From positions 1-64,000 of the IMG/VR virus record IMGVR_UViG_3300027733_000030: a DNA stretch of 64,000 nucleotides, one strand, 5' to 3'. The notes under the pieces are model-generated. The model was given only the letters and a program-made list of their open reading frames with translations, had not been told where the DNA came from and searched no databases. How positions within the stretch are numbered: the stretch's first letter is position 1; the number at the start of each line of letters is the position of its first letter. Of the stretch, positions 1-64,000 are shown one piece after another. Position numbers and translations under genes: made by a program. The stretch is from a virus.

Positions 1-47
1 AGAGCTCATCGTTTTAGGAGCATCTATAATTTTTTTAATAAATAATT

Positions 48-674
48 TCATATTATAATTCCATTCTTTCTTCTATATTCATCTTTTAGCCTAATTATTT
101 CTTGCTTGTGTTGCATTCCCACCGTAAAGAACCAGTGTTCTGGTTTTGTGAAATGAAAAAATATCATTTCTACTTCATTCTTAGCTGGATCTGGAAATTT
201 ATTACGCCAATGATATTGGTCTTCCCCATAATACACCGCAGCTTGATTGGGTTCAAGGATCAATTCTTTTCCTTCAACATATATAGGCCATTGGGTCTTA
301 TAGGACATACACATATCAATGGTAAATGTGCAGGCATTGTCGTCTATGTGGTGCGGTAGATTCGCCCTAAATCCCTTATAGGATACCCATAAAGTATAGC
401 TAGATTGGATATCTTCTCCAAAAATATTGCGAGCCTTTGGCAATAAAGTTTTTGCGGCGTCTTCCAGGATAGGATAACCCATATCTTTATCTAGAGTATT
501 TACATGATGCCTACCTAAAATTGGTTCATATGATAAAATATTATTATCTTTAATATCTGATAATGAATTTTTTAAATAAGAAAAATATTCTGGGCTAAAA
601 ACTTCATCCATAATAAAAGCTTCTGGACGTAGATTTAAAGTTCTTCCAGTTTTGTTATCAAAATATGTTTCCAT
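48..674 (-). CDS. 2OG-Fe(II) oxygenase-like protein
   Basis: HxD motif (LPHHIDDNAC) and distal His (DQYHWR) in a DSBH-like pattern; neighbours are oxygenases. Confidence 0.65.
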   Translation of the reverse strand: METYFDNKTGRTLNLRPEAFIMDEVFSPEYFSYLKNSLSDIKDNNILSYEPILGRHHVNTLDKDMGYPILEDAAKTLLPKARNIFGEDIQSSYTLWVSYKGFRANLPHHIDDNACTFTIDMCMSYKTQWPIYVEGKELILEPNQAAVYYGEDQYHWRNKFPDPAKNEVEMIFFHFTKPEHWFFTVGMQHKQEIIRLKDEYRRKNGIII

Positions 675-681
675 AATATTT

Positions 682-1377
682 TTATTTTTCTTGTGGCATT
701 GGTGTAGAGGAAATAATTATTTCTTTATTTTCGTCCTGCATTGTAGTATTGATTATAAATGTACTGATTATCCATTTGTCATCAGAAATTGGAACACAAC
801 CTTGATGTGGGTGAGTCCAGTGGGCTGGGAATAAAGATATAGATCCAGCTTTAGCTGGAACCATTACACTGTGTTCACGAAAATATGTTTCTCCACCTAT
901 TTCTACATCATTTAGATAAATAACTGCACCTAGGACGCGATCACGAGCACCGTCATGGCCCATTCCACCATCTATATGCTCTCGATAAAATCCAATACCT
1001 CTTTTATATTCTTGAACTCTAAATCCAGTATCTCGTATATTATCCCATTCCCATAGGGACTTAAATTGTTCTCGATAATATTCTATACATTGAAAAAGAT
1101 TTTGCACAATAGCTTGTTCGTATATACTAAGGGGATTAAGAGGAACATTGTTCGCTAGTAAATTATCACAAGACAAACCAGTGTCCATGCTATTTTTTAC
1201 AGACGGATTAATGCCACCTAGAGTAGGACCAGGAGAAAATAATTGAGAGTAATACTTCTTAAATTGACTTATGGAATCAGAGCATATTGATTTATCAATA
1301 ATATTTTCTGCCACCATTATTGCGCCACTTTTTCCAGCAGGCCAATAAAAATTAGTATTACTCATCAAATTCTCCAA
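682..1377 (-). CDS. prolyl-4-hydroxylase-like 2OG-Fe(II) oxygenase
   Basis: FYREHID (HxD), VIYLNDVEIGGETYF, HPHQG, KWIISTF. Confidence 0.85.
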   Translation of the reverse strand: MENLMSNTNFYWPAGKSGAIMVAENIIDKSICSDSISQFKKYYSQLFSPGPTLGGINPSVKNSMDTGLSCDNLLANNVPLNPLSIYEQAIVQNLFQCIEYYREQFKSLWEWDNIRDTGFRVQEYKRGIGFYREHIDGGMGHDGARDRVLGAVIYLNDVEIGGETYFREHSVMVPAKAGSISLFPAHWTHPHQGCVPISDDKWIISTFIINTTMQDENKEIIISSTPMPQEK

Positions 1378-1380
1378 ATT

Positions 1381-1617
1381 TTAAAGTGTTAAAAAAGTTT
1401 CATATACATCTAAAACATCACGAAGATGACGTTCCATACTATTCTTCCATGTATCTGAATTAGATAATGGAGTCCATAAAAATTTTCCATCAACTAATTC
1501 TAGTGTCTCTGGATTTATCCCCGCAGTTATTGCGGCAGTATAAAGTTCTAGTTCTAAATTTTTTCTAGCAGATTGTTTGATTAATCTTTTTTGATTTTCT
1601 GATAATATGAGTTCCAT
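1381..1617 (-). CDS. small helical protein, paralog of 5575..5823 and 4565..4834
   Basis: 78 aa; LELELYTAAITAGINPETLE aligns with LKEQLWMTLIDAGLTPENLD. Confidence 0.7.
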   Translation of the reverse strand: MELILSENQKRLIKQSARKNLELELYTAAITAGINPETLELVDGKFLWTPLSNSDTWKNSMERHLRDVLDVYETFLTL

Positions 1618-1629
1618 TATATCTCCCTG

Positions 1630-2442
1630 TTATTTTGATCTAAAAATTTTTTGAAAGAATGATTTATTTTCAGTTTCTATAGAATTATCTACTTCACGCT
1701 GCATTTTTTTATATTTACTCTTTTGATTACGTGGCATGAACGGCCCACCAAATCCTCTATGATTCAACATATGATAAGTTGATTCATCGCCCCAAAGTAT
1801 TTCTGTCGATTTACTTCTTTCAAAAGGAATAACGTGCCAGATAGGTCTACCTATTTCTAACTCAAAAGGTTGATCAGTTAATATATTCATGACCATATTT
1901 GCATGATGATAGTAATCAGTATGGACTATGGCTGGCAACATTGTATAATTTGGATTTGGATCCCAAAGTGGAGGAAGAAAAAGACATGACCATCCTGGGG
2001 CTGTTTTAATTAACCAGGGATTTATAACTTTAATATAGTTAGCTTTTTCTATTTTTCTCACTTTTGTAACAGGACACTCTCCTGTCTGCCCATAGTTAAA
2101 GCCCTCTATGCCAAAGTCGCCCCTATTATGTGCTAGATCAAATTGAGTTTCCCAGCGAGTACGATCCAATGATGGCCTAAACATTAACTTAGCCCACAAA
2201 GGTATTGTAAATCCTACTGAAAGATAATCTGATGTACCAGAGCAGCGCTTTAAACTTCCCTCCTCACCACTCAAGGCTTTCCACCAATCCGGCCAATTGC
2301 CAAGATTTTCATAAGGAATGCATGAGTCATCCATGAGAAGTGCTGACTCGGGGGTTAACAGTACTTGACCTTTTTTTAATTTTGGAATATCATTAAAAGT
2401 TTTTGCACTAACTATTTGCAACTTCTGCGAGCGCTTCTGCAT
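1630..2442 (-). CDS. conserved phage hypothetical protein of oxygenase/halogenase clusters
   Basis: 270-aa ORF with FTIPLW, INPWLIKTAPGWSCLFLPP, LPAIVHTDYY motifs that I recall from proteins beside phage 2OG oxygenases (unverified); start uncertain. Confidence 0.55.
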   Translation of the reverse strand: MQKRSQKLQIVSAKTFNDIPKLKKGQVLLTPESALLMDDSCIPYENLGNWPDWWKALSGEEGSLKRCSGTSDYLSVGFTIPLWAKLMFRPSLDRTRWETQFDLAHNRGDFGIEGFNYGQTGECPVTKVRKIEKANYIKVINPWLIKTAPGWSCLFLPPLWDPNPNYTMLPAIVHTDYYHHANMVMNILTDQPFELEIGRPIWHVIPFERSKSTEILWGDESTYHMLNHRGFGGPFMPRNQKSKYKKMQREVDNSIETENKSFFQKIFRSK

Positions 2443-3883
2443 GATCTACCAATCTTTGTGTAACTAATTGTTTAGTAAAATTCGTTGTATATTCTAACAC
2501 ATCTTTGCGTGAATTGTATGCGTCAAGTTGAATTGAAGCCATTTGCGGATTAAGAACACCTTGCCCTTGAGCAACATGCCATAAGTGCGCTGCTCCAAAA
2601 AGTTCATAATTAGTAGATGGAATATCGGAAATTTCAGGACCACGAACATTCCATAATTGAAGCAGATGTTGCAAAAGTTCTGGCCGATCTGCTTTTTGCT
2701 GGGCTTTCCACATTTCTGTATCATTTCTATCTGAAACATAATGAAGGGAAATCATACAGAGAATATTATTCATCATCGAGTCCATAATTCGATGATACTC
2801 TTTAATTCCATATGTACGATTTTTCTCAAACGTTGGAAGGTAAGAACATATTAATCGAGCTTGTTGAATAGAAGTAGAAATAGATGTAGCCTCAAGTGGC
2901 TCAACAAAAGCTGCGGCTAAACCCACAGCAATGCAGTTATTCTTCCACGTTTCCTTGAAGTACCCTGCCTTAAAGTTAATTACTTTTGCCGGAACAACTT
3001 CGAAACCATGAACTTGAGAAGCCTCCGCTATAGCTTGATCTACAGTACAAAAATCAGAAGAGAATACATATCCATTACCCCGTCTTTTTTGTGTAGGTAT
3101 TTCCCACATCCAACCATTCTTAAGAGCACGGGCTCTAGTATATGGCCTTATTTGTCCAGAAGGATCTGATTCAGTTGGGAATGCAATCGCGGTGTCACAA
3201 GGAAGATATTTTCTATAATCTACAAAAGTTTGATCAGCTATTTTACTAAGAATTTTTCTATTAAATCCTGTGGCGTCTACAAAAAAGTCACCTGAAATTT
3301 CTTTATTTGATTCAGATAAGATAATTGACTCTATAAACCCATCTTGGTCAAGATTGACATCGATAACTTCATCGTCAATAAATACTATGCCTTTATTTTT
3401 TGAGAATTTAACTAAGTACTCATTTAATTTAAAGGTATCAAAATGATATTGATTAGTACCAAAATGAGTTTTTTCACCGTGGTCAATTATTTTATTTTCT
3501 ACCAATCCACGCCAAGAATAAGTATTAGTAAGTAGTCTATTGTTTTCTAAAGCACTAGAGTAACCAGCCCAAAACGTCCCTGCGGTTGGACCTATATCTC
3601 CTACGCTATGAAAATAGTCTGGAGTATGATTTGTCCAATTTTCATATCTAATTCCATATTTATGCGTAATATCAACTTCTTTAATCATGGTATGAACGTC
3701 TATTCCTACCAGCTCCTGGAACATTCTCCAATGTTCAGTAGAGCCCTCACCAACACCTATGATACCCTGTTTACTAGAAGAAACTATTATTACATTATAG
3801 TCTTTGAAAAAAGCTTTAATAATTAAAGCGGTTACCAATCCAGCTGTGCCAGATCCAACTATGACAATTTTTTTTTGATTCAT
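2408..3883 (-). CDS. flavin-dependent halogenase, tryptophan halogenase (PrnA-like) family
   Basis: GSGTAG FAD motif, GVGEG, THKYGI (catalytic Lys position), GWMWEIP (WxWxIP), FVEPLEATSI. Confidence 0.92.
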   Translation of the reverse strand: MNQKKIVIVGSGTAGLVTALIIKAFFKDYNVIIVSSSKQGIIGVGEGSTEHWRMFQELVGIDVHTMIKEVDITHKYGIRYENWTNHTPDYFHSVGDIGPTAGTFWAGYSSALENNRLLTNTYSWRGLVENKIIDHGEKTHFGTNQYHFDTFKLNEYLVKFSKNKGIVFIDDEVIDVNLDQDGFIESIILSESNKEISGDFFVDATGFNRKILSKIADQTFVDYRKYLPCDTAIAFPTESDPSGQIRPYTRARALKNGWMWEIPTQKRRGNGYVFSSDFCTVDQAIAEASQVHGFEVVPAKVINFKAGYFKETWKNNCIAVGLAAAFVEPLEATSISTSIQQARLICSYLPTFEKNRTYGIKEYHRIMDSMMNNILCMISLHYVSDRNDTEMWKAQQKADRPELLQHLLQLWNVRGPEISDIPSTNYELFGAAHLWHVAQGQGVLNPQMASIQLDAYNSRKDVLEYTTNFTKQLVTQRLVDHAEALAEVANS

Positions 3884-4578
3884 AATTTAACAACGTAGAT
3901 TATAGAAGTACCGACAGGAATATGAAAAACGTATTTATCACTATCATTACATAGTCTTTCAAGATATTCATAGAAAGGATGCATATCTTTTGTGGAGTAT
4001 ACTGAACCAAAATCGCTGAACGAAGATACTATCATGCATCCGCCTGGAGATATATGGTCCCAAATATTATCAATAAGCTGTGTGTCATGACTAAATAATT
4101 CAAAGTCAATGACCGCTAAATCATAATCATCGTCAAAGTTTTTTGCTTCAATGTCTTGAAAGGAAATAACTTTCGAATCATCTAACTGCTCACCTAAGTA
4201 ATTCTCTAAGTAATAAGTATTAATTATATTAATGAAATGAGAATTAGGAACAAGATTCTTTAGAGTTGAACCCATTGCAAAACTGATCATTCCAGAAAAT
4301 ACTTTATTTGGCTTTGACAGGTGTATTGCTAATTCAATGAACGATCTACCAATAATTTCTATATCAAATCCAGGACTATCTGAGTTTGTTAAAAGGCCAA
4401 AATAATTTAATTGCAGAGACATACCAAGAGCAGCTCTGCTTCTATCTGCTCCAGTAGACTGTTCTTCTAATAAGAAAGAATTATAGTTATCACACATACT
4501 CTGTTTATCTATTTGTGTAGATAAATTATTGGATAATATATTTGCTATTTTCAATACATCATAATTAGACATTTTCAA
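3880..4578 (-). CDS. class I SAM-dependent methyltransferase-like protein (divergent)
   Basis: C-terminal YDLAVID...IWDHISPGGCMIV pattern; glycine-rich motif I not clear. Confidence 0.45.
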   Translation of the reverse strand: MKMSNYDVLKIANILSNNLSTQIDKQSMCDNYNSFLLEEQSTGADRSRAALGMSLQLNYFGLLTNSDSPGFDIEIIGRSFIELAIHLSKPNKVFSGMISFAMGSTLKNLVPNSHFINIINTYYLENYLGEQLDDSKVISFQDIEAKNFDDDYDLAVIDFELFSHDTQLIDNIWDHISPGGCMIVSSFSDFGSVYSTKDMHPFYEYLERLCNDSDKYVFHIPVGTSIIYVVKL

Positions 4579-4834
4579 TTCTCCATTTTAAACTTTTATA
4601 CATATACCAAAAGCGACGTATTGACAATTGATTCAATCTTAATTTGGCGTATCGACTTCTATCAATCGGAGATAATTCATCACATTCGGAGGATCCAAAA
4701 GTATTGGAACATGAGTTCATTAAATCATTTAAAGTTAAATTATCTATGTCTTCTATAGACATTCCTATAGTTTCACACAAAGTGCCTAATTGTTGAACGA
4801 CGTACTCATAATCTTCCGTTAATCTATAGCCCAT
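4565..4834 (-). CDS. small acidic protein, distant paralog of 5575..5823
   Basis: 89 aa, overlaps both neighbours; VVQQLGTLCETIGMSIEDID aligns with the shared motif. Confidence 0.65.
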   Translation of the reverse strand: MGYRLTEDYEYVVQQLGTLCETIGMSIEDIDNLTLNDLMNSCSNTFGSSECDELSPIDRSRYAKLRLNQLSIRRFWYMYKSLKWRIENV

Positions 4835-4988
4835 CCATATCTCCTATGTTTTCATTTCCAAAAATAATTGGACTGTCTAACATTGCGCACCATAAAATAT
4901 TTTCATCTTTTATCATTCTTGAATTCTCAGTGTCAAAAATTATATCTTGTAGATTTTCTACATTTGGATATTCATTTTCTGGATTCAT
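4824..4988 (-). CDS. 54-aa acidic peptide (not in ORF track)
   Basis: MNPENEYPNVENLQDIIFDTENSRMIKDENILWCAMLDSPIIFGNENIGDMDGL; ATGA overlap with the upstream oxygenase stop; fills the gap exactly. Confidence 0.6.
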   Translation of the reverse strand: MNPENEYPNVENLQDIIFDTENSRMIKDENILWCAMLDSPIIFGNENIGDMDGL

Positions 4989-5575
4989 CTAAACCACGTC
5001 ACTAAAGAATATTTAATTGAATTATCATTAGAACCAACGGGTTCTGCTATATGTATATATGGGAAATTAGAAGGGAACATTATAACTGTTCCGGCCTTGG
5101 GCTTAATCGATACATTAAATCTTGGGAAAGTTAAATTTCCACCCGAGTAACCATCATTTAAAAAGGCAACTAAACTTAACACTCTATTGTTTGTATTGAA
5201 ATGATCATGGTGAGCTGTATACTCTGCACCACCGCCATATTTTAATACTCTATATCCTTCATCAGCTTCAAGATCTAATTCAAAATTATTTCTATAATCC
5301 CAAACAATTGGATCTATCTTAGCCCAAAGATCATTCCACTCTTTAGCTAGAGGCTTAACTCTTTCAATTTGAATATCTCCTGCCCCTAAAGGGGTCAGTT
5401 CACATCCTAGCGAAGTGCGTTTATCAGATACTTCACCGCTTCCCACAGTCGAGCGTTGCCAATTAAGATAACCCCATTGTTGACTGCATTCTTCTTCTAA
5501 TAATTTTAAAAAAATAGAAGCGTTAAATGCATTATCGTATTGAGCAATACAGGTACCATGTTCAGTAAATTTCAT
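4985..5575 (-). CDS. prolyl-4-hydroxylase-like 2OG-Fe(II) oxygenase
   Basis: YTAHHD, SLVAFLNDGYSGGNLTF, FPSNFPYIH, KYSLVTWF. Confidence 0.88.
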   Translation of the reverse strand: MKFTEHGTCIAQYDNAFNASIFLKLLEEECSQQWGYLNWQRSTVGSGEVSDKRTSLGCELTPLGAGDIQIERVKPLAKEWNDLWAKIDPIVWDYRNNFELDLEADEGYRVLKYGGGAEYTAHHDHFNTNNRVLSLVAFLNDGYSGGNLTFPRFNVSIKPKAGTVIMFPSNFPYIHIAEPVGSNDNSIKYSLVTWFR

Positions 5576-5823
5576 TATGCAGGCAGCTCCGACTTAATTT
5601 GCTCTGTGTTATTAATCTGATCTATCATTAGAATAACTTGAGCTCTAAGATGCGCGTTCTGATCAGAAATTTCTGTATCTGGATCAAAATTATCCATGTC
5701 AAGATTTTCCGGTGTGAGCCCTGCATCAATAAGCGTCATCCACAATTGTTCTTTGAGGGATGTAATTCTTACTGAAAGGATTTGATTTTTACGTTCATTA
5801 GTTATTGAATTAAAAAATGTCAT
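5575..5823 (-). CDS. small helical protein, first gene of the tailoring operon
   Basis: 82 aa; AAGGAG RBS upstream; paralog of 1381..1617. Confidence 0.75.
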   Translation of the reverse strand: MTFFNSITNERKNQILSVRITSLKEQLWMTLIDAGLTPENLDMDNFDPDTEISDQNAHLRAQVILMIDQINNTEQIKSELPA

Positions 5824-5848
5824 TTTTTCTCCTTAATTGTGATTGTAT

Positions 5849-5857
5849 ATTATACCA
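5849..5857 (-). promoter_or_regulatory. extended -10 sigma70-type promoter (TGGTATAAT)
   Basis: TGnTATAAT in the intergenic gap, about 25 nt upstream of the 5823 start. Confidence 0.6.
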
Positions 5858-5865
5858 TATTTTTT

Positions 5866-7728
5866 TTAAATATCTATTAACTTAGAATAATTAGAATGGC
5901 CAATTTGATTTGTCGCATTAAAGTTGCCCGGATTTCGAGTAACAAGAATTATACCACCAGTTGAACCAGTAACTCCTGTGCCACCTGGATTAGCTGCTCC
6001 AGCTGCTCCAGCTGCTCCACCAGTGCCTCCAGTATAGTTGGCATTTGTGGCATTGTGGTTTGGCGCTGCTGCTCTATTGCTAGTAACGGCGCCTGTTGAA
6101 ACGTTTAAAGTAGCAGCTGTATGCGGGTGTGATCCAGCATTATAGCCAGCGGGATGCGGATTCCCGCTATGAGGAGCCGTACCCGTACTGCCAGCTGGGT
6201 GAGGAGTACTGCCTGCCGGATGAGGATGATGTCCAGCATGATGATGATTTCCTCCCGTATGTCCTAGTGTATTTGCTGTATGGGGCACGCCTGCAGGTCC
6301 AGCATTTGTAGCTGGGTGTGGACCTGTTGGACTATGGTGATGGCCGTGACCAGCATTAGTGTAAACATGACCATTATGATGATCGTTTCTTCCTGAATTA
6401 GGGAATGCTCCCGCAGCGTGAGAATACGGATGATTGCCGGCGTTGTGATTGCCCGCATTATGAGTGGCAGCAGTGTGTCCAGAGCCGGGGTTGTGGTTTC
6501 CATTTTTTGAGTTGATAACATTACCATTATGGTTAGTATTCCCGCCAGTTCCAGTTCCACCATGTGTCCAGTGCTGCGCGGGCACATGTGCTGCATTTGA
6601 TGTTGAGTTATGGCCTGATACACCAGGGCCATTCACTGGGTGATGATGATGTCCAGTGCCTGCATTATGGGCAGATCCTCCATTATGGGCAATTATATAC
6701 GTAATATATGGGCCGGTACGGTGAGTTACTGCATTATGACCATGGGATCCATGAGCGTGGTTTTCTGAAGTTGGATGATTTCCAGCAGCTATGTGTAGCA
6801 CTGCGTTATGAGGATTAGCGTGCGGTCCCCCATCTGGATGGGGGTGCGATCCTGCAGGGTGCGGATGGGCTCCAGCGTTATGACTAGCTGCGTATGGGGT
6901 TCCTGTAGTAGCCGTAACTACGACGCCGCCCGTAGTATGGGGATAATTTCCTAAAGTGTGGTATGCAGTTATGCTAGGAGCAGAGTTTCCTGCGGTACCA
7001 GAGTTACCCTGTGTAGCTGGGTTGCCTGCGGATCCAGCAGCTCCATAACTCACTAAAGTTCCAGAGCCTGCAATTGTTTTAGCGAAAATAATAACCAATC
7101 CACCACCAAGACCACCAGCGCCACCAGTTCCAGCTGTTGCCGGATTACCAGCGGTACTAGCATTACCTGCACCACCAGCTTGACCTGTCAAGGCTCCAGG
7201 AAAGTTTCCGGCGTTTCCAGCGAATGGACCCGTTGCAGCTGAAGTAATGCTTCCAGCACTTCCTTGGGCCCCTAATGAACCTGCACCAATTTTGGTAATA
7301 GTTCCCGCGCCAGTAATAAACCATCCAGATACTGAATCGTCTAAGTCATAAAGATCCGTTACGGATATAGTATCTGTACTCGTACCCCAAGCTTTAGATG
7401 GATTGAGGGAAGTTTGTCTTCCGGCAATTGTTCCACTTCCATCTGTTACAGAGTGAGTAACTGCGGCGGGCATACCAACTGTTCCGTTATTTGTGAAAGT
7501 TCCATTGACAAAAATGCGGAATCCATTTGTAAATAATGTAACACCACTATTAACCGTAAGATTAGTACAGTATATATCTTTTACTAATTTATAAACGTTT
7601 GAAGTTGGAGCTAATGAAATTACTGTAGCTGTGCCGTCAAATGTAGCTGCGCTATCAGTACCTTCTCCAAAAATAGCGTCTCCGCCTTCTCTCTGAACAA
7701 TAGGTCTGTTTGTTCTTTTAATCGCCAT
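5866..7728 (-). CDS. Gly-rich virion/fibre protein with a long His-rich insertion
   Basis: 620 aa; about 54 His counted in roughly 285 aa; HNAG and HPHPAG repeats; N-terminal domain paralogous to 7730..8548. Confidence 0.75.
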   Translation of the reverse strand: MAIKRTNRPIVQREGGDAIFGEGTDSAATFDGTATVISLAPTSNVYKLVKDIYCTNLTVNSGVTLFTNGFRIFVNGTFTNNGTVGMPAAVTHSVTDGSGTIAGRQTSLNPSKAWGTSTDTISVTDLYDLDDSVSGWFITGAGTITKIGAGSLGAQGSAGSITSAATGPFAGNAGNFPGALTGQAGGAGNASTAGNPATAGTGGAGGLGGGLVIIFAKTIAGSGTLVSYGAAGSAGNPATQGNSGTAGNSAPSITAYHTLGNYPHTTGGVVVTATTGTPYAASHNAGAHPHPAGSHPHPDGGPHANPHNAVLHIAAGNHPTSENHAHGSHGHNAVTHRTGPYITYIIAHNGGSAHNAGTGHHHHPVNGPGVSGHNSTSNAAHVPAQHWTHGGTGTGGNTNHNGNVINSKNGNHNPGSGHTAATHNAGNHNAGNHPYSHAAGAFPNSGRNDHHNGHVYTNAGHGHHHSPTGPHPATNAGPAGVPHTANTLGHTGGNHHHAGHHPHPAGSTPHPAGSTGTAPHSGNPHPAGYNAGSHPHTAATLNVSTGAVTSNRAAAPNHNATNANYTGGTGGAAGAAGAANPGGTGVTGSTGGIILVTRNPGNFNATNQIGHSNYSKLIDI

Positions 7729-7729
7729 T

Positions 7730-8548
7730 TTATACTACCTGTGAATAAATAACAGTACCCGCACTACAACCAGTTCCACCAGTAACATCGGTTGATACGC
7801 CAGAAGTCAGAACTCCAGCAGATGAAATAATAATTATTACTCCACCTCCACCGCCGCCAGAACCAGAAGTCCCAGGCGCTTTAATTGTAGCTGCTGCTGT
7901 AGTGCTAGAAAGACCAATGTATCGCGCCGCAAGAATCACTACTCCTCCGCCTAGACCTACTGTGCCCCCTGCGCCACCTCTCAATGGCGTAGGGGTTAAA
8001 GATGTACCAGTAATAGAGTAACCCTTTATTGCCTGAAAGGGTTGATAGTAATAATTAGTTCCTCCCGTAGCTGCAGTGGGTGCTACTGCTGAGTAAGACG
8101 CACTGGAACCACCAAGACTGTGGGCTACTGGCGATGTTGAAGCGTTATTTATAGCTCCCCCCTGCTGAATAGAACCAGTAGTGCCAAATCCTGTTGTATG
8201 ACCTATTACAGATAGATTTCCAAGCGTTAAAACATTTTGAACAAAAATTCTGTACCCTGCGGGATTTAGTCTAATGTTATCATCAATTATTAAATTAAGT
8301 GTAAATATATCCTGCGTCATAGTAAATACGCTGGCACTATATGTTAGCCCTAGTGAAGTTGTAGCTGATGAATATGTTCCCGCAGCTCCATTTGTTGTAT
8401 TCAACGTTGCCGTCCCGTGCGCAGCAGAACCATAAACTGGATCTGGAGCATCAAGAAAGCCAGTCAAGTTAGAGTTCGCTTTTGACGTTGTTGATGGTCC
8501 AGAGGCGACGCTGAGACCACCTCCATTCGTAAAAATGAACTTTCCCAT
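7730..8548 (-). CDS. Gly-rich virion/fibre protein
   Basis: 272 aa; QDIFTLNLIIDDNIRLNPAGYRIFV matches KDIYCTNLTVNSGVTLFTNGFRIFV of the neighbour; GGGVVILAA motif. Confidence 0.7.
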   Translation of the reverse strand: MGKFIFTNGGGLSVASGPSTTSKANSNLTGFLDAPDPVYGSAAHGTATLNTTNGAAGTYSSATTSLGLTYSASVFTMTQDIFTLNLIIDDNIRLNPAGYRIFVQNVLTLGNLSVIGHTTGFGTTGSIQQGGAINNASTSPVAHSLGGSSASYSAVAPTAATGGTNYYYQPFQAIKGYSITGTSLTPTPLRGGAGGTVGLGGGVVILAARYIGLSSTTAAATIKAPGTSGSGGGGGGVIIIISSAGVLTSGVSTDVTGGTGCSAGTVIYSQVV

Positions 8549-8549
8549 T

Positions 8550-8927
8550 TTAGTATCCTACGTATCCATTAATCATATAGTTAACTGACGTTGAACTTGC
8601 AAGTCCACGTATGTTGTCTGAATACGTATAGTTTGGCGTAGCCGCACTACCGTTATTATTATACATTACAACGGAAGTCGATAAAGTAACTGTTTCGTTA
8701 GCTGCAAGTGATAATGAGTTAACAAAAATATGCGAACTTGCTACAGTTACTCCATATGGTTTCAAATACAAGGTTACTGTTTGAGTAGAGGCAGATGTAT
8801 TGCACAGTATTATTTCTTTAATTACAACGGTGGTTACTTGTCCCGCGTTATATGGGGCAGTATATAGGTCTGCGGCTGACGTGCTAAATGCCGATGGACC
8901 AACAAGTCTAGTTGGTGTCATAGCCAT
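8550..8927 (-). CDS. small beta-rich virion structural protein
   Basis: 125 aa, LYTAP...VIKEIILCNTS pattern typical of small phage tail-associated proteins; tight operon. Confidence 0.6.
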   Translation of the reverse strand: MAMTPTRLVGPSAFSTSAADLYTAPYNAGQVTTVVIKEIILCNTSASTQTVTLYLKPYGVTVASSHIFVNSLSLAANETVTLSTSVVMYNNNGSAATPNYTYSDNIRGLASSTSVNYMINGYVGY

Positions 8928-9115
8928 TAGATGACCTCCATTATACTTCGTACTTCAGCAGTTCCCAAAGGAACTGATGCTTGTTTCAATGCTGATGTGG
9001 CAGAAGTTTGATTAGCGGTATCCACCGCATCTCGTGCAGTTTCTTGGGGTGCAGTGTAGTTAGCTGTTGTTTCCGTATTGGCGGAACCATCATATGTATA
9101 TAACACTCTTGTCAT
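8927..9115 (-). CDS. hypothetical protein
   Basis: 62 aa, AGGAG RBS, TAATG overlap with the downstream gene. Confidence 0.6.
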   Translation of the reverse strand: MTRVLYTYDGSANTETTANYTAPQETARDAVDTANQTSATSALKQASVPLGTAEVRSIMEVI

Positions 9116-9127
9116 TCTTTTCTCCTA

Positions 9128-12100
9128 TTAGTTCGTATATCCGTAGAGTTTCCACGTTGCATTGATATTGGCGGGACTGGCGCCAAGTCTGAAAGTAGAA
9201 AGTGTAAATCCGTTATATGCAGTTGCCACGGAGTGGCGCACTGCACCAGTGTATGTTCCAAAATAAGAACTATTTTGAACTGTTATATTAGTGTTATCCG
9301 CAATATTTGGGCGACAGATATCCATTGCAATACTACTATCACCACTATTAGATGCTGTTCCAATAATGCCGAATGTAGCATTTTCTAAACCATAAGAATC
9401 TGTAGTGCCACTCCATAGCATTCCACTCAAAGCGCTGTAATAACCGGTTACTGAATCTGTTGAAGTTGCTCGTAAATTTATACCAATCAAATACAACAAA
9501 GAAGAATCAGTTGTTATATTTGATAATACTAATTTATAATTATCATAAGTTGAACTGAATACACTACTTATTGATGCCGTTGTTGCACCAGAGAATGTAC
9601 CACTAGATATGTAAACAAGACCAAGATCAGCGGTTGTAGCGACAGTGCCTGCCTTGTTCGGGAGTGTCAACGTTCTGTCTGCCGTAAGTGTCGTTGGTGT
9701 TAAAGTTACTTCGTAAGTACCAGTGCCGCCTGCACGCCCGGTAAGAGCAATTCCGTCTTGTGTTGCTGCTGCACGAACTGTTGTTGTACCTACTACATCT
9801 AACTTTGTTGCTGGTGTCGTAGTTCCGATACCAGTATTGCCACTGGCATCGATAACAAATGGTGTTGTGTCACCACCCGTTGCATCTTCAACTATAAAAG
9901 AATAACCTGCGCCACCGTTAAGAACACGCATAGCACCCCAACCGTTACTGGCAGAGTGGAGGACATCAAGCGTGTAAGAAGGCGATGATGTCATAATACC
10001 AACTTTTTGATTGGTATTACTAGCCGATATAACGCCATTATCTCCTAAGATTGTGTCGCCCGATACACGAAAATTACTGTCAATTTGGGTATCTCCAGCA
10101 ACTTGTAAAGTATATATCGGGGCATCTGTACCGATACCAACACGATTTGTTGTTGGGTCAACTACCAAAGTGTTGGTATCTACCGTTAAGTCGCCCGTGA
10201 CTGTCAGCGAACTTAAAGTACCTACAGAAGTGATACCTGTTTGAGCAGCATTGACCGACAGTGTGTTGCCAGACTTGGATAGTCCAGTACCAGCAGTGAT
10301 TTGACCAGCGCCAGAAAACTGTGTAAAAGAAAGTGATGTTGTGCCAAGTGTGATTGGGTCGTTGGTAGTGAGCACATAGCCCATATCGGCACTGACTGTT
10401 CCCTCAGAAACAAAGACATACATTCCGCTTGTAACTTTTGCTGATGTATTTGCATCTGTAGACCTTGATGCTACTCCAGATGCTACGACAACATAGATAC
10501 CATTTTCTGAGGCTGTTGTCTGGTTTTTGAGCAGAACACGGTCACCAGTTGCTACAACTACACCATCAATTGTTGAGGCGTTTGTAAGGGCAGAAGCAAC
10601 GGTGATGTTTACTGTTGAAGCGACTCTAACCGAATCTTTAATGTCAAGGCTCTGCGTGATGGCATCGGCGTAGGCTTTAGTGACAGCATCAGTTGAGTTT
10701 GTCGGAGTTGGGACTGTTACGGTCCCAGTAAAAGTAGGTGAAGCCAACTTTGCATAACCTTGACCTACTACATAGGCGGTAGTCGCAATTTGTGTCGTAT
10801 TGGTATCTACAGCAGCAGTAGTGCTTAAAGGAACACCAGTAAAAGTAGGACTAGCAATGTTTGCTTTTAAGCCATCATTACCGTTTAACTTTTGGAATGC
10901 CTGTAAAATACTGTCTGTAGCAGCAACGGTTCCAGCACCTGAAACATAGCCCGTTAGCACTTTTGCAATAACAGGAGCGTTAGTTAAGGTCGTAGCATTA
11001 CCGACACTTGTGACGTCCCCCGTAAGGTTTGCGTTAGTAACTACTGTTGCTGCGTTACCAACGGAAGTCACTCCGCCAGTCAAGTTGGCATTAGTGGTTA
11101 CGGTCGCAGCATTACCAGTCGTGTTTTGATTCCAAGTAGGAACAGTTCCTGTTAAACCAGTATAAGCAACATTGGTAGCAGTAGAGGCATTGCCTGTTAA
11201 TGGACCAGAAAATCCTGCTGCCGTTAGTGTTGTCCCATCGAACGTCAGGTTTGCGCTACCTGCTGCAGCATTTGTTCCGTCTTTGTAAACAACTTGGTTA
11301 GCGGAACCAGCGACTGGACCAGTGGCACCTTGTGGTCCTTGACTGCCTGTTGCGCCTTGAGATCCAGTCGCACCTTGTGGTCCTTGCGTTCCTTGAGGGC
11401 CAGTCGAGCCTTGCGAGCCAGTCGTACCCGTCGCTCCTTGAGGTCCGGTTGCACCTTGTGGACCAGTCGTGCCCGTAGCTCCTTGAGGGCCGGTTGCACC
11501 TTGCGAGCCTGTTGTACCTTGGGGTCCAGCAGCTCCTTGAGATCCAGTTGCACCCTGCGGTCCTTGGGCGCCTGTGCTTCCCTGCGGGCCCACATTTCCT
11601 TGGGCACCTGTTGAACCTTGTGGTCCTGTAGCTCCTTGAGGACCTGTTGCTCCTTGAGTTCCTGTGGCACCTTGGGCTCCAACGGATCCTTGCGGGCCTT
11701 GGGGGCCAGTAGAGCCTTGAGGACCCGTGTCTCCTTGGGGACCAGCAGCACCTTGGGATCCTGTTGCACCTTGGGGGCCAGCAACTCCTTGGGGTCCTTG
11801 TGGTCCAGTTGCACCTTGGGAGCCAGTAGCGCCTTGGGAGCCTGTTGCTCCCTGAGATCCAACATCACCTTGGGGGCCTGTTGCTCCCTGAGATCCTGTT
11901 GCTCCCTGGGCTCCAACAGATCCCTGTGGACCTTGAGGGCCAGTAGTACCCTGTGGTCCTATTGAACCCTGAGGGCCCGTTGAACCTTGCGATCCAGTGT
12001 CTCCCGTGGTGCCAGTAGCTCCCTGTGCGCCAGTGGCTCCTTGAGCTCCAGTTGCTCCCTGAGGGCCCGTTGCACCCTGCGAACCAGTTGCACCTTGTGC

Positions 12101-13696
12101 GCCTGTATTACCAGTATCACCTTTGTCGCCAGTACGAACAAATGTAATAATTATATCTTGACCATTTGCCCATGATGGAGAAGAGCCAGTCAGATAAGTA
12201 ACTGGAACTTTATAATATGAGGATACATAAGTGTGTGCTCCACTTATTGCGTAATAAGCAAAGACCGCTGAATTCCCAACTTCTTCTACCCTAAAGTGTC
12301 CCTTAATTGCGGAACTTGAATCATCAATTGTTTCAAGATATGCAGATACATCTACAGAGTTACTGTCAACTGGGTCTATGTATAAGAAAGTTGCAGTTGA
12401 AAAAGTATTATTAAACTTTAAGTTTGTTGTGCCGGGATCACTATCTGCTGTACTTGTTAAATAATTATATGAAAAAGTTGCTCCGCCAAAAGAGCCCGTT
12501 GCTCCCTGTGCCCCAGTGCTACCCTGAGATCCTGTGGCACCTTGAACTCCCTGTGGACCAACGGATCCCTGAGCTCCCGCATCCCCCTGTGGCCCAGTTG
12601 CCCCCTGGGGACCTGTAGATCCCTGAGATCCTGTTGAGCCTTGGGGGCCTGTTGCACCTTGCGCTCCTTGTGAGCCAACTGCACCTTGAGGACCGACGTC
12701 TCCCTGCGGTCCAGTTGAGCCCTGAGATCCAGTCGATCCCTGAGACCCTGTGGCCCCTTGTGAACCAGTGGCTCCTTGAGATCCAGCAACTCCCTGAGGA
12801 CCTATATCTCCTTGAGCTCCCGTAGATCCTTGGGCTCCAGTTGAGCCTTGAGCTCCTGTTGCACCCTGAGATCCAACACTGCCCTGAGGGCCCTGAGAAC
12901 CTGTTGCCCCTTGTGAGCCAGTGGCACCTTGGGGACCAACGTCACCTTGAGGTCCACTGCTACCAACTGACCCTTGGCTGCCCTGCGCTCCAGTAGCACC
13001 CTGAGGTCCCGTTGCACCTTGGGTGCCAGCTGAACCTTGTGGGCCCTGAGATCCAGTAGCTCCTGTTGCCCCTTGGGGGCCAGTAGAACCTTGTGGGCCT
13101 ATATCTCCTTGAGCGCCAGTGGAACCTGTGGCGCCTTGGGGACCAGTAGCCCCCTGAGAACCTGTGGCTCCTTGAGAGCCCGTAGCTCCTTGGGAGCCTG
13201 TGGCTCCTTGAGGGCCTTGTGGACCTTGTACACCAGCAAGAAGACTGGTGCCAACACCATTGCCTCCAGTACTTATGTCAAGATAAAAACCTCTTGCATT
13301 TCCGCCTTGCTCAAAGAAACGAAGTCTGTTTTGCCAAACGTCAATAGTGACTCCACCAGTAAGGGTGGTATTGGTGACTGCTTTCTTTAGGAAAATTTCA
13401 CCACCCTCATCACCAGATGAGTTATTGGAGATGAGGTTGCCTCCAGCAGCTATATTGCCAGAAACTGAGACGGCGGATGGTAAGCTTACAACAAAAGAGC
13501 CAGAGGTTTCAGTTACAGTAATTTGATCTGTAGTGCCAGTAATTCCAGTAATTAATTTAGCGCCAACAATAGTATTAGATGCGTTCTTATAGAATAACTT
13601 ACCATCTGCGTAGTTTAATGCCAGTTCGCCATGAGTCATAGAAACAGGTACAGACGTAGTCGTACCTGAATTCTTAACTAAAATAGTATTAGCCAT
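9128..13696 (-). CDS. collagen-like long tail fibre protein
   Basis: 1522 aa; N-terminal [15 protein letters not shown] fibre-attachment-type motif, two Gly-X-Y tracts, Thr/Gly-rich phage fibre modules. Confidence 0.88.
11312..12130 (-). repeat. collagen Gly-X-Y tract 2 (about 91 triplets)
   Basis: [12 protein letters not shown] triplets in the translation. Confidence 0.95.
12488..13234 (-). repeat. collagen Gly-X-Y tract 1 (about 83 triplets)
   Basis: [12 protein letters not shown] triplets in the translation. Confidence 0.95.
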
Positions 13697-13737
13697 GTAA
13701 AAACCTCTATAGGAATATAAAATAAGCGCTTATGTTA

Positions 13738-13744
13738 ATAGTAA
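13738..13744 (-). promoter_or_regulatory. candidate phage late-promoter motif TTACTAT
   Basis: intergenic, 41 nt upstream of the tail fibre ATG; recurs before other late genes. Confidence 0.5.
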
Positions 13745-13750
13745 CATTTT

Positions 13751-14548
13751 TTATTCTGTTGTGCCAGAACAAGATTCTAAATCTTCAAAACGTTTAGTAA
13801 TCAAATTATCATATTTAGCTGCGATTTCTGCAACGTTGTGTTGAATCAAGGCGTTGCGTGTACGCTGTGCAGTGAAGGGACCAATGTGTTGCTTGTAAAT
13901 CATTTTGGGAATATAATTAAATTTAGTAATTAAAAAAGTTCTAACAACTAAATCAAAATCATCTGCTACAGTAAAACGAGGATCATGCCCATTTAATTCC
14001 CTATAGACACTAGCTCGCCATGCACGTACATGATTAGGTGCCGAAACGATATGTCTAATAGTAGTGGGATTGACTTCTGGAGCACGCATTGTCCAGACTT
14101 GATGCTCTTCGTCCCAGTAATCTGAACCGTAACCAAAAGCCCAACCGTCTGGATATCTTCCAGATTGACCATCAGGTAAAATTTCACACCAATCAGAATA
14201 AACAAATCCAACTTCTGGATCAGTAAATGCGTCAGCAATTAACTGTAGTGCGTCGGGCATTAATTCATCATCGTGATCTAACTCTACTAGAATGTCACCT
14301 TCGGCTGCCATCATGCACTGACGTTTAACTCTGCCAATACTTCCGGAATGGACGTGTGATTTATGCGCCATCAGTCTGAATCTTTCATCAGATGCTAAAC
14401 CATAAATTTGACTCCATGTATCATTATTAGTAGAGTCGTCCCAAACGACCCACTCCCAATCAGTATAAGTCTGAGATTTAAGACTTGCCCAAGTTCTAGC
14501 TAGAATACTTGGATCAGTATTATAAGTTGGTGTACAAATAGAAATCAT
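13751..14548 (-). CDS. glycosyltransferase family 2
   Basis: ISICTPTYN, VVWDDS, ELDHDD (DxD), DDFDL. Confidence 0.9.
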   Translation of the reverse strand: MISICTPTYNTDPSILARTWASLKSQTYTDWEWVVWDDSTNNDTWSQIYGLASDERFRLMAHKSHVHSGSIGRVKRQCMMAAEGDILVELDHDDELMPDALQLIADAFTDPEVGFVYSDWCEILPDGQSGRYPDGWAFGYGSDYWDEEHQVWTMRAPEVNPTTIRHIVSAPNHVRAWRASVYRELNGHDPRFTVADDFDLVVRTFLITKFNYIPKMIYKQHIGPFTAQRTRNALIQHNVAEIAAKYDNLITKRFEDLESCSGTTE

Positions 14549-14581
14549 TTAAACCTCAATGTCAATAAAATATATTTATAT

Positions 14582-14609
14582 ATTATCACAATAATTTCTA
14601 GTGTGTCAA
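14582..14609 (-). promoter_or_regulatory. sigma70-type promoter TTGACA-N16-GATAAT
   Basis: consensus -35 and TG-extended -10 upstream of the GT2 gene. Confidence 0.6.
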
Positions 14610-14672
14610 CAATCTACACTCTTATTTAGGGACTTTAGTCTTACTATTTTATCGAGGATGGGAGTCTTTATC

Positions 14673-17219
14673 ATGCGGAATTTTATTGGTAACTTATTTA
14701 GGTTTTCTACTATATCACTAGCTATTGTTGGTTTTTTTGCGCCGCTATCAAGTGCGCATGCAAGCAGTGCGCTTGTCAATGGGGATTTTAATGGGGCATC
14801 TGGATGGACAATAGTTCAAAATGGTGGATCAGGTGTATCATTCCAAGGATCTCTTCGCTTTTCTTATCAGTCTGGAACAGTTTCTCAAACAGTTGACGCT
14901 TCCCCAGGAGAGACTTTAGATGTTTCTTTTATTGTAGATAATAGCCTAACAAATAGCGTAGGCCAAGGTGCTATATCAGACACTTGGACAGCAACCCTAT
15001 CTTCAGATTCTGCTTCTCCCACCTCCGCTACAGTCACTAGATCTGTTGCCCATGATCCGGAAAACTTCAGTCTGTCTATTTTAATTCCGCAGGGAGCAAC
15101 CAACGCTACAATAACTTTTAGCGGCATGGACAACGGATACTGGGCTGGGCATTATGGTCCGAGTATTGACAATGTAAATCTATCTATAACTCCAGCACCA
15201 ACATCATTAGTTGTCACAAGTTTAGAAGATACGAATACGACAGGAACTTTACGCTGGGCAATTAATCAGGCAAACGCTACCGCTGGCGGAATCTATGATG
15301 CAATTGTTATTACGGTCCCGGGCACAATCACCCTTACGGCTGATCTTCCCGCAATCACTCAAGGAGTGTCAATCACTGGAACTGGTATGGCAACTACCAT
15401 TATTGACGGCGATAGCGCCTATCGCTCTATCTATAACAATGGCTATCGTAGCGTCTCCATTAGCGATTTGACCTTCAAGCGCGGAAAAAACGCCACGGGC
15501 GGAATTGCTTGGATAAACAATGGAACTTTTACGATTACAAATGTAAAGTTCACCGACTCACAAAACTACGCGTGGTATCAGCAGAATAACACCGTCACAA
15601 CATTTGAATCTTGCCAATTTACCTATCTTGCAAACGCAATTCGGTCGGACTACGGCTCAACCCCGTCTACCAAGAGTGATGACTCTGCGTATGGTGACCG
15701 TATCTATATCAACAACTCTCAGTTTCTAAATAATAACTACGGTCTTGCGACTGAGCGTTTTGTGCGAATCAGCAACTCCGTGTTTTCCAACAACGTTGTT
15801 GCCGCTCAAATGCAGGGGTTAAATAGGATCCAGGTCTACGGATCAACGTTTAGCAACAACGCAACGGCAATTTATATTTTCTCATGGATTCCTTCCTCGT
15901 GGACGCCAGGTGCAGACAATCAAGTTATTGAAGGAAACACGTTCACAAGCAACTCTACTGCTATAACCTTCAATAACTACTTCAGTAATGGTTCGCTCAT
16001 TGCTGGTAGCAATAGCTCCAACTCCTGGTCTACTTCACGCGCTAATAGTTTTAGCGAGAACACGAATATCTATAGTGGCTCTGGATTCATTGAAGACAAC
16101 AACACCGTTGTTACAACAACAGAGCCACCAACAACCACAACAACCACAACAACTACAACAACTACAACTGAACCACCGACTACAACCACCACAACAGAAG
16201 CCCCAACTACAACCACTGAACCAGAAACCACAACGACTGAGCCAGAGACTACAACTACCGAACCAGAAACTACTACTGAAGCTCCTGTTGTGACAGAACC
16301 GGAAACTACAACTACTACTGAACCAGAAACAATTCCCCCTGTGGTTATTCCTCCAGATACAGATCCCCCTGTAGATGATACTGAACCCGAGATAACGGTT
16401 CCTGAGCCTGAAGTGACAGAACCAGAAACAACTATTGCTGAGCCAGAGACTACGACACCAGAACCTGAGACTACTGTTCCAGATGACATATCTAATCAAG
16501 TAGATGAGATTTTATCTGGAGATTTAACTGAAGAAGAATTTGCTAATGCCGTAGATGAAATTTTAACTTCAGCTGATAATGAAGAAGAGTTAGTTGCTGC
16601 AGCTACAGAATTATTATCTGGTGATTTATCAGTAGAACAGTTCACAGAAGTCCTCGATCAAGTTTTTATAGAAGAATTAAGCGATGAGGCGTTTACTGAA
16701 GTCCTTAATACTGTGTTTGAAGAACCACTAAGTGACGAAGAATTTACTGCGGTGTTAAGTGCAGTATTGGATCAGCCATTGAGTGACGAACAATTTGCAA
16801 GTTTGGTTGACGTCTTGAGTGGCGACACAGTTACTGATGAGCAAGTCCAAGAAGCTGTCGATGCAATTATAGAAAATGGAATCACGGAAGAACAAGCAAC
16901 TGAGATTGCCACAAGTGCAGAAGTACTATCTTCTATCGACGGAGATCAGGCAGCTGAGATCTTTGCTGAAATTCCAATAGATCAAATAACAGAAGAACAA
17001 GCTTTGGAAATTATTGCTGCGGTGCAAGATGCTCCAGAAGAAGTTCGTTCTTCATTTGAGGAAGAAATAAATATATTTGGTTCCGGAAGTTTAAACACTT
17101 ACGTACCATTAGGTTCCGCTGTGAATGTGGGACAAAGAAGAGCTGTCATTGCTGCCGGTGCAGTAATTGCTGCTGCTCCAGCTGCAGGTGCTGCTGGCGG
17201 ATCAAGACGAAGAAAATAA
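14673..17219 (+). CDS. secreted/surface protein: signal peptide, beta-sandwich, beta-helix, Thr/Pro/Glu linker, acidic helical repeats
   Basis: start revised to ATG 14673 (GGAG RBS); MRNF...SSAHA signal peptide; F..N repeats of right-handed beta-helix type; TTTEP repeats; hydrophobic tail ending RRRK. Confidence 0.75.
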   Translation: MRNFIGNLFRFSTISLAIVGFFAPLSSAHASSALVNGDFNGASGWTIVQNGGSGVSFQGSLRFSYQSGTVSQTVDASPGETLDVSFIVDNSLTNSVGQGAISDTWTATLSSDSASPTSATVTRSVAHDPENFSLSILIPQGATNATITFSGMDNGYWAGHYGPSIDNVNLSITPAPTSLVVTSLEDTNTTGTLRWAINQANATAGGIYDAIVITVPGTITLTADLPAITQGVSITGTGMATTIIDGDSAYRSIYNNGYRSVSISDLTFKRGKNATGGIAWINNGTFTITNVKFTDSQNYAWYQQNNTVTTFESCQFTYLANAIRSDYGSTPSTKSDDSAYGDRIYINNSQFLNNNYGLATERFVRISNSVFSNNVVAAQMQGLNRIQVYGSTFSNNATAIYIFSWIPSSWTPGADNQVIEGNTFTSNSTAITFNNYFSNGSLIAGSNSSNSWSTSRANSFSENTNIYSGSGFIEDNNTVVTTTEPPTTTTTTTTTTTTTEPPTTTTTTEAPTTTTEPETTTTEPETTTTEPETTTEAPVVTEPETTTTTEPETIPPVVIPPDTDPPVDDTEPEITVPEPEVTEPETTIAEPETTTPEPETTVPDDISNQVDEILSGDLTEEEFANAVDEILTSADNEEELVAAATELLSGDLSVEQFTEVLDQVFIEELSDEAFTEVLNTVFEEPLSDEEFTAVLSAVLDQPLSDEQFASLVDVLSGDTVTDEQVQEAVDAIIENGITEEQATEIATSAEVLSSIDGDQAAEIFAEIPIDQITEEQALEIIAAVQDAPEEVRSSFEEEINIFGSGSLNTYVPLGSAVNVGQRRAVIAAGAVIAAAPAAGAAGGSRRRK

Positions 17220-17233
17220 CAGGGAGACTAATA

Positions 17234-17422
17234 ATGAAAAAATTTATAACTAAATTAACATCTGCAATTTACGATCAGGCCTGGACAATAGCCGGAACTG
17301 TATTAGTTCTTATCACTTTGTCTGGAGACATACAGTCATGGGGAATTAAGATTAGTGTTATCACACTATCTGTCGTTCTTCTCGGAGCTGTCATTAAAAA
17401 GGAGTCAGAAGACTCTGATTGA
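17234..17422 (+). CDS. small two-TM membrane protein
   Basis: 62 aa, two hydrophobic segments, GGAG RBS. Confidence 0.7.
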   Translation: MKKFITKLTSAIYDQAWTIAGTVLVLITLSGDIQSWGIKISVITLSVVLLGAVIKKESEDSD

Positions 17423-17423
17423 A

Positions 17424-17798
17424 TTAACCTTTAATTAGCTCTTCAGGAATAATCCACAATTTACAAATAGCTTCGTTTTCGATTTGGCCAGCAACCAATT
17501 CGCAGCCACCACCACCTAAAAAGAAAACACAATTCCCGCAAACTAATCCTTCTTCTTTGAAAGGGTTTGCTTCAGCTGGCGCATAGTGTGCTCCATCTGC
17601 TTTTGATGTTTGTTCGAATTTACCATTGGTCTCAACAATATTCTCATACATATCATACATCATTTTTTGACGATCATTTAATTTATTGTGAGGATCATCC
17701 GTATCTTCGGAATCATCTTTAGGCATATCATTTTCTGGCTGATTCTTATTATCTGGAGAGCTGTATTCTGATAGCCAATAATTATTCATTATTTTCAT
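17424..17798 (-). CDS. HiPIP-like Cys4 protein
   Basis: CGNCVFFLGGGGCELVAGQIENEAICKLW = C-x2-C-x8-C-x12-C. Confidence 0.6.
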   Translation of the reverse strand: MKIMNNYWLSEYSSPDNKNQPENDMPKDDSEDTDDPHNKLNDRQKMMYDMYENIVETNGKFEQTSKADGAHYAPAEANPFKEEGLVCGNCVFFLGGGGCELVAGQIENEAICKLWIIPEELIKG

Positions 17799-18114
17799 CT
17801 TTCATGGAACTTTTTACTACGCCGTCTGGAATTGCAGCTAATCTACATAATCCTTCTTCTTCTACGGTTTGAGCGACAATTTTACATACGCCCTGACCTT
17901 GATAAAAAGCGCAGTTTTCACACTTGACCCCAATGCCAGAGTCTTCGTTTTCTTCGGCTGAGCGATATCCTACCCAGATTCCATTACCATCACTATTTGC
18001 AAGCTTACCATATCTTGAAACTATGCCCATCAGAGCCCGTACATACTCCTGTTCCGCTGGAGCCATTTTGTGCTCTTCTTGTTCCAGAAATTCAGCTAAC
18101 CAATAAATTGACAT
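17782..18114 (-). CDS. HiPIP-like Cys4 protein (paralog)
   Basis: CENCAFYQGQGVCKIVAQTVEEEGLCRL, identical Cys spacing. Confidence 0.6.
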   Translation of the reverse strand: MSIYWLAEFLEQEEHKMAPAEQEYVRALMGIVSRYGKLANSDGNGIWVGYRSAEENEDSGIGVKCENCAFYQGQGVCKIVAQTVEEEGLCRLAAIPDGVVKSSMKDENNE

Positions 18115-18170
18115 TTTTCTCCTAAAAGATAGTTACTATGTATATATAATAGCATGTTTTGAAAACTTAT

Positions 18171-18374
18171 TCAGCCTATGCAGTTTCTTGAGCAGAACTT
18201 TTCATTATTATGCTCATAGACTATGCCACGTACAAACTGTCTGTTGCATGTGGGGCAATTAAAAGTTTTGCCCTTTAATCCTATATATAAAATAGCTTTA
18301 CCTAAAAGCTCTACTTTTAATGTAGCTACGGGTGAATTTGAAACATTTTTCTTTGCGGGCTTTTTACCGGCCAT
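18171..18374 (-). CDS. small basic Zn-finger protein
   Basis: CPTC...FCSRNC, Lys-rich N-terminus. Confidence 0.6.
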   Translation of the reverse strand: MAGKKPAKKNVSNSPVATLKVELLGKAILYIGLKGKTFNCPTCNRQFVRGIVYEHNNEKFCSRNCIG

Positions 18375-18408
18375 TTTGACTCCTTAGGTATTCAAGACAT
18401 CTAGGAGT

Positions 18409-18415
18409 ATAGTAA
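18409..18415 (-). promoter_or_regulatory. candidate late-promoter motif TTACTAT
   Basis: intergenic, 34 nt upstream of ATG 18374. Confidence 0.45.
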
Positions 18416-18425
18416 TCACTTTTTC

Positions 18426-19166
18426 CTATTTATAGTTATTTTGCACGTAAACAGGATACGTTCCGTCTATTTCATAGTACTTTAGGGGGAACCTATCGAA
18501 TGGATCTATGCCATCCTGTATTCTTTGCAGGATAGATTGTACGGATTTGAATTCATCTTTATTATATTCCGTATGGGCAAAGGATTCTATCTTTTTAACT
18601 ATGTCTTGTTCGCTGGCAAAATAAGAAAAATGCCATCCCGCATCGGGAATAATATTTTTAGTATTTGATCTCAAATCTTGGGGGGTTGTGTTTGCCAGAT
18701 GCTGAAACTTCAGAGCCACTGGTCTTGCCCCCTGGTTGCAGTGTTGTGGAGCCATCCAATGAAAGTTCCAGAAGTATTGATTATTATCTAATCTTGTAGG
18801 TAGTTTAATTTTTTTCAATTTCCGTATAACAGATGGTTTAATTATTTCATCTGCGTCAGATATTAAAATTACGTCATTCTTCTCAGCAAGAGACAGCCCA
18901 TCTACGATAGCGTTTCTTTGAAAGTATTCTCTTTCCCAAGATGTCGATAATGAAGAAGGAAAATCTATTCTTACTTTAATAATTTTATCCTGCCACCGTT
19001 CAATCCAGCTGGAAACATCATCTAGATAGAACGGTTTATCAATGCCGGTAAACGTTTGTGACGCCTCGACAATCACAAAGTAATCTACGACATCATTAAG
19101 CTCTTCCAATCTTAGACGAAGAATATCTTCTTCATTAAAATATGTAAAACAATCAAATATTTTCAT
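18426..19166 (-). CDS. glycosyltransferase family 17-like (beta-1,4-GlcNAc transferase)
   Basis: DCFTYFNEEDILRLRLEEL, VIVEASQTFTG, REYFQRN, SDADEI, GWHFSY. Confidence 0.85.
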   Translation of the reverse strand: MKIFDCFTYFNEEDILRLRLEELNDVVDYFVIVEASQTFTGIDKPFYLDDVSSWIERWQDKIIKVRIDFPSSLSTSWEREYFQRNAIVDGLSLAEKNDVILISDADEIIKPSVIRKLKKIKLPTRLDNNQYFWNFHWMAPQHCNQGARPVALKFQHLANTTPQDLRSNTKNIIPDAGWHFSYFASEQDIVKKIESFAHTEYNKDEFKSVQSILQRIQDGIDPFDRFPLKYYEIDGTYPVYVQNNYK

Positions 19167-19611
19167 ACACTAATACATTCTCATTTTTAAAGATTGAATA
19201 TCTTCTAATGTCAGTTTCCACTTGTGCATTAATAGTTAGATATTTTCCAAGATCATTTGCCCAAACACCTGGATTGACCAACATTGCAAAACCACCAGGT
19301 TTTAAAAAGTTTTTAATCTGGCTGGCTGTCATATCGGTGTCACCGTTTAAAAGTTTTGGATCATAATTAAATGAAATAAATAAATCACAAATTGATTCGC
19401 CAAAATGCATTCCGTTAACACCAACCTCCCAGTACTTGCACCAGTCGTTAGAGAAATATTTTTCTCTTTCAGTATGTAACATAAACGCACCAATGCTGTG
19501 CTTAGGTGTGCGCAAAACATCTATCAGTTCTTTGTTGCGACCATAAACAGTTGTGAATGTTCTTTCGCGGAACACATCTCTAATTATATGTGCTACGTAG
19601 TCCCAGTTCAT
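19153..19611 (-). CDS. hypothetical protein, possibly a degenerate methyltransferase
   Basis: FLKPGGFAMLV segment only. Confidence 0.45.
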   Translation of the reverse strand: MNWDYVAHIIRDVFRERTFTTVYGRNKELIDVLRTPKHSIGAFMLHTEREKYFSNDWCKYWEVGVNGMHFGESICDLFISFNYDPKLLNGDTDMTASQIKNFLKPGGFAMLVNPGVWANDLGKYLTINAQVETDIRRYSIFKNENVLVYENI

Positions 19612-19619
19612 AATATATA

Positions 19620-20159
19620 TTATAGCACAGGTTTACGGGCATCGACTTTAAGCCAGCCCCATTCATCTCCACGCTTAACATCCAATATCTCAAAACCCAT
19701 TGTTTCAAAGTCGTCTTGTAACATTCTGTGCGTTAAGCCTACAAAGTGAAAGTCAAAAGGATTGAGTTGTTCAGCAAAAAAGATTTGCTGCATTCTTCTG
19801 TCTCCATCAAGCGAGTCCATGGTAATCAATTGATTACAGGCTAGAATAAAGTCTGGGACTTCTATTCTGATCATGCCACCTGGCTTAACGATTCGACACC
19901 ATTCAGCTAATACTGATTGATATTCTTTCCAAGGAAAATGTTCTAGGCATTCTGAGTTATAAACTATGTCAGCGTAGTTATCCGGAAGATCGATTTTGCG
20001 AGCATCACATACAACGTCTACTGGAACAGTTCGTTTATTAACATGATCATATAGTGGAGTTGGATCTATGTCAATGTGCATCCAGTCTGGGCCAAGATAT
20101 GTTCTAGTTCCTATGACTACCTTAATGCCGTCGCCTTGCGGAATAGTTTCTAGTCTCAT
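19620..20159 (-). CDS. class I SAM-dependent methyltransferase
   Basis: CLEHF, EWCRIVKPGGMIRIEVPD; start at MRLET (TGATG overlap). Confidence 0.8.
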   Translation of the reverse strand: MRLETIPQGDGIKVVIGTRTYLGPDWMHIDIDPTPLYDHVNKRTVPVDVVCDARKIDLPDNYADIVYNSECLEHFPWKEYQSVLAEWCRIVKPGGMIRIEVPDFILACNQLITMDSLDGDRRMQQIFFAEQLNPFDFHFVGLTHRMLQDDFETMGFEILDVKRGDEWGWLKVDARKPVL

Positions 20160-21019
20160 CAGATCATTCTTCCTCTGTAGAAATTGGTCCATCTAGGAAC
20201 TTTAATAAGATCGACTTCTCTACCCAATGCTGCTATATATATCGTCTCTGGATTTTCATTTATTCCCTGTAGTTCCGGCTGTGATTGATACCACTCTTCT
20301 AGATATATGGCGCTCCAATCTTCAAATCTGGTTACATTAGGACTATGGTACGTGACATTCGGGCCAACGTAATATTTATTCCACTTGTTAACCCAATTAA
20401 CAACACCTTCATTAATCCTATTTCTAGATGCGGGATCATTTGAGCTAGTTGAATCATGCCGCACTTGGACAGATGGATCAGCTATCATTTTCCAACCGTC
20501 AAGTCTAAGACGAGTTTGGTAATCGACTTCTTCTTGATGACCGATCTGAGTATCAAATCCACCAATTCGCAAGTATGCCTGTTTCTTAAGCATCCAGCAG
20601 AAACCTACGCCCCATAGTATCTCTGTATACTTGGGTCTTTGAATTTGATAAGCTCCACCGTTAGGGAAGGCCATGGCAACTTCTAAGTTTGTAGCAAGAT
20701 ACCCCGCAAGTTTTTCGTCCCATCCATGAGTTGTCACATAGGCGTCGTTATCTAAGTAGCCGAGATAATCTGTTTCGGCCCATTCTAATATTTGATTAAC
20801 TGCTCCGACGTATCCACTATTGTGATCTAGAAATCTTGGAATGATTCTTGAATCTTCACTAGCGTGTCTTTCAATAACTTCTCTGACACCTGGGTCAGTC
20901 GAAGCATTATCGACAACTAGAAAGCGCCAATCGGAAGTAGAGTTCTCTCTCATATTAATGAGCATCATATTTAACTTCTGAGGATTATTATAACTAGCAG
21001 TGCCCATATCTATTCTCAT
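20159..21019 (-). CDS. glycosyltransferase family 2
   Basis: VVDNASTD, NSGYVGAVN, YLDND, GGFD...EEVD; start at MRIDM (ATGA overlap). Confidence 0.88.
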   Translation of the reverse strand: MRIDMGTASYNNPQKLNMMLINMRENSTSDWRFLVVDNASTDPGVREVIERHASEDSRIIPRFLDHNSGYVGAVNQILEWAETDYLGYLDNDAYVTTHGWDEKLAGYLATNLEVAMAFPNGGAYQIQRPKYTEILWGVGFCWMLKKQAYLRIGGFDTQIGHQEEVDYQTRLRLDGWKMIADPSVQVRHDSTSSNDPASRNRINEGVVNWVNKWNKYYVGPNVTYHSPNVTRFEDWSAIYLEEWYQSQPELQGINENPETIYIAALGREVDLIKVPRWTNFYRGRMI

Positions 21020-21753
21020 GGCTTCACCCACCACTGTTCATTTTCATGACGGACAAATCCTATTTTCACTAACATTGGATCCCATTCCCATTCGTATTTA
21101 TTATTAATAGCTAGGTGCATTGGAATAGAATTTCCGTGCTCGGCATCGCCTATGCCGAACGCATTATTGGGAATGAATACGCCGTTTTTCTTTAGGCAGT
21201 TAAATATAGCTAGCGCCCATTCATCGACGTTTACAACATGCTCGAGAAAATCTAAAGCGACAACACCGTCAAACTTATTACTACCAATTGTTGGCGCAAA
21301 GCTATCAGTGAATAAAGTTTTGATATCTAGATCAGCGCGCTTGCTAAATCGATACTGTGCAAAGTTTGCTGTTTTACTATTTTCCAAATCATGGTATGTC
21401 GTCTCAATGCCCTGCTCTGCCATTCGCAAACTGAGAGTTCCAATTCCATCACCAATGCTTAAAACATTCTTTTTTCCAGAATGAAATAAACCTAAGGAAA
21501 TTCCCTCACACATACCCTTGTAATTAAAACCCTCATCTAAATGATAGGCGGATAGCTCCCATATATAAGAGTCAGTAGTTCTATACCAATTTAATAAAGA
21601 ATTAGGATCATCTACATTAGTTTGATTGTCAATAAAATCTTTAGCGACTTCATGATGATTAGCATGAAATCCAAGACTTAATCTATTCTTTGCATCGTTT
21701 AAACTTATTCCTAAAAATCCAGAAATAAGTTCAGCTTGATTATCTATGTTCAT
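21016..21753 (-). CDS. class I SAM-dependent methyltransferase
   Basis: VLSIGDGIG motif I, FDGVVALDFLEHV, LKKNGVF. Confidence 0.8.
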   Translation of the reverse strand: MNIDNQAELISGFLGISLNDAKNRLSLGFHANHHEVAKDFIDNQTNVDDPNSLLNWYRTTDSYIWELSAYHLDEGFNYKGMCEGISLGLFHSGKKNVLSIGDGIGTLSLRMAEQGIETTYHDLENSKTANFAQYRFSKRADLDIKTLFTDSFAPTIGSNKFDGVVALDFLEHVVNVDEWALAIFNCLKKNGVFIPNNAFGIGDAEHGNSIPMHLAINNKYEWEWDPMLVKIGFVRHENEQWWVKP

Positions 21754-22609
21754 TTTTTACTTTCTCCCATAATAGATATGAGGATATTAGTCCTTCTTCG
21801 TAGGATCTATTGTGTAATGATTTACACCATGTTGTATCTTTTGGTCTTGGGGCAATCCCCTTAAAGTGCTCATGTGATACACCTTCAATTACAGGGTTAA
21901 TACATCCATGTAAATTATACTTTAGATCTCGTGCTATTGCAAATCTACTACACTTTATAGGAATCCCTAAGTGAACTATTTTTTCTTTGGCGTTCTTGAA
22001 ATTCAAAGCTCTGTTCCAAAGTATTTCAGCGGCATCGTCTGCAAACAATGGGGAAAAAAATCTATCATTAACTTGTAGCTGAACATCATCCTGAATCATT
22101 GACTCTAGGGGATTCTTGCGTCCAATATTCTGGAAAGGTCTTACACCAATAACAAAAGTTAATCGACATATTTCAGTATTTTGATGAGCTAAAGCTATCT
22201 GTTCAGCAGTTAGTTTTTGTTTGCCATAGTGAGTTAATGGATGAGCTATATCGCTAGTATCATAGCATGAGTTCTCTCCACTGAAAATACCTTGAGTACT
22301 CCCTTGTATCAAGTACTTGTCATTTTTCGTTACCCATGTACATAGTGTTTTTACTAAATCAACATTTACACTTACATATTTCTGCGGATCTGATTCAACG
22401 ACATCAACTCTATTCTCTCCAGCTAAATTAATAATTACATCTGGATTTATAATGTCTAGTTCTTTTCGAACGTCTTGATTATCAACATCTATTCCATGCC
22501 ATCCAGGACTAGATGTTTTTCTCGAATAGATTACTTCAACATCTTTTGGCTCATTGATTTTCATATGTTGACCGACAATACCACCGGCACCTAATACAAG
22601 AATTTTCAT
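21740..22609 (-). CDS. NAD(P)-dependent sugar reductase, dTDP-4-dehydrorhamnose reductase-like
   Basis: GAGGIVG, VIINLAG, YGKQK (YxxxK), DRFFSP. Confidence 0.8.
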   Translation of the reverse strand: MKILVLGAGGIVGQHMKINEPKDVEVIYSRKTSSPGWHGIDVDNQDVRKELDIINPDVIINLAGENRVDVVESDPQKYVSVNVDLVKTLCTWVTKNDKYLIQGSTQGIFSGENSCYDTSDIAHPLTHYGKQKLTAEQIALAHQNTEICRLTFVIGVRPFQNIGRKNPLESMIQDDVQLQVNDRFFSPLFADDAAEILWNRALNFKNAKEKIVHLGIPIKCSRFAIARDLKYNLHGCINPVIEGVSHEHFKGIAPRPKDTTWCKSLHNRSYEEGLISSYLLWEKVKNEHR

Positions 22610-22633
22610 ATTTCCTTCTTTAAGAATGTTATT

Positions 22634-22727
22634 TGGCGGAGAGAGTGGGATTTGAACCCACGGATGTATTTTACCACATCGACATCTTAGCAGGATGTTC
22701 CATTCAACCGTACTCTGGCACCTCTCC
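22634..22727 (-). tRNA. tRNA-Ser(GCT) with encoded CCA
   Basis: acceptor GGAGAGG/TCTCTCC, anticodon stem ACATC-CTGCTAA-GATGT, long variable arm, GGTTCAAATCC T-loop, 3' GCCA. Confidence 0.93.
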
Positions 22728-22735
22728 TAAATTTA

Positions 22736-23494
22736 TTAGGAAACTATACCAGGTTTTTCTACATCTTCTGACATTCTAGTTCTACTCCATGCTCCGCATG
22801 AGTTGCAATACCATTGCTGATATGTTGCCACTTGGGTGTATCTTTGTCCACGACGTTGCAGATCTTCCGATTCACATATTGGACAAGAGCTTTCTCCTGA
22901 ATATACATTAAGATTTGGATGATTAGCCATCCATGGTCTCAGTTTCATGTAGACATTACGCAACAAGTCAACGTCTTGTTTGGCATACTTTGTCATAGTC
23001 TTCCATGCCCTCATGTCTCCACGCATGCATCCAGCCCATGTAGCAAAGCCACCTGTATCCACCTTCGCACCTACACCTAGGTGTTTCCCAAGGTTATCCA
23101 ATTTATTACTATTGAACATAAAGTATCTTCTGGCAGATTTTAATGTATCAATTTGTTTTACTGGCGAGACCGGTCCTAGATTGTGGTAAACAAATCTTGC
23201 ATTTGCTTTACGCATATCAAATCTATCTCCATTGTGGGCAATAACAATATCTGCCTCATCTAAGAGATCCCATAACTTTTTTGCAACATGAAAATCATTT
23301 TCTGGATCCTTAGCGTAGGTATCTGGAAAATCCACTAGAGCGCAAACTTGTGTTTTACTTTCATGTTCCCATCTATAGGAGACACACAATAAATACCATT
23401 CGCGCTCATGCTCAATAACATTCTGTTCAAAGTGCCCCCAAACATAACTTAAGTTTGGTGCAGTTTCTATATCATAATAAAGTATCTTTGCCAT
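22736..23494 (-). CDS. DEDD 3'-5' exonuclease (RNase H-like) with C-terminal Zn ribbon
   Basis: YDIET, HNGDRFD, YAKQD; CPIC...CNSC. Confidence 0.85.
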   Translation of the reverse strand: MAKILYYDIETAPNLSYVWGHFEQNVIEHEREWYLLCVSYRWEHESKTQVCALVDFPDTYAKDPENDFHVAKKLWDLLDEADIVIAHNGDRFDMRKANARFVYHNLGPVSPVKQIDTLKSARRYFMFNSNKLDNLGKHLGVGAKVDTGGFATWAGCMRGDMRAWKTMTKYAKQDVDLLRNVYMKLRPWMANHPNLNVYSGESSCPICESEDLQRRGQRYTQVATYQQWYCNSCGAWSRTRMSEDVEKPGIVS

Positions 23495-23548
23495 ATGTAC
23501 CTGTTTCAGTCTGGCTTACATTTTTAATCGCTGCAACTATTATAACAC

Positions 23549-23594
23549 AAATGGTGGCGCAGTGCTCTTTAAAAGTCACACCACACCACCATTT
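23549..23594 (-). other. 16-bp RNA hairpin with G-U pairs (terminator or small RNA)
   Basis: AAATGGTGGTGTGGTG pairs with CACTGCGCCACCATTT including three G-U pairs that form only on the minus-strand RNA. Confidence 0.6.
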
Positions 23595-23598
23595 TATA

Positions 23599-23605
23599 AT
23601 AGTAA
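23599..23605 (-). promoter_or_regulatory. candidate late-promoter motif TTACTAT
   Basis: intergenic, just upstream of the hairpin. Confidence 0.4.
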
Positions 23606-23606
23606 T

Positions 23607-23816
23607 TTATTTATTAACTGTTTTTAAAATTAAAAAGAATAATTTCTGTAGCTGTTCTTCGGTAGTGCTGAAAACCATTTCTTGATTATCTCCAAACGTC
23701 AATTTTATCACATGCCCCTTGATTAATCCGCCCTCTGTTGTTATCATTGAAGTTGATGGAGTAATCTCTATATTTTTCATTGCTGGCATAAAACCAGCAA
23801 ACGTCATATCATCCAT
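23607..23816 (-). CDS. hypothetical protein
   Basis: 69 aa, TAATG overlap with the upstream gene. Confidence 0.65.
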   Translation of the reverse strand: MDDMTFAGFMPAMKNIEITPSTSMITTEGGLIKGHVIKLTFGDNQEMVFSTTEEQLQKLFFLILKTVNK

Positions 23817-23974
23817 TATTTTTTCTTTTTTCTAGCTACTGCCATATTATCAATTAAATTTGGATAAGGACGCCCTGCTGCCTTTGCTCGAGCTTTTGCT
23901 TTCACTTTTAATTTTGGCGTTAATTTCTTAGACTTTTTCTTAGGGGATGGATTATCCCAAACCATTTCAGCCAT
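23816..23974 (-). CDS. 52-aa Lys/Arg-rich protein (not in ORF track)
   Basis: MAEMVWDNPSPKKKSRKLTPKLKVKAKARAKAAGRPYPNLIDNMAVARKKKK; fills the gap. Confidence 0.75.
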   Translation of the reverse strand: MAEMVWDNPSPKKKSKKLTPKLKVKAKARAKAAGRPYPNLIDNMAVARKKKK

Positions 23975-23976
23975 GA

Positions 23977-24282
23977 TTAACTCTTATCTTGATCGTAAAT
24001 CTGATATCCACTATCTGTAGGTTTTGTTTCCTTATCCTTTAGTCCGTTTGCAGCGAGAACTCCGCTTAAACAACCAGACAAGAATAAAACTATAGGAACT
24101 AGCAGGGAATCAATAAAAGCTTTGTCGTTGGGACTCTGCTGATTAATCGGTTGAGTGACGAACACTAAAGCGTACATCACTCCACATACAATGACCATAA
24201 ATGTAAATGCTAAACTCGCACCGACAAATAAAACCATACGAGCTTTTATTTCACTATTTGTATATCTTTTCTTTTCATTCAT
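23977..24282 (-). CDS. two-TM membrane protein (holin-like)
   Basis: start MNEKK via ATGA overlap; two hydrophobic helices; in lysis cassette. Confidence 0.6.
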   Translation of the reverse strand: MNEKKRYTNSEIKARMVLFVGASLAFTFMVIVCGVMYALVFVTQPINQQSPNDKAFIDSLLVPIVLFLSGCLSGVLAANGLKDKETKPTDSGYQIYDQDKS

Positions 24283-24470
24283 TGAGGAACACTCCCATAT
24301 ATCTCTTCTGGACACGTTCCAGAAGCTGTACAAATTGGTGGTTTACAATCCGCACTCTCCCAATTAGTTGGATCCTGACATGGGTATCTGTATGCATCGC
24401 TGCATCCACTCAATAATCCCATACAAAATGCACCTAACATAGCTACTAATGCTAAAATCACTTTACGCAT
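24279..24470 (-). CDS. Cys-rich small lipoprotein
   Basis: MRKVILALVAMLGAFCMGLLSGC lipobox; TGATG overlap with endolysin stop. Confidence 0.7.
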   Translation of the reverse strand: MRKVILALVAMLGAFCMGLLSGCSDAYRYPCQDPTNWESADCKPPICTASGTCPEEIYGSVPQ

Positions 24471-25276
24471 CAGCCGAACATCTTCTTCCATGTTACAGGA
24501 CCAACAGAGCCATCCGCAGTGAGGCCATTTGCTGTTTGCCATGCCTTTAGTGAAGCAACAGACTTGGGGCCAAAATCGCCATCTGCTTTTGCTCCAATGA
24601 TTGCCTGAACCAAAGAAGCTGACGCTCCTTTAGAACCAAGACCTACTGGAGCACCTGGGTAATCAAAGTGCATGCCACCGCCAGCAGGTGCAGCTGGGGC
24701 TGCTGCTGGAGCAGCCTGTACTGCGCCATTGGGGGCAGCGTCGCCAAGACAGTACTGCCAGTGCCATGCCTCAAATTCTTTAGAAGCAGGGTTATCTCCC
24801 TGAAGGTAGAAACCATACTTGGGGGCGTTTTCACACATCCACTGGAAGGCAGGAACATTGAGACCAAACGAAGCGGTCTTGCCGCCCTGATCGTAACCAA
24901 GGTCAATAGCAAGTCCCCAGCCATGGTTAGAACCCTTGAGACCAGTTGGGTCTGGGGCGGCTGACGGGGCTTTGCCCTTCTTCAACCACCAGGTCTTACC
25001 CTCATATTGACGGGTAACGCCAGTGCCAGTATCAGTTGTTACATAACGATCCATAAACATGGACAGCTGACCTTCGAATGAGCGGTAGTCGCCAACGTTC
25101 TTTAGCTTGATGCCAGCAACAATTGCTGCGTCATACAACTTGTTAAACTCTGCTGCGACGGGGGCATACATTTTTCCGCCAGTCTTAATGGGTGCAAGTA
25201 CGCTGTCAGCTAACTGACCATTCTTATACTGCTTAAGAGCCGTAGGTACTACAAGTTTGATAAAAGGTAAACTCAT
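24470..25276 (-). CDS. endolysin, M15-type peptidase with C-terminal peptidoglycan-binding domain
   Basis: YRS, SNHGWGLAID (SxHx6D), EAWHWQY; DGDFGPKS...WQ...GLTADGSVGPVTW. Confidence 0.9.
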   Translation of the reverse strand: MSLPFIKLVVPTALKQYKNGQLADSVLAPIKTGGKMYAPVAAEFNKLYDAAIVAGIKLKNVGDYRSFEGQLSMFMDRYVTTDTGTGVTRQYEGKTWWLKKGKAPSAAPDPTGLKGSNHGWGLAIDLGYDQGGKTASFGLNVPAFQWMCENAPKYGFYLQGDNPASKEFEAWHWQYCLGDAAPNGAVQAAPAAAPAAPAGGGMHFDYPGAPVGLGSKGASASLVQAIIGAKADGDFGPKSVASLKAWQTANGLTADGSVGPVTWKKMFG

Positions 25277-25307
25277 TTATTAATCTCCTATTTTCTTATT
25301 TAATATA

Positions 25308-25314
25308 ATAGTAA
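25308..25314 (-). promoter_or_regulatory. candidate late-promoter motif TTACTAT
   Basis: intergenic, 31 nt upstream of the endolysin ATG. Confidence 0.5.
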
Positions 25315-25318
25315 TGCA

Positions 25319-25945
25319 TTATTTAAAACTTGGCCAGCCACCATTTATAAACTGAAAAACTTTAAAAGCTTTATTAAAGTTTGCTATCATTAAAGATGGA
25401 TTGTCTGCCATTGCAGGACTTACTTCTACATGTATATGAGTCGATCCGATGGTAGTTCCACCGTGACGCAAGTGAGCAGCTCTATCCCAAGTTTTCCATC
25501 CCGAAAATCTTTTCTCATTAAATTCCGAGATAGCTGCTCTATCACATCTATAGCCAGCTCCAAACATATTTCTTTCCGTATATATTTCCGGAGGCTCTGA
25601 AGCAGGTCTTGCATAACGGGGGATCGCTGATGTCTTAGTCCCTGGAAGATATACCCCACAATAATCATGGATTTCCTCTATACCTAACCCCTCTGCACCA
25701 TCTGATAAAAATCTTAACAAATTTATATTTAAATATCTAAAATCACCATCTGCTGGCAATATAGGTCCAACGTCAAAAGCCCTACCAGTATAGTGTACAG
25801 AAATTACGTTAGACGTTAAAGTTCCAAGAGGTCGCATTTGAAAAAAATAGCAAATACGATCATAAAGAGCTGTTACTCCAGGCCTAGACTTTTGTTTATT
25901 AACTTTTACGTCGGCCGTACCAGTATAGGGTCTATTGTTTTTCAT
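25319..25945 (-). CDS. second M15/LAS-type Zn peptidase
   Basis: SVHYTGRAFD and HIHVE motifs. Confidence 0.7.
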   Translation of the reverse strand: MKNNRPYTGTADVKVNKQKSRPGVTALYDRICYFFQMRPLGTLTSNVISVHYTGRAFDVGPILPADGDFRYLNINLLRFLSDGAEGLGIEEIHDYCGVYLPGTKTSAIPRYARPASEPPEIYTERNMFGAGYRCDRAAISEFNEKRFSGWKTWDRAAHLRHGGTTIGSTHIHVEVSPAMADNPSLMIANFNKAFKVFQFINGGWPSFK

Positions 25946-26151
25946 TTTTTCTTATTTTTATTTGTTATTTTTTTTAAAGTCTTAGCAAAATTAGCTTGTT
26001 GTACAGTTAGTTTACTGTATTTAGCTGGGTTTTTTGTAACTGTCGCAGCAAATCCTGCTGGAGTTTTGCCAACTTTTTTAGCTTTGGCAGTGAATGCTCC
26101 AGGTCTTTTAATGGCTTTTTGAATCCACTTTTTATCGGCTGGCTTCGCCAT
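25942..26151 (-). CDS. small Lys-rich protein
   Basis: 69 aa, KWIQKAIKRPGAFTAKAK. Confidence 0.75.
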   Translation of the reverse strand: MAKPADKKWIQKAIKRPGAFTAKAKKVGKTPAGFAATVTKNPAKYSKLTVQQANFAKTLKKITNKNKKK

Positions 26152-26192
26152 ATTTTCTAGCCTTTCGATTAGACATAAATATTGATATATCT

Positions 26193-26199
26193 ATAGTAA
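26193..26199 (-). promoter_or_regulatory. candidate late-promoter motif TTACTAT
   Basis: between a terminator and ATG 26151 (41 nt). Confidence 0.5.
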
Positions 26200-26209
26200 T
26201 GATAGATGC

Positions 26210-26249
26210 AAAAAAAAGAGGGCCATGACATATAGTCATAGCCCTCTTT
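26210..26249 (-). terminator. rho-independent terminator
   Basis: AAAGAGGGC...GCCCTCTTT stem followed by a T run on the minus strand. Confidence 0.8.
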
Positions 26250-26265
26250 AATTAAAACGATTAAA

Positions 26266-26397
26266 TTACATCTTCTTCTTTTTCTTAGCTATTGCAGCCT
26301 GGATAAAGGGGGGAAGTTTCTTTTGAGCTGCAGTCATACCAGCTGTCTTTTTCGAAGCTGTTTTCTTAGGTGCAGCTGCTTTCTTTTTCATGGCCAT
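26266..26397 (-). CDS. 43-aa Lys/Ala-rich protein (not in ORF track)
   Basis: MAMKKKAAAPKKTASKKTAGMTAAQKKLPPFIQAAIAKKKKKM; GGAGG RBS. Confidence 0.8.
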   Translation of the reverse strand: MAMKKKAAAPKKTASKKTAGMTAAQKKLPPFIQAAIAKKKKKM

Positions 26398-26399
26398 GA

Positions 26400-26663
26400 T
26401 TATACCTCCGTTGATTTTATTTTTTTTTCACTTGATTTTTTATAATGCCACATCATGTGGTCATGCATCTGGTCATCGACTTTATCAACTTGCTCATCAA
26501 GATGATCAACCTTGTGATGCAGGTGTAAAATCTCATCTTTTACGTCGCCTATTAACTCTGCAACGGTATTATGATCACTTTTATTTTCTGATCTACTTTT
26601 TTGAACTAACGCTGCAAGTATAGCGCCGACGGCAGCAATTATGGCAACAGTAACAGCTTCCAT
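26400..26663 (-). CDS. membrane-anchored coiled-coil protein
   Basis: N-terminal TM followed by a heptad-like His/Asp-rich helix. Confidence 0.7.
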   Translation of the reverse strand: MEAVTVAIIAAVGAILAALVQKSRSENKSDHNTVAELIGDVKDEILHLHHKVDHLDEQVDKVDDQMHDHMMWHYKKSSEKKIKSTEV

Positions 26664-26669
26664 AATTAG

Positions 26670-26957
26670 TCACCATTTAACCTTATTAGCCCAATACGCG
26701 GCTGACATTTTGCCTTTGGCAATATTCTTGGCGTGTCGTGCTTGGAATGCTTCTCTGCGTGCCCTATAGGCTTTAGACTCACCTTCTTTTTTAGGCGAGC
26801 CTGAAACACCTTGTTGACCAAAGCGAATAGTTTTAACTTGATCACCAGACTTAGCCACAACTACATGCGACTTAGTGGGATGACTTGGTGTTTTCTTGGG
26901 CTTATTATAGCCAGAAACACCAGCTTTGGTTAGGCGTGAATCTTTTTTGGCAGGCAT
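26670..26957 (-). CDS. small basic protein
   Basis: 95 aa, KTIRFGQQG...FQARH...SAAYWANKVKW. Confidence 0.8.
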   Translation of the reverse strand: MPAKKDSRLTKAGVSGYNKPKKTPSHPTKSHVVVAKSGDQVKTIRFGQQGVSGSPKKEGESKAYRARREAFQARHAKNIAKGKMSAAYWANKVKW

Positions 26958-27196
26958 TACTTCATCTTTTGCTTAGTGTTAGTTAGCCTTTTACCTAAAG
27001 ACTGAGGTGTTTTTTTACCATTCACATTTTTTCCGGCATGGGGATTAGGCCACTTGGTTTCCATGTGGTCCTTTTCTTTACGGCCTTTAGTGGGAATGAA
27101 TCTTTCACCATGATCATTCTTCATTGGAGGATGATCGCCAGTTTCACCTGGAACAGCGACGCGAAACATGTCTTTATGTTTTTTAATTTGAGCCAT
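26957..27196 (-). CDS. small basic protein
   Basis: 79 aa, Lys/His/Pro-rich, TAATG overlap. Confidence 0.7.
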   Translation of the reverse strand: MAQIKKHKDMFRVAVPGETGDHPPMKNDHGERFIPTKGRKEKDHMETKWPNPHAGKNVNGKKTPQSLGKRLTNTKQKMK

Positions 27197-27223
27197 TGTT
27201 ATTCCTAAGTAAATAAAATAAAG

Positions 27224-27355
27224 TTATTTCTTTTTTTTCTTTTTCTTTGGAAAGCCAGTTTTCTTTGGCATGCCAGAGATAACGGGACCACCACTCTTTT
27301 GATTGTTGGTTCCCATTCTAGGTCCACTAATATAAGTGAACTTTTTGATTGGCAT
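27224..27355 (-). CDS. 43-aa basic protein (not in ORF track)
   Basis: MPIKKFTYISGPRMGTNNQKSGGPVISGMPKKTGFPKKKKKKK. Confidence 0.7.
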   Translation of the reverse strand: MPIKKFTYISGPRMGTNNQKSGGPVISGMPKKTGFPKKKKKKK

Positions 27356-27357
27356 AA

Positions 27358-27513
27358 TTACTTTTTGCCGGTTTTCTTAACTGTTGAGGCCCAATTCTTA
27401 GCGCCACTAGCGGGAGCTACGCTGCCCTTAGGATTGATTTTGTCGCCAATATCGCCCATGGTACCGGGGAAAGGCTTACGGAATGGATCGTTCTTTTTGT
27501 TCATGCTAGCCAT
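27358..27513 (-). CDS. 51-aa basic protein (not in ORF track)
   Basis: MASMNKKNDPFRKPFPGTMGDIGDKINPKGSVAPASGAKNWASTVKKTGKK; AAGGA RBS. Confidence 0.75.
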   Translation of the reverse strand: MASMNKKNDPFRKPFPGTMGDIGDKINPKGSVAPASGAKNWASTVKKTGKK

Positions 27514-27526
27514 GATTTCCTTCTCT

Positions 27527-27700
27527 CTATTTTTTTCTTTTTATTTTTGATGCCGAAGAAATAGCTATTGCTATAGCTTGTTTCTGCGATTTAACAGCAG
27601 GACCACCTTTACCAGAGTGCAGTGTTCCTCGACCATACTCACCCATAACAGATTTAATCTTTTTTTGGTAAGCAGTTGGTTTTTTCTTTTTAGTAGCCAT
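27527..27700 (-). CDS. 57-aa basic protein (not in ORF track)
   Basis: MATKKKKPTAYQKKIKSVMGEYGRGTLHSGKGGPAVKSQKQAIAIAISSASKIKRKK. Confidence 0.8.
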   Translation of the reverse strand: MATKKKKPTAYQKKIKSVMGEYGRGTLHSGKGGPAVKSQKQAIAIAISSASKIKRKK

Positions 27701-27702
27701 AA

Positions 27703-27852
27703 TTACTTTTTATTCTTGAAAGCTTTCCACTGACTTGAATAATATCCACCTTTACGTGGAGTATCCATAACGTTCATTACTGAATCTTTCAATAACTTAT
27801 AATAATTGTTGTCTGAAGAAGTTTTGCTTCCCCAACCCTTATCCTTAGCCAT
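27703..27852 (-). CDS. 49-aa basic protein (not in ORF track)
   Basis: MAKDKGWGSKTSSDNNYYKLLKDSVMNVMDTPRKGGYYSSQWKAFKNKK; AAGGTAGG RBS. Confidence 0.75.
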   Translation of the reverse strand: MAKDKGWGSKTSSDNNYYKLLKDSVMNVMDTPRKGGYYSSQWKAFKNKK

Positions 27853-27884
27853 AATGACCTACCTTGTATAATAGTGTAATATAT

Positions 27885-27891
27885 ATAGTAA
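27885..27891 (-). promoter_or_regulatory. candidate late-promoter motif TTACTAT
   Basis: between a terminator and ATG 27852 (32 nt). Confidence 0.5.
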
Positions 27892-27902
27892 TCCTATATA
27901 GC

Positions 27903-27925
27903 AAAAAAGAGAGGCAACGCCTCTC
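27903..27925 (-). terminator. rho-independent terminator
   Basis: GAGAGGC-GTT-GCCTCTC-TTTTTT. Confidence 0.8.
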
Positions 27926-27943
27926 AATTTTGTCTATAATATG

Positions 27944-28255
27944 TTATTTTTTATTTGGATTACTTTTTGGAGCAACCTTTTTTGTTGGCTTAGTGCCACC
28001 ATGGTTCTTGGATACTTGTCCCTTTGGTCTACCAGGCTTTCTAGCCGGCGCTGCAGTATTTGCTTTGGGAGTGACATCCTTAGGGTTAGCGGGAGTAATC
28101 TTAATGTCTTTAGGAGTTGAATTAGCAGAAGTGGTTGGAGTCATCCAAATAATCGGCTTTTCTTCCTTAGGGGTACCCTTATCATCTAAGTCATGACCAC
28201 CAATTTTGGCAGGTGACTTTTTATTAAATAATTTTTTCATTAATTTCTTTATCAT
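27944..28255 (-). CDS. Lys/Pro-rich histone-H1-like protein with AT-hook-like motif
   Basis: PARKPGRPKG; low complexity. Confidence 0.65.
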   Translation of the reverse strand: MIKKLMKKLFNKKSPAKIGGHDLDDKGTPKEEKPIIWMTPTTSANSTPKDIKITPANPKDVTPKANTAAPARKPGRPKGQVSKNHGGTKPTKKVAPKSNPNKK

Positions 28256-28295
28256 TTTTTATCCTTTTCAATATTTGTTAGCTAACTATTGTTTA

Positions 28296-28616
28296 TTATT
28301 TTCCTTGTTGTGATTCTTTAATTAACTGATATCTTTCGCCTGTTTCTTTTGAAACAATTGAAAAGCCATATGAAGCTGCAGCTTCGATAATTTCAGTTAA
28401 TTTATCTTTATCTTCCAAGGAAACTTCATTCAATGGCAAAGTAATACCTGCATACACGTCGATATTCTCAAAATTGCCAATGTTAATCTTTCTATTTACT
28501 CCACATATAAATACTGGATTAGTTGAAATAGATATTTCTGAACTCAAAATATTCACCACCTGGTCTATGGGAGAGTCTAATGACTGCTCCATTGCTGTTT
28601 TTGATATCTTAGGCAT
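28296..28616 (-). CDS. hypothetical protein
   Basis: 106-aa ORF coupled to the kinase gene. Confidence 0.7.
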   Translation of the reverse strand: MPKISKTAMEQSLDSPIDQVVNILSSEISISTNPVFICGVNRKINIGNFENIDVYAGITLPLNEVSLEDKDKLTEIIEAAASYGFSIVSKETGERYQLIKESQQGK

Positions 28617-29400
28617 ACACGTCCGTAAAGGTTTGAACTAAATTTGTAGTAGCTAATGCTTGTTCCGCTATGTTTAAGTTGTCGGTATTAATTATAGCAG
28701 AGGCTTTTTCTTTTATCAAATCAATTTCTTGTTCTGATCTATGGTTCATTTGCTCAGGTGTCATTTCGTGCCCATCTCGACGCATCATTCTTTCATTTCT
28801 AATCTCATCAGATGCTTCATAGCAAATAATTAATCCATTGGGTTGATCAAGTATTTTCTTAGCTTCATTCTCAAATCTAACATCAGAAATGATAATAGCC
28901 ATCGGCATATCTTGATCCTCAAACTCTGGAGTTCTCATATGGGATCTAAATAATTTATTGGCTTTTAATATTCCCCACTTAGCAAAGCACTCTTCATCGT
29001 ATGCTCTGCACAAATCTCCAGCCTTTTGAAGGAAAGATCTTGGCTTATAGCCCTCAGGCTCTATGGGTAGATTGTAGATATCTTTTACTAATTGGCAAAA
29101 CATATCATAATCAGGGATGGTGCCCAGGGCATTTGAGCCAAAGATATCATACACCACTTGGTGAATAGAAAATAGTTGACGGTCCTTCTGTCTAGAGCCA
29201 AGTGAGTTTTTTTTCACAGACGCTAGTTCATATAAAGGTAGGCTAAAAAATAAGTGATCCCATTTGACATGATTCGAAACAGGACTCACTTCTGCCTTAG
29301 GCACTATCTTTTCTGCAACAGATGTTTTGCCAGTCGCTGCCTTACCTGCTAGGCCAATAACTATCGGATAATCTTTATAAAATTTTTTATCTTTAATCAT
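28609..29400 (-). CDS. deoxynucleoside monophosphate kinase
   Basis: GLAGKAATGKT P-loop, LQKAGD, IISDVRFENE; likely leaderless start at ATG 29400. Confidence 0.8.
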   Translation of the reverse strand: MIKDKKFYKDYPIVIGLAGKAATGKTSVAEKIVPKAEVSPVSNHVKWDHLFFSLPLYELASVKKNSLGSRQKDRQLFSIHQVVYDIFGSNALGTIPDYDMFCQLVKDIYNLPIEPEGYKPRSFLQKAGDLCRAYDEECFAKWGILKANKLFRSHMRTPEFEDQDMPMAIIISDVRFENEAKKILDQPNGLIICYEASDEIRNERMMRRDGHEMTPEQMNHRSEQEIDLIKEKASAIINTDNLNIAEQALATTNLVQTFTDVYA

Positions 29401-29406
29401 ATCCAT

Positions 29407-29415
29407 ATTATACCA
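29407..29415 (-). promoter_or_regulatory. extended -10 promoter TGGTATAAT
   Basis: 6 nt upstream of ATG 29400, geometry of a leaderless mRNA. Confidence 0.55.
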
Positions 29416-29416
29416 T

Positions 29417-29851
29417 TCATATCCTATTCATTTTCTCTTTTCTTACTTCTAATTCATCTAAAAATTTATTTGCCAAGGCGTCTGGTTCCCAAACAAATGT
29501 TCTTTTAACTTGAATGACCCGAAAATTAAATTCATCTCTGATTTCTTCAATAGTCATTAGCAATGGCATTAGAGCTGCGCTCTTGCACTTCCATTTACCA
29601 TTGACCTGGTTAGCTACAACAGCCGAGTCTGTGTATAAAATTGGGTCTATAAGATCAGCCATAGAGCATATTAAGAGGCCAGCTATCACGGCCTCATATT
29701 CTGCCTCATTGTTAGTTCTAGGACCTAATCCTCTAGCAAACTGTGCTATCTTTTTTCTATTGCGATAAACAACAACAGAGCATGCAGCTTCTCCGATCTT
29801 TTTTTGACCTTGTCCCCTAGATGCTCCGTCGCAAAATACTTCTATGTTCAT
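29417..29851 (-). CDS. rnhA: ribonuclease HI
   Basis: FCDGASRG, TNNEAEYEA, TDSAVVANQVNGKWK, DALAN. Confidence 0.9.
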   Translation of the reverse strand: MNIEVFCDGASRGQGQKKIGEAACSVVVYRNRKKIAQFARGLGPRTNNEAEYEAVIAGLLICSMADLIDPILYTDSAVVANQVNGKWKCKSAALMPLLMTIEEIRDEFNFRVIQVKRTFVWEPDALANKFLDELEVRKEKMNRI

Positions 29852-29888
29852 AAATAAAAAGCCAATCTTAAAAATTTAAACACTGCCT

Positions 29889-30095
29889 TCAGTCAACCTT
29901 TACATCATAATCTATACTAAAGCGTTTAGCTACATCTATTAGATTCTTTTTAAGGCTTGATGATATTTGAATTGTTTTTGTCAATAGATATTTATTACTT
30001 TTATATTCGACTTGTGTTGGAAAATTAAGATCTTCTTTTTCTGTAGAATAAAATTCTTCAGATGTATTAACACTTTTGTAATGACCAATAAACAT
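29889..30095 (-). CDS. hypothetical protein
   Basis: 68-aa ORF with AAGGA RBS. Confidence 0.65.
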   Translation of the reverse strand: MFIGHYKSVNTSEEFYSTEKEDLNFPTQVEYKSNKYLLTKTIQISSSLKKNLIDVAKRFSIDYDVKVD

Positions 30096-30107
30096 ATTCT
30101 TTATCCT

Positions 30108-30623
30108 TTAGTAGGTACTAAAATCCGATTCCAGGTAGGAACCTTTTTCTTCTCTAAACGCAGCTACTTGCATGGACTGCATTTTGTCCATCAGCTTTCT
30201 AGCTGATTCTGATGCTATTCTAGCTGACGTTTCCATCGATTCAGCTAGGCTCATAATTGCCTCACAGGTAATCATTTCGGTATGTTGTGATTCAGCTGCT
30301 GCCATGGCTGAAGCTTCTCTTTCAGCTTCATTTTTTCCGGCTCTATTTGATTTATAAACTCTCTTATAATTACCTTCTATAATCTTATATTGTGCTCTAG
30401 ACATTCCGGCAAAGCGCGCTGCTCTACCATAAACATTAGATGTGCGGGCAACAAGTGACGCAATCGTATCTATTCCTAGATCTATAATATCAACCTCTGG
30501 AATTTCTACAAAATATTTACTATTTTTTTCTACGTCAGCATATGCTTCGATAACCTCTTTTAATTGAGGTCCAAGAAAATTCTGCAATAGTTCTTGCAAT
30601 TTTTCCATTGATTGTAAGTTCAT
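30108..30623 (-). CDS. helical hypothetical protein
   Basis: 171 aa, Ala/Glu-rich coiled-coil pattern. Confidence 0.65.
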   Translation of the reverse strand: MNLQSMEKLQELLQNFLGPQLKEVIEAYADVEKNSKYFVEIPEVDIIDLGIDTIASLVARTSNVYGRAARFAGMSRAQYKIIEGNYKRVYKSNRAGKNEAEREASAMAAAESQHTEMITCEAIMSLAESMETSARIASESARKLMDKMQSMQVAAFREEKGSYLESDFSTY

Positions 30624-31483
30624 TAATTTTTCTCCATATTAATTAGCATTGCGTATTCATTGAGATCATTTTCTAAGATTAAATCTTTTACTTTATTTTT
30701 AATTTTAGATAAGTGCTCTCTAACTGTATTCGGATGTTCATTAACTTTCTGAGATATTTCGCTGGACCTTTGCCCATCTACGTACCTCCATTTTAGAAGC
30801 TGTCTTTCTTGCACTGTTAGTCTATCAAATGGTGGAATGTTTTTCTCGCCCAAAACCCAAAATTCATCAATTTTATCTGCAGCTAATAATTGTTCCATAC
30901 TATACTCTACCGGATCTGCCTTAAAACCAATGACATAATTTTCATCACCTTCATCATTGGTGGCATCGTCGTCCAGCAATGGGAAAGTTTTTCTGCCTAA
31001 TTGATCAATGAGGAATGTATCTACATTCTTTTTTAAAAGATAAAAGAAATAACTATATAAAAAACCGCTAAAAGGAATTGGACCCTTAGCTGAATCCTTC
31101 CTTTCGTATCTGCCTATGCATTGGAAGAAAGTCATGTATACAGTCTGCCTAATGTCTTCTTCATCCCCATATCTTTTCGCCATATAATGAATACCTCTCA
31201 TGCATTCATTTATTACTCGCATATTGGATCCACTCATTTTATTTTTCATCAGAGCAAAGCGTGTTCCTGAATCCTTGATGAACAAAGAAATAAACCTTCG
31301 TATGTCATAGTCGTTCAAATTGAACTTTCCATAATATAATAGTGAAATATATTTAGTTAAAAAATTACTGAATACCTTTAATAATTCTTCTTGTGCTTTT
31401 GCTGAACCCTTTTTGGCCTTAGCGATTAGGTCTTGCATTTCATTCTCTTCTAAAGAGTAATATTGCTCCTTGTAAGCTGTCAT
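30623..31483 (-). CDS. phage RNA polymerase sigma factor (sigma70 family)
   Basis: region-2-like EDIRQTVYMTFFQCIGRYE and FSGFLYSY; region-4 HTH LTVQERQLLKWRYVDGQRSSEIS. Confidence 0.8.
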   Translation of the reverse strand: MTAYKEQYYSLEENEMQDLIAKAKKGSAKAQEELLKVFSNFLTKYISLLYYGKFNLNDYDIRRFISLFIKDSGTRFALMKNKMSGSNMRVINECMRGIHYMAKRYGDEEDIRQTVYMTFFQCIGRYERKDSAKGPIPFSGFLYSYFFYLLKKNVDTFLIDQLGRKTFPLLDDDATNDEGDENYVIGFKADPVEYSMEQLLAADKIDEFWVLGEKNIPPFDRLTVQERQLLKWRYVDGQRSSEISQKVNEHPNTVREHLSKIKNKVKDLILENDLNEYAMLINMEKN

Positions 31484-32046
31484 TTTTTACCTTCCCAGTT
31501 AACTATGTACTGACTATAAAAAACCTTTATGTCTTCGTAGAAGACAATTTGAGGAACTTCTATCTCAGCCATAAAATTCTTTGCGTCGTTTGAGTACTTA
31601 CTTATGACGCATGTCATTTTTTCGAATTCATCAGGATAATACCTTTTAAATCTTTTTAATTTAATTTTACTTTTATCATCTAGATAGCCCTTAATCTCTA
31701 CCCATTCACCATTTCGTTCTAGAAAAAAGTCAGGAGTATAACCCTTTGTTCCTCTTTTTATTGGGAAAGAAAAAACAGTAGGTTCAAATTTAAATTCTAT
31801 TTTATAAATATTTAGGATTCTAACAAAGTTAGCTTCCCAGCTGGATCTAACATTGAGTTCTATATCTTTCCTGAATCCAGTTTTAGTGTATTGGTACGCA
31901 TTGCCCTTTTTCCTTGCAAAGACCCCATCATCCTCTAGGATTACTTTATCGATCTGCTTGTTTCTGATGTTATTCAAATTAGGTTGTTTTTTAAAAGAAG
32001 ATTTTTCCAAAAAAAAGTCTTCTGCCTTGACAACATGTAGTTCCAT
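31480..32046 (-). CDS. PD-(D/E)XK endonuclease
   Basis: RSSWEANF, YTPDFFL, VEIKG; start revised to ATG 32046 (AAGGA RBS). Confidence 0.8.
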   Translation of the reverse strand: MELHVVKAEDFFLEKSSFKKQPNLNNIRNKQIDKVILEDDGVFARKKGNAYQYTKTGFRKDIELNVRSSWEANFVRILNIYKIEFKFEPTVFSFPIKRGTKGYTPDFFLERNGEWVEIKGYLDDKSKIKLKRFKRYYPDEFEKMTCVISKYSNDAKNFMAEIEVPQIVFYEDIKVFYSQYIVNWEGKK

Positions 32047-32079
32047 TGTGATATCCTTAATGCCTGTAAGCGTGTATAT

Positions 32080-32143
32080 ATTATACACTAAAAAATAAAA
32101 ATATGCAAAACAACTTGCATTACCACTAAGAAGGAAGTATACT
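32080..32143. promoter_or_regulatory. back-to-back divergent sigma70 promoters
   Basis: minus: TTGCAT(32108-32103)-N17-TATAAT(32085-32080); plus: TTGCAT(32115-32120)-N17-TATACT(32138-32143). Confidence 0.75.
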
Positions 32144-32150
32144 AATCACC

Positions 32151-32315
32151 ATGAACACATTAACACACATCATCAACACAGCAATTGAAACCATTGACAA
32201 CGAAATTATCGAGGACTTGGTTGTAGACCTTGGTTATGACTACGGCGATGCCGTCAAGGTAGTCACAGAGTTCAATGATTTCGATTTTGCTATCGATTCA
32301 GATTCAACTTTCTGA
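32151..32315 (+). CDS. 54-aa highly acidic protein, leaderless (not in ORF track)
   Basis: MNTLTHIINTAIETIDNEIIEDLVVDLGYDYGDAVKVVTEFNDFDFAIDSDSTF; 13 D/E, 1 K; own promoter and terminator. Confidence 0.8.
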   Translation: MNTLTHIINTAIETIDNEIIEDLVVDLGYDYGDAVKVVTEFNDFDFAIDSDSTF

Positions 32316-32345
32316 TTCTTTTTTTTAAAAACTACGTATAGAATT

Positions 32346-32369
32346 GGGGCTGGGAAACCAGCCCCTTTT
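32346..32369 (+). terminator. rho-independent terminator between convergent genes
   Basis: GGGGCTGG-GAAA-CCAGCCCC-TTTT. Confidence 0.85.
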
Positions 32370-33173
32370 CTATTTTCCATAACTATTCTTTTTATTTCTA
32401 AAAACACCTGTTGGACACGCACCTGATTTAGCGTGATCGCAATAAGAGCATACTCTGGTATTAGCGGTGGGTGTAAAATTCTGATCAACCATTATTTTTT
32501 GAATAGTATCAATCAGTTTATTCTTAACTTCTTCAATATCTTCTTCGGTAAAAAGATGACCTTTTCTTTTTCCAGATCTTAAATAATACAACTCCGCATA
32601 GATTTCTTTTTCTGGAAATATATTATGAAGTGCAAGAGCGTATATACCGAGCTGTAGATTAGAGTGCACGTGTTTCTGTGCAACTTCCCATTTACCCGTT
32701 TTATAGTCTGTTATGTTAACTCTATCTCCAATAATGTCAACTCTATCTATAAAGCCAATTATCTTGTATGACCCTATAATAAAAGAAAAAGACATTTCCT
32801 TATCGTATATGGAGAATTCTTTATCTACATTTTGATCATAAAATTCATTCAATATAATTGATCCAACGGAAATAAGATCTGGAGTTATTTCTTGATTTGG
32901 ATCCCAAATAGGAATATTATTTTTGTATTCTTCCTGAAGTTCATTTAAGTCTAAGACTTTATTATTCTCTAAAGTATTTTCAAGAACAGCGTGGACGATA
33001 TTTCCTAGAGCAGCTGGCGCATTGAACTGTCTTGGTTCTTTCTTAATATAAGAGTAGAAGTATCTTGCCGGACATTGATCGTATGTATCTATTCTAGAGT
33101 ATGAAAAATCTACTAAACTTAATTTTTCTAAATCACTTAAGCTATCATAATTTTTAATTAATATAGAACTCAA
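32370..33173 (-). CDS. RecB/Cas4-like PD-(D/E)XK exonuclease
   Basis: SYSRI..YDQCP, GNIVH, GFIDRVD, DYKTG, QLGIY, CSYC...C. Confidence 0.88.
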   Translation of the reverse strand: MSSILIKNYDSLSDLEKLSLVDFSYSRIDTYDQCPARYFYSYIKKEPRQFNAPAALGNIVHAVLENTLENNKVLDLNELQEEYKNNIPIWDPNQEITPDLISVGSIILNEFYDQNVDKEFSIYDKEMSFSFIIGSYKIIGFIDRVDIIGDRVNITDYKTGKWEVAQKHVHSNLQLGIYALALHNIFPEKEIYAELYYLRSGKRKGHLFTEEDIEEVKNKLIDTIQKIMVDQNFTPTANTRVCSYCDHAKSGACPTGVFRNKKNSYGK

Positions 33174-33181
33174 AAATATTC

Positions 33182-33349
33182 CTACTGTTCTTCGTTGGGA
33201 TCGTATATTAATCGACCATTTTCATCGAATTCTCTTCCGATTTCATCTATAGTGTGATTATTAAGTTTATTTATATAAGCGCCCTGGCCGATTGCTACCC
33301 AACCAGTTTCACCTATTTCCATATGATCGTCTTCTTCATAGGGCCACAT
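33182..33349 (-). CDS. 55-aa acidic hypothetical protein (not in ORF track)
   Basis: MWPYEEDDHMEIGETGLVAIGQGAYINKLNNHTIDEIGREFDENGRLIYDPNEEQ; GGAGG RBS. Confidence 0.65.
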   Translation of the reverse strand: MWPYEEDDHMEIGETGWVAIGQGAYINKLNNHTIDEIGREFDENGRLIYDPNEEQ

Positions 33350-33566
33350 CTTCGCCTCCTATAGATACTTTAACTTCAGTAATATCATCTGCATTCAGAT
33401 AATAACTCACAACTGTGTATAGGTCTTTTAGTTCTTTTTGCGTTAGATAGAATCCAACACAGGTGCACTGTAAGAATAATTTGTCATCATAATTGTAAGT
33501 TGAATCAGTGTATTCTGTTAATTTAATATTACCTTTTTCAACAACTGCTGGAAAGCTTTGGCTCAT
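33336..33566 (-). CDS. hypothetical protein
   Basis: start at MSQSF, 3 nt after the upstream stop. Confidence 0.65.
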   Translation of the reverse strand: MSQSFPAVVEKGNIKLTEYTDSTYNYDDKLFLQCTCVGFYLTQKELKDLYTVVSYYLNADDITEVKVSIGGEDVAL

Positions 33567-33568
33567 TT

Positions 33569-33934
33569 TTAATCCTCGTAATAAGTTATGGGATCCCAAT
33601 TAGGATCATTTAATTTTTCTCTCATATCTTTAACATATGAGTCCCAATCGCGTTCATCATCTGATTTCTTTTCATACTTGACTTGACTCTTAAATGGATT
33701 GGATTTAAACTTAGTCATAATAAGTTTACCCTGCTGGGTTTTCCATCTCAGAGTTCCATTCTTGCAATCGCAGAAATCTTCACTGTCTGCTTTAATAATA
33801 AGTTCTGGATCGTATCGACCTGAGCACCCGTTACATTTTGTATATCTTCCTTTATCCTGACACCTATTGCATGATGGGCAAAACACCCAGCACCATCTAT
33901 CTGTAGGATTAACTGAAGGTCTATCTGCTGACAT
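33569..33934 (-). CDS. Cys-rich Zn-binding protein
   Basis: CPSCNRC, CNGC, CDC. Confidence 0.7.
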   Translation of the reverse strand: MSADRPSVNPTDRWCWVFCPSCNRCQDKGRYTKCNGCSGRYDPELIIKADSEDFCDCKNGTLRWKTQQGKLIMTKFKSNPFKSQVKYEKKSDDERDWDSYVKDMREKLNDPNWDPITYYED

Positions 33935-36900
33935 TTATTGCTCCAATTCAATTAATTGTCTAATCGCATCTTCCACTTTAGGGGATGCCTCTATCTTATA
34001 TTTGTAAATAAATTTATGTTTACCATCCAATATCTGTAAGAATACAGGACGATCACCTCGTGACGAATCAATTATATCATAAATCTTATCTATAGTCGAA
34101 GTAGATATATTCTTTTTTACATTAAAAATTATTGCCTTACCTGTGGCAAATAAGTGCGCATCTACCTTTTCACATGATGAGAAGAACAACTTACATGTGG
34201 AATTTTCTTCGTCACCCTCTTTATTTAAAGTTCCAGATATAATTACTACATCACCTTTATTGAAGTAATCATCCGCTATATTTTTTGCATTGTTTGGAAA
34301 AATAATTACTTCAACATCTGAAGAAATATCTTCTATTGATATCTTAAACATCTTCTGACCTTTTTTGGTCATTATCTTTTTGGAGGCTGTAATTATTCCC
34401 CCGACTTTTATATTTGATCCGACTTGATACTCAGATAATTCAATTATTTCGCAATCAACTTTCTTAGAAAGTATGTCCCATATTCCCATAATAGGATGAC
34501 TAGTTACATATATTCCAAGTTCTTCTTTTTCTTTTTCTAGCATTTCTATTTCTTGCAGTCTAGGATATTCCCCTAAATCTATATTCACCAATTCATCAAA
34601 TGCCCCAGCAGCTGCTAAATGTTCCAGCGTACTCTTCTTCAAAATTACAGGATCACATCTTCTGAGGAAGTCTACAATGCTCGTATATGGCTCCTCAGTG
34701 TTTCTGCAGTTGACTATTGCATCAGCTATCGATTGGCCAATTCCACTGACCGCAGACAGCCCAAATACGATTGACGTATCTCCTACTACTTCAAAGTCAA
34801 TCCCAGATTTATTGATTGACGGTGGGGAGACTTCTATATTTAATTTTCTACAGTCCGATAAATAGAATGCTTGCTTTTCTTTATTGCCAACTACTGATGA
34901 CATAAGTCCTGCCATATATTCTGTTGGATGATTTGACTTAAGATAAGCCGTGACATAACTAATCATGGCGTAACTTGCGGCGTGTGCTCTGTTAAATCCA
35001 TATCCGCCAAAGTATTCAATATCTGAGAAAATCTTATTAGCTAAAGTTTCTGACATATCAGATGTTCGAACACATCCTTCGACAAACATAGATCGCATCT
35101 TGGCAATTTTATCCATTAATTTTTTACCAATAACTTTTCTTAAATCATCAGCCTCTGCGGAAGTAAATCCTGCCAATTCTCTAGCAACTCCTAAAACATC
35201 TTCTTGATACAGCATGATTCCTAGAGACGGTGCTAGCACCTTAGCTAACTTAGGATGCTCATATTTAATTTGGCTACGACCATGTTTACGGTCAATATAT
35301 TCTTTATCCATTCCAGAACCCATTGGACCTGGTCTATATAATGAGATTAATGCCATAATGTCTTCTACGTTACGTGGTTGAAGCTGCATCATCAATTGTC
35401 TCATGCCCGATGATTCAAGTTGAAAGACTCCGGCGCAGTTACCCTTACATAATTCATCATAAGTTTTTGCGTCGTCAAGCGGAATTTTATCAACATCAAT
35501 AAGTTCGCCTTTACGCTTATGGACCAACTTGATGCAAGAGTCAATAACTCCAAGGTTTCTTAGGCCAAGAAAGTCAATCTTTAAAAGGCCACACTGCTCG
35601 ACTCTGCCCATATCCCATTGCGTAATGATTGGATTATCTACGCCCTTGCGCATGATAGGCAGGTATTCGGTTAGTGCATCCCTAGATATAACTATACCAG
35701 CAGCGTGTATGCCAGTTTGTCTTACTAGACCTTCCAGTCCAAATGCCGTATCTACAATAGTTTTGGCATCTGAGTCTTTCTCATACAGCTGTTTGAATTC
35801 TTCAACTTCCATGCACTCCGAAAGATTTTTCGAGATGCCCAATACTGGCGGAGGAACGAGTTTTGCCACTACGTCTCCACCGGCAAAATCGTAACCTAGA
35901 GCTCTGGCTGCATCTCGGATAGATTGTCTGGCGCCTGTCTTGTTGAACGTGCAAATGTGTGCAACGTGGTCAGACCCATATTTTGCTCTGGCATAGTTGA
36001 TTACTTCGTCACGATATCTATCATCAAAGTCAAGGTCGATGTCAGGCATTGATTTTCTGCCCTCAACAAGGAATCGTTCAAACATTAATCCAAATTTGAT
36101 TGGATCTAGATTTGTAATTTTAAATGCGTAGGAAAGGATACTTCCTGCTGCAGAACCGCGTCCCCAGCCAACTCTAACATTATTATTCTTGGCCCAATTT
36201 ACTAGATCTGATACAACTAAGAAATATTCAGTAAATCCCATTTCTTTTACAACACGTATTTCGTGATTAGCTCTATCTATGATATGAGAAGGTAGAGGAT
36301 CACCATATCTTTCCTTTAGGCCGCTCCAAGCTAATCTATCAAAGTAGTCCATAGGTGCTTCGAGAGTTGGAATAGGAAAGTCAGGGAAGTGAATATCACC
36401 AAAAGAAAGATTTAAATCAATCATGTCACAAACGTCCATACTATTCTTCAACCAGTCTGGATTAAACTTAGATGACATTTCATCATATGATTGAAGATAA
36501 AATTCTTCTCCAGTAAATGAGAATCTATTTGGGGTATGTATATTTGCATTAGTTGCCACGCATAACATGATGTCATGAGATCTAGCGTCGTGCTTATGTA
36601 CATAATGGCAATCCCCACTTGGGACGACCTTTGCACCAATAGTTTCTGCTATCTGCACTAATTGATTAAAGACTTTCTTTTGTTCCCCAAGACCATGATC
36701 TTGAACTTCAATAAAATAGTTTTCCTTACCAACAATATCTTGCATTTTCTTTGCAGATGAAAGAGCAAATTGATAATCATCTCTTAGCAATGCCTGGCAT
36801 ACTTCACTATTTAAACAGCCTGAAAGAACAATAATTCCTTCAGAGTGTTCTGCTATTAAATCATGATCAATACGTGGCTTAACGTAATATCCTTCTAGGA

Positions 36901-37258
36901 AAGATCTAGAAGATATTTTAATAATATTATTATAGCCAACTTTATTTTTAGCTAAAATAGTTATATGGTAAGGACCTCTTTGCTCCCATTCATTTTGTGA
37001 TGGTCCAGATCTTTCTTCAGGATCTCTATCAAATCTAGTTTTTCTAGCTTGATAAAATTCAGAACCAAGAATTGGCTTAACCCCAATAGAAGTTCCAGCG
37101 TCATAGAAGTCCAACCATGAATGTATGTTTCCATGGTCAGTAGTAGCTAAGCCTTTCATTCCTAAGGACTTAGCTCTAGTCAAGTACTGTTCTATGTCGC
37201 CATGACCGTCTAACATTGAAAAGACTGTATGGTTATGGAGGTTAGTCCAATTCTTCAT
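33935..37258 (-). CDS. dnaE: DNA polymerase III alpha subunit
   Basis: PHP domain (LHNH, TDHGN, SGC, DCHY), GRGSAAGS, PDIDLDF, KIDFLGL, FNRAHA, OB fold. Confidence 0.97.
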   Translation of the reverse strand: MKNWTNLHNHTVFSMLDGHGDIEQYLTRAKSLGMKGLATTDHGNIHSWLDFYDAGTSIGVKPILGSEFYQARKTRFDRDPEERSGPSQNEWEQRGPYHITILAKNKVGYNNIIKISSRSFLEGYYVKPRIDHDLIAEHSEGIIVLSGCLNSEVCQALLRDDYQFALSSAKKMQDIVGKENYFIEVQDHGLGEQKKVFNQLVQIAETIGAKVVPSGDCHYVHKHDARSHDIMLCVATNANIHTPNRFSFTGEEFYLQSYDEMSSKFNPDWLKNSMDVCDMIDLNLSFGDIHFPDFPIPTLEAPMDYFDRLAWSGLKERYGDPLPSHIIDRANHEIRVVKEMGFTEYFLVVSDLVNWAKNNNVRVGWGRGSAAGSILSYAFKITNLDPIKFGLMFERFLVEGRKSMPDIDLDFDDRYRDEVINYARAKYGSDHVAHICTFNKTGARQSIRDAARALGYDFAGGDVVAKLVPPPVLGISKNLSECMEVEEFKQLYEKDSDAKTIVDTAFGLEGLVRQTGIHAAGIVISRDALTEYLPIMRKGVDNPIITQWDMGRVEQCGLLKIDFLGLRNLGVIDSCIKLVHKRKGELIDVDKIPLDDAKTYDELCKGNCAGVFQLESSGMRQLMMQLQPRNVEDIMALISLYRPGPMGSGMDKEYIDRKHGRSQIKYEHPKLAKVLAPSLGIMLYQEDVLGVARELAGFTSAEADDLRKVIGKKLMDKIAKMRSMFVEGCVRTSDMSETLANKIFSDIEYFGGYGFNRAHAASYAMISYVTAYLKSNHPTEYMAGLMSSVVGNKEKQAFYLSDCRKLNIEVSPPSINKSGIDFEVVGDTSIVFGLSAVSGIGQSIADAIVNCRNTEEPYTSIVDFLRRCDPVILKKSTLEHLAAAGAFDELVNIDLGEYPRLQEIEMLEKEKEELGIYVTSHPIMGIWDILSKKVDCEIIELSEYQVGSNIKVGGIITASKKIMTKKGQKMFKISIEDISSDVEVIIFPNNAKNIADDYFNKGDVVIISGTLNKEGDEENSTCKLFFSSCEKVDAHLFATGKAIIFNVKKNISTSTIDKIYDIIDSSRGDRPVFLQILDGKHKFIYKYKIEASPKVEDAIRQLIELEQ

Positions 37259-37470
37259 TAAATTCCTCTACTCTTGTCCGAACCTTCTAAAGAGCTATCT
37301 CTTACTTCTCTATATGTAATAATTACCACTCCACCGCAATACTTGCACGGCACTGGCTTACCTTCTTGAGCAAACGGGCTATTATACATATATCTATCTG
37401 GCTGATCTGATTTACATTCAGAGCAGACGCCAATGACATCATCTGTATCTTCTATCTCAGGCATGTTCAC
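37258..37470 (-). CDS. small Zn-ribbon protein
   Basis: CSEC...CKYC. Confidence 0.7.
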   Translation of the reverse strand: MNMPEIEDTDDVIGVCSECKSDQPDRYMYNSPFAQEGKPVPCKYCGGVVIITYREVRDSSLEGSDKSRGI

Positions 37471-38659
37471 CTCCTTTATCCATTAATTTATACGCAAAGC
37501 GTACCGGGGATGGAGAGGACTGTTCTTGTGTTTCGACATACTTGTCCCCTATCTTTACCCATTTATTTTTTTTCTCTAGTGAACATTGTCCACATCCAAC
37601 ACCTGCAGAATTAGCTCTTTCGCATGTGTAAGGTCTTCCGCCAATTCCCAATTCTCTTCTTTTAATCCAATCGTTTATATGACTATTAGTTTTTTCAACA
37701 TTATAGTCTGAACAATTACTTAAGATACCATGAAGAAATTTTATTGACTCTTCGTTATAAGTTAATATGGAACATAGGAATAATCTTGCCTCATGCTCTA
37801 AGTATTTCTTTTCAATAGCCTGTTGCTGAAGTCTAGCTATTGACGTACAGCTTTTCAAAAGTTTATCAGGAGTAAATTCTTTTTCTTTCACATTCATTTG
37901 CTTAAACGCAGTTGAACCATACTTGTTGAAATAGCCAATAAAATCTTTTGATTTTTCTTTTTCTATTTCCATATCATAAGTAAACTCTCTAAACCATTCA
38001 TTAGCCTTGGCATTAAAGTTTTGTTCTGATACTTCATTGAAAGAGCGTGTAGTGCAGTAACCTGTTATTGAATCCATGCCCTGAAAAAGAATATCTTCTG
38101 GTATTAAATTCTTATATAGATTTGTATCTTGATGTTTACTGCCCTCTAGGCGCCACATTCTTCTAGCGTCATACACGCTAAAGTCAAGCGACTCTAGCTT
38201 AAGTTTATCTTTTAGAGTTGAAGCTATAAATCTAAAAATATTAGGAAGATTATTGGATGGATTAATTCCCAGCGTAATAGCTTCACATTCTATGTGAAAG
38301 CCTTTTTTCCCGGTAAAGTATACAAGTATAGCAGACTTTGGAATATAATTAATAAGATAATTATACAATTTCATACAGTCAATATATGATTCTTGTGGAT
38401 CTTTGTTATCTATGTCAAAATACAATGATCCTAATCTGATAGCTTTATCTAAATCAGTAGAATTATAATGCCAGATAGAAGTATAAAGGCCAACATTTGC
38501 ATTCTGTTGACGAAAAGATTCCTTATCTTTTGCTTCTATGAACAGAGTATTGTCTCCGTCTTTTTGACGAATAACTCTACCTAAACTTTGTACATACTTT
38601 GCTGTCTCTAGATATTTCCAAGAAGACAAAAATTTATCTGGATCATTTGGTATTATCAT
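37457..38659 (-). CDS. archaeo-eukaryotic primase (AEP) with PriL-like C-terminal domain
   Basis: LYFDID, FTGKKGFHI, RMWRL; C-terminal C...LEHEARLFL...YTCE...CGQC. Confidence 0.8.
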   Translation of the reverse strand: MIIPNDPDKFLSSWKYLETAKYVQSLGRVIRQKDGDNTLFIEAKDKESFRQQNANVGLYTSIWHYNSTDLDKAIRLGSLYFDIDNKDPQESYIDCMKLYNYLINYIPKSAILVYFTGKKGFHIECEAITLGINPSNNLPNIFRFIASTLKDKLKLESLDFSVYDARRMWRLEGSKHQDTNLYKNLIPEDILFQGMDSITGYCTTRSFNEVSEQNFNAKANEWFREFTYDMEIEKEKSKDFIGYFNKYGSTAFKQMNVKEKEFTPDKLLKSCTSIARLQQQAIEKKYLEHEARLFLCSILTYNEESIKFLHGILSNCSDYNVEKTNSHINDWIKRRELGIGGRPYTCERANSAGVGCGQCSLEKKNKWVKIGDKYVETQEQSSPSPVRFAYKLMDKGGEHA

Positions 38660-38817
38660 AGTATTTTTGCCTTAGACTCTTCGTTAGAAATATTGGCGAT
38701 TACAATACGATTTTCTTTTTTCAAATTAAATGAATTATTTCTATAGTAGACTGATTCCTTAATTATATCTTCTAATATAGAAATTATATAGATTCTCTTT
38801 GATATTCTACTATTCAT
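38656..38817 (-). CDS. 53-aa hypothetical protein (not in ORF track)
   Basis: MNSRISKRIY...KAKIL; overlaps both neighbours and fills the gap. Confidence 0.5.
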   Translation of the reverse strand: MNSRISKRIYIISILEDIIKESVYYRNNSFNLKKENRIVIANISNEESKAKIL

Positions 38818-39478
38818 TTGTCCATCTGTCGTTGATTAATTGACTATCTTCGATTACAACATGTACCTTACTAGCTATATTATCAGCTAAGTGAACAATG
38901 TAATCCATGTAAGTTATTGGATATGTTTCTGGAACTGGCGACCAAGGACCTAGGTGACATCTAACTAGTCTCAGTATGCTCTGTACATTTTCTTCAGAAA
39001 TAAACAATGTAGAAGAATGACTATCATTAGCATATTCCTTATCGTGGCGGATACAGTCTGCTACAAATTTATTAACAGTATAGGGATGCATAGGATCATA
39101 CTGGAACATTCCACTTTCTTCAGACGGAATTCCTTTGGTGATATCATGCAATAGACACGCTGCAATTATAAGATCTCTTTCTTCTATACTTAATGCATAA
39201 GAGTCAGATATTATTTCCGCAACTCTAACAACTCTTTTGGTGTGCAAAACATTTCCACCAGGACCATGCTCATCCGGCGGATGATATCTTCCAGAAAAAC
39301 TAGATGGTATTTCCCAAAATGTACTAGCTTTTAGTAAAAGAGATCTAACAAATGATTTAATTCCTTCATCATCTATTGATCCAATTTCTTCTAATAAAGG
39401 AGCTAAGTATTCATCTTCTTGAGTAATTTGACTACTTGTATCTTCTTTGAGAATGTCATCTAAAATACTCTTACTCAT
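38810..39478 (-). CDS. HD-domain phosphohydrolase (YhaM-like)
   Basis: YHP...GGNVLHT, LLHDITK, HLG, HLAD; start MSKSI by TAATG overlap. Confidence 0.8.
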   Translation of the reverse strand: MSKSILDDILKEDTSSQITQEDEYLAPLLEEIGSIDDEGIKSFVRSLLLKASTFWEIPSSFSGRYHPPDEHGPGGNVLHTKRVVRVAEIISDSYALSIEERDLIIAACLLHDITKGIPSEESGMFQYDPMHPYTVNKFVADCIRHDKEYANDSHSSTLFISEENVQSILRLVRCHLGPWSPVPETYPITYMDYIVHLADNIASKVHVVIEDSQLINDRWTNE

Positions 39479-40254
39479 TATTTCCATCCAATCCATTTAG
39501 AACATGCGTCGTCGTGCGGGCATTTTTTACAATAAGCTGTTAAGCCTCTTCTTGGTACAAAAGTTTCCTTGTGACACATTGTATCACACCAGTACTCTAA
39601 AGAATCTATATCTTCGCTACTAATTTCATATTCTATAAAATCTAAACTATTTGACATTAGATCAATATAGCCAAAGTTAGTTTCGTTAACTCGACTTGGA
39701 TGACGGAGTTTAAATCCCATATACATGGCAGAAAAATCAACTTGATACATGTGTCTATGATTTGTCTTATAATTAAAAAGAAGTTTTGTTACGTAATTTT
39801 TATTATCTTTTCTAATTATTAAATCAAATTTATCTACTATCTTAATTTCTTTGTTAATAATTGCTATATACTCTTCAGATATAGCTAGAGGAATCATATC
39901 AACGTCTGAATAAGTTTCATGAAACGTAAGTAGTATACTTGCTGCCTTTGTAGTCAAGCTAGCCATATTTCCATACATGCTCTCATGTTGTTCAGTGGCT
40001 ATATCATAATGATCCACATTTTTTGGGAACCATAATTTTTCCCATCTATTTAAAAGAGATGCATAGGAGGGACTAATGCCTGCTTGTTTTTTAAACCAAA
40101 AGAAATAAATAATATTCTTAATAGTTGATTCAAATTTAGCAGTGTATATATCTCTTGAATAAACTTTTTCAGGAAGTTTATCACGATATCTAAAATCATA
40201 TAATCTCTCACAAGTTTGAAAATCCTTAATTGCTTCTACATTTAATTCTAGCAT
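39478..40254 (-). CDS. PD-(D/E)XK-fold protein (RecB-like, possibly degenerate)
   Basis: FQTCERLY, KFDLI, CKKCPHDDAC. Confidence 0.6.
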   Translation of the reverse strand: MLELNVEAIKDFQTCERLYDFRYRDKLPEKVYSRDIYTAKFESTIKNIIYFFWFKKQAGISPSYASLLNRWEKLWFPKNVDHYDIATEQHESMYGNMASLTTKAASILLTFHETYSDVDMIPLAISEEYIAIINKEIKIVDKFDLIIRKDNKNYVTKLLFNYKTNHRHMYQVDFSAMYMGFKLRHPSRVNETNFGYIDLMSNSLDFIEYEISSEDIDSLEYWCDTMCHKETFVPRRGLTAYCKKCPHDDACSKWIGWK

Positions 40255-41717
40255 TAGTCAAAACCTTCTCCACTTAATAGTTCTTGAAGATCTGTTGACT
40301 CTGAATATGATTGATCACTAATGACTTCATAATCTTCATAGATTTTTTTTGCATCGTTATATCTTACTAAAGGTGGATCGTACATGAATGCAGAACCAGT
40401 AATTCTATTTTTAGGTATTTGAAGCTGCATTATATTTTCATCTTCTGTTTCATCATTTGAAGCCAAACGTTTTTCTGTAATGAAAATTGTAACTGCGCAC
40501 TTTTGCTGAATAGCTAAAGATCCACCTGTATCTGATTGCTGTACAACTTCTCTTTTTTCTTTCATTCTGTTTGAGTTTTCCTGGGCAGTTATGATCATAG
40601 CGCAGTTCATATCTCTGGCAAGTTTTTCTAGTCTAACCATCATTTCTTCAAACTCGCCCCATCTTGGCTTGCCCTTACCACTACCACGGGTAAACATAGA
40701 TTGAATAGTGTCAATGATAACTACATCTGGCATATCTCCAGTGTGACCTATTAAATCTCTTAACCAAAACTCAAGGTCTTCAAAATATGGAGTCTCAGGA
40801 TCATGACGAACCATTAATCTGTCTCCCCACTCTTCAAGTTTTGATTTAAACTTAGCCAAGTAAAACTGCTTTTTTTCTTCACTCCATTTATGAGCTTCTG
40901 AATAAACATTTTCACCAATGATTTGAGTCATAAGAATTCTCTCCCAGTGACCCAAAGCTTCTTCAAAGTTTACATACAAAACTCTATAACCAGTATCTAA
41001 CCAATTATTAGCTAGACACTTAGCGAAGGTACTTTTTCCCTTGCCTGAGGGGGCGATAATTGCGTGTACAGCGCCCTTGAAGAATCCACCCTCATCCGTA
41101 TAGCCCATGGCTCTATTTAGAGCTTTAAATTGCGTTGGCACGAAGTCAGGTATATCCAGCAAACGATCAGCTCTATTTAGAATGTCATTAGCTGTAGTTA
41201 ATTTACTAAATGGGTCGTATTTAATTTGATTTTCAAGATCTTTAATTAAAGAAGTTAAATCATTAATGCGATCAATATCTTCTTGTGATTTCAAACCTTT
41301 TTTATTAATAAGTATTTGAAGTTCTTGAAGATTGAGAATCTGTTTACGCTTATTTGCCTTGTGTTTGATTAATTCAACGACTGATTCTTTTGTAGAAGAA
41401 TCCAGACTAAGAATATAATCTATCATTATTCCTACGCCGGAAGAGCCACCAAGTGCATCATATATATCCGTCTCACTAGACAGCCATGATTTAAATGCTA
41501 TTGGATCAACTATATCTAAATTAGTTGCTCGATAAAAACCAAGAAGCGCACCATAGAATTCGTGGATTCCTTTTTCGCCATGAATCATACCAACTATATC
41601 TTGTGGAAGATTTTCGTCAAAATAGGATATCGCACCCTGCTCTTTTAGGCAAAGTGCGAATGCCTGGTATTCTAGTGGGGTTTCTTGTGATTCTTCTATT
41701 TCTTCAAGTGCCATCAA
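40254..41717 (-). CDS. dnaB: DnaB-like replicative helicase
   Basis: APSGKGKST Walker A, VNFEE, VIIDTIQ, ITAQEN, KNR. Confidence 0.85.
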   Translation of the reverse strand: MMALEEIEESQETPLEYQAFALCLKEQGAISYFDENLPQDIVGMIHGEKGIHEFYGALLGFYRATNLDIVDPIAFKSWLSSETDIYDALGGSSGVGIMIDYILSLDSSTKESVVELIKHKANKRKQILNLQELQILINKKGLKSQEDIDRINDLTSLIKDLENQIKYDPFSKLTTANDILNRADRLLDIPDFVPTQFKALNRAMGYTDEGGFFKGAVHAIIAPSGKGKSTFAKCLANNWLDTGYRVLYVNFEEALGHWERILMTQIIGENVYSEAHKWSEEKKQFYLAKFKSKLEEWGDRLMVRHDPETPYFEDLEFWLRDLIGHTGDMPDVVIIDTIQSMFTRGSGKGKPRWGEFEEMMVRLEKLARDMNCAMIITAQENSNRMKEKREVVQQSDTGGSLAIQQKCAVTIFITEKRLASNDETEDENIMQLQIPKNRITGSAFMYDPPLVRYNDAKKIYEDYEVISDQSYSESTDLQELLSGEGFD

Positions 41718-42349
41718 TTTTTAGAGCCTTTTAGTTTGCGGTAAAGATTCTTTTTATACTCTGAATTTTTCTTTTTCATTTCCTGATAATAATTAGAAGT
41801 TGTAATACTTTGCTTATTATTATCTTTCTTGCTATCTGGACTACTCCTAATAGCTTCCAGCATCCTATTATACACGCTAACTTCAGTTAGAGAGTCATTA
41901 TAGCGAAAAACAATTAACGCAATTCCATTATCCTTGCACCATTGTGCTTTGATTATATCTCTTTTTTGTGCTTCTTCAAATTCATATTTTGATTCAAAAA
42001 ATCTAGACGTGTAAAAGAAATGTTGACGGCCATGATATTCTGCAGCTATTCCATACGAAGGGCAATAAACATCTAATCGAAGTTTTTCGCCAATATGAAA
42101 TTCATTAACTACATCTTCTCCAGGCAAAAGTTTTTTCATTATCATTGTCAAAGCGGTTTGACCACGTGACATTTTCTTTTTAGAATCTTTTAACCAATTT
42201 AATCCAAGATAATTAATCTTTTTATTTATCTCAGATATTGGAACGTCAAGTTCTTTTGCTATTTGATTTATTGAATAATTAGTATCAAATAAAAGATCTA
42301 CTAAAAATTCAATATCATCATCTTGTATTTTTTTATAATTATCTTTCAT
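41714..42349 (-). CDS. HTH plus Vsr/DUF559-like endonuclease
   Basis: N-terminal HTH; LRLDVY, AAEYHGRQH, RDIIK. Confidence 0.7.
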   Translation of the reverse strand: MKDNYKKIQDDDIEFLVDLLFDTNYSINQIAKELDVPISEINKKINYLGLNWLKDSKKKMSRGQTALTMIMKKLLPGEDVVNEFHIGEKLRLDVYCPSYGIAAEYHGRQHFFYTSRFFESKYEFEEAQKRDIIKAQWCKDNGIALIVFRYNDSLTEVSVYNRMLEAIRSSPDSKKDNNKQSITTSNYYQEMKKKNSEYKKNLYRKLKGSKN

Positions 42350-42986
42350 TGGTACTGTTATGAAATGCAGCCTTGCTCAATGACAAAGTTTTACCAGTAT
42401 CAATTATGGATATGTTTAGATTATCCCACATCTTATTCATCAATGCTAAACCAAAGACACCACAATCTAGAAGGCAATAGTCTACTTCGTTTTCCATTTC
42501 CGCCAATTGTGCATAAACGCTATCTAACTTTTCGTGATAATTATTATATGGAACATTTATAATATGCGTATCAAATCCAAAGTGGCGTTGAGCCAACTTC
42601 TTATCATGGAGTGTAACGATAACTTTTGGAGTATTTCTAATATAGAAATCAATCACTGATTGATAGGCGTCTTTGTTATTTAGATAAAAGTATTCAAATA
42701 CGTTTGAATAGTAATACTCAAAGTTTTTGTTTAATCCAATTTTAAAATGTCTTCCATTTTCAATATCAGAAACTAGGGTATGTGAAATTGCTTTCATAAT
42801 TCTCTTGTCATTATTTTTTAATGAGGAGATAATATTCTTAGCAAAGTTAGCTGGAAAAGGATTCTCGCTATTTTTACTTAAGGCGACTATGGAAGATTTA
42901 GGAACATTAATGTAACTAAACTTTTCTTTTTTGCCCATTGCCGAAGTAAGATTTCTAAGTGAATCTGTTGGATTAAGAAATGTCAT
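42339..42986 (-). CDS. GT-D-fold-like protein
   Basis: C-terminal YCLLDCGVFG...IIDTG resembles the GT-D nucleotide-binding end; tentative. Confidence 0.45.
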   Translation of the reverse strand: MTFLNPTDSLRNLTSAMGKKEKFSYINVPKSSIVALSKNSENPFPANFAKNIISSLKNNDKRIMKAISHTLVSDIENGRHFKIGLNKNFEYYYSNVFEYFYLNNKDAYQSVIDFYIRNTPKVIVTLHDKKLAQRHFGFDTHIINVPYNNYHEKLDSVYAQLAEMENEVDYCLLDCGVFGLALMNKMWDNLNISIIDTGKTLSLSKAAFHNSTNER

Positions 42987-42997
42987 TTTATCTCCTA

Positions 42998-43690
42998 TTA
43001 AATTCCGAATGAACCCCAGTTAATCAAAACTGGCTTTTCATCTACGATTGAATTGATATGGTCTAACTGATGGAAAGCTCCACCGTCTAATTGTGAATAT
43101 CTCTGATGCTTAGAAATTTTATCTTCATCTCTGATATAGCCAAGGTGTTGCATTACGAGTTTAGAATCAACCCAGTAATTTTTTCTAGCAATCATATCAC
43201 CTACATAAGTAGGTTCAGATCCACACGCCAGCTGCCTATTATTGAACCCACCATTTTCTAAGTATCTAAATATTCTAGTACTATTATTTGGTGTCCATAG
43301 TTTATCAACTCTATACTGAGTTTCATTCCACATATGATAGAAGCGGACATTTACTACATCAAAAGGCGATGTATTTAAAACATCTCTAATTGGCGCATCA
43401 TCTAAATGATAGAGCTTTTCATCGCAGTCAATAGCTACGACCCAATCTCCAATACTGGCAAATTTTTCTAGATTACCCCAGGCGAAGGCTCTTAATTTTC
43501 CTTCATGAACATTAAAAAGTTGTTCAGGTGTTTGAAAAACTTCAGCGTACTTTGCTGCTATTTCAGGAGTATTATCAGTTGAACAATCATCTGTAAATAT
43601 TATTTTATCAACTTGAGTTGACAGTCTTTGCAAAACATCTTCCAAAAATCTAGAAGACTCATTTCTACCAATCATTTGTGCAATGATCAT
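42998..43690 (-). CDS. glycosyltransferase family 2
   Basis: GRNE, TDDCSTDNT, IDCDE, HLGY; start revised to MIIAQ. Confidence 0.85.
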   Translation of the reverse strand: MIIAQMIGRNESSRFLEDVLQRLSTQVDKIIFTDDCSTDNTPEIAAKYAEVFQTPEQLFNVHEGKLRAFAWGNLEKFASIGDWVVAIDCDEKLYHLDDAPIRDVLNTSPFDVVNVRFYHMWNETQYRVDKLWTPNNSTRIFRYLENGGFNNRQLACGSEPTYVGDMIARKNYWVDSKLVMQHLGYIRDEDKISKHQRYSQLDGGAFHQLDHINSIVDEKPVLINWGSFGI

Positions 43691-43716
43691 TTTTTTCTTC
43701 CTTAGCTTTAAATGAG

Positions 43717-43742
43717 ATTGAGGGGGTTTTACCCCCCTCAAT
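43717..43742 (-). terminator. strong intergenic hairpin
   Basis: ATTGAGGGGG / CCCCCTCAAT inverted repeat; weak U tract. Confidence 0.55.
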
Positions 43743-43781
43743 TTCTGTCCAATAATTACTTAGAGACTTTATTGACGAAGG

Positions 43782-43973
43782 TCAGTCGACCATCTGTTCA
43801 CGAGCCTCAACAGCCGAAATTCGCTCAGTCTCTACTTCTCTGTAGAGCATCTCTCCAAGAGCTGAACGACGATTGCTCGAACTTGTTGCAATCTTCTCTG
43901 CGTCTGTTTTGTTGTTAGCCTTCACGAGCGAAGTTGTTGTCACTGTGAAATACTTGAACTTGTTATCTGACAT
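43782..43973 (-). CDS. hypothetical protein
   Basis: 63 aa, AAAGG RBS. Confidence 0.65.
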   Translation of the reverse strand: MSDNKFKYFTVTTTSLVKANNKTDAEKIATSSSNRRSALGEMLYREVETERISAVEAREQMVD

Positions 43974-43988
43974 TGGTATTACCTTTCA

Positions 43989-44393
43989 TTAATTTGATGG
44001 ATAATTGGTTGCGATATATTCTATCGCATCTTGCATTGTTGATGCAAGTTTTGTTGCCATATATTTTAGGTAAACTCTGTTCTTATTAGAGTCACAGCAA
44101 AAGACTACTGCTGGCTGATTATTGAATTTAGCCCAAGCTAATTCAAAGTCAGTTCCTATATATGCGCGATCTTGTAACATATATTCTACCAGAATAATAT
44201 CTGCTCGGCGTTGCATGAACAAATTTTTTTCAACAATTTCTTCTGGTGTTTCGTACCCTTGATCTACAATAGTAGTTGGATCCAATACGTCATAGCCTGC
44301 AAGATGCAGTGCTCTAGTTGCTGACTTGCGCCAAAAGCGTCCATAGTCTTCAACGCCTTCAATTGCTCCGGAAAGAAATACTTTAAGCGGCAT
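43989..44393 (-). CDS. nucleoside 2-deoxyribosyltransferase-like N-glycosidase
   Basis: VFLSGAI, VLDP, ADIILV, GTDFE catalytic Glu. Confidence 0.8.
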   Translation of the reverse strand: MPLKVFLSGAIEGVEDYGRFWRKSATRALHLAGYDVLDPTTIVDQGYETPEEIVEKNLFMQRRADIILVEYMLQDRAYIGTDFELAWAKFNNQPAVVFCCDSNKNRVYLKYMATKLASTMQDAIEYIATNYPSN

Positions 44394-44802
44394 ATACTAA
44401 TCCTGGCCAATAGTATTCTAAGTCATTTGGTTCGTCAAAATATTGCGAATAATATCCAAAGTCTTTACGAAGAAGATTTGATCTATGAGATCTATGGAAT
44501 TCTTCATTCCCAAACCAGGCCGGCATTACTACACTGCCTGGATCTATCTCTTCATATTGCATATTGTTCTTATATCCCCTATTGACCCATTCTCGAATAG
44601 TTATATTTTGATATAACTTTAGAGCAGATTCATAACCAGTCCACATCAATGTTACCGGATGATTTCTCCAGCCTTTTGTAGGTGTTCTTTCTAGGAGTAT
44701 ATTCAGGACTTGGAATGTTTCAACACGTTGCTTTCCAAGACGACGATAATCTAATACTTCTACAGATTTTTTAAAGTCTGCATATGGTATAAATGTCTGC
44801 AT
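44383..44802 (-). CDS. MSMEG_6728-like pyrimidine-dimer glycosylase fold protein
   Basis: MQTFIP, LDYRRLGKQRVE, GWRNHP, SHRSNLLRKD. Confidence 0.8.
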   Translation of the reverse strand: MQTFIPYADFKKSVEVLDYRRLGKQRVETFQVLNILLERTPTKGWRNHPVTLMWTGYESALKLYQNITIREWVNRGYKNNMQYEEIDPGSVVMPAWFGNEEFHRSHRSNLLRKDFGYYSQYFDEPNDLEYYWPGLVYAA

Positions 44803-44803
44803 T

Positions 44804-45202
44804 TTAGTCCTTTTTGAATTCAGTGAATGTTTTGTCGCCTACGCCAAAGTATTCTCTAGCAAGACCAGACGCTATTATAGCATCATTTAGACACTCTCCG
44901 GCTTGATTCCATACTCTTGCTAGCACTCTTCCGTACTTTTCATTCTTGTCAATAATTGTTTCTATCTTAACTTTATGATTGGCGGCTGTTAACCACTGAT
45001 CAGTAAATTCTTTTGCAGCTAGACCCATTTTCTTTTCTTCAAGATTAGTTGTGCGACTCTCAGGAGTATTTACTCCATAAAGACGAACTCTACCTCTTTT
45101 TAGTGTATCGAATCCCAAATCGATAACAATATCAAATGTATCGCCATCAATTGTTTTCTTGACCTCTGCGTTGTAGATCCAAGGGTTTAGTTTATCTGTC
45201 AT
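44804..45202 (-). CDS. thermonuclease (SNase-like)
   Basis: IDGDT, VRLYGVNTPE, KYGRVLA. Confidence 0.88.
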   Translation of the reverse strand: MTDKLNPWIYNAEVKKTIDGDTFDIVIDLGFDTLKRGRVRLYGVNTPESRTTNLEEKKMGLAAKEFTDQWLTAANHKVKIETIIDKNEKYGRVLARVWNQAGECLNDAIIASGLAREYFGVGDKTFTEFKKD

Positions 45203-45203
45203 G

Positions 45204-45995
45204 TTAATCTCTTTCTATTCCAATGTAGTCGCATGCTTTGCGAAATAATGCTTGACTTTCTTTAAATTTAGAATCTGCTTCTCCGCCGACAACTGAAGAT
45301 TTATGCCAACTGTGCCCGATGGATACACTTCCATCATACACCACATTGTAACCTAAGTGTCTGGCAAAGTATGAACACCAGGTTTCCTCATAATAATGAG
45401 GGGTAGGGAGAAATGCGCCTGTTACCCCTGGATACATCTCTTGATACTTGGGATGGTTTGTTAGTGCATTCCAAACTTCTCTACGGATAAAGTATGCGGA
45501 GCCTGAGACCGTAACGCATGGAACTCTATCTTTGTAAAGATGATCGTCAAAATCGCTTTGTCTCCAACCACGATGAGTTGGAGCTGTATTGGTTCCCACG
45601 ATTCCGGCGTGCGTTATCAATCCATTTTCGTCTCTTTGCTTGGGACCTAGAATATGAATATCTGGATTCTCATCAAAAATTTGTTGAGCTCTTACCATAG
45701 AACTACTAGTCATCCATACGTCAGCATTTAGTAGTGCAATCACGTCAGACGAGCCTTCAGCTGCCAATTGATTGCAAGCTCCAGAATATCCTATATTATC
45801 ATTGTGATAGAATTTATTAATTCTATATCTTTGATAATTGTATTTTAACCAACTAGCACTGTCGTCTTGCGAACCGTTGTCTGCTATATATAGATTCCAA
45901 ACCTTAGGAGTATCATGCAGATCACTGTGTAAGCAGTCTAGAAACCTATTCAGCAGTGGTCTTGTATTGTAATTAATTACGCATAGGTCTATCAA
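45204..45995 (-). CDS. glycosyltransferase family 2 (WbbL-like)
   Basis: VINYNT, ADNGSQD, NIGYSGACN, LLNAD, YYEET. Confidence 0.88.
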   Translation of the reverse strand: MIDLCVINYNTRPLLNRFLDCLHSDLHDTPKVWNLYIADNGSQDDSASWLKYNYQRYRINKFYHNDNIGYSGACNQLAAEGSSDVIALLNADVWMTSSSMVRAQQIFDENPDIHILGPKQRDENGLITHAGIVGTNTAPTHRGWRQSDFDDHLYKDRVPCVTVSGSAYFIRREVWNALTNHPKYQEMYPGVTGAFLPTPHYYEETWCSYFARHLGYNVVYDGSVSIGHSWHKSSVVGGEADSKFKESQALFRKACDYIGIERD

Positions 45996-46246
45996 TTTAT
46001 TTCTCCAAATTCAATTACCGCATCAAAAGCGGATGTGGGACTTAATCCGAATTCTACTAAAGACAAGAATTCTTGTTCTATATCAAATAATAAATCGGAG
46101 TCATAAAACTCTTTCAATCTATTTTTATATTGATATACAGTTGGATCTTTTTTCTTGGGTTTTAAAGAATTGATAGATTTATTTCTAGCAATTGAAACGC
46201 CCAAAATAAAAGAGCTAATCAAGAAAGTAATTTTACCATTCTTCAT
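45992..46246 (-). CDS. hypothetical protein with N-terminal hydrophobic anchor
   Basis: MKNGKITFLISSFILGVSIA. Confidence 0.6.
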   Translation of the reverse strand: MKNGKITFLISSFILGVSIARNKSINSLKPKKKDPTVYQYKNRLKEFYDSDLLFDIEQEFLSLVEFGLSPTSAFDAVIEFGEIN

Positions 46247-46451
46247 ATTCAGTATCTGATTCGTTGTAGTGATTTTCATTAGCTTGAAATCTTATATGAT
46301 CTGCTATTTCTCTAAATGAATCTGAATGTTCATCTTGATGTTCAGTAGCTAAATAATCATATGTTTCAGCTATGTGCATAGCTAGCTCATGGCTAATCAC
46401 TATTGCAGTTTCCCCTATATTCAATTTTACTGAGATTTTTTTCTTACTCAT
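46233..46451 (-). CDS. hypothetical protein
   Basis: start MSKKK overlapping the upstream stop. Confidence 0.6.
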   Translation of the reverse strand: MSKKKISVKLNIGETAIVISHELAMHIAETYDYLATEHQDEHSDSFREIADHIRFQANENHYNESDTEYEEW

Positions 46452-46665
46452 TTGCTTCCTTGTCATTACTTTCTTGATCATTACTTACTTTATACAAACA
46501 GATATTGTCGGTGTCTGGTTCAAATGTTACAAAAAATATATTCTTATCCTCCAAAGACATTCCTTCAGGAGGAGGACTATCAAGTGCTATTTTTTTAGAT
46601 GAACATCCGTAAACTTGACTATGATTTTTATATACTACCATATAATTCAGTTTAGCTGCTGGCAT
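46444..46665 (-). CDS. hypothetical protein
   Basis: 73-aa ORF in a tight operon. Confidence 0.6.
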   Translation of the reverse strand: MPAAKLNYMVVYKNHSQVYGCSSKKIALDSPPPEGMSLEDKNIFFVTFEPDTDNICLYKVSNDQESNDKEANE

Positions 46666-47113
46666 TATTGACCTCGAATAAATTGATTGAACATTCTGAT
46701 AAAAATTTCTTTACGTTGTCCCAATCCTTATAAGATTCATCATATAAGTAATAGACATTTTTTATTGTTGAATTAGCTATTAGTTTAGCGCAAGAAAAAC
46801 ATGGAGGACCATTTATATATATTTTTTCTGGTCTACTAGAATAATCAGAATGAAGTAATGCATTAGCTTCAGCATGTACTGCTATGCAGTTATCATAGTT
46901 AGATCCACTAGGTGACTTTTCTGCTAGTCTAGGGCAACCGCCATCTTCGCAATGTTTCTTACCTCTAGGTCCACCATTATAGCCTACTCCAACTATATGA
47001 CCCTGTACATCAACTAACACTGCTGAATATTTTCTTTTTCCACAAGTAGAAAAAATATTAGCTACGGCAGTACACATCTGCATGTACTGAATGTCTTTTC
47101 TTGTAACTGTCAT
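46652..47113 (-). CDS. dCMP deaminase
   Basis: GYNGGP, HAEANAL, PCFSC. Confidence 0.9.
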   Translation of the reverse strand: MTVTRKDIQYMQMCTAVANIFSTCGKRKYSAVLVDVQGHIVGVGYNGGPRGKKHCEDGGCPRLAEKSPSGSNYDNCIAVHAEANALLHSDYSSRPEKIYINGPPCFSCAKLIANSTIKNVYYLYDESYKDWDNVKKFLSECSINLFEVNNASS

Positions 47114-47271
47114 AGAACTAATATAGCCGCAATTGCTGAAGCGAGTATGGATATTATAATTGTTATTTTCCTATTCTTTGTACTAGTTGCAGATTGAGAT
47201 ATGGACTGCATCGTAAATGCCCAATTAATGAATATTACAAATAGAATTATTCTAACTGCATCTATTATCAT
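47110..47271 (-). CDS. 53-aa two-TM membrane protein (not in ORF track)
   Basis: MIIDAVRIILFVIFINWAF...IIISILASAIAAILVL; ATGA overlaps at both ends. Confidence 0.65.
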   Translation of the reverse strand: MIIDAVRIILFVIFINWAFTMQSISQSATSTKNRKITIIISILASAIAAILVL

Positions 47272-47981
47272 GATACACCAGTTAATAGTGGTATTGATAC
47301 AGGAAATTTATCAATAATTAAATCTTTAACAGCGCGAGCATAGTCTTGAATTTCTCTTTGGGCGTCTTCTTCAAGGCGTTGATTTAGGAATAGGGCTACT
47401 GATTGCAGGCTGCATGACCATCTATAAATGACATACATTCCATATGCTGGAAGGAATAGTCTTGCTTGTTCAGCTGCTACACCATTTTGCATTGCCATAT
47501 TATAAAGAGCTTCTCCCTGTTGAATATAGTCTTCTAATTGTTGAGTCAAAAGCGTTCCAGTCCAAGGGTCAAGGGGTCCTCCGGATCCCTGTTTTTTATT
47601 GTCTGGTGCCAGTCTCCATTCTTCTTGTGATGGAATATAAAATTCAGGTTCAGAAGTTATATATCTTCTACTAGATTCATTCCATGAATCCATAGTATGA
47701 TCAGATCCAATAACATACTTCCAATGCTGACGAGCAACCATTAACGGTGCCTTAATTTCAAAAGTCATAAACGCATGTCTGAAAGGTGACATATGATTTT
47801 CTCTTGCTAAATAATCGATTAATCGTGCATCTCTTGCAGATAAAGTAGTTGATTCTTTAGCGAAAGAAGCTCGTGCGGCATTGGCTACACTAAGATCTGA
47901 ACCCATTACGTCTACTAATCTTACGTAACCTTTATCTAAAACTTTTTTAATGGAGGGTTCATTAACTGAATCATATTCCAT
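47268..47981 (-). CDS. thyX: FAD-dependent thymidylate synthase
   Basis: HMSPF, ARQHWKY, SWNESSRRY, AQREI; GGAG RBS before MEYDS. Confidence 0.93.
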   Translation of the reverse strand: MEYDSVNEPSIKKVLDKGYVRLVDVMGSDLSVANAARASFAKESTTLSARDARLIDYLARENHMSPFRHAFMTFEIKAPLMVARQHWKYVIGSDHTMDSWNESSRRYITSEPEFYIPSQEEWRLAPDNKKQGSGGPLDPWTGTLLTQQLEDYIQQGEALYNMAMQNGVAAEQARLFLPAYGMYVIYRWSCSLQSVALFLNQRLEEDAQREIQDYARAVKDLIIDKFPVSIPLLTGVS

Positions 47982-48330
47982 TTTCATCTCCTTCATCATC
48001 TATGTCAAAATCAGAGTAATATTCTACCATACATTCATTAAAATCTTCAGATATTTTATAGAGCGAAGACAATAAACTACTGTAAACGTTATGCCCAGTA
48101 GTTATTAATTGTTCTTCTCCATCAACTGCATTTATTAGAACTTCAGATATATGGCTCATTGCATCTGATAAAGATTGCTGGATTAAAAGAAGTTCCTTTA
48201 ATCCAAGTTTTACATCTTTTTCAAAATGATCTGACATATCTTTTAATTCATCTGAACTAACAATTTCAGTAAATATTTTTTCAAAATCTTCATTATCAAA
48301 GTTTTCTTTTTCAGGCATGGTATTTGTCAC
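47971..48330 (-). CDS. acidic hypothetical protein
   Basis: 119 aa, coupled between nrdJ and thyX. Confidence 0.65.
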   Translation of the reverse strand: MTNTMPEKENFDNEDFEKIFTEIVSSDELKDMSDHFEKDVKLGLKELLLIQQSLSDAMSHISEVLINAVDGEEQLITTGHNVYSSLLSSLYKISEDFNECMVEYYSDFDIDDEGDENGI

Positions 48331-50261
48331 TTAATTGGACAGGCTCCACCTTCACACTCAAGACTATCTAATAAATCTATATTGCTAGAATCGGCAAAAT
48401 TAATTCCATCTTTAATTTTGGACTTTAGTTTATTATATGTGTCCAATGTAATTTCTTCATACGGAGCCATAATAAAACCATGATCACTATGAAGAAGGAA
48501 TGAAACTGACTTCACTTTATTCTTATAGTTTTTCTTCATCCATTCTTGGATTTCAGGAAGTTCTTCTTTACGATAATATACCGTAACACTTACATTATTA
48601 TCTGCCCAACTTGTTTGAGCGCGGACTACCCATTCGAGTTGCTGTATGGCTGTCATTTCTTTTGCCAACGTCGCATGTTCGGGTGTTTCGCATGGGAATT
48701 CTACTACGCAAATTGTATGATTTTCCTTGCCATCTAATCCAATGTCATATTGAACTTTATGACCTTTTTCTCTACAATAATTAACCAACGGATCGTTGCT
48801 GCCCATGCGTACGCGGCGAATATAATATTGCGCATACGCTGGATGAATACCAGGAGTAACTCCAGCTAAAAGGCTCAATGTGCCACTAGGCTTAACTGTT
48901 GTTAACTTAATTGATTTATTAATTTTGATTTCATTTGACCACTTTTCGTCAACAGCTTTAAGATTCTTATAAGCGTCGTCAACCCAAGACAATTGTTCTT
49001 CCGTGGCTTGGAGCCAGCCAGTAATACCTTGACCTAATCTTCTATTTCGCTCAATTACATCTCGGCTCTTTTTGTATGGATAAGCCAATGTTGTAATGGC
49101 TTTTTGCGTCTTATAAAGAAGTGCACTAACATCAAATAATTCTTCCTTAGAAGAAATATTGGGTAAGAAAATTTCAGCCAGATTACAAGGCTCACCGTCT
49201 TCTAAGCCAATTTCCCCACATGGATTAGTTCCAATAACTTTATTGTCATTAACTTTTTCGCCAAGTCGACCATTCTTACGAATTAAATTACGGTTAATCA
49301 AACCATACGGCTCACCAGATCCATCATAACCCTTCCAGAATTCATCAATTATTTCATCATATGAATCTGCGTAAATTGAGTTATTAGAGTTTGCACGCCA
49401 AGCTGGAATATCTCCCTTACCCCAATTCTTAGCCTTTAAGAAGAGGAAGTCATCAGGATCTCCAATGGCGATTTGAGCAGAACGGCGGGCAGAACCAGCT
49501 ACCACTATTTTGCCTATTATGTTAGCGATATCTAGGGCGTCGATGGAACGAATTTTCTTTCCAACTCTAGCATTAAGAATCTCACATATATTTTGAATTC
49601 CCTCAATGAGAACTTCAGGGCCTGAGGCTGTTCCCCCAAATGTCTTGAGAGTAGCGCCATATCCACGAACTAGAATGGTGCTATAAGTAAAGGATTCTCC
49701 AGTTTCAAAATAACTCTTGAGAACCTTACCAAGCAAAGCTGACCAACCGTTGCGTGAATCACCTACAATAAAGTCAGCGTCGTTAGTCTTTTCATGGCGA
49801 ACATAGCCAACATTTTGTACTTTGGGGAAATCGTGAACACTAGCTCTTTCGACTGTAAAACCGACTCCACCGCCAACCATTAAATGGTCCATTAAAAACT
49901 GAAAATCTTCAACTTTTGAGATTGTTGTCATCCAACAATTAACCAAAGAAACGCCACTCATTTTTTCTACTAGGGGTGTGCCTAACTGCCACAAGCACCG
50001 TCCGGCAAAAATACCTTTAAGATTAAAAATATAATCAAATAATCTTTCAGCTTCTTCTTTCGTATAATTCGCCCCAATTGCTTGGGCTCCATTGATGCAG
50101 CGTTCAATCGTCTCATGCCAGTATTCTTTACGGCCTAGAGATTCAATGTCTCTTGAATAAGTTCTGCGATAGACTATTTCCCCTAAACCATTAAAGCCCC
50201 AAGGTGCTTTTTTATCTGCGTATGAATTAACGAATTCTTTTGAAAGAATAATATTTTCCAT
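48327..50261 (-). CDS. nrdJ: class II adenosylcobalamin-dependent ribonucleotide reductase (monomeric RTPR type)
   Basis: NPCGEI, EPCNLAE, TTVKPSGT, C-terminal CEGGACPIK; no small subunit nearby. Confidence 0.92.
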   Translation of the reverse strand: MENIILSKEFVNSYADKKAPWGFNGLGEIVYRRTYSRDIESLGRKEYWHETIERCINGAQAIGANYTKEEAERLFDYIFNLKGIFAGRCLWQLGTPLVEKMSGVSLVNCWMTTISKVEDFQFLMDHLMVGGGVGFTVERASVHDFPKVQNVGYVRHEKTNDADFIVGDSRNGWSALLGKVLKSYFETGESFTYSTILVRGYGATLKTFGGTASGPEVLIEGIQNICEILNARVGKKIRSIDALDIANIIGKIVVAGSARRSAQIAIGDPDDFLFLKAKNWGKGDIPAWRANSNNSIYADSYDEIIDEFWKGYDGSGEPYGLINRNLIRKNGRLGEKVNDNKVIGTNPCGEIGLEDGEPCNLAEIFLPNISSKEELFDVSALLYKTQKAITTLAYPYKKSRDVIERNRRLGQGITGWLQATEEQLSWVDDAYKNLKAVDEKWSNEIKINKSIKLTTVKPSGTLSLLAGVTPGIHPAYAQYYIRRVRMGSNDPLVNYCREKGHKVQYDIGLDGKENHTICVVEFPCETPEHATLAKEMTAIQQLEWVVRAQTSWADNNVSVTVYYRKEELPEIQEWMKKNYKNKVKSVSFLLHSDHGFIMAPYEEITLDTYNKLKSKIKDGINFADSSNIDLLDSLECEGGACPIK

Positions 50262-50264
50262 TTG

Positions 50265-50975
50265 TTATGCTCCTATTTTATTTTCTATTTTTCTTATGTA
50301 TTTAGGGTTTATTTTAGCTATCTCTGTTGACTTTATTTTGCATATCTGGTCTAACGTATACACCTTATGTATTTGTTTTTCAAAAAAGTATCCGCTTCGC
50401 CAGTTGAATACTTTATTGACAAATACCTTATGATTCACAAACATATTACATATTACAGCACCGCCATATGCTTTAACAATATTCTTGAATTTATTTTCAA
50501 TATCCTCACGATTATTATCATTTATGCACTCATGGCTTACAGCTGACTCGTATAGCCAGTTGTAAGCTTGTCTAGTCATTGGTGCTATGTCAATTGGCTC
50601 TACAATACCAAGTGTTATTATTTTATTCCTATTTTTAGATATCTCAAGATCTTCTTTTAGAACATCTATAAATACCTTAAACCAATCGTCTCTATAGAAT
50701 TGTTTCCATGCGGTACACCAGAATAGTAAGTTACTGGGTGGATCTGGTATGGGCGTATTTTCTACTAGAGGAAGTATAGTAGCGCAGGCTACTGCTCGTT
50801 TAATGTGATCTTTTGCTTCAGTTTCGTTACTAAATTTGTTCATTGAATTTTTCCATAGGGCAGCAATGTGTTCCGACCAACTTATATCTGCTATGTACAG
50901 TTTTAAATACTTTTCTGCGACAGAGAGTGGAAGGCTATTGGTATTAATAGCTTCTTCTATTTCTTTCATTGACAT
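50265..50975 (-). CDS. hypothetical protein
   Basis: 236 aa, AAGGA RBS. Confidence 0.7.
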   Translation of the reverse strand: MSMKEIEEAINTNSLPLSVAEKYLKLYIADISWSEHIAALWKNSMNKFSNETEAKDHIKRAVACATILPLVENTPIPDPPSNLLFWCTAWKQFYRDDWFKVFIDVLKEDLEISKNRNKIITLGIVEPIDIAPMTRQAYNWLYESAVSHECINDNNREDIENKFKNIVKAYGGAVICNMFVNHKVFVNKVFNWRSGYFFEKQIHKVYTLDQICKIKSTEIAKINPKYIRKIENKIGA

Positions 50976-51041
50976 TTAGAATCCTTCATAAGATTGGATA
51001 AACAGGTTAAAAGGTATAAAAGGCTGACATTAATAAGACAA

Positions 51042-51060
51042 CCCCGCCATTAAGGCGGGG
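51042..51060 (-). terminator. GC hairpin (terminator or attenuator)
   Basis: CCCCGCC-TTAAT-GGCGGGG followed by TTGTCTT. Confidence 0.6.
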
Positions 51061-51093
51061 CTGCTTATAGTTCTTGCTTCCTGCATGCACACT

Positions 51094-51102
51094 ATTATAG
51101 CA
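51094..51102 (-). promoter_or_regulatory. extended -10 promoter TGCTATAAT
   Basis: intergenic, upstream of the nucleotide-metabolism operon. Confidence 0.55.
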
Positions 51103-51134
51103 TGGGCAGCTGGAGACTTGTATGAGATTAACAA

Positions 51135-51332
51135 TTATTTGATCGTTGCTGCACTTTCGGGATCGCCAACTTTTGTTGCGACGAGACCTTTAACGACACT
51201 TATTGCTGCTGCAACAGCTGCTGTAGCTGCTGACTTAATTTCGTCAACACCACCAACTGTATAGACTGCAATAAAAGCTTGTGCTGCTGTCCAAATAGCT
51301 CTTTCTAAAATATCTTTTTGTAATTTATTCAT
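51135..51332 (-). CDS. holin (r1t-like)
   Basis: ILERAIWTAAQAFIA and a second hydrophobic helix. Confidence 0.75.
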   Translation of the reverse strand: MNKLQKDILERAIWTAAQAFIAVYTVGGVDEIKSAATAAVAAAISVVKGLVATKVGDPESAATIK

Positions 51333-51342
51333 AGTACCTACC

Positions 51343-51609
51343 TTAGGAAAAATTCTTTCTAATTAGCTTCTCTATAAGAAGATGAAAAGTTAAACCTAGC
51401 CACACTCCTGTGAATATACTTCCTGTTATTTTATTCTCTGTATGTCTCCAAAAAGCTCTAGTTAATGTTTCGATCTTTTTGGACTTTATGGCATATATAT
51501 CATATGCTATAATTCCTAAAGCTAGTCCACCCCAAGCGAAAGTTCCACTCTTTTTATCCTCTTTATCAAGGACTAGGGGAGTACTAAAAAAATTAGAGAG
51601 CTTGCGCAG
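51343..51609 (-). CDS. two-TM membrane protein, probable CTG start (not in ORF track)
   Basis: open frame AWGGLALGIIAYDIYAIKSKKIETLTRAFWR...VWLGLTFHLL; no ATG; GGAG 6 nt before CTG. Confidence 0.55.
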   Translation of the reverse strand: MRKLSNFFSTPLVLDKEDKKSGTFAWGGLALGIIAYDIYAIKSKKIETLTRAFWRHTENKITGSIFTGVWLGLTFHLLIEKLIRKNFS

Positions 51610-52222
51610 AAGCTACTCCAAACCACTGCTTGACTTTTTTGCGACCGTAATCACTCGGATCATTAGCTTGACCAAAGGTAGTTGGGAATGCCTTTACGCT
51701 TGCAACGCCATGAAACTCAGTAGGCTGGAAGAAACCGAAAGACGAGGGAGCTCCCTGCGCTTCCGTTCTTTGACCGTGACCGGTATTACTGAATATGTTG
51801 GCGGATGTAACACCGTCGAAAATATAATTATTGTAGAACGAGTAAGTAGTAACTCTTCCTGATTCGTGACCAAATATTGACGGGAATGCCTTGGCGCCAG
51901 TTAGACCCTTGAATTCCATTGGTCTAAATCTTGAACCTTCGTAATGTGCACCGTCCTGGAATAAACCAGCTAATGGATGAATGTACAGAGTGGTGCCATT
52001 AAACACCTGTGATAGGAATCTATTACCAGGACGATTACCAGTACCAGGAATATTATGATTATCAGGAGCGCCATCTAGAACATGGCTTGTGCTATATAAC
52101 GGATAAAAAGAATAAGTGCCAGTGCCCTTAGCTTTTCCTGTCATTGATGTATATGGATTGACCATTCCAGCAGTGGTTCTACCCTTTAAAACTGGTCTAG
52201 GTCCTACGTAAAAAGTGGCCAT
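51593..52222 (-). CDS. Gly/aromatic-rich probable virion protein with internal repeats
   Basis: 209 aa; AAGGAG RBS; repeated FxG(V/L)xxAxAF motif. Confidence 0.65.
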   Translation of the reverse strand: MATFYVGPRPVLKGRTTAGMVNPYTSMTGKAKGTGTYSFYPLYSTSHVLDGAPDNHNIPGTGNRPGNRFLSQVFNGTTLYIHPLAGLFQDGAHYEGSRFRPMEFKGLTGAKAFPSIFGHESGRVTTYSFYNNYIFDGVTSANIFSNTGHGQRTEAQGAPSSFGFFQPTEFHGVASVKAFPTTFGQANDPSDYGRKKVKQWFGVASAQAL

Positions 52223-52254
52223 TTATTTTCTCCTTATGAAAACTACGTGACTTT

Positions 52255-52260
52255 ATAGTA
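52255..52260 (-). promoter_or_regulatory. candidate late-promoter motif (G)TACTAT
   Basis: intergenic, 32 nt upstream of ATG 52222. Confidence 0.4.
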
Positions 52261-52284
52261 CAGAAAAATTTGCTTTTTTAAACA

Positions 52285-53550
52285 TTACACATAATTAATA
52301 ATTAAATCAGTTAACATTGGGGCAGTTTTATCATCTAACATATTCAATGTAACTTCAATCCATACTGAATTTGAAGCTCCCGGATTACTTAAGGTATAGG
52401 TGCCAGAATCATTATAAATAACTCTATAGCTAAAAGCGCTATTTATGAGGCTTGAGGGAACATTATATATTTTAGCAGTGACGTTAGTCACATCTGTTAT
52501 TACATCACCATCCGGGGCTGTAAATTTAATTATTGTTCTACCACTAGATAGGAACTTTTCATATCTAATATCTAAATCAGATAATCCATAAGTATATATA
52601 AATTTTCCAAGTTCGGTAAAATAATTTCTTTGAACAAACTTAATTCTTATTGCGGTCATATCAGTATCAGGAAATACAAATGCCACTGGTGGACAGTTTC
52701 GTATGGTGTCTGAGCCAGACGTAGACCAACCTCCCGGTGGAACCTTTCCGATTGCTTCTGATACTCCATCATAATATGATTTTTTATTTAAAGAAGTCCA
52801 ACCATCAGAATCAGCTAAAGCCGGATTCTGCTTAGAGGTATATTCAATACTAAATAAATCAACACCAAATGCTGGGTATGGATTAAGTTTAATGGTATTA
52901 GTTTTCAATGATCCAGCAGCCTCTGCAGGTATTTTGACATAGAGCATCATTTGCGCTCCGGCCATAGATGATGACTCAACTATTACATTTCTTTTCCAAA
53001 CTTTATCTGGGGCATCGAGAATAGCATTGTAGATTGGGGTGGTATCAATGACTGCACCATTTCCATCTACCCCAGCAAAGGCTGTGTCTATTTTAGCCTT
53101 AAAGAAATCGGGTACTATTTGGCCCACAGATGGACTAGTAAACTTTAACTTTGAAAATGAACCACTGGATATCTTTGGTAAAGTAATGGTATTGTATATT
53201 GGATCAAAACTCAAAAGTTCTGTACCTGCCACAGCAAAAGAAGAACCAACTAGAGTTGAATAATCTATTTGGCTAAAGGAATGTAAGGAGATTGTGTTTG
53301 AGGCAGCTTCTAGTGCGCTTACTCTATTGGTAAGATCTTCTACAGCTGACGATAAAAATTTATGATCTTTAATTACTCTCTCAAAAGCTTGAGATAATTT
53401 ATTGTCAATAATATTAGATTTATTATAAAGATAAACTAAATCTTTGTAATTTTCTTCTATTCTTTCGTTATAATCGGAACTTTGAACAGGACCATTATAT
53501 TGATAATCTCTTTTTTTAGTATTAAGTATGTCAGCCATATTAATTGCCAT
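52285..53550 (-). CDS. virion structural protein (baseplate/tail-like)
   Basis: 421 aa; N-terminal GPVQSSDYN...DLVYLY motif, beta-rich C-terminus. Confidence 0.55.
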   Translation of the reverse strand: MAINMADILNTKKRDYQYNGPVQSSDYNERIEENYKDLVYLYNKSNIIDNKLSQAFERVIKDHKFLSSAVEDLTNRVSALEAASNTISLHSFSQIDYSTLVGSSFAVAGTELLSFDPIYNTITLPKISSGSFSKLKFTSPSVGQIVPDFFKAKIDTAFAGVDGNGAVIDTTPIYNAILDAPDKVWKRNVIVESSSMAGAQMMLYVKIPAEAAGSLKTNTIKLNPYPAFGVDLFSIEYTSKQNPALADSDGWTSLNKKSYYDGVSEAIGKVPPGGWSTSGSDTIRNCPPVAFVFPDTDMTAIRIKFVQRNYFTELGKFIYTYGLSDLDIRYEKFLSSGRTIIKFTAPDGDVITDVTNVTAKIYNVPSSLINSAFSYRVIYNDSGTYTLSNPGASNSVWIEVTLNMLDDKTAPMLTDLIINYV

Positions 53551-53950
53551 TCTCTAATCTTTGTATTTTATTTAATAAACGAGAAAGTTTAGAACTAATT
53601 TTATTCATTATATCTATTTCTAAATTTTCTTCCACTGAACCATCTTTATCTATAAAAATATTTACATTGTCTATTGAGTAACTCAATCCATCATTAAGAT
53701 TGACAGTGTTAGTAACGTCAGTAATATTCCCAATTAAATAAGTTAATTTATTTAAAATACTTATATCGATTAATTCTAGTTCATTTAATATTCTGTTTAA
53801 ATCTAACTGCAAAAAATTAGTCTCTAAATTTTCAGATTGACTTTCCCTGGTTCCCCTAAATCTTACTCTATTAACTTGAAATAAAGGTTCTCTAATTCTT
53901 TTGGTAATTTTTGAATTATTATAAATTGTACTCATTATTCCTCTTATCAA
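53540..53950 (-). CDS. virion structural protein
   Basis: 136 aa; related N-terminal motif. Confidence 0.5.
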   Translation of the reverse strand: MIRGIMSTIYNNSKITKRIREPLFQVNRVRFRGTRESQSENLETNFLQLDLNRILNELELIDISILNKLTYLIGNITDVTNTVNLNDGLSYSIDNVNIFIDKDGSVEENLEIDIMNKISSKLSRLLNKIQRLENGN

Positions 53951-56079
53951 CTATCATTATGTTTGAATTTAATTCTAATAGAATCTATTAAAGGTGTTTG
54001 AAGTGGGTTTTCATACCTAACCAAATCGGCGCGGTATCTTATGGCAGTAACAGTGTCAGACACATTGGAATAATACCGCAATAAAGATTTTCCAGAAATT
54101 TCTCTTGAAGATAGAATTTCTCTTCTGCCATAGAAGTTGTCTATTGTAAATAGATTGGCACTTATATCTATTCTTCTTCGGAATTCCATCGGGTCTAAAT
54201 ACGAGAAATAATCTAAGAACATGGTTCCATATTCAATGAGATTTTTATTAGACATTAAATCAAAATTAATAAGCCCAGAAAAATTCTTATCATAAGTTAT
54301 GACTATATTATTAATCCCAGTAACAAAGTTCCATTCTATAGTAGAGGAAATTACACCCGCTGGAAGGTCTGCTATAAGGCTACCATTCAAGTATACCGCT
54401 AAGTTAAAATCTTCTCTACTCTTTACGACTTTATGGGAAACTTTATATTCTTTAGTCGTCAATAATTTTGTTTCCATTAAACCAACAGTAGAGGAATAAA
54501 TTGATGGATTTATATTACTAATTTGATTTAGTATAATATTTTTATTTAATTCATTTACATCATTAAGGGAGATTTTTTCTGTCCAAATATTTAAAGATTT
54601 ATAATACTCTATATCCGTATTTGAACTTCCAGTCAATATATTGTAATGCCTATAACAATTTAAATTGCCTAGAATATATGGATCTATAAATTGATCATTA
54701 TCGTTCACTACAGTAACACGATATGCTTCCTTATCGGTATATGGAATAATCGCGGGATTTGCTTCATTAATATTATCTGGAGAATTGTTAATTGGTATAA
54801 ATCCTAATTCTTCATTTGAGACATCTATATATTTTAATTGAGCGTTAGATCCACTAAGATTAACAATTTTTTGTGCTGAATTTTCTAATGATGAACTTAG
54901 TTCAATGGGTATCCAATTGAAGTCTGCAATCTGTTCGGCATTTTCATTATCCGCTGCAACATAATACTTAATGTCTGTACCAGAAACTAATTGTTCTTTT
55001 GTTTCAATTGAAATTGAATTTATTGTTAATCTATTATTATCTGAAGTTGGGATTGAAATCGGAGCTGAAACTATTGTGGCTTCCTGATCATAATAGTCGG
55101 CATTGATTACTAGTTCCCTTATTCCAAATTTATATATATAAGGATTTGATGAATTATTTTGTATTTGATCTGGCTCAGTTTTAAAAATAGTTAATTTTAT
55201 ACTTCTATAGAAGTCAGCTGGAATATTAAAAGAAAATCTATTGTAATCTTTTTTAGAATCTTGCGATCTAAGTTGTTCTGGCTTATTATTGTCTGTGCTG
55301 GATGCGGTCATATAAATTGAACATGGCGAAGATGTCAATAATGATCCACTGATTCTTGACAAATTATAAGACAAATTTATTGGTATATCCAAAGTTAGAA
55401 CTACGACAGATGGTTGTGGCGCACTATATGTATATGACCAATAAGTATCATTTAATCCATCAAAAACAGATTCAAAATTTTGTATATCAACATTATTGAC
55501 AACAGATTGATTATTTGACAAAACACTATATTTTGCATTTGAAGAGGTTATATTATTAGTAGTAAGGGCATTTGAAATGCTATTAGTTATTTTTGGTATA
55601 CTAACATTATTATTTAGTATATCAACATAGGCGGACGTTATATTCATGTCAATTTTATCTAAGTTAGAGAAACTTTCTAAATAAGAATAAAAGTATCCAT
55701 CTGAATTTGAATTCGCAAATAATAGATCATCTATTTTATTTTCTAATATTTTTCTTTTACTTTTTAGATTATCTAATTTATTATTTAAAGATGTAACAAT
55801 AGAAAATACTTCTTGGTTGTTTTCTACGATACAATCATATAGAACCTCTACATTAAGAAGAGTGTTAGCCATTAATTCATTTATCAAATTAACATCTGTT
55901 TTTGCAACAATATCTAATTTTGTATAATCTAAAGGAATTGGTTGACCAAATTGATAAACAGAAAAATATTCTCCAAATAATTTTCTTATTTCTTTTTCCG
56001 AAGGTTTTCTTCCTTGGGAATAAAGTAATTTATATATATTACCTAGAAATTTTCTTTTTTGAATAGATGATATATTCAT
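53947..56079 (-). CDS. virion structural protein
   Basis: 710 aa; N-terminal coiled coil followed by beta-rich domains. Confidence 0.55.
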   Translation of the reverse strand: MNISSIQKRKFLGNIYKLLYSQGRKPSEKEIRKLFGEYFSVYQFGQPIPLDYTKLDIVAKTDVNLINELMANTLLNVEVLYDCIVENNQEVFSIVTSLNNKLDNLKSKRKILENKIDDLLFANSNSDGYFYSYLESFSNLDKIDMNITSAYVDILNNNVSIPKITNSISNALTTNNITSSNAKYSVLSNNQSVVNNVDIQNFESVFDGLNDTYWSYTYSAPQPSVVVLTLDIPINLSYNLSRISGSLLTSSPCSIYMTASSTDNNKPEQLRSQDSKKDYNRFSFNIPADFYRSIKLTIFKTEPDQIQNNSSNPYIYKFGIRELVINADYYDQEATIVSAPISIPTSDNNRLTINSISIETKEQLVSGTDIKYYVAADNENAEQIADFNWIPIELSSSLENSAQKIVNLSGSNAQLKYIDVSNEELGFIPINNSPDNINEANPAIIPYTDKEAYRVTVVNDNDQFIDPYILGNLNCYRHYNILTGSSNTDIEYYKSLNIWTEKISLNDVNELNKNIILNQISNINPSIYSSTVGLMETKLLTTKEYKVSHKVVKSREDFNLAVYLNGSLIADLPAGVISSTIEWNFVTGINNIVITYDKNFSGLINFDLMSNKNLIEYGTMFLDYFSYLDPMEFRRRIDISANLFTIDNFYGRREILSSREISGKSLLRYYSNVSDTVTAIRYRADLVRYENPLQTPLIDSIRIKFKHNDS

Positions 56080-58529
56080 TACTTTTTTACCTTTGCTATT
56101 AGCTCATAAGAATAAATTAATGGAGTTATATTTGTATCTTTATTTTTTATAATTTCTATTTTAACATAAATTTTATTCACAATACTGGGAACTTCAGGAC
56201 TATTTAAGTAAGCTACACCTGGAAGTTGATATGATTCAGATATATTTTTATTAAATGCAACCACTTCTGCTATACCTTGATTGTCTAATTGAACTGGAGA
56301 AATTTTTATCCAATTACTTCCATCCGCAGAAATATAATAGTTAATATTTATCTTATTCGAAAAAGTATTATCAATGCTAGTATCTGCTGACAACATTATG
56401 GTTTCCACGGGAGAGTCAAAAAGATATGGTGTAGAAACTATTTCTGCTTGATCAGCGTAAGTTTCATAGGTAACGTTTACGTCCCTTATTCCTATTGCTA
56501 GTCTTTTTGCTCTATACATTTCTGTTTGAGTTGAGATTGGAACTAATTTTTCCCAACTCCTAGAAGGACCAGTGTAAGTTATGTGTTCAAGATTTGGATT
56601 AGTGATAGTTATTTTAGTGTGATTTAAATCCCCCAAAATAAGGACATTAGTTCTTAGTATATTTGTAATAGTACCAGGTAGTGGTGCTGTTCCACCAGTG
56701 ACTCTATACTTAACGCTATCTGCACTAAGGATCTGAATTACCTCGACAGAATCAGGAGATCCTCCAAATAATTTACCAGTTCCGTTTGTTGCCGTAATGA
56801 GGGCATCTGCTTCAAGATCAGTTACATCTGTCATTCCCTGTATGGTAGCTATCCATGGGCCAGTTCCAGAGACAGAGGTTACTGTACCAGTAGTGCTTAT
56901 TGGAATACTTAATCTATTAATGAATGAAGTGACACCTTGATAGTCTTGACTAGCGTCATTTTCTGATTGAAAATATTTAGCTGGTCTGGTATCTGCATCG
57001 TTGGGTGACGGTTCAAAATTTGGTTCACCTGTCCATTCCATCCCATCGTCAGGATGATCTAGATCAGTTATCCAATTTAAGAAATATTTTTTTTCACCAT
57101 CAACATTAAAAGTTACGATATAAGCAGAATAGGTGACTGCTTTTTTCTTTAATTTCACTTTGACTGATTTAGTAATCTTTGTATTTGATTTAAATTCATT
57201 AGGCTTACTTAAGAGAGGGATTATATTATTTCTATTATATTGAATTTCCTCATAAATTTCTCTACTTAAAATATCTGGATTAAATCTAGATAATCCATAA
57301 AATGGACTATCTTTGTCTTCATTTTCAGAATAGTCAGGTTTCCAGTATACATGCTTTATGTCTATATCCTGTATCGAAGTTTGCTCAAAAGTTACTTCAA
57401 TCTTAAGTATTTTTCTTTCAGAAAATTTAATTGTAGCTTTATTGTAAAAATAGTTTTGTGCCATCTCAACAGTTAAGGGAGCAAAAGAAGATCCTATAAA
57501 GATTGACTTTTCTAAAATATTCTCTGAAGTTCCATCTTCTTTAAATAGTTTAATTTCATTAACTTTAACAAAGTTAGATGAACCAAAGTATGGAACAATG
57601 TCTATGGAATTAGCTTTAGTTGCAGTATTGGATTCCATTGATAGAGTTAATGTCAATGGTTTGGTGATATCGTAGGCAGACCAATTAGTCAATGTGCCCC
57701 TACCTTGATTGATGTCTACTGTTGAACCGGTAAGATAAGAGAATTCATTATCAGATACTCCGTTTTTATTTACGGGACCATTATTTCGATCAACATTCAA
57801 TGCCTCGTATTCAAAGTACGTTAAAGGATTCGAATCCATTACAGCACTTATGGAGCCGATTGTTGGATTGGACTCAAATATATATCTATATGCAGACGTC
57901 CCATCTGCATTATCTGCCCTAATGACTTGATGATTATTGCCCATGAATCCATTAGAAGTGGTCATACTGATTCGCGTTGGCTGCCATGAACGAGATTTAG
58001 CTATTGGAAGAGAAAAGATACCATTATATATATGTGGATTAGAATTAATCTTAACTTTATTAAAATCTACTTGGTCGGCATTATCAAATGAATCGCCTAA
58101 ATAAACTACATCGTTCGATGGACTCTTTGTATACATCTGCAAAATTTTTGCTTTTGAAGCTATTCTTTCCGCATACTTTTTTTCATTTTCTATTTCACTA
58201 GAAAATAAATTAAATGTATTAATTGTTTTAGCAACTAAATAGTCTACATGCTTTGAGATAACATTCATGTCCTTTGCTAAATCCTGAGAAAATTTATTCA
58301 ATTTAGAGGATACAGGTGGTTCACCTTTTATGTAGGGATCAAACTTACTCATTGGACCAGAAATATTTTCATATATTTCTGACAAAAGTTGATTATATTT
58401 TTCCATTCTTTCTTGATTTGTTTTAAAAGAATTTGTTTTTTCTAAAATCATAAAATCTCTAATCTTCAAAAAGATTTGATCATATGCCATTAGGTTAGAG
58501 GAGACTTGTGCCATAATATTTCCTATCAA
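56079..58529 (-). CDS. virion structural protein
   Basis: 816 aa; GEPPVSSKLN...D motif, beta-rich. Confidence 0.55.
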   Translation of the reverse strand: MIGNIMAQVSSNLMAYDQIFLKIRDFMILEKTNSFKTNQERMEKYNQLLSEIYENISGPMSKFDPYIKGEPPVSSKLNKFSQDLAKDMNVISKHVDYLVAKTINTFNLFSSEIENEKKYAERIASKAKILQMYTKSPSNDVVYLGDSFDNADQVDFNKVKINSNPHIYNGIFSLPIAKSRSWQPTRISMTTSNGFMGNNHQVIRADNADGTSAYRYIFESNPTIGSISAVMDSNPLTYFEYEALNVDRNNGPVNKNGVSDNEFSYLTGSTVDINQGRGTLTNWSAYDITKPLTLTLSMESNTATKANSIDIVPYFGSSNFVKVNEIKLFKEDGTSENILEKSIFIGSSFAPLTVEMAQNYFYNKATIKFSERKILKIEVTFEQTSIQDIDIKHVYWKPDYSENEDKDSPFYGLSRFNPDILSREIYEEIQYNRNNIIPLLSKPNEFKSNTKITKSVKVKLKKKAVTYSAYIVTFNVDGEKKYFLNWITDLDHPDDGMEWTGEPNFEPSPNDADTRPAKYFQSENDASQDYQGVTSFINRLSIPISTTGTVTSVSGTGPWIATIQGMTDVTDLEADALITATNGTGKLFGGSPDSVEVIQILSADSVKYRVTGGTAPLPGTITNILRTNVLILGDLNHTKITITNPNLEHITYTGPSRSWEKLVPISTQTEMYRAKRLAIGIRDVNVTYETYADQAEIVSTPYLFDSPVETIMLSADTSIDNTFSNKININYYISADGSNWIKISPVQLDNQGIAEVVAFNKNISESYQLPGVAYLNSPEVPSIVNKIYVKIEIIKNKDTNITPLIYSYELIAKVKK

Positions 58530-61156
58530 CTATTCTTAGCTATTGATGTTAATTTGTCATAATTCGAATCAAAAGTTGCTGTTTTGATTTTTAACAGCAC
58601 TGAGTCAGCTTTAGCGGGGATATCCAAGTGAGGGACATTCTTTCTCATTATTAATCTGAATCGTAAATTATAAGGAACATATTCATAAAAAACTTTAAAG
58701 GCGGAATTGATAACCTTATTGAAGGTAATATTTTTTCCATTTTGAATGAATAAAGTTAAGTTGGTATCATAAAATGTTGCACTATATTGAGTATTCGTAT
58801 AGTTTGTCATATTAACTGCATACGTTCCATCTGACAATAAAATTTTAACAGGACTATATCCAGTTCCTGCTCCCCTAAATGTAGTTCCTATAGTGGAGCC
58901 ATACGTACAATTGTTTAGATATGTTTCATTTATATATGGAATATATTCTAAATTAATAGACCTATTTGAATCAGTTTTAGTAAACTGCTGTCCTGGACCA
59001 GAATTATTTCCGTAGTTTTTTGTTATATCTTCATATAGATTATATTTAATAAAATCTATTTCGTATGGATTATATGTTATGGTATCTAACGTATAAGAGA
59101 CACAAAAAATACTTGAGGGTACAAAAATAGATCTATCTATTATAGATATTTTATTTGAAGTTGAATTGAATGAGTATTCAGATGGATTGCATCTTAAGCC
59201 ATCTTTATAAAGAGTAACCGATCCATTTAAGGCTCTAAATCTTAATTGTGCAGAAAAATCTGTTGTATCAAAAAATGCGATCTCAGAGTCAATTGCTGCG
59301 TCTGAGTTTAAGGCCATAGGAACCCAGTCTGATTCCATGTTTGGAGTTTCTTTGTTCGATATTGAAAGTTCATAAGATAATAAAGTATTTAAATTTAGAT
59401 TGGGCATTGCGGTACTGGTAGAACCTTTGAGTACCTCGGCGCGTCCCTTAACAGCTAATACTTGTCCATTCATAGGAATTTTTCTACTCACGAAACATGA
59501 TTTGTTTAAGCTTGATGAAGTGGATTCTAAAAATTCTATTGACTTTAAAGAAAAAATATATTCATAAGAATCTTCAGATTCCTTAGTTAAAAGATCCACT
59601 ATAGCGTCTTGCGATGTGCCAAATGATCGGGACTGTTCATAGAATTGATATTTCTGATCTGACAAATTGTTGCTACTACCCTGTAACATAGATCCCGGAT
59701 AGGCTAGTGTTTGTTGTGGATTTTTAGTCATGGATGATTCTATGAAATAATTAGAATAAATATTAGAATAATTTGTATCTAAATTGGATATTATATTATA
59801 AAAAAGATTTTTAAATATTGGAGAACCAAATAATTTATTTCTATCTTCTAAATCAATATTACTTGCTTTAAACATTTCATTAGAAATCATCTTAGAATAA
59901 TCATTAAGATCTACAGGAAACCTATAACTATAATATTCATTGTCCATATTAAAATTTTTAGATAAACCATTAACGGTATTATTTCTCTTAAAATGCCAAT
60001 AGACTAAGTCTTGCATTAAACTAAATTTTTTACTTCTCTCATTTAATCTTTCGTTAATAAATGATTGAATCATTTTTGAGTTTAATTCAGAAGTTATTGG
60101 TGTTGTTTTAGTTCTAATATAAGATGATTGATTAAATATAAATATAAATTTATTAATTATTTTTTTCTCAAAAGATATTTCTAATCTTGAATCAAGCATA
60201 CTTGGAGCTGATAATAATAGATTATATGACTCTGCGGTATTTGAATTTGAAGATGGCGTATTAGGAGGATTAAACGCAACAATCTGTAGGAGTTGTAACC
60301 CATTTCCCAAATTTGGATTTATCCTTATTGTGTCAATGTTAATAGGAGAAGTAAATTCTACTTCAACAGCTGTTTGTGCTCCGTTTATATTGCTATAATT
60401 ATAATTTAAATATTTTAAATAATTAATTATATTTGAAGTTAAAACTATTGGACTTTTAATAGTTAGATTCCAAGAATCTTTTAGATTATCATTAAATAAA
60501 TTATTAAAATCACTATCAGTAGTTATATAATTGCCATAATTTGAAACTGTCTTAATTGATTTAATATTATTAATTACATTTTTATTAGTATAATAATTCC
60601 CCATTTTAAGCATTCCGCTAACAGTATCTACGAAATAATTCCCACCGTCAACAAATGCAGTATTATCTCTGTCCGGAATAGCGAAATTAGAACCATCGTA
60701 AGAGTAATCATATAAATTATTATCAAATTTTTCAATATAATTGCTATTATATAAATCGTCCTTGCCAGAAATATATTCGTAATTATTAATAAATATTTCT
60801 AAATCATTTATATCTTTTTCAATTTTTTCTATCTCAGAAGAAAGAACATCAACTATTGAATCTAGGGCTAGGCCAGCTGAATTGGCACCTGAATATAGAT
60901 TACTTAATCGTAATGAAGAATCTCTAAATAATTCTACTAGAACTTCTTTATTTAGAGGGGTCAAGGTTCCAATAACTGAAGCTGCAAAATTATTCCCAAC
61001 AGAGAAAGCTGACAATCTACTTATTAGAGAACCAATTTCAATTTTGTCGATTTTCATGTTTTTAATTAAAGAAGTTACAGTAGTTTTGCTCAAACTAGAA
61101 AATGAATTAATTGTATCAGGTAGTTCTCTTAGCATCTCAGTTCCAACTGTTTCCAT
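58526..61156 (-). CDS. virion structural protein
   Basis: 876 aa; same architecture as its neighbours. Confidence 0.55.
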   Translation of the reverse strand: METVGTEMLRELPDTINSFSSLSKTTVTSLIKNMKIDKIEIGSLISRLSAFSVGNNFAASVIGTLTPLNKEVLVELFRDSSLRLSNLYSGANSAGLALDSIVDVLSSEIEKIEKDINDLEIFINNYEYISGKDDLYNSNYIEKFDNNLYDYSYDGSNFAIPDRDNTAFVDGGNYFVDTVSGMLKMGNYYTNKNVINNIKSIKTVSNYGNYITTDSDFNNLFNDNLKDSWNLTIKSPIVLTSNIINYLKYLNYNYSNINGAQTAVEVEFTSPINIDTIRINPNLGNGLQLLQIVAFNPPNTPSSNSNTAESYNLLLSAPSMLDSRLEISFEKKIINKFIFIFNQSSYIRTKTTPITSELNSKMIQSFINERLNERSKKFSLMQDLVYWHFKRNNTVNGLSKNFNMDNEYYSYRFPVDLNDYSKMISNEMFKASNIDLEDRNKLFGSPIFKNLFYNIISNLDTNYSNIYSNYFIESSMTKNPQQTLAYPGSMLQGSSNNLSDQKYQFYEQSRSFGTSQDAIVDLLTKESEDSYEYIFSLKSIEFLESTSSSLNKSCFVSRKIPMNGQVLAVKGRAEVLKGSTSTAMPNLNLNTLLSYELSISNKETPNMESDWVPMALNSDAAIDSEIAFFDTTDFSAQLRFRALNGSVTLYKDGLRCNPSEYSFNSTSNKISIIDRSIFVPSSIFCVSYTLDTITYNPYEIDFIKYNLYEDITKNYGNNSGPGQQFTKTDSNRSINLEYIPYINETYLNNCTYGSTIGTTFRGAGTGYSPVKILLSDGTYAVNMTNYTNTQYSATFYDTNLTLFIQNGKNITFNKVINSAFKVFYEYVPYNLRFRLIMRKNVPHLDIPAKADSVLLKIKTATFDSNYDKLTSIAKNS

Positions 61157-63857
61157 CCATGTCTTGAAGTTCGTAAGCTATACCAGCTGTCAAGCTATTG
61201 GATATAATATTATAAATTTCTTTTTGATCTACAAAATAATCTTTTACTTCTTCTGGTATTCTAATTATAACATATCCACCTTTATTATAGGCTTTGCCAT
61301 TTGGGGAATAAACATCCCAGAATGATAGTACCTCGGGGATTGCTTCTATTAACTCATGGTTTGATTTATCTATAGCTATTCCACCGCCCCTTAGTCTTAG
61401 GTCTATGGTTTCCGGGGGAATATTATATGGGTTATTGGAAACGTAAATAGTGGCTATGGGCAGGGCAAATGGGTCATATTTGGCAGATCTGCTGTCGAAA
61501 ATAGAATCATCATAAGTGAATCGGATAGGAGTATCATACAAATAATCATTAATTTTAATTAAATTATTTGTGTTATTTTCAATATTTTGTTTTTTATAGA
61601 TATTCTTTGGTATTATATAAATATATAGTGGTTGGCCATAGTATATATTGCCTGAATTTAACACAGGATTTAATGGAATTGGTTCTCCATTTATATGATT
61701 TAATAAAATATCCTTATTCACTGTTGTATAATTAACTTTGACTAATTCTGAATTTTGAGGTATAATATTTTTATTGAATTCTATTAAACCATTATAGCAA
61801 TCAATATCTTTAATGCTAGAATACGTAACTTCTACCCATTCTGAGGAAATGGATTCTCTAGTATAAATTTTAATCTGAGGCTTAATGATTCCAGCTATTG
61901 AATTTTTATTATTCGTAGGATAATTCCAAGCCAGAATTGGAGTACAATTTACTTTAATTTTATTAGCACTTAGTACTAGTGGAGTTTCATTAATAATATC
62001 TTGATATCCAAATCCAAACAATTCCGAAGACGCTGTCTTAAATTCGTTAATTGTCGTATATTGTGCTGTTAGTTCTTGACCGATATAACTAGTTTTCCAA
62101 TCACTCCATTTATTCTCGGAGGAAATAAAAATCTTCTTCCAGAAACTTCCAGTAGTTAGTGGCAGTGGCCATGCGTTGAACTTGGATAAATTATCATTCA
62201 TTTTTCCAACTTTAATAGCGGAATTAGAATTAGTTTTAACAGAATATACCGGAACTATTGTTTTCAGTGGAACATTGGTTGGCTTAAACGTTGTGTTTAA
62301 TGTTGGGCCAATATATTCATTTTTATTTTGAGTATTACCGTCTGCGTCTATTGCACAAACGCCAATAAATATATTGCTGATACCTCTAGACATAATGTCT
62401 ATATAAGTCATTTGATTTCCTAAAAATTCTTTTTCCAAAATATCATAAAAACCATAAATAAATCCGTCTTGATTTTGAGTTTGGTTTTTTACTATAAATG
62501 AACCATATCTTAAATCTATTTCTTCACTATTTATTGAAGATATTCCTGTTAATTGCGTATTAATTTCAGCAGAGGTTGGCAGTCCATACGGACCCCCATT
62601 TTGATCGCATAACAATAAAATCCCGTCATTAACATCTACTGAGTTTCTTGAATCAGAAAAAATACGACCGTCAATTGTCCTAAGTTTATATCCAGTTGCT
62701 AAAGATTTGGTAATATTAAATATTTGACTTCCGCTATAATAAATTGCTGAAGTAGTTAAGCTGTACTGATTGTTTAATTTTGTTAAAGTTACGGGGTTTC
62801 CTGTGACTGCATTTCCATCAGAGGTAACTTGAGTAATAGCCGCACTATTTAGTGTTATCGACGTTGGCGCGCTTGCAAAATTTATCATAAGATTATCAAA
62901 AGTATAAGTTGTATTATCATTTAACTTATATTGATTATTTGTAAAATTAATAGTTTTAGTTCCCTGAAAAATTTGAGGATCAGAATAGGTGATTGAAGTA
63001 ACATAAGAAGTATTCCTAGTCAGATTAGAAGTAGTATATGTCTTACTCACATCCAGCGCAGATGTTATTCCAGTGTGAGTCTCCTCAGATTCTATTGTTG
63101 CAGTTACGATAGTTTCTCGAACAGGCGTAACTACTTCATTGATTGGATCTTCGCCAGGAGATTCGACCTTGATACTGGTTCCGTAAGCTTCAATTGCTTT
63201 AATGCCAAAACCTTCGCCACTGCCGTAGTACGCGACTGATCTTCCAACAATTGATATCCACATATATTTGCAGTCTGCTGCGGGCATTCCGCCCATCTGA
63301 ATTTCAATATTGTTCTTTAATGCGTTTGCATTTATAAAATGCAGATTTGTTGCGACTATATCAGTGCTGTAAGAAGAGGACCATCCATATGCGTCAATAT
63401 TAAAATTTCTCCAAAGCGGATTATCATCGGCTTCAATAAAAATTGAATTAACAGTCTTTAATTTTAAAGTATTTATTTCAAAGAATATAATATCTCTAGC
63501 TTCACTTGGTCCACCAAATCCTGTAAAAGTAATTTTTCTATATGTCCCATCACCAATGCCAGAAGCAACAACAGCAGCCCTAGCTGCCCTCATATATTTA
63601 ATAACTTCTGGAACACCTTTTGCTTCTGCCCAAAGAATCCAATTATCAAAATTTTCGTTATTTTTCCAGAATAAAGCTAAACTCCATTTAGTTTCACTGT
63701 CAACTTTTCCATCAATATATCTTTCTTTATTGCCTTCTTGAAATGTATGTACGGCGTCCATTGTCTTAGATCCATAAAGACCATCTATTGATGCAGTATA
63801 GGAACCATAAGCAGATAAAGTATATTGTATGTATTTCACATATTCATGAGCAGCCAT
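61137..63857 (-). CDS. virion structural protein with N-terminal peptidoglycan-binding-like domain
   Basis: YIQYTL...IDGLYGSKTMDAVHTFQ...DGKVDSET. Confidence 0.6.
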   Translation of the reverse strand: MAAHEYVKYIQYTLSAYGSYTASIDGLYGSKTMDAVHTFQEGNKERYIDGKVDSETKWSLALFWKNNENFDNWILWAEAKGVPEVIKYMRAARAAVVASGIGDGTYRKITFTGFGGPSEARDIIFFEINTLKLKTVNSIFIEADDNPLWRNFNIDAYGWSSSYSTDIVATNLHFINANALKNNIEIQMGGMPAADCKYMWISIVGRSVAYYGSGEGFGIKAIEAYGTSIKVESPGEDPINEVVTPVRETIVTATIESEETHTGITSALDVSKTYTTSNLTRNTSYVTSITYSDPQIFQGTKTINFTNNQYKLNDNTTYTFDNLMINFASAPTSITLNSAAITQVTSDGNAVTGNPVTLTKLNNQYSLTTSAIYYSGSQIFNITKSLATGYKLRTIDGRIFSDSRNSVDVNDGILLLCDQNGGPYGLPTSAEINTQLTGISSINSEEIDLRYGSFIVKNQTQNQDGFIYGFYDILEKEFLGNQMTYIDIMSRGISNIFIGVCAIDADGNTQNKNEYIGPTLNTTFKPTNVPLKTIVPVYSVKTNSNSAIKVGKMNDNLSKFNAWPLPLTTGSFWKKIFISSENKWSDWKTSYIGQELTAQYTTINEFKTASSELFGFGYQDIINETPLVLSANKIKVNCTPILAWNYPTNNKNSIAGIIKPQIKIYTRESISSEWVEVTYSSIKDIDCYNGLIEFNKNIIPQNSELVKVNYTTVNKDILLNHINGEPIPLNPVLNSGNIYYGQPLYIYIIPKNIYKKQNIENNTNNLIKINDYLYDTPIRFTYDDSIFDSRSAKYDPFALPIATIYVSNNPYNIPPETIDLRLRGGGIAIDKSNHELIEAIPEVLSFWDVYSPNGKAYNKGGYVIIRIPEEVKDYFVDQKEIYNIISNSLTAGIAYELQDMDGNSWN

Positions 63858-63875
63858 TACTTATTCCAATCTAAA

Positions 63876-63998
63876 CTACGCATAGTTTTTTATCCTGTTG
63901 TAATAGAATCTATAGTCACTGGCGGCGCCGCCAAAATATCCGGTGAATGTACTGGGATTTGTTATCTTTAGGGCGTCATTTATTGACCAGACATCTTG
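63876..63998 (-). CDS. 3' end of an upstream gene (partial)
   Basis: open frame QDVWSINDALK...RIKNYA ending in TAG, running off the window edge. Confidence 0.5.
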   Translation of the reverse strand, partial: QDVWSINDALKITNPSTFTGYFGGAASDYRFYYNRIKNYA

Positions 63999-64000
63999 TT

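Follow-up and report, generated by a model that had tools for sequence, protein, structure and literature searches.

The locus described here raises the question of what molecule a phage-encoded flavin-dependent halogenase, and the oxygenases encoded around it, act upon. The window, that is, the whole stretch of 64,000 nucleotides analysed, comes from an uncultured large phage, and ten ORFs on its minus strand (positions 48-5823) form one translationally coupled operon in which the gene junctions range from a 35-nt overlap to a 12-nt gap. The promoter and genes are as follows.

5849-5876, minus strand: sigma-70-type promoter for the enzyme genes (TAGATA, 16 nt, TG-n-TATAAT)
5575-5823, minus strand: s1, an 82-aa helical s-family protein with the hallmark G-x-D-P-D/E (alignment A5)
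4985-5575, minus strand: OxA, a P4H-type 2OG-Fe(II) oxygenase (PF13640, 55 bits; H122, D124, H175, K188)
4824-4988, minus strand: s3, a 54-aa acidic protein of the close clade only (11 loci)
4565-4834, minus strand: s4, an 89-aa protein in which W76 and W84 are invariant (alignment A7)
3880-4578, minus strand: g5, whose fold is that of the cation-dependent O-methyltransferases (TrmR, CCoAOMT, COMT)
2408-3883, minus strand: HAL, a flavin-dependent halogenase of the tryptophan-halogenase family (PF04820, E 1e-103)
1630-2442, minus strand: g7, a 270-aa dUTPase-fold protein of the Syn9 gp43 family with invariant C67 and C123
1381-1617, minus strand: s8, a 78-aa s1 paralogue with invariant F46-x-W48-x-P50 (alignment A6)
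682-1377, minus strand: OxB, a P4H-type 2OG-Fe(II) oxygenase (PF13640, 39.7 bits; H134, D136, H191, K201)
48-674, minus strand: OxC, Syn9 gp54 family, probably a 2OG-Fe(II) oxygenase (H109-x-D111 and invariant His residues further on; alignment A2)

A sequence-only reading of this DNA had described a single, tightly coupled operon with its own promoter, placed just after the fibre genes, and this description holds. The promoter element TGGTATAAT is found 26 nt upstream of the s1 start, at minus-strand positions 5849-5857; the relatives L017, L002, L003, and L007 have either a full TTGACA-17-TATAAT or an extended -10 at the matching site, and directly upstream of the operon lie the genes for His-rich F1, f2, f3, f4, and the collagen-like F5. 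The promoter motif is only mildly enriched window-wide, with 13 found against 7.4 expected. No terminator was found between F1 and the operon, so that late read-through is equally possible as early expression from the host-type promoter. Nor is the operon fully self-contained, as had been supposed, since there is no flavin reductase gene among its ten genes.

The enzymes and their small partners

The operon encodes one true halogenase, and the expectation that it would be PrnA-like with all hallmark motifs was borne out: G10xG12xxG15, K75, GWMWEIP, and FVEPLEAT all occur in HAL and are conserved to 95% or more across 63 relatives, and the PDB relatives of HAL include SttH, Tar14, PyrH, BrvH, and PrnA. 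VirX1 (PDB 6qgm), a cyanophage member of the tryptophan-halogenase family listed in PMC8407142, resembles HAL in that its natural substrate is unassigned; however, it is distant, matching residues 144-394 only (E 1.8e-34), and closer matches are found among the bacterial tryptophan halogenases, for example SttH (3e-63).

Three 2OG-Fe(II) oxygenases had been proposed, two of which are clearly of the P4H type. The OxA profile (A9) matched protein prolyl hydroxylases only in the PDB, the best being that of B. anthracis (1.8e-15), and the solved relatives of OxB are B. anthracis P4H entries only. The nearest solved relatives of the pair, the P4Hs of Bacillus anthracis (3itq, 5hv0) and chlorella virus PBCV-1 (5c5t), have the HxD...H and Lys catalytic set in common with OxA and OxB; they are microbial or viral enzymes which hydroxylate Pro in proteins, whereas for OxA and OxB a protein is a candidate substrate only. 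PMC9301287 cites PBCV-1 as a precedent and calls viral use of P4H cryptic. OxC has no match in Pfam or the PDB, but is probably the third oxygenase on the basis of its invariant HxD...H, its profile matches to Syn9 gp54 (2e-9) and HTVC008M gp068, and its nearest named ESM Atlas clusters, which are P4H/PF13640 (0.91-0.93). Judged by their sequences, the oxygenases of the operon are of the P4H type and not of the TET/JBP or AlkB type, a Tet_JBP match of 18 bits falling under the cut-off of 34.9.

The predicted methyltransferase-like protein, g5, can be upheld at the level of fold only: its AF2 model (pLDDT 83) is that of an O-methyltransferase (Foldseek E 3.6e-8, probability 1.0; best match TrmR, a tRNA methyltransferase), but the Gly-rich SAM loop is not conserved in alignment A3 and no Pfam match was found. 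Across 80 loci g5 was found in 23, OxA in 76, and g7 in 74. The last of these, overlooked in the sequence-only reading, is the most constant partner of HAL, and the 35-nt overlap is that between its start and the HAL gene. Only dUTPases and dCTP deaminases are among the top Foldseek and VIA matches of its AF2 model (pLDDT 88.6), with Z reaching 9.8, and its profile matches Syn9 gp43 (3e-15). Motif III of the dUTPases aligns, but the catalytic Asp is replaced by Asn or His, and the motif IV Arg and Gln are absent; g7 is probably a dUTPase-fold partner of HAL and not a dUTP hydrolase. Among the small proteins, s1 and s8 are paralogous (hhalign probability 89%, E 2e-6), and the relation of s4 to either is not significant (probability 12%).

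Linkage to a fibre-like module

The genes upstream of the operon which bear on its function are the following.

5866-7728, minus strand: F1, a 620-aa Gly/His/Asn-rich protein (9.2% His), the candidate substrate
7730-8548, minus strand: f2, a 272-aa Gly-rich, strongly conserved protein (alignment A4), predicted to be beta-helix-like
8550-8927, minus strand: f3, a 125-aa protein (phrog_20100) whose gene opens the conserved f3-f2-F1-s1 module
9128-13696: F5, a collagen-like fibre gene (PF01391)

F1, which has no match in PHROG or Pfam, has an N-terminus homologous to f2 (BLASTP E 6e-7) and carries an almost uncharged His-rich stretch of ~300 aa. In 79 of 79 non-redundant loci no other ORF is as dense in His (its densest 100 aa contain 10-45 His); the sequence of the His-dense region is not itself conserved across loci, and the loop contains few Trp or Tyr residues. 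The ESM Atlas relatives of f2 are all viral and its structural neighbours are beta-helix proteins; it shows no homology to PF21722. Both the His-rich and the collagen-like fibre had been put forward as substrates. The first proposal gains from the linkage described below, whereas the position of F5 varies among loci and it is f3-f2-F1-s1 that is the linked partner of the enzymes. Most Pro residues of F5 occupy the X position of GPQ triplets, whereas the classical P4H site is X-Pro-Gly. Elsewhere in the window, at 13.7-22.6 kb, lie glycosyltransferases and a sugar epimerase-like gene.

Synteny between the operon and the His-rich gene, which the sequence-only reading had set as a test, was found in both directions. 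Across ~150 environmental contigs the enzymes are linked to f3-f2-F1-s1 through several rearrangements, the exceptions being L021, L030, and L037. When HAL was the seed (44-85% identical), F1 and f2 lay within 10 kb in 68-69 of 80 loci; eight of the remaining loci end or are cut beside the cluster (one, L078, is too short to judge) and the others are the three exceptions. With f2 as the seed, HAL was found in 64 of 78 loci, and the remaining 14 all end at most 2.3 kb past F1. The linkage is kept where the enzyme block lies upstream (L048, L064, L068, L076), is inverted (L070-73, L118-121) or is split (L065, L067), and in every arrangement an s-family protein directly follows F1 whilst a paralogue sits among the enzymes. 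Presence and absence are also joint: HAL, g7, and f2/F1 are all present in contig G024 (92% complete) and all missing from G025 (84%), G026 (97%), and G027 (100%), three contigs with equally similar DnaE (73-76% identity). The linked loci all belong to one broad phage family and part of the synteny is therefore merely inherited; moreover, sites beside fibre genes are common insertion points for accessory genes.

In part, the enzymes also occur independently of these fibre genes, which counts against the idea that the fibres are their target. L021, L030, and L037 represent a different small phage in which a HAL 55% identical to that of the window, together with a 2OG oxygenase, occurs without F1, f2, or g7 and has a tail fibre as well as a Gly-rich PF21722 protein next to it. 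The enzyme set of the Kyanoviridae is likewise present without f2/F1 homologues; in HTVC008M the halogenase is flanked by terS and terL, and in S-PM2 it lies close to nrd genes. In relatives without HAL, PF13640 genes directly adjoin other tail-fibre genes.

The enzyme set reproduces, in compact form, the neighbourhood of dioxygenase, halogenase, and dUTPase-fold genes in cyanophage Syn9 (Iyer et al., 2010, PMC2938197). Three protein families are common to both, including those of g7 and OxC matched above, as is the order halogenase, g7-like gene, small gene, oxygenase; the Syn9 trio (halogenases gp41/42, g7-like gp43, then oxygenases) also follows tail-fibre gp34 and the Gly-rich gp36/38/39. 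However, gp41 and gp42 are only 25-27% identical to HAL, and the present cluster is much smaller (three oxygenases, one halogenase), has no JmjC/MINA-like member, resides in a non-T4 phage which uses a DnaE polymerase, and is fixed to f3-f2-F1-s1, a module without homologue in cultured phages. It is this linkage of the enzyme set to a fibre-like module which is novel.

Candidate substrates

The best-supported reading, to which we give tentative preference at nearly even weight, is that the enzymes modify the fibre-like protein. Equally tentatively, the operon may be regarded as supplying the enzymes of a two-part accessory cassette whose other half is f3-f2-F1-s1, contributing beta-helix-like Gly-rich proteins and, in F1, presumably a virion protein, a long uncharged His/Asn/Pro/Gly-rich loop. 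OxA, OxB, and probably OxC would hydroxylate side chains of the fibre-like protein, with Pro as the likeliest target. HAL, given FADH2 by a host reductase, would form a hypohalite equivalent at K75 and then halogenate an electron-rich ring on the fibre-like protein or on a small partner protein; in the g5-bearing subclade, O-methylation of a hydroxyl group may also occur. The s-family proteins, one after F1 and another inside the enzyme block, could serve as adaptors or chaperones joining F1 to the enzymes. The linkage and joint absence, the fact that the solved relatives of OxA and OxB are all protein prolyl hydroxylases, the PF13640 genes beside other tail-fibre genes in relatives without HAL, and the similar setting of the Syn9 trio argue for this scheme, whereas the enzymes found without F1, the paucity of Trp and Tyr in the F1 loop, and the lack of a recognisable SAM loop in g5 argue against it. 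We know of no flavin halogenase which acts on histidine.

The operon had further been likened to a RiPP machine acting on fibres, an idea with which the linkage to F1 and the P4H relatives agree. Members of the flavin halogenase family can halogenate Trp in ribosomal peptides and even whole proteins, as seen with ChlH, which acts on peptides or proteins (10.1101/2025.01.12.632611), and a leader-guided marine RiPP brominase which also brominates proteins (PMC10286304; related work PMC10858898). However, those enzymes belong to defined RiPP clusters with precursor peptides, and no RiPP hallmark (leader and core, recognition domain) was found at this operon.

It is possible, but rather unlikely, that the enzymes instead make a diffusible or cell-surface product, either a halogenated, hydroxylated amino-acid or sugar metabolite or a decoration of the host envelope glycan, with fibre adjacency reflecting no more than a mobile cassette or a site prone to insertion. 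A product or glycan decoration was proposed for the cyanophage clusters by Iyer, Aravind and colleagues, who interpreted the matching Syn9 set as secondary-metabolite biosynthesis (PMC2938197). The glycosyltransferases and epimerase-like gene in the window and the phages with HAL and a 2OG oxygenase but no F1 would suit such a role. So would the full-length solved matches of HAL, among them BrvH (6frl) and 6y1w, a putative Xanthomonas halogenase; free indoles are the in-vitro substrates of both. Against it, the operon contains no NRPS, PKS, ATP-grasp (scaffold-building enzymes) or exporter, the enzymes are present or absent together with f2/F1 in the f2-seeded loci and in G024-G027, the solved relatives of the oxygenases are protein-acting, and P4H-like genes recur next to unrelated fibre genes in the same phage family.

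Less probable still, the small proteins s1, s8, and s4 would themselves be RiPP-like substrates, yielding a modified peptide or small protein directed at the host or at F1. Every small gene has an enzyme gene directly after it, in the case of s1 and s8 one for a P4H-like oxygenase, and Syn9 has a 73-aa gp44 between g7-like gp43 and an oxygenase gene; the near-invariant Pro of G-x-D-P-D/E (96% of 61 members), the F-x-W-x-P of s8, and the invariant Trp of s4 would be targets for hydroxylation or halogenation. These proteins are, however, conserved from end to end with no split into leader and variable core (alignments A5 and A6), no protease, recognition domain or exporter was found, and an s-family member still trails F1 in loci whose enzymes lie at another place or on the opposite strand, which better suits a chaperone or adaptor of F1. 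Finally, it is very improbable that g7 binds a (deoxy)uridine or cytidine nucleotide which the oxygenases hydroxylate and g5 methylates, as the dUTPase fold, the TrmR match of g5, and the g7 relatives adjoining ribonucleotide reductase genes in cyanophage S-RIM4 and halovirus HF2 might suggest, given the altered motifs III and IV of g7, the P4H type of the oxygenases, the position of the operon in a fibre and not a replication module, and, to our knowledge, the lack of any flavin halogenase acting on a nucleobase.

Modification of the fibre-like protein remains the preferred reading, and F1 is a candidate natural target of viral halogenases that can be put to the test.

The halogenase, its oxygenases and their promoter

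The operon proved as tightly coupled as the sequence-only reading had described it, positions 48..5823 being filled by ten minus-strand ORFs (s1, OxA, s3, s4, g5, HAL, g7, s8, OxB and OxC, in that order) that overlap by up to 35 nt or are separated by up to 12 nt. The flavin halogenase with hallmark motifs reported in it was borne out.

2408-3883, minus strand: HAL, flavin halogenase (PF04820, E 1e-103)

HAL scored 348 bits against PF04820 (gathering cut-off 21) with residues 5-448 of its 491 covered, and carries the FAD-binding motif GxGxxG as G10-S-G12-T-A-G15 and the WxWxIP motif as G257-W-M-W-E-I-P263; conservation among 63 relatives is 95% or higher at G10, G12, G15, W258, E261, I262 and P263. 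The same holds for E328 and E331, the Glu residues of FxEPLExT (here FVEPLEAT), and for K75, the equivalent of the catalytic Lys K79 of PrnA, which in the alignment falls on the Lys of both SttH and Tar14 within ‘T-x-K-x-x-x-R’. As to a C-terminal module binding free L-tryptophan, the alignment stops at residue 398 against PrnA and at residue 412 against RebH, the last ~90 residues being unaligned.

Three 2OG-Fe(II) oxygenases had also been proposed, and this stands for two of them on family scores. OxA and OxB scored 55.1 and 39.7 bits against PF13640 (gathering cut-off 27) and have the HxD...H and 2OG-binding Lys residues (H122, D124, H175 and K188 in OxA; H134, D136, H191 and K201 in OxB); their only solved relatives are protein prolyl hydroxylases. 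OxC gave no Pfam match, even when all 16 family members were scanned; its profile found nothing in the PDB, and an hhalign comparison with OxA was not significant. It has invariant H109-x-D111, H155, H174 and H180, its profile matches both cyanophage Syn9 gp54 and HTVC008M gp068, and its nearest named neighbours in the ESM Atlas are P4H/PF13640 clusters; on the motif, the gp54 match and the Atlas neighbours, OxC is probably a 2OG oxygenase.

The claim that the operon has its own promoter was likewise supported. The sequence TGGTATAAT lies 26 nt upstream of s1, and the extended -10 is kept at the same place in close relatives, one of which has a perfect TTGACA-17-TATAAT. Across the whole window TGnTATAAT was found 13 times against 7.4 expected, a mild excess over chance (13 was reached in 3 of 100 shuffles), so the promoter call draws on conservation in the relatives and not on the motif alone; this conservation supports a real sigma-70-type promoter ahead of s1. 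No terminator-like site was found between s1 and the gene before it, F1, so read-through from the fibre genes would also be possible. A second exact copy of TGGTATAAT occurs at 5948-5956 (minus strand), 99 nt upstream of the promoter copy, within the end of the F1 coding sequence, where it forms the codons for G-G-I-I.

Linkage of the enzymes to a histidine-rich, fibre-like gene

F1 (5866-7728, minus strand) encodes a Gly/His/Asn-rich protein and follows two further genes, f3 and f2. A HAL-seeded scan of IMG/VR yielded 80 loci with a halogenase 44-85% identical to HAL, containing OxA in 76, g7 in 74, OxB in 62, and f2 and F1 in 68-69. Of the loci lacking f2/F1, eight end or are truncated next to the cluster and three belong to a separate lineage considered below. 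Most loci have the enzyme block downstream of F1; it lies upstream in four (L048, L064, L068 and L076), is inverted in L070-73 and is split in L065 and L067. In the reverse direction, the f2 profile recovered 78 further loci, 64 of which contain HAL, while the remaining 14 all end within 2.3 kb of F1. The co-occurrence and synteny of the enzymes with the His-rich gene thus hold in both scan directions and through rearrangements. A GT2 gene at 13751-14548 adjoins the collagen-like fibre gene in the window; in many relatives it is found after OxC instead.

The ORF densest in His is the gene directly after f2 in all 79 non-redundant loci (10-45 His per 100 aa). The His-rich region of F1 is unalignable between distant members, and an N-terminal domain is common to F1 and f2. 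The relatives of f2 are all viral and its structural neighbours are beta-helix-like; a tblastn search of f2 against 50,697 phage records gave no match.

The phage is an uncultured tailed phage. The window codes for a DnaE-type polymerase whose exonuclease subunit is separate, for a helicase, primase, ribonucleotide reductase and sigma factor, and for virion proteins. No phage polymerase in the reference collection is more than ~39% identical to its own, and blastn of 1-8000 against the 50,697 phage records gave no match, hence there is no cultured close relative; CheckV estimates on related IMG/VR contigs place the genome size near 200-215 kb. At 18426-22609 the window also has a group of genes for a GT17-like enzyme, a further glycosyltransferase and a protein resembling nucleotide-sugar epimerases, and there is a single tRNA-Ser (GCT) at 22634-22727 (minus strand), adjoining the polymerase exonuclease-subunit gene.

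Presence and absence were compared among contigs whose DnaE is 73-76% identical to that of the window; relatives found through a virion gene 45 kb distant were all fragments ending short of the module, and were uninformative. HAL, g7 and f2/F1 are present in G024 (92% complete) and all missing from G025 (84%), G026 (97%) and G027 (100%); the cassette is thus accessory, its parts being present or absent together. Those lacking it have other PF13640 genes, seven each in G025 and G026 (the latter at G026:C1:94000-136000, loci L283-L285) and one in G027, and the ones inspected directly adjoin genes with tail-fibre PHROG matches, so that P4H-like oxygenases recur next to different fibre genes within the family.

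The most economical explanation, which we favour tentatively and at a little under an even chance, is a two-part cassette whose enzymes tailor a co-inherited, putatively virion, fibre-like protein. Its best-grounded step is that the P4H-like enzymes would hydroxylate this protein; that HAL would halogenate the same protein is plausible because flavin halogenases acting on peptides and proteins exist. A more specific version, in which a virion-displayed His-rich loop of F1, borne on a beta-helix protein, is both hydroxylated and halogenated, with g7 and the s-family (s1, s8 and relatives) as new specificity factors handing over the substrate, is rather doubtful. If true, a natural substrate would be known for the first time for a viral flavin halogenase; the phage particle would be the first found to be halogenated, and histidine halogenation by an enzyme would possibly be another first.

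Comparable neighbourhoods in other phages

Phage halogenases have been noted since 2005 and were first dismissed as transient cargo (PMC1079782), that of P-SSM2 being regarded as probably non-functional (Sullivan et al., 2005, PMC1079782); they were later read as secondary-metabolite enzymes (PMC2938197, PMC7824862), and the viral use of abundant prolyl-hydroxylase genes has been called cryptic (PMC9301287). No viral halogenase with a reported natural substrate was found in the literature. For the Syn9-type neighbourhood, Iyer et al. proposed halogenated and hydroxylated secondary metabolites (PMC2938197). The g7 profile matches Syn9 gp43, the gene directly after two halogenases, and the OxC profile matches gp54, so the enzyme set is a compact member of this known, uncharacterised neighbourhood type. 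That the operon makes a small-molecule or envelope product is the strongest of the alternatives, albeit an unlikely one; if a small molecule were made instead, the strict coupling to the His-rich protein would still need explanation.

Independence of the operon from the fibre genes, which had been set against the idea of fibre modification, was seen in part only. In a second, smaller phage lineage (L021, L030 and L037), which lacks F1, f2 and g7, a halogenase 55% identical to HAL is preceded by a 2OG oxygenase; the pair comes after a tail-fibre gene and then a gene for a PF21722 Gly-rich protein (28-32% Gly; L037:6189-12595). Halogenase contexts in the Kyanoviridae are mixed: in Syn9, S-H38 and P-SSM2 the gene has fibre or fibre-assembly genes nearby, in HTVC008M it separates terS from terL, and in S-PM2 it is close to nrd genes. 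Proteins with 22-36% Gly are encoded upstream of halogenases in Syn9 (gp36/38/39) and S-H38 (a 296-aa ORF, L082:2545-3432). The f2 profile matched no ORF of Syn9, HTVC008M or S-H38, and hhalign of f2 against the PF21722 Gly-rich proteins gave a probability of 0.2%; such proteins next to the halogenases of other lineages are thus analogues of f2, not homologues.

The small proteins, g5 and g7

By hhalign (probability 89%) the small proteins s1 and s8 are paralogues; a test of s4 as a further paralogue did not support it. The hallmark of the s-family is G-x-D-P-D/E, with the Pro in 96% of 61 members. One s-family protein is always encoded directly after F1, wherever the enzymes lie and on whichever strand, and a paralogue lies inside the enzyme block. 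Such proteins might themselves be the substrates, in the manner of RiPPs; this is distinctly improbable. Alignments of s1, s4 and s8 show each to be conserved throughout, with no split into leader and variable core. Searches of the operon for RRE, protease and transporter families found none, divergent forms being possible.

The methyltransferase-like protein of the sequence-only reading, g5, holds as to fold and not as to family or motif. Its predicted model (pLDDT 83.3) has a Rossmann-like methyltransferase fold of the CCoAOMT, COMT and TrmR class; the best Foldseek hit was TrmR (E 3.6e-8, probability 1.0, TM 0.59-0.65), followed by many O-methyltransferases. There is no match in Pfam or NCBIfam, the best PDB profile match has E 0.09, and no glycine is conserved after strand 1, where the Gly-rich SAM-binding motif I would lie.

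The product of g7, left unidentified in that reading, is here recognised as a dUTPase-fold protein. Its predicted model (pLDDT 88.6) resembles the trimeric dUTPase beta-barrel: all 27 Foldseek hits at E <= 0.001 are dUTPases, and the top 22 VIA-align hits all belong to the dUTPase/dCTP-deaminase superfamily (Z 9.8-5.8). In the HMM alignment the motif III Asp (G-x-I-D-x-D-Y-x-G) is replaced by Asn in the family consensus or His in the window, and the motif IV Arg and Gln are missing, ‘GDRIAQLI’ aligning with ‘GtplahvI’; g7 therefore has the fold and is not classed as a dUTPase. A working dUTPase, and hence a nucleotide-acting operon, had been considered and was downgraded after this check, a nucleotide target being very improbable given these replacements.

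Residues C67 and C123 of g7 are invariant in 33 sequences, the g7 profile matches the Syn9 gp43 ORF at E 3.1e-15, and in 74 of 80 loci g7 either adjoins HAL or is part of the enzyme block. Sequence relation, conserved Cys and position by the halogenase gene together assign g7 to the gp43 family, which has been described from halogenase/dioxygenase neighbourhoods as having the dUTPase fold and a conserved cysteine (Iyer et al., 2010, PMC2938197). A g7 profile scan of 185,579 species genomes recovered three loci only, all the same phage module on MAG-binned contigs: two Gammaproteobacteria MAG contigs (PBNR01000003.1, L165; PBNR01000075.1, L166) with the module in full, f3-f2-F1 ... OxA-HAL-g7, and a contig of 9 kb in an Actinomycetota MAG (RHAS01000028.1, L164) with the OxA-HAL-g7 part. 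These are probably phage contigs or prophages binned with cellular genomes, and they add no cellular setting for g7. Relatives of g7 in cyanophage S-RIM4 (L083:4827-5621) and in HF2, a halovirus among the haloarchaeal tailed viruses (L084:4833-5717), adjoin genes for ribonucleotide reductase, with no halogenase detected in the 5 kb to either side.

The cassette offers a concrete, genetically defined candidate substrate and a minimal set (ten genes plus F1) for expression and mass spectrometry. The halogenase VirX1 has reportedly become a biocatalysis tool; should the fibre-like protein be the target, the cassette would supply protein-directed halogenases and adaptor proteins for enzyme engineering, and it would mean that phages use oxidation and halogenation to harden or diversify their receptor-binding parts.

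Follow-up and report, generated by a model that had tools for sequence, protein, structure and literature searches.

Two small hairpin paralogs and a probable distant relative beside oxygenase and methyltransferase-like genes of an aquatic phage cassette: candidate docking subunits

Genes for a prnA-like halogenase and for multiple 2OG-oxygenases have been a conserved and unexplained feature of aquatic myoviruses since 2005-2010 (PMC1079782, PMC2984593), and neither a substrate nor a role in infection was assigned to the phage halogenase in either report. The window analysed here, a 64,000-nucleotide stretch of viral DNA, carries enzyme genes of these kinds interleaved with very small ones, which raises the question of what the small proteins are, whether they are related to one another, and what they might do for the enzymes beside them. 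The initial annotation took three of them to be paralogs, each placed upstream of an enzyme gene, and read them as adaptor or substrate-recognition subunits, Nif11-type leaders, or chaperones resembling gp38 or gp57 of phage T4. The features concerned are as follows.

48..674, minus strand: p208, a 2OG-oxygenase-like protein after Oxy231, containing HHIDD (phrog_2954, E = 7.8e-12)
682..1377, minus strand: Oxy231, a paralogous 2OG-Fe(II) oxygenase downstream of P1 (Pfam E = 9.8e-10)
1381..1617, minus strand: P1, a 78-aa paralog of P3, copy two of the family
1630..2442, minus strand: p270, a divergent DUF6065-like protein (phrog_7084, E = 2.6e-21; DUF6065, E = 0.035)
2408..3883, minus strand: a flavin-dependent (tryptophan-type) halogenase, a core cassette gene (Pfam Trp_halogenase, E = 1e-103)
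3880..4578, minus strand: MT232, a 232-aa, weakly class-I-methyltransferase-like protein (Pfam Methyltransf_24, E = 0.031)
4565..4834, minus strand: P2, an 89-aa helical protein of a separate family, with a helix-plus-tip module probably common to P1 and P3
4824..4988, minus strand: s54, a 54-aa acidic protein between Oxy196 and P2
4985..5575, minus strand: Oxy196, a 2OG-Fe(II) oxygenase (PF13640, E = 1.6e-14), prolyl-4-hydroxylase-like, downstream of P3
5575..5823, minus strand: P3, an 82-aa acidic protein modelled as a helical hairpin, copy one of the family
5866..7728, minus strand: His620, a His-rich fibre-region protein, its gene directly upstream of P3
7730..8927, minus strand: gly272 and p125, which are conserved structural genes and mark the cassette's upstream edge

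The coordinates of the three small ORFs, all on the minus strand, were confirmed, and the neighbours named with them proved correct (PF13640 oxygenases at 4985-5575 and 682-1377, and a weakly methyltransferase-like protein at 3880-4578). P1, P2 and P3 are real genes: each has a Shine-Dalgarno site (AAGGAG upstream of P3, AGGGAG upstream of P1) and is under purifying selection, with pN of 0.18-0.47 far below pS of 0.62-0.83 in comparison with relatives. A six-frame translation of the window has three instances of a 17-residue pattern, one in each ORF and no others, and 300 shuffles have none, a count that is circular because the pattern came from these same three sequences.

Direct BLASTP aligns P1 with P3 over a short segment (8/21 identities, E = 0.002), and hhalign of P1-type against P3-type profiles gives 86.5% (E = 4.6e-6, 64 columns). 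Mutual similarity is thus significant at the profile level, and it becomes stronger still through intermediates: against 41 other family members, the P1-type profile reaches 99.1% (E = 5e-19) and the P3-type 99.4% (E = 3e-21), an HMM built from those 41 matches both proteins at E of about 1e-16, and the family HMM scores P1 at E = 2e-22 and P3 at E = 9e-36. Judged by these profiles, P1 and P3 are true paralogs, homologous through intermediates. P2 finds no BLASTP match to either and none to the P1/P3 family HMM at E ≤ 10. A profile of the P2 family (19 sequences), when aligned with the P1/P3 family by hhalign, nonetheless returns 70.6% and a score of 28.2 over 26 columns, exactly at the motif picked out in the initial annotation. 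Reversed controls scored 12-13, 60 column shuffles at most 12.5 and four unrelated small cassette families at most 14, so that the similarity exceeds all three kinds of control by more than 14 score units. P2 is therefore probably a distant cousin of P1/P3, through the 26 columns of the common N-terminal helix-plus-tip module only, and of the three paralogs originally claimed, the BLASTP and profile tests leave two proven and one probable distant relative. The small neighbour s54 represents a third conserved family (9 unique copies) and is unrelated, its hhalign scores against the P1/P3 and P2 families lying at noise level.

P1 and P3 define an undescribed family of acidic two-helix hairpin proteins of 68-88 residues. 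P3 has nine close relatives and the wider family 36-58 members, comprising a 36-sequence alignment and the 58 unique genes used for neighbour counts; a search of 1.8 billion representatives recovered small proteins of both the P1 and the P3 type. The family has no match in Pfam, PHROG or GenBank phages. In five phage records searched there are 1-2 copies per record, all at the cassette, and on this basis the family is confined to one gene cassette of large uncultured aquatic phages, a position that is kept down to about 20% identity. Both P1 and P3 share the family's size, its N-terminal M-x-[FL], the tip motif described below, the second amphipathic helix and the cassette context.

The AlphaFold2 model of P3 (pLDDT 89) is a two-helix hairpin with helices at residues 9-33 and 54-79, and its tip, which closes helix 1, carries the conserved G-[ILV]-[DN]-P-[ED], or in longer form G-[ILV]-[DN]-P-[ED]-x-[FLY]-[DE]. 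The N-terminus and the tip are the most conserved parts of the family, the N-terminal half is conserved above the C-terminal half, and the C-terminal part is a second helix, amphipathic and conserved, that packs onto helix 1. The tip proline is the sole invariant residue in the 36-sequence alignment. P2 is modelled (pLDDT 87) with helices at 5-23, 27-32, 35-46 and 56-88. No functional domain was detectable in the small proteins. The only PDB matches of the family profile were designed consensus ankyrins, along a local stretch of 20 residues ('ELYxLLIxxGIDPETFD', E = 6e-6 summed over repeats) that resembles LLxxGADPNxxD, the ankyrin-repeat consensus for helix 2 and its loop. Ankyrin identity was rejected, as there is a single copy of about 20 residues rather than an array of 33-residue repeats, no Pfam Ank match, and a two-helix hairpin model; the ankyrin-like stretch is most likely a convergent helix-cap motif. 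The family also recalls WXG100/ESAT-6 proteins, which are hairpins of about 80-100 aa, conserved in a motif at the tip and often encoded as tandem pairs, and WXG100 chains appear among weak Foldseek matches (E = 5.4-6.5, with generic VIA Z values below 8). This identity too was rejected: the tip is G-[ILV]-[DN]-P and not W-x-G, there is no Pfam match and no significant sequence or fold match, and the new family, unlike WXG100 proteins, lacks a secretion context.

The cassette runs through a His-rich fibre protein, a small protein, a prolyl-hydroxylase-like oxygenase, a halogenase, a DUF6065-like protein, a second small protein and a second oxygenase; the methyltransferase-like protein is often part of it, the halogenase is found in nearly all copies, and the order p125 - gly272 - His-rich protein is kept in related loci. 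His620 is a candidate substrate of the cassette enzymes. Oxy231 and Oxy196 are 33% identical over the core (E = 4e-11; family profiles 100%), and the true start of Oxy231 is probably the ATG at 1365, which is preceded by GGAG. p208 comes after Oxy231 in 8 unique loci, and the label 'ferrochelatase' that it carries in PHROG is probably wrong.

Around the 58 unique family genes, an oxygenase comes directly next in 24 and with a gene X between in 10 more, and in a further 10 the next gene is another family member, in arrays of two or three. The previous gene is the His-rich gene directly in 21 cases and with gene X between in 4, p270 in 15 and a DUF6065 gene in 6. Array loci have no His-rich gene within 5 kb, and the 234-aa gene at the position of the p270 homolog is there a clear DUF6065 (E = 4.7e-45). 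Subtypes are matched to neighbours: P3-type genes accompany Oxy196-type oxygenases (in the window the P3 stop overlaps the Oxy196 start, TAATG), all 10 unique P1-type genes sit between an Oxy231-type oxygenase and a p270 gene, each P1-type copy having p270 as its immediate upstream neighbour, and protein U goes with the 68-aa and 85-88-aa types. Across 33 loci related to Oxy196, a family member lies upstream in every one having upstream DNA. The claim that each small gene is placed upstream of an enzyme holds in the window, and for P2 everywhere, but loosens across relatives of P1/P3, where an oxygenase is directly next in 24/58.

The tightest association is that of P2. All 21 unique MT232 homologs have a P2-type gene directly before them, and the pairing is complete in both directions (15/15 and 21/21); usually the two genes overlap by 8 nt. 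The P2 gene is an obligate partner of MT232 and translationally overlapped with it. The MT232 family profile reaches PDB methyltransferases at E = 0.037-0.06 only. A further form of association is fusion, in that the helix-tip module occurs at the C-terminus of 362-372-aa 'long U' proteins in three locus types (hmmsearch E = 0.002 among 839 long ORFs; hhalign 87.5%, E = 3.6e-6, controls at most 14). Two of these (L014 and L029) have no separate second small gene, and in both long U lies directly after p270, whereas short-U loci carry a separate small gene just upstream of U.

The P2-MT232 pairing, the matching of subtypes to oxygenase types and the U fusion, indirect as they are, make the adaptor or recognition subunit the best supported of the three roles originally suggested. 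We propose that the small proteins are candidate non-catalytic docking or adaptor subunits of the adjoining enzymes, a reading that we prefer but hold tentatively, at somewhat less than an even chance. Each small protein would bind, non-catalytically, the protein encoded beside it (P3 with Oxy196, P1 with Oxy231, P2 with MT232, other subtypes with protein U); variable helix faces would engage the partner enzyme, with the conserved tip and N-terminus making contact with a shared target; a plausible candidate is the low-complexity His-rich virion protein, which the enzymes may modify. Mirror-tree partial correlation peaks with the oxygenase at 0.32, the His-rich protein giving 0.19; the signal is weak, and its small size reflects the co-variation of all cassette genes (r = 0.84-0.91). 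Stop/start overlaps are likewise not specific to small-gene pairs, because all cassette genes are tightly packed.

Several observations run counter to docking. Nearly every gene or array has the His-rich gene or p270/DUF6065 upstream, a neighbour no less regular than the one downstream; an enzyme is not always adjacent, as the 24 of 58 directly before an oxygenase indicate; in L060 the small gene is parted from Oxy196; the fused module comes after U while the free gene comes before it; and the relationship of P2 extends over 26 columns.

RiPP recognition elements (RRE, PqqD-like) and MbtH-like proteins are small non-catalytic partners that occur free beside a tailoring enzyme or fused, with several enzyme classes per cluster. 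The small proteins and domains described here are similarly free-standing or fused, and also lie beside several enzyme classes. The RRE fold combines a winged helix-turn-helix and a three-stranded beta-sheet; RRE identity was rejected, since AlphaFold2 models both P3 and P2 as purely helical and Pfam gives no match, and the presumed target differs, being a virion protein and not a leader peptide. A bolder extension of the docking proposal, which we regard as unlikely, is that a helix-plus-tip module of about 30 residues, free in P1/P3, elaborated in P2 and fused in long U, tethers at least four cassette proteins (two prolyl-hydroxylase-like oxygenases, the methyltransferase-like protein and protein U) to one common His-rich or low-complexity virion protein. 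Such a phage-encoded assembly line would modify a virion fibre post-translationally, with a logic similar to that of RiPP leaders and RREs but directed at a structural protein.

The strongest alternative, improbable in our estimation yet deserving of serious attention, is that the small proteins are fibre assembly chaperones, gp57A-like by function and not by ancestry, and no part of the enzymes; the hairpins might maintain the solubility of the uncharged long His-rich loop, or of further virion proteins of low complexity, or aid their oligomerisation. An analogous role is possible because 25 of the 58 unique genes (21 directly, 4 via gene X) lie just downstream of the His-rich fibre gene, the classic position of a tail-fibre-assembly gene, and in L060 copy one has kept its place by the His-rich gene, with Oxy196 at another point in the cassette. 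The proteins are also similar in size to T4 gp57A (80 aa, annotated tail fiber chaperone), and like it all-helical, acidic and phage-encoded; gp57A is needed with fibrous virion proteins, and about 40% of the new family's genes adjoin a fibre-region gene. Homology to gp57A was not detected, however (hhalign 1.2%, score 13, equal to reversed controls, using the single gp57A sequence of NC_000866, a comparison that could miss a very remote relationship), and no member matches T4 gp38-type adhesin or assembly families in Pfam or PHROG. In T4, gp57A is encoded beside neither fibre genes nor enzymes, whereas members of the new family also have DUF6065 genes, oxygenases or protein U as neighbours, form arrays, and occur as a domain fused to another protein. 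A chaperone would leave P1, P2 and the tandem arrays unexplained: P1-type copies, U-linked copies and arrays adjoin no fibre gene and come after DUF6065-type genes, the array loci lack a His-rich gene nearby, and P2 and the fused module accompany enzymes or U, not fibres.

We consider it quite unlikely that the small proteins are themselves substrates, whether as RiPP-like precursors or as folded proteins whose tip proline is hydroxylated by the neighbour (P2 being likewise modified by MT232), yielding modified signalling or structural pieces. The tip proline is near-invariant (57/58 unique members) and the commonest neighbour is a PF13640 enzyme, arrays of 2-3 paralogs resemble precursor-gene arrays, and the N-terminal half is the better conserved one. 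Yet D-P-E is also an ordinary helix N-cap, and the role of the proline may therefore be structural only; copies followed by U or P2 rather than an oxygenase retain it just as well. The likeness to Nif11 leaders lies in an N-terminal region that is helical and bears an A-x-x-G-[hydrophobic]-x-x-x-E-x-L type of motif, and in small genes, sometimes tandem, adjoining modifying enzymes; the motif spacing differs, and the whole small protein is a predicted folded hairpin. The suggestion of a Nif11-type leader (PF07862) did not survive: none of 36 members matches Pfam Nif11 at E ≤ 1, P1, P2 and P3 have no Pfam match, and no other leader family was found. GG or GA occurs in the last 40 residues of 1/36 members, Cys is rare (6/36), in place of a variable core the C-terminus has an amphipathic helix that is conserved and part of a confidently modelled fold, and the module is also fused to a 300-aa protein.

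A function unrelated to the neighbours, such as that of acidic anti-defence or host-takeover proteins, or of regulators hitch-hiking in a variable region, is very unlikely: small acidic phage proteins are often inhibitors or mimics and these have no recognisable domain, but their place in the cassette persists at low identity with no copies elsewhere in the five phage records, subtypes track the type of neighbouring gene, and a fused form exists. That the three are unrelated small ORFs, alike by chance, is scarcely credible, for although direct BLASTP is weak (P1 vs P3) or absent (P2) and the pattern was made post hoc, the overwhelming profile and transitive evidence already refutes this for P1/P3, and the P2 module stands well above its controls.

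Two unannotated protein families and a fused form, which current phage annotation pipelines leave blank, are hereby defined, and the cassette brings halogenase and oxygenase enzymes together with a His-rich virion protein and with a set of small hairpin proteins specific to the cassette. Were these hairpins to act as docking subunits, P3, P1 or P2 would serve as cheap handles on both enzyme and target, and what these enzymes modify would become directly approachable by experiment. Should modular docking prove true, it would offer a pointer to the long-sought substrate of the phage 'tryptophan' halogenases.

The minus strand holds all genes between 14.5 kb and 48, and the coordinates, residues and neighbours that the initial annotation assigned to the three small reading frames are correct. 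In the direction of transcription, the region comprises the following features.

Minus strand, first in the transcription direction: 1522-aa fibre gene
Minus strand, after the fibre gene: small genes of 62 aa and 125 aa
Minus strand, between these small genes and the His-rich protein: Gly-rich 272-aa protein
5866-7728, minus strand, directly before P3: His-rich 620-aa protein
5575-5823, minus strand: P3, 82 aa
4985-5575, minus strand: Oxy196, a 2OG-Fe(II) oxygenase of 196 aa (PF13640)
4824-4988, minus strand: very acidic 54-aa protein
4565-4834, minus strand: P2, 89 aa
3880-4578, minus strand: MT232, 232 aa, weak methyltransferase likeness
2408-3883, minus strand: flavin 'tryptophan' halogenase (Pfam E 1e-103)
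1630-2442, minus strand: p270, 270 aa, weak likeness to DUF6065
1381-1617, minus strand: P1, 78 aa
682-1377, minus strand: Oxy231, a second PF13640 oxygenase
48-674, minus strand: third oxygenase-like protein, 208 aa

The 54-aa protein, which overlaps both flanking genes (Oxy196 and P2), represents a third small family that is conserved (9 unique copies), its slot being occupied by acidic proteins of 56-89 aa in other loci; by profile comparison it is unrelated to P1, P2 and P3. The PHROGs that the 48-674 protein matches (phrog_2954, phrog_3531) bear the name 'ferrochelatase', which cyanophage RefSeq records also give to Oxy196 homologs; the protein carries an HHIDD motif and is surrounded by 2OG oxygenases, and the label is probably a propagated misannotation. 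Within 1363-1377 (minus strand), GGAG precedes an ATG at 1365, from which the second oxygenase would measure 227 aa, the length found in homologs, and the TTG start listed at 1377 is probably wrong. In the closest related phage contig (L001, 9940-11193, plus strand) the halogenase frame measures 417 aa against 491, apparently missing an internal segment near the C-terminus, and is possibly a decaying copy.

P3, P2 and P1 are genes, because all three have a good Shine-Dalgarno site before the ATG (AAGGAG, TAGGAG and AGGGAG, respectively) and, compared with relatives, show pN of 0.18-0.47, far under a saturated pS of 0.62-0.83. The P3 stop overlaps the Oxy196 start (TAATG), and P2 likewise overlaps its next gene.

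The initial annotation had proposed that the three are paralogous, on the strength of a shared pattern whose six-frame matches fall only at these frames (0 in 300 shuffles), the pattern having been derived from them. Directly compared, P1 and P3 are weakly alike (8/21 identities, E 0.002). With Oxy196 as query, 33 IMG/VR loci were recovered at 41-78% identity, and a P1/P3 homolog lies upstream of the oxygenase in every one that has upstream DNA. A P1+P3 profile searched against 1.8 billion representatives yielded another 18 small proteins, some of P1 or P3 type and some intermediate (two long matches, P0019 and P0023, were considered as fusions and rejected as repetitive helical proteins), and a further 43 loci came from three scans for which small-protein sub-alignments served as seeds. 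Across the resulting 58 unique members, P1-type and P3-type profiles share a 64-column alignment (hhalign 86.5%, E 4.6e-6), and against the 41 other members they reach 99.1% and 99.4%, respectively (E 5e-19, 3e-21); an HMM built from those 41 alone matches both types at E about 1e-16. On these family-profile matches, P1 and P3 are true paralogs.

The third protein fared differently. P2 has no direct match to P1 or P3, does not match the family HMM even at E<=10, and belongs to a family of its own. Nevertheless, profiles of the two families align over 26 columns exactly at the motif of the initial annotation (probability 70.6%, score 28.2), the control scores being 12-13 with reversed alignments, no higher than 12.5 in 60 shuffles of the columns and no higher than 14 with four unrelated small families from the cassette. 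P2 is thus a probable distant relative sharing one module only, helix 1 and the tip. Its pairing with MT232 is obligate: MT232 follows P2 in 15/15 cases, mostly overlapping by 8 nt, and a P2-type gene precedes all 21 unique MT232 genes.

For P3 (36-sequence alignment, pLDDT 89) the AlphaFold2 prediction is a pair of long helices, residues 9-33 and 54-79, with a connecting loop and with the tip motif G-[ILV]-[DN]-P-[ED]-x-[FLY]-[DE] where helix 1 ends; P2 (pLDDT 87) is modelled with a helix at 5-23, then two short ones and finally a long one at 56-88. The P1/P3 family is acidic (mean net charge -5.6), Cys is rare, and conservation peaks at the N-terminus and the tip. Leader-like peptides had also been suggested; the family is without a GG-type cleavage site.

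P1 and P3 belong to a new family. Among 50,697 GenBank phage records, megablast of window positions 1-9000 gave no match, and tblastn with P3, P1 and two divergent members as queries produced no meaningful hit; nor did the family HMM find a member in the cultured cyanophage S-SCSM1, despite its oxygenase-rich fibre region. Pfam and PHROGs returned scattered sub-threshold matches and no family for the three frames and 36 members. The PDB profile search retrieved only consensus-designed ankyrins, locally over about 20 residues, a likeness we read as a convergent motif or helix cap. Foldseek (PDB, BFVD) and VIA searches with the P3 and P2 models found generic hairpins (best PDB Foldseek E 2, VIA Z 7.9). 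The best BFVD match, probably a family member, is an uncharacterized phage protein of 84 aa. The ESM Atlas gave generic structure matches and no feature match, and a literature search found no mention of DUF6065 or the family. Against the PDB, p270/DUF6065 matched only weakly (dUTPase, E 0.035), as did MT232 (methyltransferases, E 0.04-0.06).

The cassette, a conserved cluster of putative fibre-modification genes, is kept from 78% to about 40% oxygenase identity, in the order p125, Gly-rich, His-rich, small protein, (gene X), Oxy196, (optional block), halogenase, p270. The optional block comprises an acidic small protein, P2 and MT232; gene X (132-148 aa) lies before or after the first small gene. 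After p270 the cassette ends in one of four ways: a second small protein with Oxy231; a second small protein with protein U (219-238 aa); a 149-185-aa gene with Oxy231; or a 'long U' of 362-372 aa. In other loci, 2-3 small genes stand in an array behind a clear DUF6065 gene (E 4.7e-45); next come P2 and MT232, or else a P450 and a WS/DGAT-like acyltransferase lie nearby.

The 58 unique family genes are followed by an oxygenase (24), by X and then an oxygenase (10), by another member (10) or by U (7), and preceded by the His-rich gene (21, plus 4 with X between), p270 (15), DUF6065 (6) or another member (10), all contexts being IMG/VR contigs and many retrieved via the oxygenase itself. Family clades follow the type of the downstream gene, giving subtype-specific pairing. 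Five phage records (132-194 kb) have 1 or 2 copies each, all within the cassette, to which the family is strictly confined in these records.

Gene X is a further cassette-specific family with no Pfam match, starting M-x-R-[FV]-[VI]-x-x-P (L030 3582-4004, L069 4552-4998, plus strand) and absent from the window. On the margin of a locus rich in oxygenases and carrying three tandem hairpin genes, L062 80-619 (plus strand) encodes a protein of 179 aa consisting largely of F-P-P-[YF] repeats, a candidate second kind of low-complexity, proline-rich substrate for prolyl-hydroxylase-like enzymes. In L058 (5548-8092, plus strand) a hairpin-gene pair is directly followed by genes for an acyltransferase of WS/DGAT-like type (Pfam E 3.5e-11) and for a cytochrome P450 (E 1e-30), natural-product-type enzymes within a phage fibre-region cassette. 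In L066 the oxygenase/DUF6065/hairpin array lies between two glutathione-peroxidase/redoxin-like genes (3370-3969 and 8349-8966, plus strand), of which the first matches Pfam GSHPx at E 1.9e-11.

A related module is present in long U as well as in P2. Among 839 long ORFs, the family HMM scored best against the C-terminal end of a U-type protein of 362 aa (L065, E 0.002), with the U proteins from L014 and L029 (371-372 aa) as the next, weaker matches. Long-U C-termini align with the family over 30 columns (hhalign 87.5%, E 3.6e-6; controls, reversed or shuffled, do not score above 13.8) and more weakly with P2 (25%, 41 columns). Short U, which profile comparison rejects as an oxygenase, terminates about where the extra domain of long U starts, and has a separate small gene just upstream, whereas in L014 and L029 long U comes right after p270 and the separate second small gene is missing. 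A split/fused arrangement such as this is usually the mark of physical partners.

A role as chaperones for the His-rich protein fits the position of the first copy and locus L060, but leaves P1, P2, the arrays and the fusion unexplained, and we consider it unlikely; T4 gp57A, a fibre chaperone invoked in the initial annotation, compares with the family at noise level (single sequence from the T4 record, hhalign 1.2%). That the small proteins are substrates of the neighbouring enzymes is more doubtful still, for although the tip proline is near-invariant and lies beside prolyl-hydroxylase-like enzymes, it is equally kept where the neighbour is no oxygenase, and D-P-E is an ordinary, common helix cap. 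A mirror-tree test leans slightly to the oxygenase as partner, and is too confounded to decide between partners. Tentatively, and with somewhat less than even confidence, we propose that the small proteins serve neighbouring proteins as docking or adaptor subunits without catalytic activity. Each would dock on the protein encoded beside it, and the conserved tip and N-terminus may touch a common target, for example the His-rich protein.

Follow-up and report, generated by a model that had tools for sequence, protein, structure and literature searches.

The window analysed here, a stretch of 64,000 nucleotides from an uncultured freshwater phage, encodes beside its tail-fibre genes a 620-residue protein, P0001, in which a nearly uncharged, histidine-rich tract is inserted between the last rungs of a predicted small beta-helix. 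The arrangement is best explained, with a probability of roughly one half, by a flexible surface loop that is anchored at both ends on a protein of the tail module, that would respond to metal ions or to pH and that is perhaps modified by the products of an adjacent halogenase/oxygenase cassette. The open reading frame is a real coding sequence, and its parts, together with the gene that precedes it, are the following:

5866..7728, minus strand: P0001 (620 aa), beta-helix protein with a His-rich insertion
6964..7728, minus strand: N-terminal beta-helix part of P0001 (aa 1-255), made of Gly-rich rungs, the last of which is GGLGGGLVIIFAKTIAGSG; AF2 pLDDT 75-95
6094..6963, minus strand: His/Gly/Ala/Asn/Thr/Pro low-complexity insertion (aa 256-545), with 54 His, 6 charged residues and H-[PN]-[AS]-G units
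5866..6093, minus strand: C-terminal rungs (aa 546-620 and the stop codon), from GSTGGIILVTRN to SNYSKLIDI, closing the same beta-helix; AF2 pLDDT 74-94 (aa 560-600)
7730..8548, minus strand: P0111 (272 aa), tandem insert-less paralogue of the scaffold, separated from P0001 by a gap of 1 nt

The composition of the tract agrees with the original prediction, which had counted by hand about 54 His in roughly 285 residues and noticed very few charged ones. Specifically, residues 255-545 (291 aa) contain 54 His (18.6%), out of 57 counted in the whole translation, and 53 lie within residues 260-540; the same 291 residues include 2 Asp, 1 Glu, 1 Lys and 2 Arg (6 in total), while Gly accounts for 16.5% of the insert, Tyr for about 3% and Asp and Glu together for about 1%. 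This enrichment goes far beyond chance, since the neighbouring collagen fibre P0002 contains 5 His in 1522 residues.

The AF2 model of P0001 is confident in its N-terminal (aa 20-255) and C-terminal (aa 560-620) parts, and the C-terminal rungs are conserved in all the full-length homologues. Residues 260-555 of the monomer have a pLDDT of 32-44 and no DSSP elements, so that the insert is modelled as disordered. In the VIA comparisons, the residues of the two flanks align together to single small beta-helices, with alignments that span the model from residue 21 to residue 620. Both paralogues come closest to bactofilin- and adhesin-type helices (6ria, 2n3d, 4wa0, TPS and autotransporter passenger domains), with Z 6.7-6.9 and an rmsd of 2.4-2.8 over 82-104 residues; the individual matches are bactofilin 6ria with P0001 (Z 6.8, rmsd 2.6, 82 aa) and with the AF2 model of P0111, which has the same fold matches (Z 6.9), 4wa0 (Z 6.7) and 2n3d (Z 6.4 and 6.7) with the two paralogues, and adhesin, TPS and autotransporter helices with P0001 (Z 5-6.7), where Z values below 8 are evidence of the fold class, not of function, and may reflect only a common arrangement. 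In contrast to the compared helices, which have no His-rich insertion, P0001 has glycine-rich rungs (GGxGGGhhhh). As modelled, the scaffold is a small single-chain right-handed beta-helix. A Foldseek search against the PDB gave nothing at an E-value of 0.001 or better, and the "collagen-like" matches in BFVD (rmsd above 20 A) were rejected as alignments of a disordered low-complexity chain. At the sequence level, P0001 matches no family of Pfam (E up to 10), PHROG or NCBIfam, and the Pfam models for bactofilin, autotransporter and Beta_helix are unmatched by both P0001 and P0111 (E up to 10).

The paralogue also bears on the topology of the insertion. The N-terminal part of P0001 and P0111 are related with an hhalign probability of 99.0% (E 2.3e-18), an insert-less paralogue lies directly upstream in nearly every related locus, and in P0111 and in the His-free relatives P0083 and P0080 the two Gly-rich rungs are adjacent, without the insert. 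Together with the joint alignment of the two flanks, this bears out the description of the His-rich tract as an insertion, placed between the last rungs of the beta-helix. Moreover, since both ends of the tract join the same folded domain, the chain has to run outwards and then return; this part of the proposed out-and-back, metal-stapled fibre is retained, but its likeness to the needles of gp37 and gp12 is not.

The internal organization of the insert differs in part from what had been described. The recurring motifs exist (HNAG four times, HPHPAG twice, H.H 11 times when overlaps are counted), but the HxH spacing is not enriched: in 13 family members, His-His distance 2 is found 84 times against 126.8 expected from composition-preserving shuffles (z -4.8), and an enrichment of HxH was accordingly rejected, while distances 5, 7 and 9 are enriched in the same comparison. 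The recurring unit of the inserts is H-[P/N]-[A/S]-G, and the commonest local pattern is Pro next to His, at 2.07 times the expectation after it and 1.76 times before it. Likewise, the rough mirror order read in the insert gives way to a direct repeat of about 40 residues at its two ends (residues 276-325 against 491-545), with z 6.6 in direct and z 1.6 in reversed orientation. Overall, the earlier observation holds for the His and charge counts and for the insertion, and fails for the HxH enrichment and the mirror order.

P0001 belongs to an unnamed family, here "His-rich-insert beta-helix protein" (P0003-P0073 and the IMG/VR loci L016-L094), and carries the N-terminal TNGF[RK][VI]FV and GGGxV[VIL][IV]..A[KN] motifs, the His-rich middle and the C-terminal GG-hhhh-TR rung of this family. 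About 23 full-length homologues (42-95% identity) were found, and 276 relatives were confirmed by tblastn in IMG/VR. In a tblastn search of 50,697 phage records, the whole P0001 had no match and its N domain matched one unannotated 40-kb contig from spring water; megablast of the regions 5000-9000 and 20000-40000 against phages gave zero matches, and thus neither search of the phage records found a homologue in cultured phages. The family was not found described in the literature on His-rich phage receptor-binding proteins or on freshwater phage halogenases tied to fibres. Some relatives have an extra C-terminal Lcl_C lectin-type domain, and the His-free relative P0083 has weak matches to tail-fibre PHROGs. 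WhiB genes on contigs of relatives suggest freshwater Actinobacteria as hosts.

The comparison of these relatives indicates what is kept in the insert. Compared with a 95%-identical relative (L014), the insert has a dN/dS of 0.175, the N flank one of 0.354 and the whole gene one of 0.25, and all 57 His are retained in the face of 23 synonymous changes; the insert is under purifying selection. Its length, 214-315 residues among close relatives, drops to about 95 in the 386-aa forms and reaches about 750 in a 1066-aa form; in close relatives, His makes up 16-22% of it and Asp, Glu, Lys and Arg at most 2% each, and Pro accounts for 8-17% of the insert, Trp for 0-1% and Tyr for 0-4%. In aligned inserts, His residues are retained far more often than the others (0.87 against 0.59, and 0.57 against 0.29), and 43-87% of His are retained in aligned relatives, where gaps fill 22-38% of the columns outside the closest group; the retention of His is a statistic that is somewhat inflated because aligners favour His-His columns. 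Elsewhere in the family the His patterns differ, with NHHHHT repeats in L038 and an HxH-rich insert in L092, and in 15 lineages whose motif texts are unrelated, the proportion of His is maintained and charge stays absent. To judge from these alignments, selection keeps the His density and the lack of fixed charge of the insert, not its sequence, length or HxH register.

The genes around P0001 and its paralogue, which place it in a tail-fibre module next to oxygenases and a halogenase, are the following:

9128..13696, minus strand: P0002, collagen-repeat tail-fibre protein (1522 aa), PF01391 E 7e-77 and tail-fibre PHROGs; upstream of the trio
8550..8927, minus strand: P0112 (125 aa), conserved small partner, phrog_20100; first gene of the trio
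5575..5823, minus strand: P0113 (82 aa), acidic, between the His-rich gene and the oxygenase gene; conserved in close relatives
4985..5575, minus strand: 2OG-Fe(II) oxygenase of the prolyl-4-hydroxylase type (196 aa), PF13640 E 1.6e-14
2408..3883, minus strand: flavin-dependent (Trp-type) halogenase (491 aa), PF04820 E 1.1e-103
1630..2442, minus strand: DUF6065-like protein (270 aa), phrog_7084; its gene overlaps the end of the halogenase gene, and it is a constant partner of the halogenase
682..1377, minus strand: second 2OG-Fe(II) oxygenase (231 aa), PF13640 E 9.8e-10; found in most related loci

The closest solved structure to the first oxygenase is the Bacillus anthracis P4H 5hv0 (E 2.2e-10), the halogenase matches PDB 5hy5 (E 3.3e-63) and VirX1, 6qgm (E 1.8e-34), and is 29-37% identical to cyanophage halogenases, and the Atlas clusters of the 270-aa protein carry DUF6065 in 11-20% of their members. 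P0002 contains 175 Gly-X-Y triplets, and the P0001-type genes follow fibre genes, either collagen-like or of the Mtd_N type, and genes for tail completion, a context that suggests that P0001 may be a virion fibre protein. The order of small gene (8550-8927), paralogue (7730-8548), His-rich gene (5866-7728), oxygenase (4985-5575) and halogenase (2408-3883) recurs in related loci. A promoter and terminator scan of positions 4800-9400 returned 13 promoter-like sites against 11.1 expected, a number not above chance.

The association of P0001 with the adjacent halogenase and hydroxylases, which the original prediction had put forward, is corroborated as a strongly conserved gene linkage. The 88 loci sampled, with 64 distinct proteins, form 15 N-domain clusters at a threshold of at least 50% identity, and the halogenase, the P4H-like oxygenase and the DUF6065-like protein were found within about 5 kb in 15 of the 15 lineages wherever the flank was sufficient, with the provisos that all these loci were recruited through the same N-domain and that only 5 clusters are left at 40% identity. 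In most loci, 19-773 bp separate the His-rich gene from the oxygenase gene downstream of it, and a halogenase or oxygenase gene starts 17-773 bp after the His-rich gene in many. The linkage persists where the cassette has moved upstream and in loci that lack collagen fibres (L006, L007 and L011). It could reflect shared late expression or common descent.

Taken as a both-ends-anchored, responsive surface loop, P0001 would work as follows. The protein belongs to the tail-fibre module, its beta-helix scaffold being common to the paralogue encoded upstream, and the uncharged insert of 290 residues between the last rungs would form a long, flexible and exposed out-and-back loop, since both of its ends are fixed in the same folded domain. 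As the features kept are the density of His and the lack of charge, not the sequence, the length or the register, bulk imidazole chemistry is the most likely mode of action. Judging from its composition, the loop may bind large numbers of transition-metal ions (Zn, Ni, Cu, Fe) by chelation, may turn from neutral to polycationic at about pH 6, or both, and would in this way let the particle make contact with the host surface or hold on to it as by an adhesive tether. P0001 is perhaps acted on by the flavin halogenase and the P4H-like oxygenases encoded beside it.

This last step can also be read as the main role of the loop, which would then be a substrate dedicated to post-translational modification by the co-inherited cassette, an overlapping explanation that is possible, if tentative. 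The modifications would include 2OG-dependent hydroxylation of Pro, Asn or His, halogenation of aromatic or imidazole rings and, in some lineages, glycosylation of hydroxyproline, with a chemically altered and possibly cross-linked surface material as the outcome. In favour of it, besides the linkage across all 15 clusters, the adjacent oxygenase is, among solved structures, nearest to a protein prolyl 4-hydroxylase, and Pro, abundant in the inserts, is enriched beside His; the cassette was not found near two His-free relatives; and the collagen fibre does not qualify as the partner always found with the P4H-like oxygenase, because the loci without a Gly-X-Y fibre (L006, L007, L011) keep the enzymes. 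In L011, moreover, the trio lies inside an enzyme cluster (TauD, carbamoyltransferase, P450 and a GlcNAc-transferase of PF11397, the family of the Skp1 hydroxyproline GlcNAc-transferase) with no large fibre gene upstream. However, Pro is scarce both in the L092 insert and in the repeats at the centre of L038, so that a Pro-directed enzyme cannot explain every lineage, flavin halogenases are not known to act on imidazole or His, and the scarcity of Trp and Tyr in the inserts would weaken the argument for a halogenase target. Furthermore, cyanophages and a pelagiphage have halogenase/2OG pairs without a P0001-type protein, a homologue being absent from the halogenase loci of S-H38 and HTVC008M, and published work on such clusters tends towards products that are small molecules (PMC2938197, PMC7824862). 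The more specific proposal that the loop is the natural substrate of both the halogenase and the P4H-like oxygenases, yielding a hydroxylated, halogenated and, in some lineages, glycosylated virion element that is then loaded with metal or cross-linked, is more doubtful still.

The remaining explanations are all unlikely, starting with a non-structural role of P0001 as an intracellular metal store or metallochaperone that would buffer Fe(II), Ni or Zn or hand them on, the Fe(II)/2OG oxygenases encoded nearby being possible recipients. His-rich proteins of the Hpn, HypB and SlyD type deliver Ni to Ni enzymes and are an established precedent for such tracts in bacterial metallochaperones, P0001 is always beside several Fe(II)-dependent oxygenases, and no signal peptide is visible in its translated sequence; conversely, the adhesin-type scaffold with its tandem paralogue, the lectin-type C-terminal domains of some relatives, the tight abutment to genes that follow fibre genes and the cyanophage oxygenase arrays that manage without a P0001-type protein argue against it. 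Very unlikely is also the needle of the original prediction, in which three insert chains would intertwine into an ordered fibre and hold a row of Fe or Zn ions through the His of each chain, as the T4 long tail fibre does at its tip, where the HxH motifs of gp37 bind seven Fe ions (Bartual et al. 2010, cited in PMC11705849). The dense His, the obvious candidates for metal ligands, the tail-fibre gene neighbourhood and the HxH-like motifs reported in marine phage fibres (PMC11705849) speak for it, and the return of both insert ends to one domain would fit a hairpin-shaped fibre; P0001, with these candidate ligands, would extend the "Ferrojan horse" idea of metal-bearing fibres, according to which trace metals travel bound to phage particles. 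In contrast to gp37, with its intertwined trimer and 14 His per chain at fixed positions, P0001 has, as modelled, a single-chain beta-helix, not a triple one, and its 54 His stand in a region of predicted disorder (pLDDT 32-44 in the monomer), the family inserts are hypervariable in sequence and length, with no positional conservation, and HxH is depleted rather than conserved; moreover, no sequence relation of P0001 to the gp37 or gp12 C-terminal domains was found with Pfam, PHROG and NCBIfam or by tblastn against the 50,697 phage records, and no fibre family was matched. The earlier interpretation therefore stands for the out-and-back insertion and the enzyme linkage, but not for the metal-stapled needle. 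Lastly, a neutral expansion, with replication slippage filling a surface loop and His richness as a by-product of codon repeats, would fit the greatly varying length and sequence of the insert and the short DNA tandem repeats and duplicated end module within the gene; already disfavoured by the low dN/dS, by the retention of every His and by a His fraction and lack of charge kept across 15 lineages, it is highly improbable, and the mixed His codons (37 CAT, 20 CAC) indicate that the tract is not one expanded repeat.

Two further animal systems offer parallels to the proposed metal- or pH-responsive loop. In the His-Pro-rich region of vertebrate histidine-rich glycoprotein, GHHPH repeats sense Zn and pH; by analogy only, the His of the P0001 family are flanked by Pro, and Zn binding and a switch from neutral to cationic are proposed for them, whereas the glycoprotein is unrelated in protein and organism and its pentapeptide repeats are regular. 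The Nereis virens jaw protein Nvjp-1 is His-rich, disordered and Zn-binding, with more than 25% His, 35% Gly and abundant Tyr and Asp/Glu (PMC9465683), and halogenated jaw proteins have been reported (Birkedal et al. 2006, cited in PMC9465683). Both Nvjp-1, whose behaviour depends on Zn and pH, and the insert, whose disorder is an AF2 prediction, are His/Gly-rich polypeptides, and the location of the phage gene beside a halogenation machinery echoes the halogenated jaw material. The insert differs in its lower His and Gly, its scarce Tyr and acidic residues and its additional Asn and Pro, and an animal extracellular material is compared here with a loop on a viral beta-helix, with no homology between them.

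Among phages, the dioxygenase-halogenase arrays of Syn9/Syn10-type cyanophages have been read as pathways for secondary metabolites or capsule decoration (Iyer et al. 2010, PMC2938197; Iyer et al. 2021, PMC7824862). Like these, the window combines a flavin-dependent Trp-type halogenase with two distinct 2OG-Fe(II) oxygenases in one array; in contrast, no His-rich partner is described for those arrays (PMC2938197, PMC7824862), and here a small cassette is invariably linked to a His-rich beta-helix protein.

Trp-type halogenases have been known in phages since 2005 (P-SSM2; PMC1079782), and the structure of one of them, the cyanophage halogenase VirX1, has been solved (PDB 6qgm), while no paper that names the natural substrate of any phage-encoded Trp-type halogenase was found. 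Since the family of P0001 is always located beside a halogenase and prolyl-hydroxylase-like enzymes, and never occurs without the cassette in the sampled loci, its loop is a testable candidate for the target of a viral halogenase and can be expressed as a candidate substrate. If the loop is indeed the substrate, this would answer the question of what VirX1 and the related viral halogenases act on, and would provide a viral counterpart of the halogenated, Zn-hardened biomaterials of animals. Moreover, a charge-free loop of 300 residues with 19% His on a protein of the tail module would far exceed, in density of potential metal-binding sites, any element so far reported for phage particles, and this is relevant to the proposal that trace metals in natural waters are carried by phages. 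The insert of P0001 is also a clear case of selection that acts on a low-complexity composition rather than on a sequence.

The protein P0001, a beta-helix with a His-rich tract, lies among these features:

5866-7728, minus strand: ORF of 620 aa encoding P0001
7730-8548: P0111, scaffold paralogue of 272 aa, directly upstream of P0001 with a 1-nt gap
Downstream of P0001: ORF of 82 aa
Downstream of P0001: P4H-like 2OG oxygenase (PF13640), closest among solved structures to Bacillus anthracis prolyl 4-hydroxylase (E 2.2e-10)
Downstream of P0001: flavin-dependent Trp-type halogenase (PF04820, E 1.1e-103; cyanophage halogenase VirX1, E 1.8e-34)
Downstream of P0001, overlapping the halogenase gene: DUF6065-like gene of 270 aa
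Downstream of P0001: second 2OG oxygenase

P0001 contains 57 His residues, 54 of which fall within aa 255-545 (291 aa, 18.6%), in agreement with the roughly 54 in 285 aa of the original prediction, and the near-uncharged character proposed for this stretch is borne out by its only six charged residues (Asp and Arg twice each, Glu and Lys once each); the neighbouring collagen fibre, for comparison, has 5 His in 1522 aa. Relative to its 95%-identical counterpart on contig L014, the insert has 23 synonymous and 13 non-synonymous changes (dN/dS 0.175, against 0.354 for the N flank) and His losses in P0001 amount to 0/57; the frame is a real coding sequence.

The AlphaFold2 model, built on an alignment of 52 sequences, is confident for aa 20-255 and 560-620 (pLDDT 75-95), while aa 260-555 have a pLDDT of 32-44 and no secondary structure. 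Exhaustive structural comparison co-aligns residues of both the N and C flanks to small single-chain beta-helices, with bactofilin 6ria as the best match (Z 6.8, rmsd 2.6, 82 residues), followed by a Caldicellulosiruptor adhesin domain and by TPS and autotransporter helices (Z 5-6.7); these middling Z scores show, for the modelled protein, a fold class only, namely a single-chain beta-helix. The upstream P0111 matches P0001 in profile-profile comparison (probability 99.0%, E 2.3e-18), and its structure model retrieves the same list of folds. Specifically, the P0111 rung 'GLGGGVVILAARYIG' is followed about 20 residues on by 'GGGGGGVIIIISSAG', the same two rungs are adjacent in the His-free relatives P0083 and P0080, and the equivalent P0001 rungs (aa 200-228 and 586-600) have the His-rich tract between them. 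The paralogy of P0111 and the closeness of the rungs in all three proteins show that the tract is, as had been proposed, a genuine insertion, and place it between the last rungs of the beta-helix. The chain must therefore leave and then re-enter one domain, which supports the predicted out-and-back topology, as a loop rather than as a demonstrated fibre.

Within the insert, the motifs reported earlier do recur (HNAG x4, HPHPAG x2, H.H x11), but across 13 family members compared with composition-preserving shuffles the HxH spacing is depleted (84 observed, 126.8 in shuffles, z -4.8), and the overrepresented His-His distances are 5, 7, and 9. What recurs is the unit H-[P/N]-[A/S]-G, found in these 13 members as HPAG (53), HNAG (35), and HPSG (30). 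At the two ends of the P0001 insert, about 40 residues are repeated in direct orientation (z 6.6); the mirror order originally described is not borne out (z 1.6).

A search covering 5.8 billion proteins retrieves some 23 homologues of full length (513-629 aa, 42-95% identical) and many shorter or longer relatives sharing the N and C flanks of P0001, and a literature search found no paper describing this family of His-rich-insert beta-helices. The comparison of insert lengths suggested by the original prediction gives 214-315 aa in close relatives and a wider span overall, from about 95 aa with 18-24 His (386-aa forms) up to some 750 aa, 108 of them His, in one form of 1066 aa. In close relatives, the composition is tightly kept (His 16-22%, Gly 10-18%, Asn 10-20%, Pro 8-17%, each charged residue at most 2%), and the flanks are 50-93% identical, against as little as 19-35% at non-His insert positions, with 22-38% gap columns. 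His positions are kept about twice as often as others, a ratio to be read knowing that aligners favour His-His columns. What the family keeps is the density of histidines on a backbone that is otherwise unreactive, not a sequence that specifies a fold. More distant lineages spell out the tract quite differently: in L038, for example, NHHHHT[QR]T is repeated in tandem, and the L092 tract is HxH-rich and partly charged. The L038 protein P0114 (10633-12537, plus strand), with 100 His in 635 aa and central NHHHHT[QR]T / NHHHV[QR] repeats reaching 45 His per 100 aa, marks the family's extreme and resembles a natural poly-His tag. In some related IMG/VR loci (L053, L065, L074, L044), a pair of His-containing ORFs lies close to the halogenase (in L053, one of 716 aa with 32 His and another of 543 aa with 55), so duplication of the His-rich gene can occur.

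The window belongs to a large uncultured phage and has genes for a DnaE-type polymerase, primase, helicase, RNR, and virion proteins; a search for a close cultured relative found none, and related contigs of up to 200 kb come from freshwater-lake metagenomes. Some of them encode WhiB, which hints at actinobacterial hosts; such PF02467 genes occur in the closely related contigs L014 (19876-20157, minus strand), L015, L024, and L025, and the 64-kb window itself has none. The genes keep a constant order (fibre gene, small gene of about 120 aa, insert-less paralogue, His-rich gene), some relatives have a C-terminal lectin-type Lcl_C domain, and in one contig the block comes after tail-completion and Mtd_N genes, which together support, by inference, a tail or adhesin role for P0001. 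Between window positions 8-17804 and L014, the closest relative, nucleotide identity is 97.8% in the cassette, 96.7% in the His-rich gene, and 80-90% in the collagen fibre and its neighbours; by this pairwise measure, the fibre turns over faster than the cassette. Opposite the fibre operon, the only large plus-strand gene of that part (14601-17219, 872 aa) weakly matches a right-handed beta-helix (PF13229, E 0.0018) and has no PHROG family.

The halogenase and hydroxylases anticipated beside P0001 are indeed adjacent, and this gene linkage is the basis of an attractive and testable idea, that P0001 may be functionally linked to the cassette, with the loop as a candidate substrate of its enzymes. 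In all of the 88 loci collected from IMG/VR and metagenome look-ups (64 distinct proteins) whose flanks are long enough, the halogenase is no more than about 5 kb away, mostly 0.02-2.4 kb downstream, the cassette having moved upstream in a few lineages. This holds across 15 N-domain clusters at ≥50% identity, although all loci were found via one N-domain family, with 5 clusters only at 40% identity. The linkage is kept in L006 and L007, where the neighbouring fibres lack collagen repeats, and where the trio, with no large fibre gene before it, lies inside a larger enzyme cluster, whereas two His-free scaffold relatives sit in ordinary structural modules without cassette enzymes. That cluster (L011, 1-9000; ENA contig k141_1181158) encodes TauD, a PF11397 GlcNAc-transferase, a carbamoyltransferase, a P450, and two further 2OG oxygenases; the PF11397 family glycosylates hydroxyproline on Skp1, and the gene is also present in L045 and L048. 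Arguing against a functional connection, oxygenase-halogenase pairs occur in cyanophage S-H38 and pelagiphage HTVC008M with no P0001-type protein, and phage dioxygenase/halogenase arrays have been interpreted as metabolite or capsule pathways (PMC2938197, PMC7824862). As for the loop as substrate, Trp is almost absent from the insert and Tyr accounts for 0-4%. We are aware of no flavin halogenase with activity on histidine.

In S-H38 (L009, MW117965.1), an unannotated ORF between QPB07936 and QPB07937 (17784-18107, plus strand; about 95 aa, 108 aa stop-to-stop), 4.4 kb downstream of the halogenase, contains 28 His and what looks like a signal peptide; its sequence is charged (HHHHH, HxH, Lys/Arg/Asp-rich) and unrelated to the P0001 family. 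Immediately following the tail-fibre gene, at 5 kb upstream of that halogenase, QPB07914 (6545-7435, plus strand; 296 aa, poly-Gly-rich with runs of GGGGGG and TMYIRYKT as its end) could be distantly analogous to the Gly-rich beta-helix scaffold; the His-rich ORF on its reverse strand is spurious. In the cultured pelagimyophage HTVC008M, a Pelagibacter phage, the pair gp078-gp079 (L010, 11421-13380; 2OG oxygenase and Trp-halogenase) lies between the small and large terminase genes, and four further 2OG oxygenases and a 'ferrochelatase' lie beside baseplate genes.

An ordered, metal-stapled needle of the gp37 type, as originally envisaged, is disfavoured by the HxH depletion, the absence of positional conservation, the predicted disorder of the insert, and the single-chain scaffold. 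The evidence is most consistent with an exposed, flexible loop that is tethered at its two ends and would act by bulk imidazole chemistry: it could chelate transition metals multivalently, change from neutral to polycationic near pH 6, or do both, and either would serve host-surface contact. By mode of action, it comes nearest to Nvjp-1 (PMC9465683) and to the His-Pro region of histidine-rich glycoprotein; among phages, the closest precedent is the gp37 iron needle together with the 'Ferrojan horse' idea (PMC11705849). P0001 is a member of none of these groups. In P0001, a phage tail-module protein thus carries a His-rich, presumably metal-binding element and, if its loop were the substrate of the cassette, this would be categorically new.

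Follow-up and report, generated by a model that had tools for sequence, protein, structure and literature searches.

A probably leaderless, opposite-strand gene for a small acidic protein ending in phenylalanine is conserved in the replication module of a freshwater phage family

We detected a small plus-strand gene in a 64-kb stretch of virus DNA (hereafter the window) whose minus strand holds nearly all genes, and comparison with relatives showed that it is real and under purifying selection, not a chance ORF. It is a fixed single-copy core gene of a phage family, not a variable accessory gene, and its 54-residue acidic product (~6 kDa) represents an unannotated new family, with no entry in Pfam, PHROGs, the PDB or the cultured-phage records. 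The mRNA is probably leaderless, judging from the spacing of promoter and start codon, with transcription predicted to start at the A of the ATG. The product is without enzyme-like or DNA-binding features and most likely works stoichiometrically by binding another protein, and the known kind to which the family belongs is that of the small acidic phage proteins acting by binding.

The window contains an array of about 60 kb of minus-strand genes, and the unit of the small gene (32115-32378) runs opposite to it, in the 281-bp gap between a resolvase-like and an exonuclease gene (Table 1). The first-pass annotation had described a mini transcription unit against the genome direction, and the promoter, reading frame and terminator could all be read there, together with the 7-nt distance from the -10 hexamer to the ATG; the ORF, at 54 aa, falls below the 60-aa default of the ORF lister. 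The GC-rich terminator named in the same annotation has a stem of 8 bp with seven G-C pairs, a GAAA loop and a T run, which reaches into the 3' end of the convergent exonuclease gene, covering its final codons and stop. Both convergent units, that of the small gene and that of the exonuclease, have this hairpin in common, and most of the distant relatives inspected carry a terminator hairpin with compensatory changes and a GNRA-type loop.

Table 1. Features of the plus-strand unit and its flanks, by position in the window
Feature	Position	Strand	Remarks
Endonuclease I / Holliday-junction-resolvase-like gene	31480-32046	-	Left flank
Divergent partner promoter: -35 TTGCAT (32108-32103), 17 nt, -10 TATAAT (32085-32080)	32080-32108	-	10/12 consensus match; kept in relatives
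-35 hexamer of the small gene, TTGCAT	32115-32120	+	Sequence reading; invariant in close relatives
Promoter spacer of the small gene	17 nt between 32120 and 32138	+	Sequence reading
-10 hexamer of the small gene, TATACT	32138-32143	+	Sequence reading; TAnnnT kept in relatives
-10-to-ATG gap, 7 nt	32144-32150	+	Sequence reading
Coding sequence, 54 codons and TGA (32313-32315)	32151-32315	+	ATG at 32151, predicted leaderless start
Intrinsic terminator, hairpin (32346-32365) and T run	32346-32378	+	Sequence reading
PD-(D/E)XK, Cas4-like exonuclease gene	32370-33173	-	Right flank, convergent with the small gene

The promoter of the small gene matches the consensus at 8 of 12 positions (-35 3/6, -10 5/6) and a generic promoter scan did not list it, so that its earlier description as near-consensus was overstated. 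The argument for the promoter is comparative. Close relatives keep both hexamers unchanged, while no other stretch of the region varies as much as the intervening spacer. The arrangement of TTGnnn, 16-18 nt, TAnnnT, exactly 7 nt and ATG, as in the window, recurs in 28 of the 39 distinct upstream regions of relatives, among which the hexamer spellings and the 7-nt stretch differ. The -35 hexamer of distant relatives reads TTGACA, TTGCAA, TTGTAA or similar and is always 16-18 nt before the -10; the leaderless-type arrangement is present with the 7-nt gap in L105 and with a 6-nt gap in L083. A constant gap despite the drift of the sequence is as expected of a leaderless mRNA beginning at the A of the AUG. 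About 11 distinct relatives, or about a quarter, have no -10 at that position and instead carry, 6-11 nt upstream of the start codon, a purine-rich tract that resembles a Shine-Dalgarno sequence (L016, L081, L082, L086, L087, L089, L094, L097, L098, L102 and L103), and the leaderless forms have a similar purine tract inside the promoter spacer. The presence of both start modes among the relatives suggests that the family switched between leaderless and Shine-Dalgarno-led starts.

The start at ATG 32151 was assigned against a 16-codon N-terminal extension, which is open in relatives, where gene callers add it (database entries of 70-72 aa). We rejected this extension: it is closed in the window by an in-frame TAA (32127-32129), varies freely and coincides with the -35 region.

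The partner promoter on the minus strand is stronger than that of the small gene and heads an operon of the resolvase-like, sigma-like (286 aa), 171-aa and RNase H genes. The two promoters stand back to back at 32080-32143 with their -35 hexamers 6 bp apart (ATGCAA-N6-TTGCAT on the plus strand), an arrangement with one instance within the window and conserved in relatives, and they may compete or be co-regulated. An extended -10 reading of the partner promoter was rejected: the TG abuts the hexamer and is not at the TGn position. Elsewhere in the window, 11 of the 13 TGNTATAAT motifs are on the gene strand, several of them just 5' of gene starts (minus-strand positions 5849, 19619, 23539, 29407, 51094 and others). 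The total of 13 against 7.4 expected is not significantly above chance; these motifs may represent an extended -10 promoter class.

For the comparison, 80 IMG/VR loci were fetched via the neighbouring exonuclease, the small gene not being used as bait. A homologue of the small gene was found on the opposite strand just past the exonuclease in 76 of the 80 loci, or 76 of the 77 informative ones, and the self-contained, leaderless, opposite-strand unit for an acidic protein that had been proposed from the window is an arrangement kept in relatives. Three of the four exceptions have too little flank and the fourth, L069, is a clean deletion. A relative of 193,906 nt that is 92% complete (the record behind L043) has a single copy, about 114 kb into the record. 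The immediate-early label given to the gene in the first-pass annotation found no support; the gene lies mid-genome, within the replication module. The first close database proteins were six, with 79-98% identity, and an exhaustive profile search of 1.84 billion representatives added about 19 divergent proteins of 48-84 aa, while nucleotide and tblastn searches of 50,697 cultured-phage records detected no relative.

Several copies depart from the common form. The L069 deletion removed the small gene together with its terminator and left the promoter adjoining the exonuclease end. In L070, whose protein is common to six loci, the canonical start is ATT and the sole in-frame ATG is within the -10 hexamer, and in L093 the start codon reads ACG; decay of the gene, sequencing error or an unusual start may explain the three variants. 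In P0002 the stop reads Trp, which adds eight residues to the protein and buries the terminal Phe, possibly a sequencing error in a single short contig (542 nt).

The pattern of substitution is that of a protein-coding gene. Variable sites among close relatives number 18, 7 and 3 at codon positions 3, 1 and 2, and dN/dS is 0.12-0.34 in the frame of the small gene, the other five frames all containing stops. One lineage has a 6-nt in-frame insertion, and the amino-acid conservation of the protein reaches down to 25-50% identity. We therefore regard it as extremely improbable that the ORF is non-functional and the region only a promoter-terminator boundary or a small RNA. What could be said for it is that translation is deduced from sequence comparison, that the locus is an operon boundary with a shared hairpin and that a few relatives have start-codon changes or a deletion; against it stand the codon-position pattern, the dN/dS below 0.35 in this frame only, the in-frame indel and the depth of conservation, and an Rfam search of the region gave chance-level matches only.

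The small protein is conserved, yet it changes faster than the surrounding replication genes. Its dN is 0.04-0.10 against 0.007-0.058 in the neighbours, where dN/dS is mostly 0.01-0.09 (0.19 in one pair of a neighbouring 55-aa gene), so that its non-synonymous rate is 3-5 times that of its replication neighbours. Its dS is about 0.29 against mostly 0.3-1.2 (0.11 in one close pair), and this lower value is consistent with constrained silent sites. The faster protein evolution is at least as compatible with a factor that faces the host as with a part of the replisome.

The codon usage of the small gene is unlike that of its neighbours, as had been noticed before the comparison. Of its 27 Asn, Asp, Tyr, Phe, His and Ile-ATY codons 16 end in C, a C/(C+T) fraction of 0.59 against 0.24 in 58 other genes (binomial p = 1e-4). 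This is the highest among 63 genes, and relatives retain the preference (mean 0.58). Strand mutation bias was rejected as the source, as it would predict 0.19. The preference in leaderless members is 0.70 in the first half of the gene and 0.48 in the second, and the 5' third of the coding sequence is C+A-rich and G-poor: nucleotides 4-45 are 77% A+C and 6% G, against 54% and 18% in the window's other genes. A CA-rich stretch following the AUG is reported to increase the translation of leaderless mRNA; on this basis, initiation probably accounts for part of the C-ending bias and efficient elongation for the rest. The product is probably well expressed and abundant, as far as codon usage and promoter quality can tell.

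The 54 residues include 9 Asp, 4 Glu, 1 Lys and 1 His, confirming the earlier count of 13 acidic residues (24%) and one Lys, and the net charge is about -12 (-7 to -13 in the family). Two AlphaFold2 runs, on alignments of 6 and 16 sequences, agree (mean pLDDT 78 and 76) and predict helices at residues 3-26 and 31-42, joined by a short turn and followed by a tail of low confidence. The first predicted helix is twice the length of the second and has a conserved hydrophobic stripe on its N-terminal half, unpaired in the model, suggesting dimerisation or a partner. The tail is predicted to be disordered and is rich in Asp, Glu and aromatics. The family consensus runs from a conserved N-terminus through an I-N-E-E-I-I-x-D-L stretch to a Gly-aromatic turn, and continues through A-V-K-x-V-T-E-F, a D-F-D-L block (together a conserved EF-x-DFDL block) and often N-P-V to a final D-F. 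All 34 distinct proteins derived from IMG/VR terminate in Phe, and one distant member ends in Leu instead. The penultimate residue is Asp in 22 of the 34 and otherwise Asn, Ser or Thr, never Pro; where the tail has a Pro, it is at about -4. The most conserved features are thus the hydrophobic helix face and the C-terminal Phe, and to judge by the alignment they would favour docking of a peptide in a pocket at least as much as rigid DNA mimicry.

Searches by sequence and fold did not connect the protein to a known family. Pfam and PHROGs have no family for the window protein, Foldseek against the PDB and BFVD returned nothing at E <= 0.001, and an ESM Atlas search gave no usable match. A wide VIA fold search reached a best Z of 6.0, all matches being generic helical hairpins, many of them dimerisation domains. 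No fused or longer forms were found, which is weak evidence, the long matches in the exhaustive HMM search being repetitive proteins only.

The genes around the small gene form a replication and recombination module of DnaE, an HD protein, a DnaB-like helicase, RNase H, dCMP deaminase, ThyX, the resolvase-like gene and the exonuclease. The small gene is always convergent with the exonuclease and its left-hand neighbour changes in the most distant members, so that the constant neighbour is the exonuclease and not the sigma-like gene. Immediately 5' of the exonuclease gene is a second small acidic protein (33182-33349, minus strand), which is conserved, 55 aa long and has a tail net charge of -5. 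The 171-aa protein (30108-30623, minus strand) has no family match and a C-terminus, D-F-[SNK]-T-Y, that is kept even in the most distant relatives, and is a second module protein whose end is both aromatic and acidic. The last residues of the helicase (40254-41717) are G-E-G-F-D, and a 119-aa protein (47971-48330) has a DFDID-rich acidic end. The only SSB-like gene in the 92% complete relative (L100:1408-1833, minus strand) encodes a separate protein of 141 aa with a Ser-rich, non-acidic tail ending in I-P-S-S-F; the gene next to it (L100:674-1408, minus strand) has by eye the look of the Cys-rich uracil-DNA glycosylase family. No sliding clamp (PF00712) was found in the 92% complete relative behind L043, despite its DnaE-type polymerase, and the DnaE of the window (33935-37258) is by eye without an obvious clamp-binding pentapeptide after the helix-hairpin-helix region. 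A host-like gene of 872 aa had no match in 185,579 genomes.

We tentatively favour, as possible rather than probable, a stoichiometric docking or decoy protein, or an adaptor, acting on a host or phage DNA-metabolism protein. This reading is drawn from the disordered acidic tail ending in Phe, a hallmark of the SSB, T7 gp2.5 and T7 gp4 tails, and the replication and recombination setting fits it. The tail, anchored by its terminal Phe, would dock into a basic or hydrophobic site on a host or phage protein of DNA replication or recombination, a site of the kind normally occupied by nucleic acid or by acidic Phe-ended tails, and the helical part would be a handle for dimerisation or for a second contact. 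In this way the protein might compete with the normal ligands or serve as a decoy, so that, for instance, a nuclease, clamp or SSB client of the host is blocked; alternatively, within the same scheme, it might be an adaptor in the phage replisome. The most specific form of the proposal, in which an abundant, free-standing tail of the SSB or gp2.5 style on a helical handle competes with the tails that SSB or replisome proteins carry for docking pockets on genome-maintenance enzymes of the host or the phage, appears doubtful, and a literature search found no stand-alone tail-decoy protein of that kind.

The precedents are partial. The protein shares with T7 gp2.5, T7 gp4 and the bacterial SSB tip a disordered, Asp/Glu-rich tail with Phe as the last residue and a gene placed among replication and recombination genes. 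It differs from them in being a stand-alone protein, whose tail is carried by a helical hairpin of 40 residues and not by an OB fold or a helicase. The fit to the docking tails is imperfect also in sequence: bacterial SSB tips of the IPF/PPF type have a Pro beside the terminal Phe, which is absent here, as is the OB fold. The acidic tail and terminal Phe of gp2.5 bind the T7 polymerase and helicase, while contact of the tail with the gp6 exonuclease is the authors' inference from unpublished data (PMC12339929, PMC4124056).

Small phage proteins can also block the host sliding clamp, as Gp168 of phage Twort does through stoichiometric binding (PMC8565349). Our protein resembles Gp168 in being a small phage protein and in a DFDL block that loosely recalls clamp-binding peptides; the two have no sequence similarity and the fit to the clamp motif is partial. 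In the family the block is [DEG]-[FY]-[DE]-[LFI]-x. The clamp pentapeptide consensus is of the QL[SD]LF type, with Gln at position 1 and hydrophobic residues at positions 2, 4 and 5. The family block agrees at positions 2 and 4, lacks Gln at position 1 throughout and is variable at position 5; the DFDL block fits at only about 3 of the 5 positions. A putative QFDLF clamp motif of mycobacterial DnaE1 was not used as support, a full-text literature search having found no paper on it.

T7 gp5.9 and lambda Gam, which inhibit the RecBCD nuclease of the host, are likewise tiny, helical and acidic, and are encoded beside the phage's own exonuclease, as the small gene is. Homology to them is not detectable; lambda GamS was among the generic helical-hairpin matches of the fold search with a Z of 4.9, which is not significant. 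No Phe-ended tail is known in gp5.9 or Gam.

The explanation proposed from the sequence of the window had been that the product is a candidate DNA mimic or anti-defence factor, akin to Ocr, Ugi/p56 and several anti-CRISPRs, and an immediate-early inhibitor of restriction, CRISPR, UDG or host RNA polymerase. As a classical mimic like Ocr, ArdA or an anti-CRISPR, the acidic hairpin would form a dimer that resembles double-stranded DNA, and this dimer would block a host enzyme of restriction, BREX, CRISPR or a similar DNA-binding defence early in infection. We consider this somewhat unlikely. The acidity of the protein (24% Asp and Glu, net charge about -12), the absence of an enzymatic domain, a bacterial-type promoter of its own that is independent of the surrounding operons and a non-synonymous rate several times that of the neighbours, as expected of host-facing proteins, are all in its favour, and small size, acidity and expression from host promoters are traits of the known mimics (PMC3439906, PMC7261183). 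However, no sequence or fold link to these inhibitors or to any solved mimic was detected, and a sequence-profile search of the PDB at E <= 10 returned no match to any DNA mimic. The protein is about half the size of Ocr and ArdA, with no more than about 40 residues predicted to be ordered, and its best-conserved positions form no charge array, being hydrophobic apart from one Lys and the terminal Phe. Its gene is a core gene fixed inside the replication module and not part of a variable early or accessory region. The anatomy described by the first-pass annotation is thus backed by comparison, whereas the kinship to DNA mimics and the timing are not; the protein may be an inhibitor, and the target class named there was a guess.

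The divergent arrangement of the promoters raises the alternative that the protein modulates the host RNA polymerase or its sigma factor, following the logic of T4 AsiA, T7 Gp2 or gp39/gp76 of Thermus phage P23-45, and is made alongside the phage sigma-like protein from one promoter hub, so as to retune transcription in the host. The small gene is divergent from the promoter of the sigma-like gene, with the -35 hexamers 6 bp apart, and its own promoter is -35-dependent, whereas TGnTATAAT motifs occur almost only on the gene strand. These motifs are not significantly enriched, though (13 found, 7.4 expected), the protein has no similarity to AsiA, Gp2 or gp39/gp76, its tail motif has no tie to polymerase binding and the neighbour that stays constant is the exonuclease; we regard this alternative as unlikely. 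Another kind of adaptor, either a UBA-like reader of phage ubiquitin-like tagging or an acidic chaperone for the tiny Lys-rich proteins encoded at ~26-28 kb, seems quite improbable. The Pfam UBA family (PF00627) is touched by 9 of the 34 members, all under the cut-off (best 22.1 bits against 22.4), through residues 15-35, and the PDB sequence-profile search had weak rows for RuvA domain III and UBA chains; the likeness extends over helix 1, the loop and helix 2 of the UBA profile. But the match covers only positions 1-21 of the 37 in the profile, about half of it, the gathering threshold is not reached over the whole profile and the window's own protein has no Pfam UBA match. AlphaFold2 gives two helices and not three, and the Gly-aromatic loop is not conserved across the family.

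Taken together, the small gene encodes a core product of a widespread family of uncultured lake phages with genomes of roughly 190 kb. If its tail is a docking decoy, it would point to a replication or repair protein, of the host or of the phage, as the target of takeover, and it would provide a minimal peptide probe for that site. Whatever the function of the product, the locus is a clean natural series for leaderless translation, in which close relatives switch start modes and the leaderless forms carry a C+A-rich, G-poor 5' coding region.
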